Below the pieces are notes generated by a model. It worked only from the letters and a program-made list of their open reading frames with translations, did not search any database and was not told the origin of the DNA. Position numbers and translations under genes: made by a program. Source: Balanoglossus misakiensis (taxonomy: Eukaryota > Animalia > Hemichordata). From it: a stretch of 64,000 nt of DNA. The DNA lies in contig CM082585.2 of the NCBI GenBank assembly GCA_040954595.2, forward strand, positions 2,634,902 to 2,698,901, written 5' to 3'. Shown one piece after another: positions 1 through 64,000 of this stretch (the first letter of the stretch is position 1; the number at the start of each line of letters is the position of its first letter).

Positions 1-718
1 AACGTGAAACGTGAATCTTGAAACGTGAATCTTGAATTAGGCTTACCCTAAAAATTACTGTACCCCTCGGAGAAGCATTTATAATGTCTTTAAAATGAGA
101 TGAAAACTATATGAATTTTCTAAGTGTATATTTATTCTTTGCTGTGGTAATTTATTTAGCTATAGGTCGATAAATTATGTTAATTTGATTGAGTTATGCA
201 TATAAGTAGTGAAAATACATTGTACTTGTGCATAAATATATCAGACAGTCTTATAGTATAGTGTGAGGTTGATCACACATATACTTAACCACATATTTCT
301 TGATCAATTAATTGTTTTTACGTCAAAGTCCTCAATATCCATGGCAATCTCAGAATCTAGGAATTTTAACACTCTCTATCATTCTCATTTTAACAAAATC
401 CCCTGAAACTCGTGTACCCTGTCAGCAAAACTTTGTCTGATTTTTAAAAAAACAGATTACTTTTTCACCCTTGCAAACAAATTTTCAAAGATAAGTTTTC
501 ACATTTGTTAATTTGTTTATATTATGCATGATTATAATTGGAAAAATTCTGAGATACAATTTCAACAAACATGTGTTCAGTACAAGTGTGCGGTTGATTT
601 CAAATTTTAAAATGTGTGCAATGGACTGACAGGATGTGTGTTTAGCTGATTGTAACCATAGCAATATACAATCCCCAAACAGTGTAGCCACAGAAGAGAT
701 CAATATCCAGTTACATAC

Positions 719-837
719 CGCCACATGCATGGCCATCCTCCAGCAGATAGAATCCTGGTCTGCAAGCGCACCGATAACTACCATGGGTATTCTGACAATA
801 GTGTTGGCACGCATTTCCACCACTGTGACATTCATAT
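719..837 (-). pseudogene. Calcium-binding EGF-like domain exon (frameshifted)
   Basis: Between cctccag| and |gtatgt the minus strand reads (Y)ECHSGGNACQHYCQNTHGSYRCACRPGFYLLEDGHACG, with six Cys in cbEGF spacing and a phase-1 donor. At 119 nt it is not a multiple of 3, and the usual DI(D/N)EC start is damaged. Confidence 0.8.
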
Positions 838-1879
838 CTGGAGGGTAAGAAGAAATTAGAAATTATTTACAAGCATTACATTATTCAAGGTAAGCCTACT
901 CTTGACTACTGGAATCTCACACCAAAGACACCTGGGCTCAGATTTATAACAAGATGGGAATAATTTGTCTCAATTGGTATCCCGTAAAATATTTTTTTCC
1001 GGATGTGTTTATACTTTAGAACCACCAGACAGGTAATATGTATCAGGCATGGTGCCTCAACAGCATCTTGGTATTCATCTGCACAGTCGTCATTTGCACC
1101 ACGTTGCTGAAATTCCCCGTCAGCTGGAAATTTGAATGCCAACGGAACTGCGTCTGATGTCATTGATATCAAAGAAAATCTTTATCTACTGGTCATCCAA
1201 TGTCCTCAGTTAAGACATCAAGCTGCCATCTTCTGATGTCATGTTAGGTAACAAATTATCCAAATACAGTTCCATTGAAATACTGAAAAGTGATAAACTG
1301 TCACTTGCCAGGCAAAAGGGATAGGTGGGTATTATAACTCAGCTCATAACATAACATACCAATGACTGGTTTTGTACATGTACTTGTGGCTGTGTCAGAG
1401 TTGGAACAACATTGGTGCCAGTGGTGACAGGTGGATTTTTGCTGTCGCTCACATTAGGTACTGTCGGTTGTGTTGACTGCACTCCTGTTCGCATTGTTGA
1501 CTGCATACCTGCTGATAAGTAAACACAGTAGTATTAAAACGTCAATAACTTCAACGTTAACTTTGGATATCAGCTGTAATACTTTATTCTACTCTGTAAA
1601 ACATTTAGAATTTATTCAGAGTTTGGTTTTCAAACAAAGGCGTTTTATATATTGATCAGCATTGTTATTGTTGAAAAATGAATTCTCGTCTGAGTTCATT
1701 TAATATTCCCAATGGCCATTACTCATGTACAAGTTTTGTATAGAAGCTAAAGACTGAACATTTCATAAAGCTATCCATAGCAGAACAAGAAACTAGGGTT
1801 AATTCCTTCGCTGAAAAATACTGAAAAAAACAATGTTACATGGGCTTTAGCAGTTAGCAAAAATGTCACAAAATTTTAC

Positions 1880-4800
1880 CATGACACTGTTGTATTATAC
1901 CATTGATAGGGGAATACGAAAAGGGGAACTTGAATATTTTTTCCTCAGGTTTTGGCAAAGTATATTCAAACTAATGGTAAATGACTGCCATGGCAACATA
2001 ACATATATGACAGTCAAATCTGTGTTTGTGGCCACCTCTATTATAGTGGCAACTTTGTTTCATTTCATGTACATGTACATTGTACATTAACTGACCTATC
2101 TATAGAAGCCACCTGTCTATAAATGCCAGTTTAGGAAAGTCCCTTGACTGGCCACTGTAGACAGTGGCTGTGAATCTGTACCTGGCCATCTCTGCTGTGG
2201 CTGTGAGTTGATAGAATTCACAGCAGCAATTTGTGGCATCTTACTGAACTGACTAGCATTTGCCATTTGCATGACACCCTCTGTGGCTTTCAGTGCAGCA
2301 GCTGGTGCATGCTGGGAAGTCATCTTTGGTGGTGAAGTTGCCTGTCCAAAAAGAGTAACAAACCTAGTTAATATGAAGCATTATCAAGGCCAGTATTCAA
2401 AACCACATTTTTTAATTCATGACTTCAATTTTTGATTCGATGTTGAGCTTGCAACTCTCAAAGTCCTATTTTCAACACACATACCCACATTAGAGCTTAT
2501 CAACATTAATCTCATTAAAAATTGAATTTGATTAATGAGTCTGTGGCATTATCCAAAGAGTCTTTCCATTTACAGAGTGGCTTTTTTGCAACCAAAACAG
2601 ACGTTTTGAATGTGTTTTGAAAAATAAATAGTCTACTGTGTAGACAATGGTAAGACAAGGCTATGCGATACAGTCATAAAAAGCTTTCAATTCACAGGAT
2701 GGGTAACTAGAAACAGCTAATTTGAATCTCAAAAAGTAGAAGGTAGACCACAACTGTACCTGGGTGGACAAAATTGTCTCATGGGGATACTTGAAACAGT
2801 CACATTGGGTTGTTGAGTCCTGTTTGCTGTAACAGTGGATACTGGTTGGTTTGGTAAACTGGTAGGCTGGGCAAAAGGCATTGATGACCTTTGACCTTGG
2901 CCCTGCATCTGGGGCTGACTTGGTTGAATCAGTTTCTGTTGAGAGGACGACAGTTGTTGTGGAGACTGACTTCCAATTTGACTTGGTCGTCCAGGTAACA
3001 GATGAATTGTTGGTGTAGCATCTGCAGTAAAAAGATCTACTTGATTTATTTATATACTGTAAAACAGAAAATTTCTGTGACAGGAAATGTTCGCATAATC
3101 CTAAGAGACAGCTGTTATGCTACAATTAAATTTCGCATTCTCATATTTCACTAACTGCACCAATATCCCTGAAAAATATTTTTACATGATTTTTTTTTAA
3201 ATTCGCATTTTTTGGTTCTCACGAAGTTCACAAAAATTTCCTGTAAGACAGTAATTCATCTATCACAAACACAGAGAAAGACTAGAAAAGGTGCAAATCA
3301 CCTACACAAAGCCATGAGTCTCCTCAGAGCAATGAGAAGTAAAGTGCCTTGCTCACGGACACAATATTTTGGTCATGAAGTCACCATCCTCAGATGGTCC
3401 TGCACATATTTCCTACTTTGAATACCCCATGATTCTCTGTTTCTCTGTTCATTCCACGTGTGCATCTGATGAAGGGGACTACATGTCCCCGAAAACTCAT
3501 GCTGTATTTTCAACTCGTTGATCACAGAGTGCTATATAACTTTAACTAATATTGTAGTGAAGATCAACATGGCAATATTCTACTATATCTCACAATTCAC
3601 TTGGTGGTCTAATTATGTGCGGACTTAAATTGACAATGGCTGGGAAGCAACACTGGAGACTTTACCTGGGGATGAACTTCCAACAGTTGATTTGAGAGGA
3701 TTTGAGGTCATACTGGAGGTAGATGCTGTAAACATGGTAACTGTTGATGCGGGTTTCAGTGGCTGTGTTGTGGTAGTGGTTGTAGACAAGTGGAAGTGGT
3801 TGCTATGGTTGTAGGTTTCACTATCGCAACCTCTTTTGTATCACCACTGGACACCGATTTTTCTGAAACACAAAAATGGAGTATTATACAGTTGATGTGA
3901 AATTCTGATGTGGAATCACACAATGTCACTAAACTTGCCTTGAACCTGTACCAGTGTTTCATCCAGGATGTAACCAAGGAAATTGATTGCCCACCTACCA
4001 ACAATTTTCAGGAGGATGTGTAATTAATTGGCCAGGCATTGACATGATGGGGAATTATAGGCTGGCTTGTGAAAGTACTGCAACAGAATACACTGCATCA
4101 CTCGCGACAATAACTTCCTTAAGCCTCAGAACGTGTGCAGAGGTCATGAAGTTCTGTCATATTTAGTATTAGCCAACCAGGAACGCATAACAATACGTGA
4201 TGTGTAATAAATATTACAACCATTTTATGGAAGTACCAATTTAGAGTAATGAAAATCTTAACAAACCACAAAATGATGAATTGGTTGTAAATGGCCACGT
4301 AAACAAGTTATATATTTGACCTGTGAACTTTAGAATCTGGATGGTATGATAGCAAATATTTGCATAGCAACAGATACCTACCAGCAAGTTGTTTACCTTT
4401 GAGAAGTATCATGTGGTGTGGATCAGCCGCATAATCCTTCATAGGTACCATCTGTATTTCACGCTTTGTCGCTAAGTTTTTGGAGTTCAGGCCGTTTGCG
4501 GGGTGATATGATTGAGGAATGGACTCCTCTCTGTCAAAATACAACATTTGCTAAGAATCAAATGTGGCATCCACATGTGAAGTCGTTACTGATGCAACAA
4601 AAACAATTCAAAATTCAAAACAAAGAGTTTTTGAGACTTGAGTTGTTGTCATCATTTTGAAGACAATCAAAACATTGAGCATTCCTCATCTTTACTGAAA
4701 ATTTAGTTGCCCTCAGCAAATATACAAGTTCAATTTAATAATCTCATACATACTAGAAAATGTTCCCAAAGCGATGCATTTAGATGTAAAACACATGTCA

Positions 4801-7800
4801 ATCAATCAAAGTTAATTATAAAACCAGAATTCCTGTTAAATGGGGCTTAATGAAATTGGTCCAAACAGTAAGCTAGTTTGAAAAGATGTTTTGTTTTCAT
4901 CTTCCCTTGTCAGATTGATATGACTATTGTTAGTAGGCAGTGTTGTATGAAATGTTTTATATCGCTTACCTTACCCAACATGGCAGTCAATTGATCTGCA
5001 GTCAATTCACTGTAATTAATACTATCTTGACTTGGCAAGGGATGTGGAGGAGAGTTGCAGATCAATATACAATGTTTCTGTTGTTGTGTGCTGTATGCAA
5101 AGAGAAGAGAAAAACAATATTTCGTTATTGGCAGTATTGTCAGTCAGTGTTTTTTCTAACCCTTCCACCCCAATTTCCTCTTCAGAGGTCCAACCTTAAC
5201 ATAGAAAACAATGCTGTTGGACTGAACCATAACGATGATCAGGGTAATGTAACCAGGGTTCCCCAGTCATTTTACTAGCATTCCTCATGGTACCATCAAT
5301 GCAGTCATATTAATGGTAAGACAGGTGTTACATGGGGTTCCAAAATCACTCATTCATGCTCCCCAACAATAGCCAAAATACTGTGTTATCCAAATTCTTA
5401 TTTCCCACCTGTTACAACTTACAAAGTATCTGTCGCAGTCATTTTATGCTCTTTTAGTATTTAGGATCTATTATGGATGATATAATCACCTCTGAACATA
5501 TATAGACTAGATTGCATGTATAGCTCAACAGAATAATATTGAAGGTCAGAATGCTTTTGATGAGGAAACAACACACCAACTGCGAGATTATATCTTCTTC
5601 GGAGAATTCAATCATTTCATGTTTGTCAAGATACTTTGCAACTGGTGTATTGTTCTCTCATCAAAAGCATTCTGACCTTCAATATTACCGGACTGTAAAA
5701 CGGATTATTTTCATGAAAGGAAATTTTTCGCGACATTAAAAGACCAAACTGTTACGCGAGGATTAATTTTCACATTCTCGTATTTCATTGCATCTTTATC
5801 TCCGAAAAACATTTTACGCGACTTTTTATTTTCACGTTTGTTGGTTCTCGCATATTTCGCGAAAAATGTATTGCTCGCAAAAACAACCTGTTTTTTTTGT
5901 GGTATGGTAATTTAACAGTAAAACAAAGGTGCAAGCTTTCTCTTATTGTGAGTATGGCAGAGAAAGTTTTTGACTGCTGTCGAATTCTCTGGCAAACACT
6001 GAAGGATTATGGAACTGAAAATGTTGGTAATACAGTGAAACCTGTCAATAAGACATCTCTCTAATCAGTACACCACTCTATTAAGGAAAGATTGTTCAAG
6101 ACAGAAGTGATGGTTTGAATAAAATATTACATGCACATTTCTATTAAAGGGACAAAGTCTCTCTCTCGCTGCCCTTTTTTCCATTATGTTTGATACAAGA
6201 GACATTTTATATTAATGTACATATGTATATGTAGTGAATGAATGTTCAACCATACACAATTTCCATCCCGCTTTAATGATATGAGCATAAGAACTCGCCC
6301 AAAATGAATAAATGATAGAGACCGATTGTTCATATTGGTGAGGTTTTTTTTCACTCTCGTGGCTACAAGCAGGGTGGAAGTTGTGTGTGGTCATGACACT
6401 GGTGTATTATACCATTGATGGAGAATATGAAAAGGGGAACTTGAATATTTGTTTCCTCCGGTTTTGGCAATGTATAATCGAACTCATGGTAAATGACTGC
6501 CATGGCAACATAACATATATGACAGTCAACTATGTGTTTGTTGCAACCTCTATGTAGTGGCAACTTTGTTTCATTTCATGTACATGTACATTGCACATTT
6601 ATTGACCTGTCTATAGAAGCCACCTGTCTATAAATGTCAGTTTTGGAAGTCCCTTGACTGGCCAGTATAGACAGGTTTGACTGTACCTACCTCTTTGTGG
6701 CTGTGAATCTGTACCTGGCCATCTCTGCTCTGGCTGTGAGTTGATAGAATTCACAGCAGCAATTGGTGGCATCTTACTGAACTGACTAGCATTTGCCATT
6801 TGCATGACACCCTCTGTGGCTTTCAGTGCAGCAGCTGGTGCATGCTGGGAAGTCATCTTTGGTGGTGAAGTTGCCTGTCCAAAAAGAGTAACAAACCTAG
6901 TTAATATGAAGCATTATCAAGGCCAGTATTCAAAACCACATTTTTTAATTCATGACTTCAATTTTTGATTCGATGTTGAGCTTGCAACTCTCAAAGTCCT
7001 ATTTTCAACACACATACCCACATTAGAGCTTATCAACATTAATCTCATTAAAAATTGAATTTGATTAATGAGTCTGTGGCATTATCCAAAGAGTCTTTCC
7101 ATTTACAGAGTGGCTTTTTTGCAACCAAAACAGACGTTTTGAATGTGTTTTGAAAATAAATAGTCTACTGTGTAGACAATGGTAAGACAAGGCTATGCGA
7201 TACAGTCATAAAAAGCTTTCAATTCACAGGATGGGTAACTAGAAACAGCTAATTTGAATCTCAAAAAGTAGAAGGTAGACCACAACTGTACCTGGGTGGA
7301 CAAAATTGTCTCATGGGGATACTTGAAACAGTCACATTGGGTTGTTGAGTCCTGTTTGCTGTAACAGTGGATACTGGTTGGTTTGGTAAACTGGTAGGCT
7401 GGGCAAAAGGCATTGATGACCTTTGACCTTGGCCCTGCATCTGGGGCTGACTTGGTTGAATCAGTTTCTGTTGAGAGGACGACAGTTGTTGTGGAGACTG
7501 ACTTCCAATTTGACTTGGTCGTCCAGGTAACAGATGAATTGTTGGTGTAGCATCTGCAGTAAAAAGATCTACTTGATTTATTTATATACTGTAAAACAGA
7601 AAATTTCTGTGACAGGAAATGTTCGCATAATCCTAAGAGACAGCTGTTATGCTACAATTAAATTTCGCATTCTCATATTTCACTAACTGCACCAATATCC
7701 CTGAAAAATATTTTTACATGATTTTTTTTTAAATTCGCATTTTTTGGTTCTCACGAAGTTCACAAAAATTTCCTGTAAGACAGTAATTCATCTATCACAA

Positions 7801-10800
7801 ACACAGAGAAAGACTAGAAAAGGTGCAAATCACCTACACAAAGCCATGAGTCTCCTCAGAGCAATGAGAAGTAAAGTGCCTTGCTCACGGACACAATATT
7901 TTGGTCATGAAGTCACCATCCTCAGATGGTCCTGCACATATTTCCTACTTTGAATACCCCATGATTCTCTGTTTCTCTGTTCATTCCACGTGTGCATCTG
8001 ATGAAGGGGACTACATGTCCCCGAAAACTCATGCTGTATTTTCAACTCGTTGATCACAGAGTGCTATATAACTTTAACTAATATTGTAGTGAAGATCAAC
8101 ATGGCAATATTCTACTATATCTCACAATTCACTTGGTGGTCTAATTATGTGCGGACTTAAATTGACAATGGCTGGGAAGCAACACTGGAGACTTTACCTG
8201 GGGATGAACTTCCAACAGTTGATTTGAGAGGATTTGAGGTCATACTGGAGGTAGATGCTGTAAACATGGTAACTGTTGATGCGGGTTTCAGTGGCTGTGT
8301 TGTGGTAGTGGTTGTAGACAAGTGGAAGTGGTTGCTATGGTTGTAGGTTTCACTATCGCAACCTCTTTTGTATCACCACTGGACACCGATTTTTCTGAAA
8401 CACAAAAATGGAGTATTATACAGTTGATGTGAAATTCTGATGTGGAATCACACAATGTCACTAAACTTGCCTTGAACCTGTACCAGTGTTTCATCCAGGA
8501 TGTAACCAAGGAAATTGATTGCCCACCTACCAACAATTTTCAGGAGGATGTGTAATTAATTGGCCAGGCATTGACATGATGGGGAATTATAGGCTGGCTT
8601 GTGAAAGTACTGCAACAGAATACACTGCATCACTCGCGACAATAACTTCCTTAAGCCTCAGAACGTGTGCAGAGGTCATGAAGTTCTGTCATATTTAGTA
8701 TTAGCCAACCAGGAACGCATAACAATACGTGATGTGTAATAAATATTACAACCATTTTATGGAAGTACCAATTTAGAGTAATGAAAATCTTAACAAACCA
8801 CAAAATGATGAATTGGTTGTAAATGGCCACGTAAACAAGTTATATATTTGACCTGTGAACTTTAGAATCTGGATGGTATGATAGCAAATATTTGCATAGC
8901 AACAGATACCTACCAGCAAGTTGTTTACCTTTGAGAAGTATCATGTGGTGTGGATCAGCCGCATAATCCTTCATAGGTACCATCTGTATTTCACGCTTTG
9001 TCGCTAAGTTTTTGGAGTTCAGGCCGTTTGCGGGGTGATATGATTGAGGAATGGACTCCTCTCTGTCAAAATACAACATTTGCTAAGAATCAAATGTGGC
9101 ATCCACATGTGAAGTCGTTACTGATGCAACAAAAACAATTCAAAATTCAAAACAAAGAGTTTTTGAGACTTGAGTTGTTGTCATCATTTTGAAGACAATC
9201 AAAACATTGAGCATTCCTCATCTTTACTGAAAATTTAGTTGCCCTCAGCAAATATACAAGTTCAATTTAATAATCTCATACATACTAGAAAATGTTCCCA
9301 AAGCGATGCATTTAGATGTAAAACACATGTCAATCAATCAAAGTTAATTATAAAACCAGAATTCCTGTTAAATGGGGCTTAATGAAATTGGTCCAAACAG
9401 TAAGCTAGTTTGAAAAGATGTTTTGTTTTCATCTTCCCTTGTCAGATTGATATGACTATTGTTAGTAGGCAGTGTTGTATGAAATGTTTTATATCGCTTA
9501 CCTTACCCAACATGGCAGTCAATTGATCTGCAGTCAATTCACTGTAATTAATACTATCTTGACTTGGCAAGGGATGTGGAGGAGAGTTGCAGATCAATAT
9601 ACAATGTTTCTGTTGTTGTGTGCTGTATGCAAAGAGAAGAGAAAAACAATATTTCGTTATTGGCAGTATTGTCAGTCAGTGTTTTTTCTAACCCTTCCAC
9701 CCCAATTTCCTCTTCAGAGGTCCAACCTTAACATAGAAAACAATGCTGTTGGACTGAACCATAACGATGATCAGGGTAATGTAACCAGGGTTCCCCAGTC
9801 ATTTTACTAGCATTCCTCATGGTACCATCAATGCAGTCATATTAATGGTAAGACAGGTGTTACATGGGGTTCCAAAATCACTCATTCATGCTCCCCAACA
9901 ATAGCCAAAATACTGTGTTATCCAAATTCTTATTTCCCACCTGTTACAACTTACAAAGTATCTGTCACAGTCATTTTATGCTCTTTTAGTATTTAGGATC
10001 TATTATGGATGATATAATCACCTCTGAACATATATAGACTAGATTGCATGTATAGCTCAACAGAATAATATTGAAGGTCAGAATGCTTTTGATGAGGAAA
10101 CAACACACCAACTGCGAGATTATATCTTCTTCGGAGAATTCAATCATTTCATGTTTGTCAAGATACTTTGCAACTGGTGTATTGTTCTCTCATCAAAAGC
10201 ATTCTGACCTTCAATATTACCGGACTGTAAAACGGATTATTTTCATGAAAGGAAATTTTTCGCGACATTAAAAGACCAAACTGTTACGCAAGGATTAATT
10301 TTCACATTCTCGTATTTCATTGCATCTTTATCTCCGAAAAACATTTTACGCGACTTTTTATTTTCACGTTTGTTGGTTCTCGCATATTTCGCGAAAAATG
10401 TATTGCTCGCAAAAACAACCTGTTTTTTTTGTGGTATGGTAATTTAACAGTAAAACAAAGGTGCAAGCTTTCTCTTATTGTGAGTATGGCAGAGAAAGTT
10501 TTTGACTGCTGTCGAATTCTCTGGCAAACACTGAAGGATTATGGAACTGAAAATGTTGGTAATACAGTGAAACCTGTCAATAAGACATCTCTCTAATCAG
10601 TACACCACTCTATTAAGGAAAGATTGTTCAAGACAGAAGTGATGGTTTGAATAAAATATTACATGCACATTTCTATTAAAGGGACAAAGTCTCTCTCTCG
10701 CTGCCCTTTTTTCCATTATGTTTGATACAAGAGACATTTTATATTAATGTACATATGTATATGTAGTGAATGAATGTTCAACCATACACAATTTCCATCC

Positions 10801-13800
10801 CGCTTTAATGATATGAGCATAAGAACTCGCCCAAAATGAATAAATGATAGAGACCGATTGTTCATATTGGTGAGGTTTTTTTTCACTCTCGTGGCTACAA
10901 GCAGGGTGGAAGTTGTGTGTGGTCATGACACTGGCGTATTATACCATTGATGGAGAATATGAAAAGGGGAACTTGAATATTTGTTTCCTCCGGTTTTGGC
11001 AATGTATAATCGAACTCATGGTAAATGACTGCCATGGCAACATAACATATATGACAGTCAACTATGTGTTTGTTGCAACCTCTATGTAGTGGCAACTTTG
11101 TTTCATTTCATGTACATGTACATTGCACATTTATTGACCTGTCTATAGAAGCCACCTGTCTATAAATGTCAGTTTTGGAAGTCCCTTGACTGGCCAGTAT
11201 AGACAGGTTTGACTGTACCTACCTCTTTGTGGCTGTGAATCTGTACCTGGCCATCTCTGCTGTGGCTGTGAGTTGATAGAATTCACAGCAGCAATTGGTG
11301 GCATCTTACTGAACTGACTAGCATTTACCATTTGCATGACACCCTCTGTGGCTTTCAGTGCAGCAGCTGGTGCATGCTGGGAAGTCATCTTTGGTGGTGA
11401 AGTTGCCTGTCCAAAAAGAGTAACAAACCTAGTTAATATGAAGCATTATCAAGGCCAGTATTCAAAACCCCGTTTTAAATTCATGACTTCAATTTTTGAT
11501 TCGATGTTGAGCTTGCAACTCTCAAAGTCCTATTTTCAACACACATACCCACATTAGAGCTTATCAACATTAATCTCATTAAACATTGAAATTGATCACT
11601 GAGTCTCTGGCATTATCCAAAAGAGTCTTTGCATTCACAGAGTGGGTTTCTAGCAACCAAAACAGACGTTTTGAATGTGTTTTGAAACAATAGTTTACTG
11701 TATAGAAAATGGTAACACAAGGCTATGTGAAACAGTCATAAAAAGCTTTCAATTCACAGGATGGGTAACTAGAAACAGCTAATTTGAATCTCATAAAGTA
11801 GAAGGTAGACCACAACTGTACCTGGATGGACAAAATTGTCTCATGGGGATACTTGAAACAGTCACATTGGGTTGTTGTGTCCTGTTTGCTGTGACAGTGG
11901 ATACTGGTTGGTTTGGTAAACTGGTAGGCTGGGAAAAAGGCATTGATGACCTTTGACCTTGGCCCTGCATCTGGGACTGACTCAGTTTCTGTTGAGAGGA
12001 TGACAGATGTTGTGGAGACGGACTTCCAATTTGACTTGGTTGTCCAGGTGACAGATGACTTGGTGTGGCACCTGCAGTAAAAATATCTAGTTGATTTATT
12101 TATATACTGTAAAACGGGAAATTTCTGTGACAGGAAATGTTCGCATATCAAAGGAGACAGCTGTTACGCTACACTTAAATTTTGCATTCTCATATTTCAC
12201 TAACTGCACCAATATCCTCTACCTTGGCCCTGCATCTGGGGTTGACTTGGTTGAGTCAGTTTCTGATCACAAAGTGCTATATAACTTTAACTCATATTGT
12301 ACTGAAGATCAACACGGCAATACTCTTAATAATTCTACTATATCTCACACTACACTTGGTGGTCTAATTGTGTGTGGACTTAATTTGACAATGGCTGGGA
12401 AGCAACACTGGAGACTTTACCTGGAGATGAACTTCCAACAGTTGATTTGAGAGGATTTGAGGTCATACCAGAGCTAGGCCCTGTAACCATGGTAACTGTT
12501 TGCAGGTTTCAGTGGCTGTGTTGTGGTAGTGGTTGTAGACACTGAAGTGGTTAATATGGTTGTAGGTTTCACTATGGCAACCTCTTTTGTATCACCACTT
12601 GACACAGATTTTTCTGAAACACAATCATTACAAAAATGGAGGATTATACAGTTTATGTGAAATTCTGCTGCGGATTCACACAATGTCACTAAACTTGTCT
12701 TGAACCTGTACCAGTGTTTCATCCAGGATGTAACCATGGAAATTGATTGCCCACCTTCGAACAATTTTCAGGAGGATGTGTAATTAATTGGCCAGGCATT
12801 GAAATGATGGGGAATAATAGGCTGGCTTGTGAAAGTACTGCAACAGAATACACTGCATCACTCGCGACAATAACTTCCATAAGCCTCAGATCGTGTGCAC
12901 AGGTCATGAATTTCTGTCATATTTAGTATTAGCCAACCAGGAGCGCATAATAATACGTGATGTGTAATAAATATTAATAAATATATTACAACCATTTTAT
13001 TGAAGTACCAATTTAGAGTAATGAAAATCTTAACAAACCACAAAATGATGAATTGGTTGTAAATGACCATGTAAACAAGTTATATATTTGACCAGTGAAC
13101 TTTAGAATCTAGATCATGGTATGATTGCAAATATTTGCGTAGCAACAGATACCTACCAGCAAGTTGATAACCTTTGAGAAGTATCATGTGGTGTGGATCA
13201 GCCGCATAATCCTTCATTGGTACCATCTGTACTTCACCATATGCTTTGAAGTTAAGTTTTTGGAGTTCAGGCAGTTTGCGGGGTGATATGATTGAGAAAT
13301 GGACTCCTCTCTGTGAAAATACAACATTTGCTAAGAATCGAAATTTGGCATTCACATGTGAAGTCGTTAATGATGCGACAACTACAATTCAAACTTTAAA
13401 ACAAAAGAGTTTTTGAGACTTGAGTTGTTGTCATCTTTTTGAAGACAATCCGAACATTGGGCATTCCTCATCTTTACTGAAAATTTAGTTGCCCCAGCAA
13501 ATATACAAGTTCAATTTAATAATCACATACATACTAGAAAATGTTCCCAAAACAATGCATTTAGATGTAAAACACATTTCAATCAATCAAAGTTTATTAT
13601 AAAACCAGATTCCAAGAAAATACAGCTGTTCAAAGGGGCTTAGTGTTTTTTTTCATCTTCCCTTGTCAGGTTGATATGACTATTGTTAGTATGCAGTGTT
13701 GTATGAAATGTTTTACATCGCTTACTTACCTCACCCAACATGGCAGCCAATTATTCTGCAGTAAATCCACTGTAATTAATACTACCTTGACTTGGCAAAG

Positions 13801-15700
13801 GATATGGAGGAGAGTTCAGATCAATATACAATGTTTCTATATTGGTGCGCTGTATACAAAGAGAAGATAAAACAATATTTTGTTATTGGCAGTATTGTCA
13901 GTCAGTGTTTTTTTTAACCCTTCCACCCCAACTTCCTCTTCAGAGCTCCAACCTTAACATAGAAAACAATGCAGTTGGACTGAACCATTGTGGTGATCAG
14001 GGTAATGTAACCAGGGTTCCCCAGTCATTTTATCAACATTCCTTATGGTACCATAAATGCAGTCATATTAATGGTAAGACAGGTGTTACATGGGGTTTCA
14101 AAATCACTTATTGCTCCACCCCCCCCCCAAAAATAGCCAAAATATTGTCAGCGTTATCCAAATTCTTATTTCACACCTGTTACAACTAACAAGGTATCTG
14201 TCGCAGTCATTTTATGCTCTTTTAGTATCCAGGATCTATTGTCGATGATATAATCATCTCTGATCAGACTAGATTGCATGTATAGCTCAACAGAATAATA
14301 TTGAAGGTCAGAATGCTTTTGATGAGGAAACAAAACACCAACTGCGAGAGTATATCTTCTTCAGAAAATACCATCATTTTTATGTTAGTCAAGATACTTT
14401 GCAACTGGTGTATTGTTCTCTCATCAAAAGCATTCTGACCTTCAATATTACTGTAAAACGGATTATTTTCGTGACAGGAAATTTTCGCGATATTAAAAGA
14501 GGCAACTGTTATGCGAGGATTAATTTTCATGTTCTTGTATTTCATTGCATCTTTATCTCCGAAAAACATTTTACGCAACTTTTTATTTTCACATTTTGTT
14601 GGCTCTCGCCTATTTCGCAAAAATTAATTGCTTGCGAAAATAACCCGTTTTACACACAGGTGCAAGCTTTCTCTTATTGTAAGTATGGCAGAGAAAGTTT
14701 TGGCTGCTGTCAAAATTTTCTGACAAAGACATCCAGAAGGATTATGAAACTGAAAATGTTGATAATACAGTGAAACCTGTCAATTAATACAGACATCTCT
14801 CTAATCAGGACACCTCTCTATTAAGGAAAGATTGTTCAAGACAAGAGTAATGGTTTGAATAGAATATTACATGCACATTTCTGTTAAAGGGACAAATTCT
14901 CTCTCTCGCTGCCCTTTTTAGGTCCCATTGGTATAGGCCTATATACCATGGGACCTTATGGGATTGGTTGCGTCTGTATGTATGTATGTATGGATGGATG
15001 TATGGATGTATGTCCGTCCACATCAAAAACTTGAAAACCACTGTGTGTATCACCTTGATATTTGGTGTGCAGATGCAGGCTGGGCTGTAAATGGGAGTTT
15101 GTTCAAATGAAGTTGTCGTTGCCAAAAATATGCAAATTAGCTGGAAAAATGTGAATTTAGTCAAAACTCAGTAACTCAAGAACTACTGGTCAGATTGCTT
15201 TGCGAAGTGGTGTGTATTTACTTATTGAGTTGTTTATATACACAGGAAATTCCTGAATGATTACATAACTGGCTAAGTTTTAAAGAGGCCAGCTGTTCTA
15301 TTTAGTGTATGTATAGTACATATGCCATTGGCAGCTCATGGGTCACCGGTCAGTCAGTGTTTGCCCATTGATCTCTTGCTAAGTGTGTGTGTGTGTGTGT
15401 GTGTGTGTCTGTCAGTATATCGCCATGTACTCCGGTGTAGACTTTTTCTTGTGTATTCCCTCAATGGGACCACTGTGTCCTTGACGCGATTTTTTCCATT
15501 ATGTTTGATACAAGAGACATTTTATATTAATGTACATGTGTATATGTAGTTAATGAACGTTCAACCATACACAATTTCCATCCCACTTGAATGATATGAG
15601 CATAAAAACTCGCATAAAATGAATAAATGATAGAGACCGATTATTGGCGTGTGTTTTTTATCACTCTGGTGGCTACAAGCAGGGTTGAAGTTGTGTGTGG
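1880..15700. repeat. Tandem segmental triplication (~4.5-kb unit): copies ~1880-6391, 6392-10923, 10924-~15700
   Basis: Identical ORF-track entries offset by exactly 4532 bp (3212/7744, 4940/9472, 6212/10744). About 2240-6930 versus 6772-11462 differ at only a handful of bases. The third copy is clearly more diverged, with indels and a nested insertion. Confidence 0.95.
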
Positions 15701-15805
15701 TGAAACATTGATTCACTATATATCCACATGTAGAATAACAGAAATGGTGCCCTGTAACAAACCTAATTCATGGAAAAGGGGCAGCGAGAGAGAGAATTTG
15801 TCCCT
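14888..15805. mobile_element. TTAA-flanked non-autonomous DNA transposon (Kolobok-like MITE); partial copies at ~6148-6391, ~10680-10923, ~32740-33068, ~46975-47170, ~62270-62390
   Basis: ttaa|AGGGACAAATTCTCTCTCTCGCTGCCCTTTT ... AAAAGGGGCAGCGAGAGAGAGAATTTGTCCCT|ttaa: a ~30-bp TIR with TTAA on both sides. AG..CT ends plus TTAA match Kolobok rules (family is inference). Confidence 0.8.
14920..15489 (+). mobile_element. Helentron-associated (HINE/DINE-1-like) element inserted in a T-run; related copy in opposite orientation at ~17590-18472
   Basis: Absent from the two paralogous copies, which read gccctttttt ccattatg. Starts aggtcccat..atgggacct (subterminal IR) followed by a (gtat/ggat)n/gtcc microsatellite. 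The reverse complement of this end lies at 18310-18472. Confidence 0.6.
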
Positions 15806-15809
15806 TTAA

Positions 15810-16148
15810 CCCTATTGCTACCGGGTGTCATAACCCGTTAGAGTCTCAAGTCCATATAGATACGTATCATCACTTGAATACGTATTTAGACAGTGTTGGT
15901 TTCTTTGATTAGCTGCCATGTGTGTATTTAGACAGGGTCGTTTGCCTCAATCTAGCTGTATCCACTGTTTATGATCATCTTGGCCTGATCAAATTACCCA
16001 GCAGAGGCGGTTTAGTATGTACTCAGCTGTTCAAATATTTGACATTACACATTCTGATACCAATTCATTTCTCCACAGTCAAGTATGCCCGGGATTCTAG
16101 GGGGGTAGGAAAATAACTACGTTTCCTACTGACTTGGCACTGTTAGGG
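15810..16148. mobile_element. piggyBac-like MITE
   Basis: ttaa|CCCTA ... TAGGG|ttaa; shares its left TTAA with the Kolobok-like MITE end. Confidence 0.5.
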
Positions 16149-16626
16149 TTAAGGACACCTCTCTATTAAGGACACATTTTGTGGTCCCAGAGGTGTCCTT
16201 CCTAGGCAGGTTTCAATGTACTTCACATGTCAGTTGTACTCCACTGTCTGTATGGAATCATTTCCTGGTTGACATGGTGAGCTTTACAAAAACAGATAAA
16301 CCACCAAAAAAAGTCAGGGCCATATGTAGAGAATGATCTTGAAACTCAGAATTTTACCATAATTACCTTGAATATCGTAAACTCTTCATATCGTCAAATA
16401 ACTGCAATGCAGTACTCAGACCTTCAGAAATCATACCATATTTCTCACCTGCTCCTGACAACAATCTGAAATACAACAACAATCATTTAACAAAAGGTAT
16501 ATGTAAACAACGTCTACTCTGATTGTAGACAGATTTGATTAAACATTTTATGAAACATTTAAAGGTAGGAACCTCTAATAAAAGCAAGTGAGTCAAAAGT
16601 CAAAAAGAGCGACTTTGTCCCTTTAA

Positions 16627-16711
16627 CCCTTTCACCCCAAGTTCCTTCTATACAGGTCAAACCTTTTCATAGAAAACAATGGGTTTGGACTGAACCTTGG
16701 TTGTGAAAGGG
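16627..16711. mobile_element. Mini piggyBac-like MITE (85 bp)
   Basis: ttaa|CCCTTTCAC ... GTGAAAGGG|ttaa: 9-bp perfect TIR, TTAA on both sides. Confidence 0.65.
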
Positions 16712-19670
16712 TTAATGGGCTTCCATAATTAGTGTTCTTTAAAATTAGAGGGTTATTACACTAAATTTGGTGAGAACAATAGAAAGTGGCAAATACAGGC
16801 TCTGCATGTATGATACTAATGACAATTACCCTTCTGCTTTACAATCATCACCATTAAGCTATATTGATTGTATCCGCATCAGTTTATCATCTTTTGCTAA
16901 TGCATAACACGACTGTTGTGTACTCTTTGAATGGAGGCTGATTAAATCGGTGTGACACCCATTTAAAATAACACTAAATAACGCAAAACTACAATGTGTG
17001 CGGGCAAATATTTTGTCACATGCGCGCAAAAAAAATCCATTGAAAGATAACAGCGGGCGAGGCTATCTGGGGCGCCTTGTCAAGGTTGGCCGGTCAGGCG
17101 CCCTGTACACATGTACGCGTACGCGCGCTTGTATGCTGTAGCAGGACGCACAGTGATGTACGTGCGGTAACCTAGGCCACAAACTTGACACGTGTCAGGG
17201 CTATAATTTATGCACACAGAAGCCATTAGATATAACAAAGCAAGTAGGGCTTCTGGGTCATTTTCCTTGATGATATAACACAAGAATTCCATACCTTGTC
17301 TGTACTAATACGTATTGGGGGGGGGGACCACTGTACACAGTCTCTTTCATGATGTTTATGTACTTTATTCGCTACATTCTAAATGATATTTTTTGTGTTG
17401 GGCCATCTAGACATGAAGGTAGAACTCATTCAAGTATGTTTATCTGAAAGCCTGCTTGTCTATCGCTATTTTGTTGCACGTAATTCAAATACAATTTCAC
17501 GAAAAAAAATTGGCTCTTTGTGTGCACTGCGCGTAAAAAATAAAATATCAAGCGCAAGCCCAGTAGAAATTCCAAATTACCTATGATATGATTTCATAAT
17601 AATTCTAAAGAAGCCAATCCCATTAACTTACAAGTCAAATTTATAGAAATCAGCCATACAGTGTACACTTTCTGAGAAATATAATTTTTTATCAAAATTG
17701 GTAAATATACCCCCAAAATACAAGACATTGCCCCCACAAAACATTGACACTTTCATCATAGGTTTTGTAAATCATCATGACAACTCACCATGGAACCTTC
17801 AAATCAAATTTCAAAGCAATGGGGTAGAGGGTTCTGAGAAAGAGTTTTGACCAAAAATGGCAAAAATCACCCCAAAAATATACTATTGAATTCTACAAGT
17901 TGATTTGACAAACACACATCTCTATGCCTACCAAATTTCAAAGCAATCTGACAAGTGGTTTTACAGAAAAAAAATTGATCAAAAAGGCAAAATTTGCACC
18001 AAAATTATAAATTTGCAAATTTTGCAGCAAATTTAAACAAAACTTTGATAACTCACATCACCTATATGAAGCCCCATACTAAATTTCAAAGAAGTCAGAT
18101 CATCAATTCCAGAAAAGTAGATTTTTTACCAAAAATGTGGAAAAAGACAAAAAAAATACATAAATTATAGAAAATTCAAACTATTAGTTCAAAACATACA
18201 CAACTGTGTGAGGTTAATATAAGGTACATGCATACCAATTTTCAAATCAATATGACCAGTGGTTGTTGAGTTTCTGAGTTTTGGCCAAATTTACGTTTTT
18301 CCCAACAACTTCATTTGAACAAACTCCCATCTACAGCCCTGCCTGCATCTGCACACCTAATATCGAGGTTATATGCTCAGCGGTTTTCAAGTTTTTGATG
18401 TGAACGGACATACATCCATACAGACGCAACCGATCTCATAAGGTACCACCAGTATGTACAAATGGGACCTAAAGATATTTGGGTGCAACTTGTAGACTGC
18501 ATCATATATATATTGTGTTGTCGCCCAAATTGTGTGTGTGTGTGTGTGTGTGAGGGGGGGGGGGGGTTCCCAATGTGCCCTTCCTATGATATCTGCAATA
18601 ATTGTAGCCTAGATGGGATGATTGATCAAGCCCATAAGCGATCAACCAGCCCACCAAAGCTACAATTATTGCACCTATTCCTATAATAGCTGGATCCATA
18701 GGGTAAACTGTACAAAACAAATAAGTGTCAGTATAAAATGTGGTAACTTTTGGCGTTTGTTTCTTCCCACTGAATTTCGACATCGCAAAGTGATTTCAGA
18801 TGTCAGTTTATATTTATAATAACATTGCTGCCACTAAGAAATATGAATGAAGTTGCACAGTTCATATAAACATTACACCACTGGCAACTGTGCTATATCA
18901 TGCCACTTTTATGACCCCTTTTGACCTCTACATCCTGGCTTTTTGTCGGTGTGTGAGTATACAATTTCGAGTTTACCAACCATGCTATTGAATCAATGCA
19001 TTTTTTCTCATCCTTGAACAAAACTGGTGAACATTGCCTGTTAGAAAAGAATAGCTGTTCAACATTGAATGATGAATGATGTCAAACCAACAAATCACCA
19101 GGATGTAAGGTCACACAGGGGTCATGAAAGAGGCCTGTAAGATACTCTTGTTCTCTGCCCACTTTCTAACCCTGCTGTCACTACCAGCAGCAGGAATGGG
19201 ACAGGGGACCAGGCTATATCTATAGGACTGTTTGCTAACATTAAGTGTGTTTACTTGAGTAAGTTGGGTACTATGATAGGAATTGTCACCATTACTGTAG
19301 GGGGAGACATGAGTCTACCTGGTTGATTTATATTTTACATGTTGTGCTTAGATTAATAGAAATAATTGATGCATGGTTACTTAGGAACACTTCCATAACT
19401 AGTCTGCATTTTGCCTCTGCCAAATAGTAAAGAAAACACATCAGAGAATAGGCAGAGTAGAAACTAAACTGCACTCTCCTAAATATAAAATGGTTTACCC
19501 CTAAGTCTAATGTGATGCATAGTGTGATTCAATTTGTGTCAATAAAATTGCAACCACATCAGTGTTCAGTGAAAACAGTATGTGACATACTTTTCAACCT
19601 GACCAAATCTATTAGAAACACATTTTTTAAAGAAATTGTTTTAAAGGGGCAGCTGCTATGACATTTGGGA

Positions 19671-20131
19671 TTAATAGAATCTCACACTCCCAGGGACCTG
19701 GGATCGTATTTGTCACAAGAGTTGGGGATTTTCTGTCCCACACTCGCCTGCGGCTCGTGTGGGACAAAATATCCCCGACGAGTGTGAGAAATACGATCCC
19801 AGGTCCTTGGTGTGTGAGATTATTTTTCTCACACGGTCACAAATTAGCCAAATTCGTTAAAACATTGAATAAATGACTCTGGAACTGTCGTCTGGGGGCA
19901 CGTTATAGTTCTGTGCCTGTAATACACATCGCGCCATTGGATAACATTTAGTGCGCGAAGAGAAAGAACTCTTTGTCAACCAATCAGCGCTCGCGTCATA
20001 TACAGCTTTCGATTCAGTGAGAGTTTGAGAATAATAGAATCTCACACTCCCAAGGACCTGAGATCGTATTTCTCACACTCGTCGGGGATATCCTATCCCA
20101 CACTCCCAGCGGCCAGGAGTGTGAGAAATTA
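19671..20131. mobile_element. Long-hairpin non-autonomous element (Crypton-like, inference)
   Basis: ~140-bp imperfect palindrome 19678-19821 (loop gcctgcggc), plus a second copy of the left arm at ~20033-20105. Confidence 0.55.
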
Positions 20132-20135
20132 AATA

Positions 20136-20312
20136 CAGTAAAACCTGTCTGAACCGAACACTGAAGGCACTGAAGAAATTGTTCAGTTTACAGACATTTC
20201 CAGTTTGTAAAGGTTCTTTTAACATGTGATTCTATGTCGAAGGTACTGAAAAGGTGTTCAGTATAGACAGGTTTCCAGATTAGACAGGGTTTGGTTTTGA
20301 CAGGTTTTACTG
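20136..20312. mobile_element. Tigger/pogo-like MITE
   Basis: ta|CAGTAAAACCTGTC ... GACAGGTTTTACTG: 14-bp TIR. Confidence 0.65.
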
Positions 20313-21572
20313 GAGGTTGAAAATTAATTCTATGTGGCCACTTAAGATTCTTGTGCTACTCCCAACAATATGTTGAAACCCACAATTGATGTATAAAATA
20401 CCATCCACTAAATATTTAAATGTCACCAAAAACATTTTACTATAAATAAATACATATATTCTATAAAAACATATTTTTTAGACATGTTGCATATTTACGT
20501 AACAGTAGTAAAAAACTGTGAATGATAACATTACACATTCACGGGCTATGTTGACAAGTGAAGTATAAATGGGTATATTAGCATGCTGTTTGGAGTAGAA
20601 CAAGAAATTCCCATTGATACTCAGAACAAAAATATATGTACATCAATTAAAGCCAAAAGTTACAGCTAATGTCCCGTTAAGTGCATTGTAATTCAGAAAA
20701 CTTCTGGAGCAGTGAATAAATCCTACTATTCCTAGTCTATCAGAAGTTTTTTTCATTTTAAAAATCAAGCTAGTTGCTTTAAAAAAAATGAGACACTACT
20801 TTGTACAATAGTTATGACAGCTTGCATTCACACAGATTTGAGCCAGACATCTCAAAGCGTTAACAAAAAAACATAGAGCATACTGTTTTTTCGAAGGTAA
20901 TTTAAATTGCTTGTTACGTGATAGTAGTGAAAACAATGGTGACATTGAAGTAACCGAAATGTTCTCCTATATCAAGCTTTCAGAGATAATTAACAGAGAA
21001 ATGTTTATTTCAAAAAGTGAATGTCTTATTTTTTAGCTTATACAGTCACAGTATGTAATAGAGGGACTGTGATATAGTGCACTGGTTTGGCTGTTGTTTC
21101 ACTACAGATTTTTGTGGTGGGGGTCACGGGTGGGTCTATGATGGGGGAAACCAGCATAGAACCCCCCCCCACCCTCCCCCTAGCTGTGTTTCCATAGAGA
21201 TAATGTAGTACTAAATGTGACATTATTATATGACTCAGAAGGTCACATAGCTCTGCGTACAGGTCTGTGTGTTCCCGGCTGTATGCAGAGCTAAAGGTCA
21301 CACAGAGAAACCACACGACAGAGATCTCACCATCTCAAAAAGCTGACTCTGAAAAGCATGTAAAAGAATTAAGACTGGCTTACCTGTAGGAGGACCTGTG
21401 TCACACATCTCTGCCCGCCAAGGTCTTGCCAACGACCCTGGCGATGTCTGTCATCTAGTCTTGCTCCAAGCGATGCTAATCACACTGGCGGCGCGTCGTA
21501 CTCATGTTCCTTTCCTTTATCGACAGGCACAGCGACTGCCATAAAGCCAAGTCATCACCGGACTCATCATAT

Positions 21573-24500
21573 TAGTCCATGGGCCAGACAGGAATTTGGT
21601 ATCAGAAAGATGGACAAAGCCTCATGTGGTTTTTTGGAAAGGCCTATATCTCTAGATTATAAATTGGGGTGATAGCCCTGCCTATCGAGTAGCTTTCTGC
21701 ATTTTTTCCCTCAAAAACTAATGTAAGAACATAAAAATTTCCGACCCAAATTTTGGGGGTAGGGGAACTTTAAATTGCTGTATCTCCAGCAAAACTAAAG
21801 CCAGAACAGTCATTTACCACTCAAATTGTGTGTTTTTTAGAACTCTACCAATATAATATATTTTGGTGGTAATTCGTTTTGAATTAAGGTCAATAGAGGT
21901 CAAAAGGTCATGAAATTTGGGTCATTCTGAAAATTTGTAGTATGACTATTTCTTGAACGATAGTTTTGAACTTAAGTCTTTAAATGTCATTTACAAGATA
22001 AAATACTCTCCCAGAATCTATTTCAAACCAATAGAAAACCTTATTATTCATTTATGACCAGAAAAACACAAATAAAGAGAAACGACAGAAAGACATCCAA
22101 TTTTCCACTCAGATTTAAGGGTAGGGGAAACTTAAGTTCTTGTATCTCCGGCAAAAATAAACCCAGAACAGTCATCTACCACTCAAATTGTGTGTTTTTA
22201 GAACTCTACCAATATAATATATTTTGGTGGTAATTCGTTTTGAATTAAGGCCAATAGAGGTCAAAAGGTCATGAAATTTGGGTCATTCTGAACATTTGTA
22301 GTATGACTATTTCTTGAACGATTTTTTTTAACTTAAGTCTTTAAATGTCATTTAGAAGATAAAATACTCTCCCAGAATCTATTTCAAACCAATAAAAAAC
22401 CCTATTATTCAATTACGATCAGAAAAACACAAATACAGAGATACGGAAGAATGGCACAAGACTTCAGACCCTGATATTGGGGTAGGGGAAACTTAAGTAG
22501 TTGTAACTCCGGCAAAAATAAAGCCAGAACAGTCATCTACCTCTCAAATTGTGTGTTTTTTTTGCACTCTAGCGATTGTATATGTATTTGTTGCAATTTT
22601 GTTCTGAATTTAGGTCAAAGAGGTCAAAAGATCACAAGATTTGGGTAATTTCGAAATATTATGGTACGAACATTTCCCGCATTAATTGTTTAAACCCAAG
22701 TCTTCAAATGTCATTTATGAGATAAAATACTCTATACCATTTTTTTTCCGGACCAATTTAAGACCTTATTATTCAATTAAAATCAGAAAAAAAAATTAGT
22801 AGAGAAACGGGATAATAAAAAACAATTCCCACGGATTTTGGGGTAGGTTTGGCCATCTAACAGGTAAGTATACACCCAACTGATCATGCACATATGGTGT
22901 TTAGGAGAACGGATGTGCAGATTTGTGAACCTTTGCATGCTGCTCATGTGCACGGTACTTGTATGATGATTCCTAACAATACTACGAGAAGGGGCCATTA
23001 TAGCATTGTAGCTCTGATTGTGTATTATTGTTGGATACCATCCTACAGTGTACAGGCACAGCAGATGACAAGCCATTCAAAAATCTGCTTATTTTTTTTC
23101 CTCAACACAATATGACCAACTCACGACTGAGAAGTGCACGAATTTTACTGTCATTTTTTCTTGTTACTGCCTCCCTTAATGTGTTGTCCGCACGCAATTG
23201 ATGACAACGAACTAAAGGAGCTCTTGTCCTACTTCCCTTCATGTACTTGGTGGTGGAGCAAAATATGCAAATATGATCGTACACCCGAGACCCTTGTATG
23301 CTCGACCTCTTTTCACGTTCCAGTGTATTGGTTCCCTCAGTTGATGACGACTGCTCTTTAGAAAGGATAGATTCAAGAGCCTTTTTCATCGTAAAGAGAC
23401 TTCGGCATTTCCGATGGCACTGCACCTGAGGAATTTCACCTTCGCCCAAACCAATGGCGAGGTCCTGAATTGGTTTGTATTTTTGTATGTTAGCTGTATT
23501 CAGCAAAGTTATCCAGAAGGCGTGATCTTGTAGAGTGACGAGGCTTGCTTTATGGTCGGATTCATGACAGTCGAGAAAACAATCCCGTCGAGCCCTCTTG
23601 TGTGGAATAGAAGATGGGTTTGCCATTTTTTATTTATTATAGTAGACCTGAATATAAATAGATCATGCTCATATTGTGTTGAGGAAAAAAAATAAGCAGA
23701 TTTTTGAACCTTTGCTTGACTTGTCATCTGCTGTGCCTGTACACTGTAGGATGGTATCCAACAATAATACACAATCAGAGCTACAATGCTATAATGGCCC
23801 CTTCTCGTAGTATTGTTAGGAATCATCATACAAGTACAGTGCACATGAGCAGCATGCAAAGGTTCACAAATCTGCACATCCGTTCTCCTAAACACCATAT
23901 GTGCATGATCAGTTGGGTGTATACTTACCTGTTAGATGGCCAAACCTACCCCAAAATCCGTGGGAATTGTTTGTTATTATCCAGTTTCTCTACTAATTTT
24001 TTTCTGACTTTAATTGAATAATAAGGTCTTCAATTGGTCTGAAAAAAATCGTGTAGAGTATTTTATCTCATAAATGGCATTTGAAGACTTGGGTTTAAAA
24101 AATTAATGCGGGAAATGTTCGTACCATAATTTTTCGAAATTACCCAAATCTTGTGATCTTTTGACCTCTTTGACCTAAATTCAAAATAAAATTGCAACAA
24201 ATACATATTACAATCGGTAGAGTGCTAAAAAACACACAATTTGAGAGGTAGATGACTGCTCTGGCTTTATTTTGACCGGAGTTACAACTACTTAAGTTTC
24301 CCCTACCCCAATATCAGGGTCTGAAGTCTTGTGTCATTCTTCCGTATCTCTGTATTTGTGTTTTTCTGATCGTAATTGAATAATAGGTTTTTTATTGGTT
24401 TGAAATAGATTCTGGGAGAGTATTTTATCTTCTAAATGACATTTAAAGACTTAAGTTAAAAAAAATCGTTCAAGAAATAGTCATACTACAAATGTTCAGA

Positions 24501-25225
24501 ATGACCCAAATTTCATGACCTTTTGACCTCTATTGACCTCAATTCAAAACGAATTACCACCAAAATATATTATATTGGCAGAGTTCTAAAAAACACACAA
24601 TTTGAGTGGTAGATGACTGTTCTGGGTTTATTTTTGCCGGAGTTACAAGAACTTAAGTTTCCCCTACCCTTAAATCTGAGTGGAAAATTGGATGTCTTTC
24701 TGTCGTTTCTCTTTATTTGTGTTTTTCTGGTCATAAATGAATAATAAGGTTTTCTATTGGTTTGAAATAGATTCTGGGAGAGTATTTTATCTTGTAAATG
24801 ACATTTAAAGACTTAAGTTCAAAAAAATCGTTCAAGAAATAGTCATACTACAAATTTTCAGAATGACCCAAATTTCATGACCTTTTGACCTCTACTGACC
24901 TCAATTCAAAACGAATTACCACCAAAATATATTATATTGGTAGAGTTCTAAAAAACACACTATTTGAGTGGTAAATGACTGTTCTGGCTTTAGTTTTGCT
25001 GGAGTTACAGCAATTTAAAGTTCCCCTACCCCCAAAATTTGGGTCGGAAATTTTTATTTTCTTATATTAGTTTTTGAGGGAAAAAATGCAGAAAGCTACT
25101 CGATAGGCAGGGCTATCACCCCAATTCATAATCTAGAGATATAGGCCTTTCCAAAAAACCACATGAGGCTTTGTCCATCTTTCTGATACCAATTCATGAA
25201 AAATCGGGTCCTGGCCCATGGACTA
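21573..25225. mobile_element. Foldback DNA transposon with ~1.55-kb TIRs, Academ-like, internally deleted
   Basis: TAGTCCATGGGCCAG ... CTGGCCCATGGACTA termini with a 3-bp TSD (tat). Arms 21573-23115 and 23669-25225 are near-identical reverse complements, each with ~361-bp subterminal tandem repeats. TAG..CTA ends with a 3-4-bp TSD fit Academ. Confidence 0.85.
23116..23626 (-). pseudogene. N-terminal fragment of an Academ-like transposase
   Basis: ORF MANPSSIPHKR..CHRKCRSLFT..CIFC..PLVRCHQLRADNTLREAV..KNDSKIRALLSRELV has Cys/His clusters and is cut off where it enters the left arm. The family is assigned by recalled motif similarity only. Confidence 0.6.
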
Positions 25226-27097
25226 TATCTGATATACTTCCCTGGCCGGTCGGGGCAACACCGACGTCACGATAAAACGTCGTAGGTCCCGTGGCAACAC
25301 CGTAGCTAAACCCTAATGAGAGAGAATGTCTAGTGATCTGAGTGACGGCAACTGATCCAGGATCTCAATCACTCACCCGGCTTTGTCAGTGTCATGGCTC
25401 TCTCTCTCAACTACAGTGCGACCTGTGATGACGACCACCTCGCAAAGTTCTGCCAAGCGCCGCCGCGTCCCATGTAGAAAGGTTGCGAAACCCTTTGAAA
25501 ACACTGCCAAGAATGCTCCATTATCCGAAATATGTTCTTTCACTGACGTCTCCACTCATGAGAAATTTAAAAAAGGGGCGTAACACGCTGTTGTAAAAGA
25601 TCAGCTGATTCGCGACCTAAACATTCACGATTGACCCTTGACCTAGGATAGTCCTGTACCCTCGATCCAGCGCCAGCTAAGTTGGCGTTGTTAAAATAAT
25701 TATTAGGTAAACAGCCATCACTATAAGCTATAGATGTAATTCAGTAAACCAAAATCTTTAAAAATATATGTTGTCAAGAACAACGTATAGACCAAGGCCA
25801 TGGCCAGAGGTACATCCGAAAAATACCAACTGTACATGGTTATTCTTATATAACCTTTGACCCCGATTTGTAAACAGTGCTGCATGTTTGAAGTATCGCT
25901 CTTAAAAATTGAGATTCACCTGATACAGTGGTTTTAAACCGATGGTGGCAAAGAAGTTTTCCGCGAACATGAAAACAACACAGCTGCAAAATGAAGGTAT
26001 TGTTCTACTGATACATTAAACGCACAACTTAGAATATGTGCCGTTTTAGCCACATGCAGATTGCAGGCACCATGTAGCTCTGCTTGGCATAGTAAAACAC
26101 GTGTCACGTGTTGATCACATGACTTAAATGAAGGCGAACGTCTATGTTTGTATGGGAGGGTCACCAGTTTTACGGCGCTGCATTAACGACGTTTACGATT
26201 CGGCGACAAACACGTCAAGTAGGTTCCCATTTGTGAAATTTTCGTTCGATCTTTATTTCTGACAACATTATGTACATGTTCATGTAGTTTATTGTTTGAA
26301 AATCGGTGTGTATCATTTTGCTCCGCACCCAACGGATTTTCCTATGGATGGCTCCATAGCTGTGGGGACGGAGAGCAGCGTTGACCCAAACAGCGTATAA
26401 GTCCATAGCTATGCTGGGCAGAGCTGTGTGTCTTTACGACGTCACTCCTGTATACGAGATAGAGGGTGGGCGATCTCTTTTACAGTTATTTTCAAAATAT
26501 TGTTTTAAAAAAAATAATATTTATTATCATCATCATCATCATCATCATGATTCCAGCTATTAATTTGCAGTACACGTTCTTGTCTTTTGCCAGAAAGGAA
26601 TGCATTTCTCATATCACCTTACAAACTGCCAGAAATCCAAACAACACCTTTATGATAAAGCCTACAATGAAATGGTGGATGGTACAAATCAAAGATTATG
26701 TGACTGCATGATCCTCTCCACATGATACTTCTCAAAGGATATTAATTTGCTTGGAGGGTGAATGTCTGCTGCTAAGCAACCAATGATGTGGGAGTGATGT
26801 AGAAATCTTTGTGATTTCTCAAAATATAACCATTATTCTAAATTAATATTTCCGTCAATTGGTTTTCAAGCATAATATATACACAACACAACAAATTATA
26901 TTGATATACCATGCCTAAAATATGAAATGGAAAAAATGCAATCAAATGAGTGGCCAAGCAAATTTTTTCAAAATTTTCCATTTAATTAACATTTTGTAAT
27001 AGTTTATATATTTTAGGCTGACTGTGGGTTGATTCTGTCTGTCTTAAACATTCAAGAAAAATTTGTTTGTAAAGTCATTTCAATGCCTGTCTATTAA

Positions 27098-27424
27098 AGC
27101 CTGTATAGCTGCCAAATTTCACATTTTTCAACAATAAAATACTTCAAATATATTCCCTATCCTCTAAATCCTCAACTTAAGCCATATTACTTGCATTTGC
27201 ATCAGTTTGTCATCTTTTGGCGACGCATACCACGATAGCTGCGTACTGTTTGTATGGAGGCTGATGAAATGGGTGCGGCACCGTTTTAATACAAAAGTGT
27301 TCAAATTGCAACATGCAGTCATAATCGGGCATCGATAAGGTGTTCATGTATACCTAAGTAAGCTTATTTAGATGGACTAATTTAAGTTGGAAATTAATGC
27401 TAAAAAGTGGCAGCTCTAGAGGCT
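27098..27424. mobile_element. TTAA-type MITE; related end at ~54192
   Basis: ttaa|AGCCTGTATAGCTGCCA ... TGGCAGCTCTAGAGGCT|ttca imperfect TIRs. Confidence 0.55.
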
Positions 27425-29264
27425 TTCAATTCCACATTTTCCTGGCAATTGTTGGATGTAAATGTATTTGAAATATGTGCTTTGATTGGATTATATGACA
27501 TAGATTTATTTGAAGGGTGTGTTTGGATTAGATTATGTGACCATTGGATTTTGGATTTGTGTTCAAGAAGTGTTTGGAAATATAGAAGGGATCTGATGAA
27601 AAATGTTCAGGCAATTATTTTACCTTGGTCTAGAGTTTTAAAAAAGGGTGCATGATTGTCATGTTGTTTGGGTATTGATACTACATGTATGTTCACTTCA
27701 AGTTCTATATTTGCAAATTGAGATATGCTTAAATGTCCAGTATTCAGCTTATCAACTCTACCAGTATTTTCATTAATAACAATAAAATTTATGCGTTTAT
27801 TGTTTGTGTAATTTGGATTATTAAGTCAAATGAGGGACAGTTCTTAATGTACACCTTGGAATGAATCAATCAACAACATAATAGATAGGTGAATATTTTT
27901 CCTCTATTTTGATGTGAACTTTGCTAAATCCTTTTTATCATTTAAACAATGACCTTTGGCTTTTCAGAGACGCGGTCAAGATGTCTCTCCAAATCCGTTT
28001 GAGCTCGCGCTCTGATTCGATAGTATCATGCAGATGTTGCTTCATGTGATTGGCTAACGTCCTTGTCACGTGACGTGGCATACGTGTGGAACATACGTTC
28101 GGAACAACAAACGACACTTGTACGCGTAAATTATGATTACGTATAAAATAATTCGGATTATCTCAATTTTTGGCGATCGATCTATAAAAATGAAATTGTG
28201 AAGTAAGTAGGCAACCATGGTGATACTTCCGGTGGAACGCCATTCTCGTGTACGTTAAGGCGTGGGCCCACACAAGGGCGCCCTCTATCGACAGACAGAA
28301 TACGTTAATCGAGCATAATAAACAATTGTAACCACACCAGCCGATCAGTTGATGTAATTCATGTTCAAGACAAGCAAATAAAATGAGACATTTCCGAGAA
28401 AACCTCCAAAACTATTATCATGTGACAAAAAGTGGCATTTTTGGGGTCGAAAATGATATTCTTAAAAGAAATCCACCGCTAGATGCTCACAATCCCATTA
28501 TTATTTTTTAGTTTCACCTTATGACCCGTCAACTTTCTCTGATAGGACCCATACTGTAGTGTATTTCGCTGCCATAATATTTTGACGATGTAGATTATCG
28601 ACTACCCATTGACCGGCAGCCAAAATTCCAACATTTATAGGGTTATGCTGAATCATTAACTTCGTTTTCAAACACAGTATCGTAATCTTGAAATGGGCGA
28701 ACATGTTAACCTTCGATTACGACCAGAGGTGTCAGAAAATAAAGCTGTTTAGCGGTGGATTTTTCGTATTTTCCGCCTCGTAAATTATCCTTACCCTGGG
28801 ACGCTCGTCCAGGGGCGCCATTAGATAATGCCTTAGTTGGCGTGATGCATTGTGGGTAAAATCAGCTGATCGTATACGCGTATCCTAGCAACTGACATGG
28901 ACGCTACCATTAGCGCCCGCCCGCGTTCACGATCATTTTAGTGTCGCTACAGTTCAGAAAATCGTGAACATACATAATTCCCAATCAGTTTGGGATGATT
29001 TTTAGCCACAAATAGTAATTACTGTCACTCATTCATTTATTTAACAAGCCATGACAACATTATATGAGGAAAATAAACCTTTATTTCAACTTCAATCTGG
29101 TGAGTACATGGTTTTCATTTTACCCCATCAAAATAGTGCGTCTTGAAAGGTCAAAGTTCAACTTTTCCTTCGTTCATGTAAAATTGGCGCCATATTCAAA
29201 TTGCAGCAGACGATCCCTTCAGCTGTTATTTGGAGGTATGCACTTGTTCAGTTGGCATGTCATC

Positions 29265-32200
29265 ATGGCATTTTGTGGTTATTTTATGGCCATAGCTGCA
29301 AGAGCAACAAAAGAGCTTTCTAATTCCGAAAAGTCTACTCAGGAAAAGGCTGAAAATACATCAAGATTTATGCCTGTTTACAACATATCCATTGGACAAA
29401 GGTATGCCAAATATCATGATATCCTGGCTAACAGCAGAAATATGCAAGTTACCAGTTTAAATTTAAACTGCCACGATTTGAGAAAACACTAAGTGCTTCA
29501 GTTCAATGGTTGAATTCCAACAGGAAAAATGTCAGTATTTCTCCAGCATTTTTCTGCAACTAGTTGGCAAAAACTGCCTTTATCAAGGCAAATCCTACAC
29601 ACAGCACTTGACTGTCAAGAGTGCCAAAGTAGCAATGTTGATGTTCTGCTTTTGAACAAGTACTATCAGAAACATATCAAAAGTCTTTCCTTCTCGACTG
29701 TTGAGGTAATTAAAGATGCAATGGGAGAGATGCAACAACTCCAAAATCCACATGAGACAAAGCTGACTGTCCCTCTTAAATCTGCCGTAAGAACTGCCGG
29801 ACAGCTATATCAGCGAGTAGAGGAGTCAAACAATAAAGTGTACTCAACACCTTTCAGTGAAGCGCTTCTCAAAGTTCCGGGGTTCAAGCTACAGACAAAA
29901 ATCAGCAAAGAACAGAAAAAGAAAGACAGACGAGCACTTTATACTAATGTCAAGCAAAGCATCGAAAAATCCCACGCTAAAAATGACGGAGATTTAAAAA
30001 CAATCCTAGGATCCGGTCAGTCATTTGCTTGCTACGAATCATGTTGACGGTCTGTTGACTTTGAGTCTACCGATTCTGCCAAGAAGCGAGTAAATCGCCG
30101 TCTACAACTAGAATCCCTCAACAAGCTGACACCAAAAGACCATGTTGAAAAACAGAGTCTGTTGAATGGAACAAAAGCTCATTTGTTAATGAACTTTCCA
30201 ATTATGATGCTGGCAAGGAGGTCAACTGGAGTAGCCTTGCGAGAAAGTACGGGCTAACAGCTGCAAATGGTGGCCAAATACTGAAAGAGTATGCAACCTC
30301 AGCTGGCATCGACACTGACAAGTTCAATATCAATAAGAAGGTTCAAGGTCGAGATTTTGTCAGAAGAGTACGCCGTAAAACATTGAAAGGTCTTGGGGGG
30401 AGGTGTCACTTCCTCAACACCGACCAGCAAGAGCCCTGCAAGAAATATTGAAAACAAAAATAAGAAGTGGCGAAATCGACATCGGTGAATTAATAGCACC
30501 AAAAGAGTTCCAAAAGATGACCATTGGAAAAGATGGCAAATTAAAAGAAGAAACTTATACAATCTACGCTAGAAAAATAAACTTACAGACAATCCGAAAA
30601 CGAGAGCTTGACAGACAAATTAAGCTTGGTGTTCTGAGAAGCCATGTTTATGGGTATGACGACGGTCATTACCAAAACCTAGAAGAAAAAGAAATAAGGG
30701 ATGAGCTACAAAGAATACACGAGTTGAAAGAAGGAGAAACCATCGATGAAATGCGCAGTAAATTAAAAAGACTACATCACTCACGGCACTTCAAAATATG
30801 GCATGACCACAGTACTGTAGGCAACCATTCCCACATTGTCTTCATGGTGAGCTGGATATACGACGCGGCAACATATCTGACAAATGAGGAGTACTTGGAG
30901 AAACACGGAAAAAAAGTAAACGTTGACTCGCTTGTTGAGAAGCCACATCTATATATAATGGGACGATCCAACTCCAATGACGTTGATCAGCTGTCATATG
31001 TTGAAACCAGAGTAGAAGATCTAAAATGTGCAACAGGACCAATAACATCCGACGAAGGTTCCAGGGAATACACAGATGTCCACCGATTTTTTCATGGCGA
31101 TGGACCGGCACAGGAGTTTGAGGATTGGCACCAGAAAGGAGGTCACTACCAGTGCATCTGTGGAATAGAGTCAAGAAGACATGATGATCTGTCTGCATGT
31201 TACCATCTGAAATATCTGTCAATAGATGAGAAACGTAACTTGTTAATCAAGGGCAGCCCAGTATGGTCACGGCAAACTCCCCATCCATTTGCCAACTTAA
31301 CAGTGGCCGACCTTAGGAGAGAGCTTGATGCTAGGGGTGAAGAAACCGAAGGATTAAAGAAGCCAGACTTACAATCTAAACTCTCTGAAATTTTACATGG
31401 TATGCAGAGAGTACCAGCACTGCTCCATCTCACTCCAGAATATAATCTTGCTGAAATAAACTGCTCTGCATATGAAATTTTGCCATCAGAGCCACTCCAT
31501 GACCTGAAGGGACACATCCACAATGTGTTAGAAGAAATTCCAGCACAAACCAAGGATAAAGAAGAAGCAGTAAAGTTACAGAACTTTATTCAGGCAACAT
31601 ATGGTGGTAAAGACGAAATTCGGGGATGCGATGCACGCAAAGCTATCCTTCTGGTGTCCCAGTATCTTCACGAGAACAACATAAATACTGAGCATGGTCA
31701 GCTTATTGACACGCTTGCTGATATAAGCGAAACTGCTTATAACCATGACAATGACAGATGCCTACGACTGATTCTGCGATTGTATAACACTGTATTTTTG
31801 CATGGAATATTGTGCAAAAGGGTATTTGAGAAGCCAAAGAAACTTACCAAACGAAAGATGTTCGGGCGGTATTTCCATAATATCACCGTCCATCTACCTG
31901 ATCAACTGAGATTGGTTTCTCTGAGGTCAACAAATGCTGAAAACCAGGAGCGAGTTTTCAATCGAATACGGAGAGTGACGAAAACAACTTCCTCCAAGCG
32001 TCCAGGTGGTATCATAGGTAATGCCATGATACGTCTAGGTGCAGAAGAAGAGATGACAAAAGAAAGAGATCCATCACAAATTATAGAATCTGAAATTAGC
32101 AAAATTGGAAAGCAGCTCCCAAAACGTCAGAATACAGTAATCCCTGAGGACGAAATACTGCGACGACCAACACTACTGCAAAGCCACTATGAAAGGATTG

Positions 32201-35200
32201 CAGATTTCGTGCTGCCAGGAGAAGGTGCATTGTGGCAGAGACATGAGGAAGCAATAGAGTTTTTAACTCTGATACCCAGGATGATTTCAAGGTATCTGCA
32301 GTGCAATTTAGTCCCAAATATTTTAACTCACACTTTTATTTCTTTTCAATAACAATTACTGTTGATTATATGCAGACATAATACAACAGATTGCATGGTG
32401 TTTTGGGACAGGAAAAACTAATCTAAAATATAGTATCAAAGCATCAAAAATTACATCTATACATGCCCTGTCTTTTTCATGGAACTTTTCTGTCAAGCAG
32501 GTTCTGTTATTTTTTGTGACGAGCAACCTCCATTTTTACAAATAATAGAACTATTCTCGGATATCCCACATTTTTTATGGCTTTCTAAAAAAGTCTCTTA
32601 CTCGCTGCCCTCAAACAAAAACTCAAGACATTTCTATTTCTCAAAGCCTACGAACACTGATGTTATACTTTCAGCGCCTTTGGAAATAACATTGTTATTG
32701 ATTCTGGCGCTTTAAAAATGTTTGTTTTGATTGATTGATTGATTGCCCTTTTTCTTTTTGTGTTTGATACAAAACACCATTTATGTTAATGTACATGTGT
32801 ATATGTAGTGAATGAACTTTCAACCACACACAAGTTCCACCATGCTTGTATATGAGAGTAAAAACTCGCCCAAAATGAATAAATGGTAGAGACCGATTGT
32901 TCATTTTGGCAAGGTTTTTCACTCTCGTGTCTACAAGCGGGATGGAAGGTGTGTGTGGTTGAATGTTCATTCAGTATATATCCACATGTACATTAACATA
33001 AACAGTGTCTTGAATGAAACATAATATTAATGGGGAAAGGGCAGCGAGAGAGAGAGACTTTGTCCCTTTAACAGCATGCAAATCCTTATTTATTTTGGAA
33101 AATTATATTGTAAAAATTGTCCAAGATTATAGTACTTACATTAGCCATTGGTGTTGTGTGTAAACTGTTATATAAAGAATGTTTGATCAATCTCCTTACC
33201 TGTTTATTTCTATAGGAACCAGGACCTCATCTGCAGCGGTCATAATCTATGCAAAAGGTACAATGTGATATCAACAGGTGTTGGTAAGATTGTGTGGACA
33301 GAGTAAGAAGTGAAGCAATTGCTTTACCAATCCACAAGATAAAGCTCTATGACAGCAATGATGAAAGAAGTGGTAGCCTCACTGTCACAGGCTTTCAAGA
33401 TGATAGCAGACGTAAGAGCATATTACATCACAGTCAAACCAAATAAGTGACTTCATCTGTATGCATATAATTTTGGGGGAAACATTACTTTCAAAAATAT
33501 GAATTTCTTTCACTTCAGCCTGTCAAAATTAATTGACCTATATATACCCAGCCATGTTCAACTTTCAATACCACATGAATTCAATGAAAGTATATCTAAT
33601 GGGCGAAATGTGTTGCTTCTCGCCTGATTTAGCAAAATGGAGTGACATAAATACTGGCTGGAACGGCTTAGTTAAATGAACTTTTGAAAGTATTTTTGAA
33701 TTATGATTAGTCTATCACAGTAATAAATTTTGAAATAACACTATATAATACAAGCACTACAAAAAAATGTCAATATTTTATACTACCTTATAGAATCCGA
33801 GGAAATTCCAGAGCATCCAATTGGTGTAGATGATGATGACCATGACTTGTTGATTAATCCTGGTTCCCATGAACACATCCTCTCAGTAGAAGATGATATA
33901 CTTGCCCTGATATCACCATGGACATGAATGACATCGAGCCGACAAGTGTACCTGAAAGGAACATAACATTACATGGTAGCAATGCTGAGGAGACCCGTTG
34001 CAGTATACCAATAGAAGATACAAGACAGACACAGCATAGTACAGGGGAAGACATCAACATGACAGACTGTGATTTGGAAACAGAGCACACTGAGGAGACA
34101 GTTGAAGCAGAAAGGATGGAAGTCAATGGTATGGAAAATTGCTGCACTCAAGAAGGTAACTATTACTATAGTGAAGTTACCATGTATGGGATTGTTCATT
34201 TCAAGGTTCCACTCATTCTTATTTCCTCCCCCCCCCATCCCCAAATAAATCTGCAAGCCCACATTCCAAACACATAATTATGTCACAGTGCAGGAGATAG
34301 TCATTTCAATTTTATTTTAGAAAGGAAAGATAAATGTGTGTGAGTGGGAAAAGATATGAAACATGACACACCCACATATATGTACATTTATAATATACCT
34401 CATGCTAATACTGTGCCGTGATTCGCCAGAATCCGTCACGTGATAGGAAAATAGAATCGACTATGAACCGCTAGGGAAATAGCAGAAAAAATATAAACCG
34501 GTCACGTGACCCGCGTGAGTGCGCAGACTCGGTCACGTCAATCAGCGTCGCGTCGTCTGACACAATGGCCACCACTGAAGATGTCGTCTGCCAGCCTCAA
34601 GAAAAAATTGCAAGATTTTCCCAGCTGTTAGCATGAGGTTTATTATAAAACACCTATAGCCTGGCCTATATTCGGGCCATAGCAGCCGTTTTTACCCCCT
34701 CGTGACTGTGAGTTACCAGAATCAGATGCTATTTCCCGAGGCCTGCGGCCTCGGGAAATAGCATATGATTCTCGTAACTCACAGCCCCTCGGGTGTAATA
34801 AACGGCCGCTATGGCCCTCATGGCCAGGCAATAGGTGTTCAATATTTCATGTTGACCTTGTGGAACCCCAGGTCAGTTTAAGTGGCACAAAAGGAAATCA
34901 CTTTAAGAAAAACTCATTATTATTGCTGTTAAACCTTAATGTTGTTTTCTTGTTTTCATTCAGGCAAGTCAAGTATCATAAGTTGCCAAATCAACAGCAA
35001 AGATAACAGCCACACATGAAGAGTCATCAATCTCAGAGTAAAGTTAGTGATACTTCTTCAACCACGATGGACAGTCTGATATTTGTCCTTGGAGAGACAA
35101 AAGAAGTCAAATAATTTGATAAATCACGAAATTCTTTGAAGGCCCTTCCCAATGATATGAAGTTAATAAATGAATATATAGAAGCTAAGGTGAAAGTAGG

Positions 35201-35393
35201 AACAAAGCTGATGAAATCATACAGAATAGCCAAGCTGTCAATCAAAGAGTGGGAACAAGAATATTGCATAAATCATGGGGGTTGTGCACCAAATTTGGAA
35301 GATTACAAGAGAAATAAACGTATATTGAAATTGTACAAACAAACAAAAATGGCAACACATTTTTTGAAACGCTGGAATATTGATTATAACTGA
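29265..35393 (+). pseudogene. RAG1/Transib-like DDE transposase with SAP motif, disrupted; large first exon plus ~3 downstream exons
   Basis: ORF 30403-32352 carries WHDHS (D1), FFHGDGPAQEFE..GGHYQCIC (D2 + Cys pair), a SAP motif (LTVADLRRELDARGEETEGLKKPDLQSKL), EPLHDLKGH, YFHNITVH and NAENQERVF (E), in the same order as RAG1-core motifs. Upstream ORFs (29064-30047) are joined by stops/frameshifts. The gene continues after a donor at ~32291 into exons ~33216-33411 (EPGPHLQRS*..), ~33794-34155 (acidic) and ~34964-35393. Confidence 0.75.
34390..34845. mobile_element. Long-hairpin non-autonomous element (Crypton-like, inference) inside the transposase intron
   Basis: ~190-bp imperfect palindrome 34649-34839 centred on cccgaggcctgcggcctcggg, with a CpG-rich flank. 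Confidence 0.55.
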
Positions 35394-36712
35394 GAGGTGA
35401 AGTATTTCCAGCTGTATGTGCATGCAATTTGATTACTCAGTGTGGACATATTTTGTACACTACACGTACATTCAGAAATATGGAATATTTTTCTAATGAC
35501 ATGGAGATTTTTGTGACTTCTGATGCAGAGTAAATATACAAGATATTGTTAACTTTGGTGAATTTAAGTTCATTTTGTTGTGGTTTAATTTACTGTAAAT
35601 AATTTATCCAAATGTTTGCATTGTATAATTTACTTCCAAATCAGATGTTCTTTCCTTGTCATTTGCTACCAAAATTTAGTACCAAATGCATGGCATTTGT
35701 ATGTCTGTGTTCAGGCTGTGGTCACAACCAATCTTGTAACTGTGGCTGAGACTTTCAATTTTCTGCTTGATGTTGTCACAGACATTTTCTTAATATATCG
35801 TATACTAATGTTATATGTCAGTTTAATAAACAATAACTTTGTAGTTTTGAATTTTGATGGAAAGGCAATCATCTATATTTGTCACTCATAAAAATGCACA
35901 TTTCTTGACAATGTTGTTGAACCACTTCTCCCAAAATAATGGGACCCTTTGGTTTCAACCCCCAACCTGGCAATGTTCAAATCTCACATTGTAAACACCA
36001 CCTGCACCTGCACTTTATTAATACAAGGAGACTGGAAACAGTGTGCTACACAATAAATTGAGACAAAGGAGTGTTACAAGACTTAACAAACAAGTAATTA
36101 ACATATGGCCTAGTTGCACAGGAAAATGTTACAAACAAGTTTTTCCCGCCCAAGTCAGACTGTGCGTGGCGTGGGTCCATAGCTGCAGCTGAGGTGTTTT
36201 CTGGCTAATTGTACTTTTCCTTTTTACGGACTCTTTTTCCGTGTCGATCAGAAAATTGCCCGCAAAATGTCAGACAAAAATTGCCAGAAAACACCACAGC
36301 TATGACCCAGAATGAGATTATACTTAGGCCGTCCTCTGCATGCCATACTATCGATCGCACGTACCGAACGAAACTCGCATCACATGCAATCCGAAAATAG
36401 CTGATAAGAACTTACCTTCATTGTACAGTTTACCGTAAAAAGCAGTCTTACACCGACGATTACGTTGGCAGGAAATGAAGGCATCGACTAAAACAACATG
36501 AATCGGATGTACCGCGTACCGCCCACACGATGCACATGTCTGTCGCGATACCATAGACTATTTTACTTCTGTCCATTCGCTCGCAAACGTCGTTTTCTGA
36601 ATGTGTTATGAGCTTTGGGCACATTTAAGGACCGAAACGGGGAGATTTTTGACATTTTTTTGCCGAATTTTCGTCAAAACCTCGCCGTTTCGGTCCACGC
36701 CCGCCCACACAT

Positions 36713-37439
36713 CATGGAGGTACTAGAGAGAAGGAGCGAGGACGCTATTGTTTCCTATAAACCCCATGTGCGTCTTAATCTGTTTGCAGATATCATTAGG
36801 ATCTCATCCTTTCATCACCTGATAGGCGTTCATAAAAGCTGTGCGCTTGCGTAGATAAACAAATTATAGCTGGCGGCGTGTCTCCATGATTTACATTTAG
36901 CATATTCAACCAGATCAAACTGCTGTGCCAAAAGTCTCTGCACTAGCAATTACAATGGTGACTATCGGGCATCCCACACCATCCCACGCGAACAAAAATA
37001 CTTGCATCGGGAAGATTGGTTTTCAAAGAAAACCTAAGAACTTATTGTTTTTTGCGGAAGTTTGCGAAAAACTCAAAATATACATTTCAAAATCATGCTT
37101 TTTGGTTGTACAAAGAAGAAAAATAACGCCACAAGTCTTCCAAGACGTCCGCCTGACACGTTTCCGGTAGTGGTGATGCGTAAACTTCACCCCTAGATGT
37201 AAATAAAAGTCACCACGCATATGTAGTACGCGATGTGCGCCTAGTGTTTTTAATATCATAGAAATATTACCCCGTAGATCTTGCAAACCTAACTGTAAAA
37301 TCGGCGGTAACGCACAGTGGGTTCAAAGGACGCTTTCAACACAAAAACACAAAGACTTAAGAAGCTTATCACACTTCAGAAGAAAGGGAGTTAATCCGCT
37401 TAAAATCCGTCCTCGCTCCTTCTCTCTAGTACCTCCATG
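36713..37439. mobile_element. P-element-superfamily MITE (727 bp)
   Basis: 32-bp perfect TIR CATGGAGGTACTAGAGAGAAGGAGCGAGGACG; 7-bp TSD cacacat at 36706-36712 and 37440-37446. CA..TG ends and a 7-8-bp TSD typify P elements. Confidence 0.88.
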
Positions 37440-37693
37440 CACACATGAAACCACGCAACCACGAGGCTGAAGCCTTGGAAACCACCTATGCTCGGCAATG
37501 CGTGTGTGCTCATGAATATGTAATATCTAATTCGCATATTCATGAAAAAGTAACCAAAAAACAGGAAAACATTTTTAAAATACCAACAAAAAATTAAAAA
37601 AACTAAACATTTGCAGTTTTTCTTTATTTACAATTTGATATATTTTTAGATTTTCAGTCAACATTTTTTTAATTTTTCGAGTTTTTTTTAAAC

Positions 37694-40600
37694 ATGCCGG
37701 GTTCAGAGATTTGTCCTTCCATGACTAGGGAAGCAATCAGGGATCGTCACATACGTCGGGTGCGGGATAACACTGTCCGCGGAAATGTTGATTTTGTTGC
37801 CCCAACTACTGAAGATAAGACAGCAATTCAACGTAAAATTTCAAAGCTTCGAACTCTGATGAAGGAGGGTAGGGCAACAAATTTTGACGTGTTATCAACG
37901 GTACTTGATTTCTTCCTGACGAGTCACGAAACGAACGGCGATGGTGGTATGCGTGACGAACCAGAAGAAGGTGCTTTCCACAAACCCGTGTACCAGAGGT
38001 GTCCAATAGAACGGACTGATGACCAGATGTATTTGACAACGACCCTCTCTGTCCAGAACCTCGTAAAAACTGTCGAATCACACTCCGGAGCATGTCGAGG
38101 AACTCTTGCCTCAAAGCGCACGACTATGATGGGCCACCCGGGGAGGGTCAGTTTCAAGTGCGAGGAAGGTCATGGATTCAATTGGAATTCTTCGCTGTAT
38201 TTACCGAACGGGAGACTACTCGTCAACTACAGGTAAGTGTAAATACAGTGACATTGTACGATACGGACTTATATTGTTTTTTCATCTTTTATTTACCCAG
38301 AATACGTCAATGTAATATGCTCTCGCGTCGTAACTTTGAAATGCTATGAACATTATCCAACAGATTGTTACACGGGTTGTTGTCAGCTGGCGTACGGACG
38401 CGGACTTATGACACTGTAACCAGCGGTGCAAATATGGGGTCGTTGAAGGACAAGTATAGAACGAAATGTAAGCTTACACTTTTTTTATAGCTGAAACTAT
38501 CTAGTTTTATATTTATTTGTGATCAGTCCTACTTTTAGTGTGGTCAACTTACATTGATTCTCAGACTGTTTCAATATATTGTATGACCATGGAGTTACAG
38601 ACATGACTGCAGCATATAAAGACATGTCAAGACAATTTTTTTTCCCAAATGTATTAACTGTCGACCATCATCACAGTCACCCCATGACTGTGCTGGCATA
38701 TAAAGTAGGCAAATCATCACTAATATTTCTCGTCTGTCTGTTTTTTTTTATTCAGTTTTTGAGAAGTACCGACAAACTATCCACAATGAAGCGGTCAAAT
38801 CCATGGATGATGCATTAAACGAGGTATGACATTTCACCACCCAAAAACAACTAAATAAATGTTATTTGATATTTTTATCATGCCACATTTTATCCGCGTG
38901 TTCATATAGGCCTAATACATTTTGTTTTTGAATCCAATTTCAGGAAATCGCATCGGAAGACCGCACCATTAAGCTGGGGATTGAAAATATGAGCGATGCA
39001 CGACACGGTACACGAAAGAATGCACAAAACTCTGACATAGTTGTACTTGGTGACATGTATGTAACAACTTTTCATCTCTATGGCAATGATGGTTATATGT
39101 ATGGTAATGTGTTACCCTTACACGCACTCAATCGCATCGCTATTTCTGTTGACAGTGAGTATTGTGTTTGGCATCAACACTACTTCTCCGAACTGACATG
39201 CCACATGCTTTGACGTATACTGTTATTGTAATATATGGCAATTTTGGATTAAATTCGACTAACTTTATTTGTAACTATTTGTCTTTGTTTTAGAACCCAT
39301 AAGTGCATCCATAAGAAGTTGGTCAGGAAGCACGATGACCCGTGTTCCCAAAGACACGAGATGGTTGGGATCAGGCGATTTTATAATTGGGCTGATGAAA
39401 AAGGTAAAACATAGTATTAACACGGTGCTTTCCCATCGGTATCAGTAAAATCCTTGCTAAATGTTTTTACAAAACTTTAGGCATGTACATGGACCACATA
39501 TAAAACGATAATTATAATTCTATGCAAGAAAATATGTCACACTGACAACCGGCTATTGCAAATGATTACATTTACAGGGGTTCCAATTTTAGTTCATGGC
39601 CACGACAACAACGCGTCTGTAAACAAATTCCTGCGAGAGGAAAGGCCAGATACAATCAGCAGCAACGACACATGGCATGGTAAGGCTTCATTCTTACTTG
39701 ACAGGGGAAGGTTTAGCAGCAAAAACACTCCAATTTAGTACATGTACATAAGGACGTCACATACATTTTTAGCTGACGAATTTTGATCATCTGTAAACTT
39801 ATAATTTGAAAGTGAATATGTGTATTCAGGTTTGTTTTCAAGGCAGAGTTGCATCAATCCAGGCACCATTAATTGATTCTGTTTCATCGTGTACACGTGG
39901 GCGAGGCGCTGTAACATCAATGCTTGTTTTTATTTTACAGTTACCAAGGCAATAGGCCGAGAGATGAAACGAGTAACCACGGGGACACAACGAAACATGA
40001 ACGTAACCTGGCACCCTGAACTTGCAGATAGAGGTAAAATCACACACATTTTATGTTTTCTCAATCGCAGTTAAGTTTTCACTTTTGGTCAGGTATCTGT
40101 GGTTACGAGTTTCTGTTTCATGTTCAGTTTTATGCGTTGAATATTTTTTTTCTCTTATGCAGCTTTGAAAATGGAGATATTAAACGTAAAGCCATTTCGT
40201 TTGTGATAACAATTATTACAAATTCAAATATGTGTTCACCTCTCCACAGGGGACAATGTAAAGACACATTGCTACTGGGCCATGACACGGGCAAAACAAC
40301 ACCTTCTGGACAATGGCAACACAACCCGGGCACGAACCGAAGCAGCGGCGCTAATCCGAAAAAAATTAGACAATATTGTCGCTCATTATCAGGTAATTAC
40401 CTTTGAATGAAACAAAATTAACTTTTTTGATTAAATAAAATAGTTGAAAATGTAACCATCGCCATCACACATTCTTTTAAAGTTATCTGTGGATGCCAAC
40501 ATCAGGACAAAACCGTGACTGTGCTTCTTAATTTCCATCAAATAGACGGTACATGTTATCTTTTCGATCTGTAGGATAATCACGCTGGGTGTGACCCAAA

Positions 40601-41444
40601 ATCGAGGTGTCGGAATAGCGCGAATTACGAAGCATCGTTCCGCCCAATCAGGCAATCGAAAGCAGCTGACCTCCTGAGGCATGATGTTAGAAAGACGCAG
40701 CTGTACAAGAAGCCAGATAATTATGTTGATGTGAGTTTTTTAAGTATTACATAGCATGAGGTAAATGAAGGTGTGCTTAGCTATGTGTATTGAATGACAA
40801 TGTTTAGCTTGAAACACGATTTCAGAATACAGGTACATGTAGTTACAATGTGAAGTGTTTGAACACCACCATGCAGCAGATAGAGCATAGCAGTATTTCT
40901 CTCAGGCTTTCTTGTACCGAGATTATGCTGTAGTTTTTGTCAGCTATATGCAGACACGATTATGGAAAACCAAAGTCTCTACTCTTTGTAAAGATTTTAT
41001 TTTATTTTCCATTCTAGTGTAAAGACACACACTATGTTGAGAGCTTCAACAATGTTGCGCATCCCATTAAAAAACTCCTATAAATTTAGGAGTGATCTCA
41101 CCTGTCTGGACTGGGTAAGTTTTATTTTATTTCCGAGTGTGTTCATGTGTTCCCCATGATAATTTACAATGTTTCTGTGCAAGCTTATCACTGACAAAAC
41201 AATAAAATATGACGCAGAAGCGAAAGTGGTGTTAGTTTCGCAGTTTATTGAAACTGTTACTTGAACACTGTCTAATTTCCAGAATGAGAATGTAGACCGG
41301 CCGTCAACCAATACCAGGAGGAGTCGGCGAGGAAGGCAGTACTGGAGGAGGTCTGAGCGCAGGGAATTGACGGAAAAAACAAGTCGTTGGAGGACCAATG
41401 TGTGGAGGCGTTTTGTCGAAGAAGTTTTTAGTGCCTCTCTGTAG
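37694..41444 (+). pseudogene. 11-exon Kolobok-like DDE transposase with one frameshift in exon 10
   Basis: Phase-consistent GT-AG exons: 37694-38232, 38364-38467, 38756-38823, 38944-39056, 39294-39403, 39578-39679, 39941-40033, 40250-40392, 40575-40730, 41018-41114, 41283-41444. Motifs SDARHGTRKNA (D), HDNNASV (D), NDTWH, THYVESFNN (E), LDW|NENVDRP. The frame is broken just after ESFNN. Possible right end ..TTGCCCCT|ttaa at 42882. Confidence 0.8.
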
Positions 41445-43924
41445 AAACCCAGAGACGTATGCTCTAGTGCATACACATACCAAACGGCCCTTATCAGGGC
41501 CACCACATCCTTCAAAAAGAGAACTACCGTAATCACCAAAACACTTCGTAATAAAAAAATAAAAAGAAATGCACAAATCATTACACAGGCACACATACTC
41601 ACATATAAAAGTGAATAAAGACGTACACTACACACCCGAGGATATGACTTTGATGTTATTTTAATGTACCATTCATTTTTGTCAAAAACAATCACCACTC
41701 AAAGAAAACTGCCAAAAATAAAGATGTATCGCATTATAATATGTACAATAATGTCGTCTCTTAAAAAAACCTTAAACGGACTCTTGACTTCAGTGATGCC
41801 CGGATTTGATGAAATATCGAAACGTACGGAAACGCAGAAAGTCAGTCAAAGAATTGTTTTACTATCAATCACGTGATCTGGCCATGTGACCCACGGCGTT
41901 GTCATTTCCAAGTGACGGGCAAGCAATATTTCGCCATTCAGTAAAAGATTTTTCCGAGTATGTTTTTATTTTAAAAACCGCCAGACACGTACCATGTATC
42001 AGGTATAATGCCTCCACGCTATTGAAGTTGCCCGTCATCTGGATATTTGAATGCTAACGTAACTGTGCCTGAGCGTGCGTGCTGCTGTACACGGGCGTGA
42101 CAGCTTCACGAGTGCATATAGCCGCGCCTATAGGCCCATGTCGCAATAGCAATAGATAGGACTTTCTACCTGCAAATCATGACGCACCAAGTATCAAGAC
42201 ATGCTGCCAATCATTTATAGTTTTGGTAATTCGACTTGTATTCCTTTCATGTGGAATTTTCGACAAGCATCTGAGCTCCCTTCAAAAATTACCGACGCCA
42301 CGATCGCGATTGTCAGCTATTAAAACAATGCGGACATTTTCGCATCGTTCATTTCCGGGGATCAGTCTAGCTTGAACTGGGTTTGTATCGATGTCGATCT
42401 GTAAACTTGATGATCGCGAATTCATACATTTCAACGCCTATTTTGAGTAGCGATCCGCTCTCAAGTTGATAGGAAAATTATAGACAGGCCTGTGCCGAGC
42501 CGCCCCAGCCGTGCGCAAGTGGATTGACCAACGCGTGATACGGTAGCCGGTCATGCATGCAGGATGACTGTTTTGCATGCTGCCGGCTGCGCCTCCAATC
42601 ACAATTGCTTGGGAGAATTGAGCGTCGAAGTGGTTAGAGCGATCGGCCTCTTGCTTTCCAGTTGACCGTAAACAGTCTATACTGTACTCGTGTGCAGCTA
42701 GACCATGGCACGTTATCGTTATCTGTAATACCTAGCACCCTTTAGAGGATTAGCTATGGTGGTAAACTGTTGTGATTGGAGTGTGTTTTTAACGTACTGT
42801 AAGTTAAACATCGCAACTAGCCTAATGTTTGACTAGGAGGAGCACCTACTAATGCGAAAACCAGGGATTGAAAATTGCCCCTTTAAACATCGACAGACAA
42901 ATGACACATTTTTTCCCCTTTATTTTGTAGAACAGAAGTAAAATGTTCTTGGAGAAGCAAATTTAAATTGTTTTGTGTTCTTTTCACAATTTTAGAAAAA
43001 TGAAATATGACGACAAGTTGACTGTAGAAACGGAAGGTTTGGGGTACTTTAGGCACATCACAGATAAATAAACACGAAACGCATTAATTTTTCAGCTGGA
43101 AAACTAAAGCCCTAGGCCTGCCCATCAGTTTCCTCCCATAGACAACCTTCACAATGGGACACCATCCCTGGTTCTTTCAGGAATCTCCCTGGGTTACCTC
43201 CAGGGGACGTATAGAATGCATTAGTGACAATTAAAACGCCATCGACTTTATCCTGTATTATTTTGTAATATTTTCACAGAATCTGAGATTGAAAATTAAG
43301 TATTCCAACCATCAGCAAGAATTTACTTTCAAAAAATCTAACCGTTGAGAGCTATTTATAGAATAGAGTAATTTTGACATTAAGGCCGAACCCTGTTGTT
43401 AAGTATTAAGATTTAATTTTAATTTTTCGATTAGTGATCTATTTCTTATGCATGAATGAAAAAAATAATTGACAGATCTCAGTCTTACAGATGTTTATTC
43501 TATCACCATGGTAACAACTTCTTATCGGTATATAGAGGGTTGTTTGTCTCGTATCGCGCTACTGATATTGAAAAGTAACCTTCCTAATTTCAACAAGCTG
43601 TAAATTTTATAGACGTTTAACTCGTGCTCATTTTCTTCTTCTTCTTCTTCTTGTTAATTTCTGTGCCGACGGCTTCAGTGCCCAACGTTCGATTCTGGCA
43701 GGTGGTTTCGAAATTGGATTGTTGTATATGTGGACCAACGGCTTGTGGTCTGTCACAATGGTGAATTTCTGACCATATACATACAAGTGGAATCGTTCGC
43801 ATGCCCATACAACGTCAAGGGCCTGTCTTTGTGTTTGAAAATATCGTTGTTTGACTGGTGTGAGTGATCTGCTTCCGTAGCAAAGAACTCGTGGTGCGTC
43901 GTCGACGCGTCGCTTTTGCTTTTC

Positions 43925-44110
43925 TGGGTTAACATGGCTGCTATAAACCTACTGGGCTGGCATCTACAACTATTTCGGTTTCTTTCTTCGGATCGAAGTA
44001 TGCCATGATTGTATCACTCATTAGTCAGTTCTTGATGGTGATAAACACTTCTTCTTGTCAATCCGTCCACTCCCAAGGTGGGTATTTTATGGTAAGTTGT
44101 TTGAAATAGT
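43925..44110 (-). mobile_element. Ty3/Gypsy LTR retrotransposon pol relic (RT connection/RNase H)
   Basis: Minus strand reads LTIKYPPWEWTD*QEEVFITIKN*LMSDTIMAYFDPKKETEIVVDASPVGL, the Gypsy RNase H DAS motif region, with stops. Confidence 0.8.
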
Positions 44111-44646
44111 CCGCAGACTTACTGCTGCAAATGGTGAAAGAATTTTCTGTTGAATTGAAGTCTCTGAAAGTTTTAAGGAGGCGAGCAAGAAGACAAATTA
44201 AAAGTGCCCAGAAAAGGATTGAGTATGAACTACTTTTTACAAACCAAACATTACCGTATTCCTTGTATGTAAAAAGTTTGGCTGTTTAAACAGTACTTTC
44301 AAGTAGTTTGAATACTGGGTTCGCTCTTATGTATAGGTCAATGTGCCTGTGCATGTGCTGATTAAGGGAGGTGTTGTCATAGCAACACACATCCTTCCCT
44401 AGCCATACAGGAATGCTGTCTGTCACATTTACATGATGGACCGTCACCAACTTCCCCCAACCCACGGCTGTAATTACTGAAGCCTCCCTTAAAAGCATCA
44501 ATTTGGGATTTTGAGAACCATAGTCTATTTGGACAGTGTTCATGTATACATAATTTGGGTGTATTCCTGAGAACTTCAAAACTATATTTTTCTTCGTTAA
44601 TTCATGAAAACGTTGCTAATATCAGTTGCTACAAAAACCAAGTTAA

Positions 44647-45220
44647 TTAAGCAATAAAACATCCCCAGCCATGGTATACCACGAGATTTTGACCAGTTCA
44701 CGACATATACGCACGAGCGATAGCGAGTGCGTATAAGGAGTTGAACTGGTCAAAATCGAGTGGTATACCATGGCTGGGGTGTTTTATTGCTATTATATTA
44801 TATCAACAATTGTTTTTGAGGCATATCAGTGTCATTTTCTTACCGAAACGGCGGCATAAAGAGAAATTACGATCGTGAACCAACATGGCGACGATGAATG
44901 TAAACACGAGCGGCCGGGATCCAGCCGGGATCGAGCATTAAACATGAAGCAGACGCCAAAAAGTGACAAGACGGGCATCGCGCGTGGCAAAGTGAAAAAT
45001 ATTTCCACAGAGCAATTCCAAAATAAAACGTCCGTTAATTCAACAGTATTGTTGTTTTATTTATTTGGTTTAAACACGCGCAACTGTGGTTTTTGCTGCC
45101 ATATGCTAGTTCAGCAGGGGCCCGTTTTAGCTCTGCCAGCAGTGCATTATGAGTATTTTAGCATCGCTGGATTGAGCTCTCGTCCAATCAGAATTGCGGA
45201 CGGTAGCATGATATAATATA
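44647..45220. mobile_element. Long-hairpin non-autonomous element (Crypton-like, inference)
   Basis: ~140-bp palindrome 44650-44791; a highly similar copy lies in opposite orientation at 54941-55083. Confidence 0.6.
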
Positions 45221-46629
45221 ATACTGTATATATACCATTTATATATTTGCGACAAAATTATTGTCATATATTGCCAAAGAAAACAATGGATTTCAAATAG
45301 AATTGTTTTATCAAATTCTGGATATATTTATTATTTAGCAGCATTCAAAAATGGCTAACGATGCAGTTTTTTATTTATTTAATTCATCCATATCAAACAC
45401 AGAAATGTTGTCTACCTAGGATAGGATGACTAGAACAATCATCTATACAAAGTCAGTCCCCCCAGATCAATGGGAATAAAAAGTGCCTTGCTCAAGGGCA
45501 CAAAATCATTGAAGTTTATGCCATTTCCACTCAAGTTGGACTGGAAGTCAAATATGAAGACATTTGTTGGAATTTCTCTTATCTCATATACTTATCTGCA
45601 TTCTGATTGTGAGCTGATCTGTTATGAGGGATTTTATTCTGAAATTGTTCTTTTTGGTGCTATGGTCTATTTATTTCCTAAGTGTCACATTCCACTGGAA
45701 TGAATTGTCTCTCCCCCCAGAAAACAGCATCTAGACCCCCCTGGGGATACCAAATGATGACTCCCTGAGTACTTAACTCACTCCAAAATAAAATCAACCC
45801 AGTGCCAATTCTTCAAACATTTCAAGTAAAATTTGCCTGATAGAAGTTTCTCTTGATGAAAATCACTTGTGACTCTGAAGTGTTGCACAGAAAAGAACTT
45901 GTTTCTTTTTTTCTTTCTTCAAAGGGTGGAAAGTGTACCAGTCACAAATCAACGTCGTAACCAGGGTAACTACCAATTTCATGTCAAAGTTCATACATGC
46001 TATCCTCTGCTCGCATTAATAGCGATGTTTTGGGCGATTTCTGAGGGAGACTACACTTTCTACATGCTCAATCATGAAGGTAGCTGTGTTGTGATTGGTT
46101 ATCTACACATTTGTCTCAGTCAGCAACCAATCAAAGCCCAGCTTACTTTCCAGTAGTTGAGTGAAAAAAAATTCATTAAGTTGGTTATTTTCACAAAAAT
46201 CAGTCCTCCAATCTCTTCCATGTTTTTGTATTAAAGTGTATATGAAGTCTATTTGAAAAAAATGATTTTCATCACCTTGGTTTCATAAAAAAATAAACAA
46301 TGTTCACCATGGAGTTATAGCGCCATTTTGAATTTCAAATTTGAGACATTTTTTGTCATTCAAATTTTTACGATGAATAATTAATCTGTATTCTTTGTTT
46401 TAAGCAAGAATAATCTAAAGTTGTATTGAGGAGAATATGACTGATTTTGAAGGTGCACATTAAAACCAAACATGAGAAGCAAGTAGGAATAGTTCATGTC
46501 TTGTATTGCAATAATTTGGCAGCCCGTGTTCAACTCGGGGGGTGGGGGGGGGGGGTGGGCGGATGCTAACAATGGACACACATATACACAAAAGATTGCA
46601 AAAGTAACAGATTTATTTTGAACACATCA

Positions 46630-46967
46630 AGGATTTTAAATACCTATAAAGAATCTTTCTGGCTGTGAAGAAGCAGTAAATAATTCATTTCTCAAGTCCT
46701 CATGAAAAAGAGCTGTAAAACTGCAGTTATGGAAACTACATTGCAAGGATTGGTAACAGATAATATTCATATCCAAGATGAGGTCATACATGGAATAAAG
46801 GATTTTAAATACCTATAAAGAATCTTTCTGGCTGTGAAGAAGCAGTAAATAATTCATTTCTCAAGTCCTCATGAAAAAGAGCTGTAAAACTGCAGTTATG
46901 GAAACTACATTGCAAGGATTGGTAACAGATAATATTCATATCCAAGATGAGGTCATACATGGAATAA
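46630..46967. repeat. Perfect 2-copy tandem duplication, 169-bp unit
   Basis: gattttaaatacctataaag..catggaataa at 46632 and again at 46801. Confidence 0.9.
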
Positions 46968-48396
46968 CATTTAAAGGGACAAAATCTCTCTCTCGCTGCC
47001 ATTTTTCTGTTAATTATGTTTGATACAAGACTGTGGATATATAGTGAATCAACGTTCGACCACCCACAACTTCCATCTCACTTGTAGACACGAGAGTAAA
47101 ACACTCGTCAAAATGAATAATCGGTCTCTACCGTTTATTCATTTTGGCGAGATTTTTACTCTTATATCCTTTAAACAGGCATAATTTTGAATGATAAAGC
47201 GAAACTGATTCAAATTTTAAAATCAAGATGGCCACCATTCAATGTGTATTGAGAAAATTTGAAGTATTTTTATTTTTGAGAAAGCAAATTTTTTTCTGTT
47301 TTCAAAGTGACTCTTCCCACATTTTAATACTAAAAATATAAAGATATGTCGACCACCTAAATAGCATGTCTGCAAAATGTGAATGGTGATGTCTGTATTA
47401 GTTTATAATTCAAAATTAAGAAAATAGTTTCTCAATCCTAATATGAATGATCTTGAAGTGACAACTTGTGTACATAGAAAAAAGATGTTGAGAGTGTGTT
47501 CAATGTAATTGAAAGCAAGAAGTGTATGACAACCTCTCTTAAATTGCATATTCTTGGGTAGTCATTTGCTTTTGGGAAATAGTACACATCAAAACCGAAG
47601 TCCAGAACATTACACAAAATCATTGTGAACATGAGTGAATTTCCTAAATCTGTCAACAAACAAAAGTAATGTTTCTAATGAAGATATTGATGATCAGGAT
47701 TAAAAATATTACTGTACAGCTTTTTGGTGAAAACAATAATTTGAATAAAAAATGTTGCAACAAATCACAAAAATCACTAGAATTTTAAAAAAAATCAACT
47801 TTATTTTGCTATAATGGTCATTGATGTCATTAGCTGCAGTTTGTAAACTCAACATGACAATTTCTTAGTAGTCACTTTCTCATAATTGTAATTGACTCAC
47901 TTTATTTGCATGTGTCTCCATCCTGTGAAGCTGACATGACATCATGTTCCTTAGAGTGATTTAATTTGTAATTAACCATTACATACACTTCAAATAGGTC
48001 AGTATCTGCAGGATGGTCTTGTACTGTATTTGGGTAATTCACTTTCTGTTATCTCATTCTAGATCTATGTCACAGATTCCATTCATTTATCTTTAGTTGT
48101 GTCACCTGTTGGTAGCTGTTTCTGCAATCACCATCTCCTCGTTGTACAGCCTGGTTATTGAGAAGACAGTAATGGTGGAGGGTGGTTTGGTGTATTGGCT
48201 TTGATTTCTCTGCAGGGCTTATAACAGTATGTGTGTACGGAACCTTTTCCTTGCACACGCACATTACGTTACTCAGTTAAATTTCTCAGACATTGCAACA
48301 AGTTCCATGGAAATACTGCCATCATTTGCCATACTAATCAGAAATTGATATACTGACGTCACAATGGTCTGCTTCAGAGATGTTGATGTCATCATC

Positions 48397-49651
48397 TTAG
48401 GACGTTAGATGTAGATGAGCCATGTCATCTTCAACATCATGATGATCAGCTGACACACCAAGTTTTCGGAACATCTCATGTATTTCTTCTCTGGCAGCGT
48501 AGACATCACAACTTTCTTGCTCAAGAATTTTAACCAGGTTGGAAAAATTGCTCTTACAGAATTTCTTATCTGCAGTTGGCTGTTGGCCTGCACGTTGTTG
48601 TCCTCCACAGCCCTTGGACCAAACAGATAAAGCATGTTGTGTGGGGGATTGAATCAATGCACTGTATTGCCATGAATCCACCTCCATGCGAGGGATCCCC
48701 ATCAAGTCTGCCATAGCCCTGTAGTCATTGCCGGATAAACGGATGATATCCATGATATTAGAAAATATCTTGAGGGCATCCTTCAGCATCCACTTGACAT
48801 CACTTTCATATCCACTGTGTCGGAGGATGGTTGTATCATACCCAGCACAAAGCAAGTCAGTAGCTGCTTCTGAAATCACCATCTCCTCGTTGTACACCTT
48901 CTCATTCCTCTCTTCTGCTTCCCGAATTTGCTTCAATGTATAGAATGTGACATCTTCAAGGTTGCGATGGTTTCGAAGAGAATCTGAACTCAACACGTGG
49001 ATGTCAAGTCTTGTACCAGGACAGCAGATCTCTAACACTTCATAAACAATATCAGTTATTGTCTCTAATAATTTGTAGCATTCGCCGATTTCCTCTTCTT
49101 TCTCTGCTCTAACACAAACATGGATAGCTCTCCAACCTTTTGTCATATACACCAAGCCTTCTGCATTGTGACACACTTTGATGCCATTTTTCCATATACC
49201 ACTTGTTTGTTGGTTGATCTTTCGGAAATGGCATTCTATTCGGGCGTGAAGTCGGGGGAAAAATCCTGGCGAGAAACTATCAGCATCATCTCTGCATTGG
49301 AACCGTCTGCCATAGTAAATTAGTAGCATCCTGTTTCCACTGATTTGCAGGCATATCTGTGTCCAACAACCCAGGTATTACATACCCAGTTACAGTATTG
49401 GATTCAGAAATGACCTCGTAGAGAAGGTCAAACTCTTTGAGAAGATTTATGAGCAAATCAATATCTGCCAGACCATGGAAAACTTCCTCAATTTCGCTTC
49501 TCATATGTAAGGACTTCCGCGGCAAGCGGTTTGCAAACTGCTCAAATATTTCAGGAGCCAGCATGGGACCGAATATTCTAGAACATAACCATTGGGGATC
49601 AAGAACAATGACGTCATCTGAATCTGGTAGGGTACTCTCGATTTGGAGCAT
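48397..49651 (-). CDS. Terminal exon: COR + Death domain, frameshift at ~49320-49330
   Basis: Acceptor tttattcacag|ATG at 49651. ORF 49286-49651 and ORF 48397-49329 overlap in different frames (..WKQDAT / IYYGRRFQC..). Confidence 0.88.
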
Positions 49652-52600
49652 CTGTGAATAAACAATGGGGAAAAATACTTATGTTTTGAGACATTTATTC
49701 AAATGAAATTGTGCATATATCTTAGTGACACACATACCAGTATGTAGATGTGTGCATGGCTGATCATACATAGGGAAACCGCGAAACCCAGGCCAAGTCT
49801 AGCCTTGCCTGGCCAAACCATCTCAGCTATAGTGATCGAAAAAAAACTCATCAACGCCACAATATTGCCACTGGTGATTTAGGAACAATGTCAGGGCTAT
49901 ACCCACACTAGTGACACACATGGACCACAAAAACATGTTTATAGCAGAGGGCCTTTTCTGTTATTTTTTCTCAGTCTTGAATCCCTGTCTAGATCCTCAG
50001 CAAAAGGCTCTGTCAAGCCTTTCACCCCCAGATCCCTCTTAAGGGTTAAATTTGTATGACACTAATCATGATCAAACAAAGAGTGCACTTAACGGTTGAC
50101 ACAAGCACACCCCCTGTCAACAAATTTTCCAGCGTTATTTCTGGTTTCTGTATTAGTACTTGCTTTTCATATCCCATGGTTTATATGTTCAAGTCAATGA
50201 TGCCCTCTATTTTTGATGAACCCTGGCATTGATAGGTTTTAAAGAATTTCTAGAAAACTTTCAGAACTCCTGTTGGTCTTTGGAAAGGTTTCATCAGTAA
50301 TTGTTCTGTGATAAACATAATTGCAGTACTGTACTTTCTCCAAACTTTGCGAGAACATTTTCTTGTAGTATGACTTCATACTGTAAAACGGGTTCTTTTC
50401 GCGACAGGAAATTTTCGCGATATCAAAAGAAGCAACTGTTATGCATGGATTAATTTTGGCTTTCTCGTATTTCACTAACTGCATTGTTATCTAAGAAAAA
50501 AAACATTTTATGCGACTTTTGTATTTTCACATTTTTGGGGGCTCTCGCATATTTCATGAAAATTTATTGCTCGCGAAATAACCTGTTTTACAGTATCCTC
50601 CATAGATTTCTTAACCTACTGATCAAGTGGGGTAATGTCTTCAGCAATGATTTCTTACCTCCCCAAGGTAGTAAAGGTATCTCGTAGCTTTCTTTAGAAA
50701 CTCTTCATCAATGAAACGATCCAACTCTTTCACTCTTTCTATATATGTTTTCCATTTGATGACCGGGAAACTGCTCACAATCCATTTGCTTCTTCCATCA
50801 AGTATCTTAGCACACAACTTTGGTATGTATTCTTCTCTCTGTAACATTAACACAGCGACATATACCAGGTTCATGTCCAGACAGGGTAAAATTCAAAACA
50901 TTTTATAGACACTATTTGCCAATAGTAAACACAGAGCATTAATCCTTTAAGTCGCCTTGTGTACACACACACAAACAATGGGTTGCGGAGAGGTGTTAAT
51001 CCTTACACTGGCTCAGGTCTGACCAAAGCCGTCTCAAATCTGAGACGTTTCAGGACCACTTAAACCATTCACACATGATAATTTACGCCAGTATTTCATC
51101 TGAGATGTTTCAAAAACGTCTTAACGATGACCCCCATAATACTGTTGTTTGGTGAAATGAACATTCAGAAAAGCAACTCGAACAATACTGGCAACAGTGA
51201 TATTCACCCTTTACAGACACAGCCCATTATTTAAAGTCTTGTTCTCACTAAAAGTTTGGACACCGGTGTTATGCCAGTGTTTACTCTCTGCAAACACAGG
51301 GGATTAGCCCACAGAATCTCCTTGCGTCCACACACTAAACTTTTGGCCACTGTTTTGAAATAAACACCGTCTAAATGGCCATGTTTAGCAACACGGCAAC
51401 TAACAAAATTGAGGATGTCGAGGACATTACAGCAACATGTTGCAGTTTATATACCTGCATATACGTTCTAGACGACTTTGTGACAGTTTTGATAATGTTT
51501 AGAAGTAAATGAATGTTAATCCATAAATGGAAAATGCCTCGGCTTTTTGGTGATCGAGAGAACCTTCTGAAAGTTGGTAGCAGACTGAAGTGTTGCAGAC
51601 CTGGCAAACTGCGAATGGTTTGAAAACCACTCGCGTCCAGTGTGATTGACTTAACAATGGAAACTGACCAAAGACAATGGGCTATACCTAATAAACATAC
51701 CCAAAAGTCACTGCAGGGTGGCGCTTTTGAACGGTGTTTGTTTATCTTTGCGTTCTCACTGATTATTTGCGTTGGAGTGCTGGCCCAGCACTGGCCCTGA
51801 CCCACCACCCATCGCTGTCGCAAATTAACACCGGCCCAACACCGGTGTAAAGCGTTCTCACTTGTTTTTTTCCGTCGATGTCAAATCTACACCGATGTAG
51901 CACCAGTGTAAACGTGCCAGTGAGAACGCCCTTTTAGACAGTTCTGATACCCGGTAAGTCAAAAGTATACAACCTTGACTTATTTCCCACTGATAAGAGT
52001 TCAGTTATTACTATCTGATAGTTGGCTTTCTTGGACTCTATGCATTACATGAGAGTATTAAGGTGATGTAAAGCATGCCTTTGTCAAATATGGCCCTAAT
52101 GAATTAACATGTTCAATCCAGTCACATATTGCAGAATATCTATAAAACCATACCTTTGCACTTCGTAGACATTCACGCAATCTGTGCATATCATTATGCT
52201 GCGAGTTGTGACAATTCAGTATGAATGTCTCATCAAGAATATTCAGGTATTTGCCAAAGGTCTTCTGAGCTGTCTGGAGTATTTCCCTCATCACCAATTC
52301 AGCTATCAAGAAAAAAGTAATGATCTCTTGATAGATTTTTATTTACAAAGTATGGACATGTACACAGAAGAGGCCACTTTGGTGCTGTTTTGTATTTTTT
52401 GAAAGCATCCGGTGAAATTCTACATCAATCACACTGTCTGAATAGGTAAAATGTTGAATAGTAATGAGATCTCCTTTTGCATAGGTTCAGATGTAGTATG
52501 GGTGTCCCTTTCGAACAGAACAGCCAAGAATCAGCAAAGGTAAAGACAGCGCCCAACACTACATCTGGTTTTAATCAGATTGAGTGTACTCCCACACCAG

Positions 52601-55600
52601 GCTCCCAATTGTGTGAATACCCTCGCTCTTGTCACCTTTTATCTAAACATGTACTGAACATACCTTCTTTCTTGTGTTCAGCTTTCAACAAATCAGCCTT
52701 GCTTCCAATCAATATCACTTTTGGTTTACTCCCACCCTCATCCATATCTTGTGGTATGATTGCCTTAAGGAATGCAAGCCATGATGTCACCTATTAAAGA
52801 AAGACATGAAGAAGAATATAAAGTCATCAATCATATTATATTCAATCAGTCCCTAAATCTGGATAAAAACAAAAAGAGATAAATGTTTCACAAATATATA
52901 TACTGTGCCATTCATCTTTACTTTAATTTCATTCACAATATTGCACCACCTAATTCACTGATGCACTGCTTAGTAATAAAAAAAATATTGTAATATATGC
53001 ACTGTGCCCTTTCTGAGTTTCATCTTTACCTTTATTCCATAATTGCTCAAAGTATTAATATCACTTATCATCAGTAACAAAAAAACAACGACCCACCTCT
53101 TGTCTCTGCTGTTGCATAAGTTTTCTTGGTGTCCAAACTACATCCTGCTTGTCCTCAGCCATTTTGAAGACCAATAAAACCACTGCATTCTCGACTCTTA
53201 GGAACATATTATGTGTGACATAGTATTCTGTTTGTCCCGCAAAGTCCCACACACTGAACTTGCCAATCTTGGGTATGGATAATGTGGCTACATCTATGCC
53301 GGGTGTTGGTGTGTACTGCATGTTCCCTGGTAAAGGTGCTTTCTCTTCTGACCGTCGAGTCAATTTTGCTTGCACAAAGTTCTGCATTGTAATATATGAA
53401 CATAAATGATGATTTTCTCATAATTTAGAGGTTGTAAACTTATAAACGGCAAGCGAGAGTATTTGATTCCGGATATAAGACCTCCCAGGTGAAACTTAGC
53501 ATATTTGGCGGGAAATAATCACTGAGCGAGGCGAGGCGTTCTGTTCTATGTGTCCCATTTCGGTTATTTTTTAGTTATTCACTGTTCAGGGTTCAGGTCT
53601 TCTCGTTGAGGATATAAACCGCGACTCGGGCCAATCAGCAAGCTGGATTAATGCCAATCATATTGTAATAATATAAAATATTTGGAGAATTGGCTGGTCA
53701 ACAAAATATGTACCCTGATTTCCACTGAAATGTAGTCTTCATGAAAACTTTAATATTTGCACAAATCCTTCACTCCTCAAAAACAGCAATAATTGGCATT
53801 CATAATCAAAGATTTCTACACACCCGCTGCAATGATTCTTTGAGTGTAGTTTTGCCATTCCCACCGTATCCAGCTAACACAATCTTTGTAGTATTACGTT
53901 TGACACCAGGTTGTCTCATGAGTGCTGTGAATTCTTTTTGGCGGGAAAACACCTGTCAGAATTTGAACAGATATGTTATGTGTTATATATATTGGGAATT
54001 TTTACACTCAATTTGCATGCCTTTCAATTAAACACCATGCCTTCACAGAAGTCACATAACATTTTGCTTCAGAAAAGATATTGATAAAAACGCTAGTATC
54101 AAAAATATAATTTACATTGTTAACTACACTATTATGATGTGCTTATGATGTGGAAGCTATCATTAACACTATAGAAATAATGCATAGTTAAAGCCTCATG
54201 AGCTGCCAAATTTAACATATTTTTTCCATAACTTCTATTTGCATAAGTTTGCCATCTCTTTGTGACGCATACCTCGATAGTTGTGTACTCTTTGTGTATA
54301 TTCAACATTGTTATTTTGCAAAATTTGAATTGAAGTCCGGACTAGAATTCATGAGTCAACAATAACAATGGTTGTTACAGAGACGGGAAATATACACAAG
54401 TTGAGTACTGGGCATATTAGCATGCAGTTTGGAGAAGAACATGAAATTGCATTTTGTACACAAAAGGAAAAAAATCTGGAAATAAAGCCAAAAGTTATAG
54501 GTAATGTCCCTTTAATGCATTCCTAGCTGGCACAATAGAATAAGCATGTAGTTAAAAATTTATATGACAGTCTGGTTTTATGTTTTCCATGTTATAAATA
54601 TAGAAGATAAATTCAAATACACTAGTGATATGATATGTTTTCATAGCCATTTATTATCAACATTACGACGTACCTTATGATGGTTGATCAGGTCTCTTTT
54701 GTCATCTCTGTCATACACTGAGTTTATAACTGCCTGTATTTTCATTGATGAAAACAGAACATATATGATTGATTATATTATACCAGTATATTGATGGTGT
54801 AAATCACGCTATTTTATTGGTCGAGACATGACACGTGACTGTGATATATTAGCCATATACCATAGTCATATATCATAGTCAAAGAAAATGCCTTTTTAAA
54901 ATGTTTTATGCAAAGTTTCAATATACTGGCATAATATAATAGCAATAAAACACCCCCAGCCATGGTATACCACTCGATTTTGACCAGTTCAACTCCATAT
55001 ACGCACTCGCTATCGCTCCTGCGTATATGTCGTGAACTGGTCAAAATCGAGTGGTACACCATGGCTGGGGGTGTTTTATTGCTTAAATGAACTAGCTGTA
55101 AAGTACAGGATTATGACAATTATACCACACCATGCATATTATGGACACTATTGTTAAATAATTTTGGTAAAAAATAAATGGATTTAAATATCCATGTGTC
55201 AGGTGTGAGTTGCCGGTAAGCTTTATAAAACTGGTCAATGAGCATCTTTTAGAACAACAGAAAGAGCCAATTGGTAAATAACTGAAATACAGCCAAATCT
55301 CACAGTCCAAATTGGCCAGTCAGAGTGACTTTCCTAAATTGGCCTTAATAGACAGGTGGCCTGTATATACAAGTCAATAATTGCCCATGTTAACTGCACA
55401 GGGACTGTAACAAAGTGGCCACTATATAGAGGTGGTCGGTAACTGACACAATTTCACTGTTTTATCAAAAGTGAGTAACCTTGCCCTTTTAAATCTAACT
55501 CAATACTTGCCTGATATACTTTCTCATTGTCAAAATGATATTCCACAAAGGCTCTTGCAATATTGGTGCCTGCACCCCGCCCAGCCTTCCTTCCTGCCTC

Positions 55601-58600
55601 TTGACAAGGAGTCACTCCGTTCTGAAAATGGATCACAAATTTTCATAGATGAATACATGCATCAGATGATTGAGGCACGCACACCTATAAGTCAAATTTT
55701 AGGTCCTCCCAAACACTGAGATAATTTGCTTTTGAGTTCATAAAAATGCAACTTTGAGCTACATATTTTACAAAATTTTCTTATGTGGGAGGGGGACACC
55801 CCCTCGCACACCCCTCCCCTTCCACTCTTCGCCACATATCATTTATTCGCTGGTTTGTCTAGTGTACCACGGCAGACTTCTACCCACCCTACCCCCGATG
55901 TTTACTTTGAGTGGAGTGGCCAAATTAAAATTTGTCCTGCCTAACATTGAGTTAATTTGCTTTAGAGTTCATTCGAATGCAACTTTGAGCACCGTATTTT
56001 ACAAAGTTTTCTTAAATTTTCTATTGTATTGACTTGTCATTTTATTTTGTTCATAGATTTTTTATTGCAACGATATACTATTATATATACTTCAATTACT
56101 TTAAGAAATTTATAATTGAGGTGTGAGGAGCCTCATTCCCTTTATTGCATACAGTGTACATAGGATCAGCACGGCGAATGTTTTCAGCGGGAGGGGGGGG
56201 GGTGTCATCATATTTTGGGTCTGTCAAAGGGGGGGTTATCATTTTTTGGTCCTCGGTGAAGGGGGGGTCGGCCTGATTTTGAAAATCGATGACCCAAACT
56301 TGCCCCCCCCCCCCAGCCGTAAAAACTGAACAGTCCCTAACGTGTGTATTCGATGCGAGCTGGAAGTCAAATGAACGGTTACTCACGTTGGAACACCCAT
56401 TCAAAATATGCAAATTAGGAAAAGACGCATATGCATTCTTTTCATCCCCAGAGACACACGCAGGAAATCAAGCAAGTGCGGCCACTAGCTGGAAGAGCTG
56501 AATTCAATGCATTGCCTTGTAATGTTCATGATACAGGGGGGTGATGATCAATGAATAGAACAACAATTGATTGATTAACAAAGAAAGAAAGAAAGGAATG
56601 CAAATCGTTTCCACACCTGCCTGTATAACACCTGACCTGACAGAGTGAGCAGTTTTGATTCAAAGGACAATGACAAAATTATATGACATATGCTGCAAAA
56701 TCCAAGGGGTCTCCTTTCTGTAAGTCATGAAGGAAGAGCATGAGAACAATGTCACAAAAATTGAAATGAAATGTGTTTTCTTATACAAACAAACAAACAA
56801 ACAAACAAATAAACAAACAAACAAACAAACAAACAAATGAATAAATATATCGGCATTGATAGAATAAACCTGCAGAAGTCAGGTTTGTATTTACCTTGTT
56901 TTGTATGTTAACATCAGCTTTGTGTTCCAATAACAATCTGACAAGGCCTTCACCACCAACCCTCCTTGCTGCATAATGCAAAGGAGTGTCTCCATCCTGT
57001 AAGTAATGAAGGAGGAGCATGAGAATAATGTCACAAAAATTGAAATATAATGTGAAATTTCCTTAAACAAAAACAAAAACAAAAAAATCTTTCAATACTT
57101 TCAGAATTAACCTGCAGAAGTCAGGTTGGTATTTACCTTGTTTTGTATGTTAGCGTCAGCTTTGTGTTCCAATAACAATCTAACAAGCCCTTCACCACCA
57201 TCCCTCCTTGCTGCATAATGCAAAGGAGTGTCTCCATCCTGTAAGTAATGAAGGAGGAGCATGAGAATAATGTCACAAAAATTGAAATATAATGTGAAAT
57301 TTCCTTAAACAAACAAACAAACAAATAAATGAATAAATATATCCGCAATGATAGAATAAACCTGCTGAAGTCAGGTTGGTATTTACCTTGTTTTGTATGT
57401 TAGCATCAGCTTTGTGTTCCAATAACAATCTGACAAGGCCGTCAACACCATCCCTCCTTGCTGCATCATGCGAAGGAGTGTCTCCATCCTGTAGGTAATG
57501 AAGGAGGAGCATGAAAATAATGTCACAAAAATTGAAATATAATGTGAAATTTCCTTAAACAAACAAACAACCAAATAAATGAATAAATATATCCGCATTG
57601 ATAGAATAAACCTGCAGAAGTCAGGTTGGTATTTACCTTGTTTTGTATGGTCACATCAGCTTTGTGTTCCAATAACAATCTGACATGGCCTTCATCATCA
57701 TCCCTTGCTGCATAATGCAAAGGAGTGTCTCCATCCTATAAGTAATGAAGGAGGAGCATGAGAATAATGTCACAAAAATTGAAATATAATGTGAAATTTC
57801 CTTAAACAAAAAAAACAAAAAAATATTTCAATACTTTCAGAATTAACCTATAGAAGTCAGGTTGGTATTTACCTTGTTTTGTATGTTAGCATCAGCTTTG
57901 TGTTCCAATAACAATCTGACACGTCCTTCATCACGAAACCTTGCTGCATAATGCAAAGGGGTGTCTCCATCCTGTAAGTAATGAAGGAGGAGCATGAGAA
58001 TAATGTCACAAAAATTGAAATCTAATGTGAAATTTCCTTAAACAAACAAACAAACAAACAAACAAATAAATGAATAAATATATCCGCATTGATAGAATAA
58101 ACCTGCTGAAGTCAGGTTGGTATTTACCTTGTTTTGTATGTTAGCATCAGCTTTGTGTTCCAATAACAATCTGACAAGGCCTTCACCACAATCCCTCCTT
58201 GCTGCATAATGCAAAGGAGTGTCTCCATCCTGTAAGTAATGAAGGAGGAGCATGAGAATAATGTCACAAAAATTGAAATATAATGTGAAATTTCCTTAAA
58301 CAAACAAACAAACAAACAAACAAATAAATGAATAAATATATCCGCATTGATAGAATAAACCTGCAGAAGTCAGGTTGGTATTTACCTTGTTTTGTATGTT
58401 AGCATCAGCTTTGTGTTCCAATAACAATCTGACAAGGCCTTCACCACCATCCCTCCTTGCCGCATCATGCAAAGGGGTGTCTCCTGTCTGTAAGTAATGA
58501 AGGAGGAGCATGAGAATAATGTCACAAAATTGAAATATAATGTGATATTTCCTTAACGAAACAAACAAACAAACAAATAGACAAACACACAATAAAATGA

Positions 58601-61600
58601 ATAAATATATCCGCATTGATAGAATTAACCTGCAGAAGTCAAGTTGGTATTTACCTCGTTTTGTATGGTCACATCAGCTTTGTGTTCCAATAACAATCTG
58701 ACAAGGCCTTCACCACCATCCCTCCTTGCCGCATAATGCAAAGGGGTGTCTCCTGTCTGTAAGTAATGAAGGAAGAGCATGAGAATAATGTCACAAAAAT
58801 TGAAATATAATGTGAAATTTCCTTAAACAAACAAACAACCAAATAAATGAATAAATATATCCGCATTGATAGAATAAACCTGCAGAAGTCAGGTTGGTAT
58901 TTACCTTGTTTTGTATGGTCACATCAGCTTTGTGTTCCAATAACAATCTGACACGGCCTTCATCATCATCCCTTGCTGCATAATGCAAAGGAGTGTCTCC
59001 ATCCTATAAGTAATGAAGGAGGAGCATGAGAATAATGTCACAAAAATTGAAATATAATGTGAAATTTCCTTAAACAAAAAAAAACAAAAAAATATTTCAA
59101 TACTTTCAGAATTAACCTATAGAAGTCAGGTTGGTATTTACCTTGTTTTGTATGTTAGCATCAGCTTTGTGTTCCAATAACAATCTGACATGTCCTTCAT
59201 CACGAAACCTTGCTGCATAATGCAAAGGGGTGTCTCCATCCTGTAAGTAATGAAGGAGGAGCATGAGAATAATGTCACAAAAATTGAAATATAATGTGAA
59301 ATTTCCTTAAACAAACAAACAAACAAACAAACAAATAAATGAATAAATATATCCGCATTGATAGAATAAACCTGCTGAAGTCAGGTTGGTATTTACCTTG
59401 TTTTGTATGTTAGCATCAGCTTTGTGTTCCAATAACAATCTGACAAGGCCTTCACCACAATCCCTCCTTGCTGCATAATGCAAAGGAGTGTCTCCATCCT
59501 GTAAGTAATGAAGGAGGAGCATGAGAATAATGTCACAAAAATTGAAATATAATGTGAAATTTCCTTAAACAAACAAACAAACAAACAAACAAACAAATAA
59601 ATGAATAAATATATCCGCATTGATAGAATAAACCTGCAGAAGTCAGGTTGGTATTTACCTTGTTTTGTATGTTAGCATCAGCTTTGTGTTCCAATAACAA
59701 TCTGACAAGGCCTTCACCACCATCCCTCCTTGCCGCATCATGCAAAGGGGTGTCTCCTGTCTGTAAGTAATGAAGGAGGAGCATGAGAATAATGTCACAA
59801 AATTGAAATATAATGTGATATTTCCTTAACGAAACAAACAAACAAACAAATAGACAAACACACAATAAAATGAATAAATATATCCGCATTGATAGAATTA
59901 ACCTGCAGAAGTCAAGTTGGTATTTACCTCGTTTTGTATGGTCACATCAGCTTTGTGTTCCAATAACAATCTGACAAGGCCTTCACCACCATCCCTCCTT
60001 GCCGCATAATGCAAAGGGGTGTCTCCTGTCTGTAAGTAATGAAGGAAGAGCATGAGAATAATGTCACAAAATTGAAATGTAATGTGAAATTTCCTTAAAC
60101 AAACAAACAAACTAACAAACAAACAAACAAATAGACAACGACACAAACAAATGAATAAATATATCTGCATTGATAGAATTAACCTGCAGAAGTCATGTTG
60201 GTATTTACCTTGTTTGGTATGGTCACATCAGCTTTGTGTTCCAATAAAAATCTGACAAGGCCTTGACCACGACACCCTCTTACTGCATAATGCAAAGGGG
60301 TGTCGCCATCCTGTAAGTAATGAAGGAGGAGCATGATGAGAATGTAAAGAAAAATGAAATGTAACATGAGGTTATTTTGTTAAAATGAACGATCGAACAA
60401 ACACACAAACGACAAATAATCGCAAACTCCCTTGTGGATAATATTAACCAACAGTAAATGGCATTTGAACAGAAACAGTATCGACTCTACACACAAGATG
60501 TGTAATTCAGTTTTATACATGCATTTTAACAAGCTAAAAGAATTCTGACAAAATATCTGCCAGTTGATACAGAAAGAAAAGTTACTATAAATAATTCACA
60601 AACAAACTCAAATTTGACAACTTGCAAAACAGATAACATTACGGATAACCAATACACCAATTTTAAACTGAACTTTATTTATGATTTTCTATCAAAAAAC
60701 TGACAGTGATGTGATGTTAGTGAACATTTCCTGAATGGGACCAATTTATTTTTGCAACCTGCACAATATAGAAGAAGATTTAGCAAACAACTACAGTGAC
60801 ATTTAGTAGAATTATCAGAAGAATTTTGAATAATCACATCTCATCTCCAATATGATGACAAATTTGAGATATGTGGAGATTTATGTGGAAACAGATCAAA
60901 CATCTGAGCTAACCAAACTATGTTTATTTCCTGTAGGAGGGCATCAGACTGTTCTCAGCACAAAGTAGCCAAGCTGTGCAGACTGAACGATGTGGATCAA
61001 AGGGGAAATAACAGAGAAATTGTATGTGACAAGGGATAAATCAATCATCATTAAAATAAATTTCTGCTGAGTGGTCCAACAATATCAAGTAGAGTTGTGC
61101 AATGGTGTCACTAGTTATTTGTAGAAATAGTGTTTAAATAAAAAAACTTGAATTTCACCGAAAAAAAAATCCATCTAAAGAAAGTTAACACTGATTCCCT
61201 TTCTCCATCGCACTGCATCAAAAAGTCTAATAACCAAAGAAAGACTTCAGTGGACACTGTGGCCAATGGGAATGTGTGGCAAACAAAATTAAATGCAATG
61301 AATGCAGTCATTCTTTTCATGAAATATAAAGAACAAACAAAATTATCAAAACTCTTCATAAGAGATACCATTGAAAGCCACAGTAGCACTAACTTTAAAG
61401 GACATTTGTGTAACCATTCCAGCCGTGCCCCACACTAAAACAGAACAGATTGGACCAGTCACACTTCCCTTAATCCTATTGTTCCCAATGTTTATCTCAT
61501 CAATATATCTATTGCATGCTTTTAGCACCTTCTCTCAGGTTCTGGAACCTGGTTGGTTAAAACTGGCTGTTCTGGCCATCTTGATCACCCCCTTTGAAAT

Positions 61601-63501
61601 GATTGGGTAAGTGACAGACAGTGATGAGAAGCTGAGGAGTGGAGCCGCACAGACCTCATGTTTTATAAGCTTGAGCTATTTCCAAGAGAAAGAGCAATCC
61701 AAATGCTGCCGCTGTGTTGCTCAGAATGATGAAAAAAATCATCCGACTGAACAATTTAATGTTAAAATGTATTATATTGTATAAAGTTTATAAAAGGTAA
61801 ATTGGGTTGGCACTGTGCTATTCAGCCTAAAGTACAAGCTAAAACTGGCCGACTCCTCTCGGCACCGTCAACAAGCACCCCTGCCCCCAGCAAGTCCCCA
61901 ACTTGACATGTGTGATGTGACCATGGCTGCGCATCCGTCTTTCGGTCCTAAAAGTTGCCAAACAAACCCCAGTTTAAAACGGCCCCAATCAGAGCCGCAA
62001 TGAAAACAAGTTCTTCTGGTAAAGTCTTACTCAAAATGTTGCTATGACTATAATTCTGACACAAAACTGAGCATGAGTGTGGACTGATTGCATAAAAATA
62101 TTGTGAAAGTACTTCATGTAAAAAAGGGAGGAGGCTCCACAAACCAGACTATTTTTGTTTATGTACATGATGTACTTGTGCGAGGGTTGTCAACTTGATA
62201 GCCATTCTCAAGATTTACAATCGTTATAAGAGTGTACGTATACAAGAAAAGTAAACTCCTGAATATTAAAGGGACAAAGTCTCTCTCTCTCTCGCTTCCC
62301 TTTTTCCATTAATTATGTTTGATACAAGACACTGTTTATGTTATTCTACATGTGTATGTAGTGAATCAACGTTCGACCACACACAAATATGCAAAGGAGA
62401 ATTTATTAATAAGCCATACCCACCAAAATCTTATCAGATCTAGAACTTATCATAACAATGCTACATACAAAATTTCATATCATTGGATTCAATTTCTCTC
62501 AAGATATGAGTGGAACAAAATCTGTCTACAGAAGGACAGACAGAAATCGCTGTGCCAATAATGAGATTATTATTTAAACCACAAAAGATTGATGATAAAC
62601 AATGCAATAAACAACAACATCCTTATGTTCAACAAGACAGTTTTTGGCAGATGCTGGAGACAATCCCCCTTTCTCATAACTCCAAATTGCTCACAGTGGA
62701 GATCAAATGTCTCAGATATAGGAGAGACAATCACATCACCATAATGAATCAATACTTGCCTGTGTCTGGACAACACGTGGCCGAGAGGAAGTAGTTTTGA
62801 TTCAAAGGACAGTGACAAATTATATGGCACCTCCTTATGATGAATTGTATTAGGTACCAGACAGGAGTTGGCAGATGCTGGAGGCCGACAGACAATCACC
62901 CTATCTGATACGTTCTGTGATAGGATTGGCATGGACTGTCATCAGTCTATCTGTACAACACCTGACCAATGGAGGGAGTAGTTTTGATTCAAAGGGCAAT
63001 GGACAAATATATACATTGTATCCCAGACACAATTTACTAAGAAAACTACAGAGGAAATGGCACTATTGAGAAAGCTCATACTTTTAGAATTTACCTGCAG
63101 AAGTCAGGTTGGTATTTACCTTGTTTTGTATGGTTACATCAGCTTTGTGTTCCAATAACAATCTGACACGGCCTTCACCAACATCCCTCCTTGCTGCAGA
63201 GTGCAAAGGGGTGTCTCCCCACTGTAAGTAATGAAGGAGGAGCATGAGAACAATGTCACAAAAATTAAACGTAATGTGTAATTTTCCTTAAACAAAAAAC
63301 AAACAAACAAACAAACAAACAAACAAACAAACAAACAAAAAATAAATGAATAAATCATTCCATACTGATAGATTAACCTGCAGAAGTCAAGTTGGTATTT
63401 ACCTGGGTTTGTATGGTAACATCAGCTTTGTGTTCCAATAACAATCTGACACAGCCTTCACCACCAAACCCTGCTGCATCATTCAAAGGGGTGACTCCAT
63501 C
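48397..63501 (-). CDS. Ankyrin-repeat Roc-COR-Death domain protein (DAPK1-like Roco); 5' end lies beyond the window; frameshift in the last exon
   Basis: 16 ankyrin exons (63403-63501 down to 56895-56996), then 55511-55621, 54674-54733, 53824-53952 (P-loop GYGGNGKTT), 53097-53381 (TPGID, WDFAGQTEYY), 52664-52790 (IGSKAD), 52154-52302, 50659-50838 and 48397-49651 (COR: VLDPQWLC, FFPRLH, WKNGI; Death domain: GNDYRAMADLMG..SPTQHALSVW). Splice phases are consistent. No kinase domain in the window. Confidence 0.9.
50381..50593. mobile_element. Tc1/mariner-type MITE; other copies at ~3058-3250, ~5693-5895, ~10225-10425, ~14451-14657
   Basis: ta|CTGTAAAAC ... GTTTTACAG|ta, with the internal ttttcgcga motif shared among copies. 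Confidence 0.7.
50659..50838 (-). CDS. Roco gene exon (COR N-terminal part)
   Basis: ttacag|REEYIPKLCAKIL..FLKKATRYLYYLGE|gtaag, 180 nt, phase 0-0. Confidence 0.85.
52154..53952 (-). CDS. Roc GTPase exons (53824-53952, 53097-53381, 52664-52790, 52154-52302)
   Basis: G1 GYGGNGKTT, G2 TPGID, G3 WDFAGQ, G4 SKAD; canonical splice sites and matching phases. Confidence 0.9.
54810..55086. mobile_element. Second copy of the 44.6-kb hairpin element (reverse orientation), intronic
   Basis: Palindrome 54941-55083 is near-identical to 44650-44791. Confidence 0.65.
56690..60345 (-). repeat. Tandem array of exon+intron units (~235-280 bp), each carrying one 99/102-nt ankyrin-repeat exon
   Basis: 14 intact exons: 56895-56996, 57137-57238, 57387-57488, 57637-57735, 57873-57971, 58128-58229, 58386-58487, 58655-58756, 58905-59003, 59142-59240, 59397-59498, 59659-59760, 59928-60029, 60209-60310. 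Each is bounded by tta(c/t)ag| (one ctacag|) and |gtaaat and encodes xGDTPLHxAA...VRLLLEHKADxxIQNK. Introns are homologous, with variable (aaac)n. Confidence 0.95.
63120..63501 (-). CDS. Two further ankyrin exons (63403-63501, 63120-63221)
   Basis: DGVTPLNDAAGFGGEGCVRLLLEHKADVTIQTQ and WGDTPLHSAARRDVGEGRVRLLLEHKADVTIQNK; same donor context as the array. Confidence 0.85.
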
Positions 63502-63506
63502 CTGTA

Positions 63507-64000
63507 GATAGATAGATAATAGATAGATAATTTTTATTATAGTGACTAGTGTTTTTTCAACACCAAGCCACAACGGGCTTATTAGTCACTTTAAACAAAA
63601 AGAAATACATATTCATCTGAGTTGCTGTTCATGATACACACACACAAAAATGAAGTAAAAACTACACAGGTATCTGAAAAATCTCGCACAGAAATTGCAG
63701 ACAAAAAAATGTAGGTTGTCAGCGTACTTCGTAGAGTACAGACTGCCGTTTCCAATAAGCTTTAGCAATAAATTTTGATGTGCTTCGACTCATTTCATTG
63801 AGGAGCAGTTTTAGTTTCTCTATTTCTGACAAATCTTGGAACTCTGAAAAATGCTTACTGGTAATATCAAATAAATGCTCTCGATATTCAGTATATAAGG
63901 TACAGTGCAAAAGAAAATGAAATTCGTCTTCCACTGCATTCTCTGAACAAAATATACAAATTCTATCATTCAAAGCTTCTCCTCTAAATCTGCCTGTTTC
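63507..64000 (-). mobile_element. 3' end of a non-LTR retrotransposon (LINE ORF2 C-terminal Zn-finger-like region, 3' UTR, (TATC)n tail)
   Basis: GRF..NDRICIFC..EDEFHFLLHCTLYTEYR is a typical LINE ORF2 C-terminal motif; it is followed on the minus strand by AATAAA and (tatc)n. Confidence 0.8.

Follow-up and report, generated by a model that had tools for sequence, protein, structure and literature searches.

In animals, intracellular receptors whose repeats vary usually belong to the NLRs. A locus of the acorn worm Balanoglossus misakiensis, read here in a window of 64,000 nucleotides (GCA_040954595.2, contig CM082585.2, positions 2,634,902 to 2,698,901), raises the question of whether a gene with another NTPase could diversify its ankyrin repeats for recognition by gaining, losing and exchanging exons. 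All coordinates below are those of the window, and every feature described lies on its reverse strand.

An array of one-repeat ankyrin exons

Between 63501 and 56895 we found 16 ankyrin exons, all AG/GT-bounded and in phase 0, each encoding one ankyrin repeat (16/16). They measure 102 nt (n=11) or 99 nt (n=5), in agreement with the sequence-only reading that preceded this work, which had described at least 16 such exons with homologous flanking introns. Exon 1 (63403..63501, 99 nt) is the first in the window and has no start codon, the 5' end of the gene and further exons lying upstream, outside the window. Exon 2 (63120..63221, 102 nt) is followed by an intron of 2,809 nt, and exons 3-16 (56895..60310) form tandem exon-plus-intron units of about 240-280 nt. 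Apart from the 2,809-nt intron, the introns (14 of 15) are 137-181 nt long and homologous. TRF assigned the array a period of about 258 with a score of 4067, far above chance. The repeat type is ankyrin, not LRR, and the single array unit scanned matched Pfam Ank at E=6e-10. A search of both strands of the rest of the window turned up no additional ankyrin exons.

The earlier count of 16 units stood, with two amendments. Only 13 of the 16 are distinct, because five units represent a recent block duplication, and a dead 17th unit at 56717 had been missed. This relic (56618..56717) retains an acceptor and a damaged exon start fused to intron-2-like sequence, has no donor, and is predicted to be skipped in splicing; it is also broken in the public DNA run X2. 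In unit 14 the TPLH motif is damaged, and the repeats include a one-codon loop indel.

The array is predicted to join a Roc-COR-death module

Downstream, at 55621-48397, lie exons for Roc, COR and death domains that are predicted to splice onto the ankyrin exons. The fusion of ankyrin repeats to Roc-COR-Death had been proposed for 56690..63501; the architecture was upheld, while the Roc-COR-Death exons fall outside that interval. The series begins with a C-capping ankyrin-like exon (55511..55621, 111 nt), for which a GC donor is inferred from a gapless match to paralogues, and a linker exon (54674..54733, 60 nt). Roc is encoded by exons carrying the P-loop GYGGNGKT (53824..53952, 129 nt), the switch I and DFAGQ motifs (53097..53381, 285 nt; Pfam Roc E=2e-8), the G4 region (52664..52790, 127 nt) and the Roc C-terminus (52154..52302, 149 nt). 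A COR-A exon (50659..50838, 180 nt) precedes the last exon (48397..49651), which holds the remainder of COR-A, COR-B and the death domain.

In the translation the P-loop, switch I, DFAGQ and G4 motifs are all intact, and COR follows Roc directly; by these sequence features the gene is a member of the ROCO family. Pfam detected COR-A at E=8e-4 and COR-B at E=5e-6, neither match reaching the curated cut-off. The COR fold matched that of C. tepidum (Z 13.8, rmsd 2.5, 139 aligned), and a family profile matched LRRK2 Roc-COR at E=2e-8. At the C-terminus Pfam Death reached only E=0.07, and the modelled structure (pLDDT 84) matched the MyD88 death domain (Z 12.5, rmsd 2.9, 104 aligned); on this model a death domain, a feature of the DAPK1 type, is present, out of frame in the window haplotype. 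In the scanned exons and in three full-length relatives there was no match to NACHT or NB-ARC, and the NTPase is Roc.

The sequence-only reading had overlooked a frameshift near 49320 in the last exon, ahead of COR-B and the death domain. It divides COR in the window haplotype, where the model stops at codon 1008 of 1304 and loses COR-B and the death domain, so that this haplotype is predicted to be a null or truncated allele. A short intron spanning the frameshift was rejected as an explanation, since the candidate removes conserved residues and public runs show five more bases instead.

A second haplotype in frame

Public DNA runs contain a second haplotype with five extra bases at the frameshift site and an intact reading frame, and the frameshift is absent from these runs wherever they cover it. 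Contigs of run X1 differ from the window at 29 sites in 3,800 nt (0.8%). Among the differences listed, which cover 40 of 175, 10 of the 18 coding substitutions evaluated are nonsynonymous, some of which, near the gene end, may derive from a paralogue; one change replaces Gly with Ala in the switch I motif. The array unit family is present in the runs as well. Of 31 exonic variants seen there, nine occur in no window unit, and eight of these nine lie at positions 5, 10, 13 or 15-17, with none in codons 21-28. Conversely, 23 window variants are unlisted in the runs, including the bases that mark the unit type of units 4, 5, 9 and 10. As the runs are contigs that establish presence and not absence, give no copy number from depth and leave unit order unreadable, these unlisted bases are only a hint that the second haplotype may have a different array.

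Could the gene be a paralogue in decay, with an array that expanded after the loss of function? The window frameshift, relic unit 17, the damaged motif in unit 14, and the switch I change and share of nonsynonymous substitutions in the second haplotype would all fit such decay. We nevertheless regard it as unlikely: the second haplotype is in frame, frame and splice sites are kept in 16 of 16 ankyrin exons, no stop interrupts the 457 codons that run from cap exon to frameshift, and purifying selection acts on the repeat framework even when units 4-16 are taken alone (pN/pS 0.18, p=0.007). A broken allele in the window beside an in-frame second haplotype is what would be expected of a birth-and-death receptor family.

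Units are duplicated and appear mosaic

Units 4-8 (60029-58757) and units 9-13 (58756-57489) are one 1.27-kb block (1,273 nt) doubled, a higher-order duplication spanning 57489..60029 in which the copies differ by 6 substitutions and 5 gap bases. Units 4, 5, 6 and 8 combine linked 5' blocks with linked 3' blocks in all four possible ways. Across the window units, no single tree fits 23 of 190 informative site pairs, and this incompatibility does not increase with distance (p=0.52). Units 7/12 and 8/13 show an H/R swap that was not taken to prove conversion, since CpG decay accounts for it. The duplication and exchange of units anticipated earlier are supported by the doubled block and the mosaic combinations; judging by the latter, the units have likely been recombined as well as duplicated.

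That the five-unit duplication, and perhaps the frameshift too, are assembly artefacts seems highly improbable to us. The block difference of about 0.5% is near the 0.8% between haplotypes, and the public runs read without the frameshift where they cover it, as an artefact would predict. Against this, the blocks are distinct at specific sites and in microsatellite length, at least 11 units are left when the duplicated block is removed, and the unit family occurs in public DNA runs.

A kinase-less family related to DAPK1

A search for related ANK-Roc-COR-DD genes, a survey of which the sequence-only reading had suggested, uncovered an expanded, repeat-homogenising family with at least 15 related proteins in Ptychodera flava, seven of them on one scaffold. 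A quick ML tree of 58 rows separated a DAPK clade (12 rows, SH-aLRT 100) from a 39-row clade (97) that holds the window gene; the gene falls in a clade of hemichordates, next to clades of amphioxus and of echinoderms. A kinase motif occurs in 6 of 160 family rows, and those placed in the tree fall outside the window clade. By this phylogeny the window gene is a member of a kinase-less ANK-Roc-COR-Death clade, separate from kinase-bearing DAPK1 and expanded in hemichordates, echinoderms and amphioxus. The nearest full-length relatives begin with Met followed by ankyrin repeats; the window gene's own 5' end lies outside the window.

Most relatives carry the database name 'DAPK1-like' (names were checked for 20 of 143 newly found family representatives). 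Such models from Ptychodera, Glandiceps, Saccoglossus, Branchiostoma and echinoderms (for example XP_070546803.1, XP_070546714.1, XP_077996865.1, XP_019636860.1 and XP_072045771.1) share the clade and architecture of the window gene, with at most 60% identity in COR-B and the death domain. They are automatic annotations only, and their repeats are less homogeneous than those of the window, which also have the one-codon loop indel. DAPK1, which is further characterised by an N-terminal CaM-regulated kinase, has the ankyrin-Roc-COR-death domain order in common with the window gene; unlike DAPK1, the gene's close relatives lack the kinase and form their own expanded clade. The ankyrin repeats of DAPKs are of old origin and have diverged, with a median nearest-repeat identity of 0.36-0.45.

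Homogenised repeats were found in 10 of 47 relatives with at least three repeats and in none of the six kinase-bearing ones. For 116 of 123 repeats the nearest repeat is one of the same protein, and homogenisation occurred independently in hemichordates, amphioxus and a brittle star. Of 394 repeat differences, 190 fall on seven groove positions, compared with 84 expected, although the pairs are not independent. From one amphioxus isoform in the annotation exactly 99 residues, or three repeats, are missing; it could alternatively reflect a shorter allele in a hybrid. Two isoform gaps of the 'DAPK1-like' relatives equal window exon sizes; isoform pairs of Ptychodera and Glandiceps differ outside the ankyrin array.

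Variable sites and selection

Helix 2 carries only one of the 32 amino-acid changes among window units (p=3e-4), in line with its reported near-invariance, whereas positions 10-19 carry 18 of 32 (p=0.007). Every D/T/W, Y/D/S and loop variant listed earlier is present in the units. The proposal that variation follows the concave face randomised in DARPins was right for positions 3, 10, 13 and 14, which are groove sites. It did not hold for positions 15-19, in the helix 1-2 turn and the start of helix 2, which vary much here and are fixed in such libraries, nor for positions 5 and 33, which hardly vary within the window.

The repeat framework is under purifying selection (pN/pS 0.25, p=0.003), also within units 4-16 alone as given above. 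At groove sites pN/pS is 1.2 and at positions 15-19 it is 1.8; in a counting test neither groove nor turn rates exceeded the exonic synonymous rate (p=0.70 and 0.19, respectively). Using a home-made implementation of the M1a/M2a site test, whose result recombination inflates, M2a was preferred for the 13 distinct exons with an omega of about 3.4, p being 0.026 or 0.021 depending on which of two placements was chosen for the gap, and with posteriors above 0.8 at positions 3, 10, 15 and 19 and at one loop codon that moves with gap placement. Restricted to units 4-16, the same test did not reach significance (p=0.14). The residues H and C found at position 19, and the C found at position 15, are the expected products of CpG decay of an Arg codon. 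Because exposed groove residues vary in any ankyrin, groove enrichment cannot separate positive selection from relaxed constraint, and repeat arrays generally diverge fast under relaxed selection (PMC5120217, in the excerpt drawn on). Support for the diversifying selection that per-site dN/dS had been expected to reveal is weak, at p of about 0.02-0.03 over all units and 0.14 in units 4-16, and positive selection on the array appears modestly supported, its signal confounded by CpG mutation and recombination.

These values bear on a possible, if doubtful, alternative in which the gene encodes a scaffold, or a regulator of cell death, that derives from DAPK and whose endogenous partner is fixed, and in which the array turns over like a minisatellite under purifying selection for the fold alone while the surface drifts. 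A groove pN/pS near 1.2, indistinguishable from neutral, the p of 0.14 in the core array, the changes explained by CpG decay and a C-terminal half that follows DAPK1 domain order are all compatible with it. With a fixed partner, however, groove residues would tend to become fixed. The repeated lineage-specific expansion and independently acquired homogenisation seen in hemichordates, amphioxus and a brittle star, and in none of the kinase-bearing DAPKs, also argue against it.

Discussion

Taken together, the sequence evidence leads us to suggest that this likely kinase-less ankyrin-Roc-COR-death gene, with its duplicated and likely recombined one-repeat exons, probably encodes a sensor of non-self in the cytosol, its specificity being varied in the germ line, a reading to which we give a probability of roughly 55%. 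The frameshift of the window haplotype ahead of COR-B and the death domain and the damaged motif of unit 14 speak against this reading. Homologous introns would let units misalign, so that unequal crossover and conversion could add, drop and recombine repeats in frame, the invariant helix-2 stretch being a likely site of exchange. In its ankyrin groove the protein would bind a ligand, either a microbial protein or altered self, and binding would alter Roc-COR in its nucleotide and dimer state; the death domain could then recruit death-domain adaptors for NF-kB or caspase signalling.

The closest parallels are other repeat-bearing systems. Brown-algal LRR-ROCO genes are proposed immune receptors (Zambounis 2012, PMC3341825; Teng 2024, PMC11378527) for which splice variants and strong positive selection have been reported. 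They likewise place Roc-COR behind repeats encoded one per exon, contain inactivated exons within the array as the window does, and share clustering, pseudogenes and variable concave-face residues. The window gene differs in its ankyrin rather than LRR repeats, phase 0 rather than phase 2 exons and animal lineage, and unlike the algal genes it carries a death domain at its C-terminus and has introns that are part of the repeated unit. Fungal NLRs (Dyrka 2014, PMC4986451), whose repeat-number polymorphism has been measured, resemble it in near-identical ankyrin repeats under concerted evolution and in variable sites on the hairpin and inner helix, but have a NACHT or NB-ARC ATPase, an N-terminal effector and C-terminal repeats. 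That the array follows the same regime as in these two systems counts in favour of a sensor. Two further systems with a predicted role in conflict, the prokaryotic AP-GTPase (Roc)-COR counter-invader proteins (Kaur 2021, PMC8195603) and the Trichoplax ROCO expansion (Civiero 2014, PMC4104024), also have variable repeats on one side of Roc-COR and death-fold or effector domains on the other; in the excerpts consulted their sensors are LRR or TPR, without an exon-cassette ankyrin array. A published description of an animal ANK-Roc-COR-Death family was not found in a search that left most subscription papers outside; the architecture may figure among the roughly forty animal ROCO architectures in Figure 2 of PMC11378527, or in the supplements of PMC11378527 and PMC8195603.

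Diversification might instead serve allorecognition or gamete-level self/non-self discrimination, not pathogen sensing. Acorn worms are apparently a solitary animal group, the protein is predicted to be cytosolic, and the family is multi-locus rather than a single polymorphic locus, all of which make this use very unlikely. Allelic and unit-level variation would be compatible with either use, and fungal NLRs with highly conserved repeats are tied to non-self recognition in the part of PMC4986451 drawn on.

The sensor reading has a wider version, which we consider speculative and rather improbable: acorn worms, echinoderms and amphioxus may possess intracellular immune receptors of a class so far unrecognised, counterparts of NLRs that are switched by a GTPase, and their ankyrin surface would act as a natural DARPin library, varied between alleles and, through combinatorial exon skipping or somatic unit exchange, within an animal. 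Copy number, allele diversity and isoforms are directly measurable with long reads. The findings point to a parallel receptor family that uses a GTPase switch of the LRRK2/DAPK type, has undergone independent expansions in three deuterostome groups and lies concealed in databases as 'DAPK1-like'. If this is true, the brown-algal exon-cassette strategy would have arisen again in animals with a different repeat, and ROCO proteins would gain a testable ancestral role in non-self sensing.

A cassette array of ankyrin exons

The array consists of 16 ankyrin exons on the minus strand (63501-56895), each encoding one ankyrin repeat in phase 0 between AG/GT ends (Pfam Ank E=6e-10 for the single unit scanned). 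Five of the 16 exons are 99 nt long and 11 are 102 nt, confirming the sequence-only reading of at least 16 one-repeat cassettes, and the homology it described for the flanking introns holds for 14 of the 15 (137-181 nt), the remaining one being 2,809 nt. The ankyrin cassette array is a real feature of the locus, and a relic 17th unit without a donor lies at 56717 (minus strand).

Pairwise differences among the exons range from 0 to 18 nt, with 13 of the 16 distinct. A 1.27-kb block is duplicated, units 4-8 differing from units 9-13 (numbered along the minus strand) by 6 substitutions and 5 gap bases. Moreover, units 4, 5, 6 and 8 combine a linked 5' block with a linked 3' block in all four combinations, and no single tree can accommodate 23 of the 190 informative site pairs; together, these patterns point to exchange of sequence between units besides duplication. 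Incompatibility showed no trend with distance between sites (p=0.52, 190 informative pairs).

The predicted gene continues into Roc, COR and death-domain exons

Eight more exons follow the array in frame on the minus strand: a capping repeat, a linker, four Roc exons, a COR-A exon and the last exon (49651-48397). We infer a single GC donor in this model, at the capping-repeat exon. Pfam matches were obtained for Roc (2e-8), COR-A (8e-4) and COR-B (5e-6), with a weak match for Death (0.07). A structure model covering the C-terminal 307 residues (pLDDT 84) matched both the COR fold (Z 13.8 and rmsd 2.5 over 139 aligned residues) and the death domain of MyD88 (Z 12.5 and rmsd 2.9 over 104 aligned residues), in agreement with the ankyrin-Roc-COR-Death architecture first proposed from sequence.

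The splice model is supported by two Ptychodera flava isoform pairs, because their length differences of 92 and 43 residues equal exactly the window exons of 127+149 nt and 129 nt. The annotated isoforms drop, in frame, two Roc exons (92 aa) or the P-loop exon (43 aa); such proteins would be GTPase-dead, possibly as a regulatory device. Since the gene start falls outside the window, the absence of a kinase is judged from relatives.

The last-exon frame changes near 49320, such that translation as read reaches a stop at codon 1008 (of 1304), short of both COR-B and the death domain. Three public DNA runs from one sample (X1-X3) were compared over 48300-56760, the site itself being covered by X1 and X2. 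Five extra bases that keep the frame are present in X1 (one contig over the site) and also in X2 (one contig, 3200 of 5183 summed depth). Over 3,800 bases (eight listed contigs), X1 shows 29 differences to the window and is therefore taken to be another haplotype. Taken together, the window copy is predicted to be a null or truncated allele, or to contain an assembly error. Decay of the gene as a paralogue would accord with the premature stop but not with the in-frame reading of X1 and X2; we regard such decay as doubtful. That the five-unit duplication, and perhaps the frameshift, are assembly artefacts is very improbable.

Variable positions and selection

Repeats were numbered by alignment to DARPin chains (TPLH = 6-9). 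Of the 32 amino-acid changes among the units, positions 10-19 hold 18 and positions 20-29 a single one, bearing out the near-invariance noted for helix 2. Position 14 is varied in classical DARPins. The proposed likeness to DARPin concave-face variation stands for positions 3, 10, 13 and 14; the strong variation at 15-19 departs from it. One designed library has a concave surface randomised at positions 2, 3, 5, 10, 13 and 33 (PMC4308713), assuming that its numbering equals ours.

Framework positions are constrained (pN/pS 0.25, p=0.003), and groove sites, on the concave binding face, gave pN/pS 1.2 (p=0.70). For positions 15-19, a group picked after the units had been seen, pN/pS was 1.8 (p=0.19 against exonic synonymous sites; p=0.007 when these were pooled with intron flanks). 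Home-made M1a/M2a tests on the 13 distinct exons returned p=0.026 and 0.021 (omega ~3.4), and p=0.14 when restricted to units 4-16; recombination inflates tests of this type. Because of this inflation, and because certain changes at positions 15 and 19 resemble CpG decay, the analysis no more than suggests the diversifying selection that had been proposed. A drifting scaffold, on which groove changes would be neutral, is possible but unlikely.

Comparing X1-X3 with one unit gave 31 exonic variant rows, nine of them found in no window unit; eight of the nine lie at positions 5, 10, 13 or 15-17, and none in codons 21-28. These may derive from alleles or paralogues.

Relatives and repeat homogenisation

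All 13 matches of the first search were hemichordate, mostly named 'DAPK1-like', and a profile search returned 142 representatives at an E-value limit of 1e-30 and 936 at a limit of 1e-10. With names assigned to only 20 of 143 new profile-search representatives, the relatives seen comprise at least 15 P. flava clusters (a single 23-Mb scaffold carrying 7 of them) and at least 6 Saccoglossus, 2 Glandiceps, 5 Branchiostoma and 4 echinoderm proteins. In a quick ML tree built from 58 selected rows, the window fell with Ptychodera proteins inside a 21-row clade (SH-aLRT 99), all of its named members being hemichordate; neighbouring clades were, by named rows, amphioxus (100) and echinoderm (99), and kinase-bearing DAPKs formed a separate clade (100). 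This placement makes an acorn worm the probable source of the window.

Ankyrin repeats occur in 74 of 160 family rows, 47 having three or more. Median nearest-repeat identity is at least 0.7 in 10 of these 47, and 0.36-0.45 in the kinase-bearing rows (n=6). When the window was set beside 12 proteins selected for high identity, 116 of the 123 repeats proved closest to another repeat of their own protein, indicating that homogenisation has arisen repeatedly in the family, as judged from sequence. In the 12 chosen proteins, where pairs are not independent, 190 of 394 near-identical-repeat differences fall on 7 groove positions versus 84 expected; positions 15-19 lack enrichment (65 versus 60 expected). 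The Glandiceps talaboti array has two alternating repeat types, each homogenised on its own, varying chiefly at positions 2, 3, 5, 10, 13 and 14. In Branchiostoma, one annotated isoform is shorter by exactly three repeats, which could reflect skipping or a shorter allele, the animal being a hybrid.

Other features of the window

A ~4.5 kb unit is present in about three tandem copies at 1880-14651 (98% identical across 5.8 kb, the third copy at 89-91%), with minus-strand open frames rich in Ser/Thr/Pro/Gln. On the minus strand at 730-850, a short stretch resembling an exon encodes a Cys-rich repeat that we take to be EGF-like, and suggests an adjoining extracellular-protein gene. At 21589-25198, inverted arms of ~1.5 kb (96.7% identical), themselves made of 361-nt subunits, run into the ends of a 175-aa frame rich in Cys and His; this element looks like a foldback-type DNA transposon. 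A 657-aa uninterrupted frame at 30379-32352 (plus strand; SAP domain E=4e-5) matched none of the solved structures compared, and its Asp/His/Glu motifs are presumably reminiscent of Transib/RAG1-kind DDE transposases. Immediately upstream of ankyrin exon 1, a frame at 63720-64000 (minus strand) ends in a CxxC...H..C motif, in our assumption resembling a non-LTR retrotransposon C-terminus. Downstream of the gene lies a perfect tandem repeat of two 169-nt copies (46629-46967).

A candidate diversified receptor

Brown-algal LRR-ROCO genes have one-repeat exons, inactivated exons, pseudogenes and selection on the concave face (PMC3341825; PMC11378527), and fungal NLRs have near-identical ankyrin repeats, polymorphic copy number and a groove under selection (PMC4986451). 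Also described are predicted Roc-COR conflict proteins in prokaryotes (PMC8195603), at least 17 ROCO genes in Trichoplax (PMC4104024) and TIR proteins with ROCO domains in Aplysia (PMC9334734). Our literature search found no description of an ankyrin-Roc-COR-death family; figures, supplements and subscription papers could include the architecture.

The interpretation builds on what was observed: exons arranged as cassettes, a duplication, units of mosaic make-up, a constrained framework, GTPase motifs and a death fold. A role in allorecognition has a slim chance. We favour, with a probability of roughly 0.55 for the reading as a whole, a germ-line-diversified binding surface coupled to ligand-switched Roc-COR-death signalling. 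In the germ line, unequal crossover and conversion would alter the binding surface, and a bound ligand would change the state of Roc-COR, freeing the death domain to recruit adaptors.
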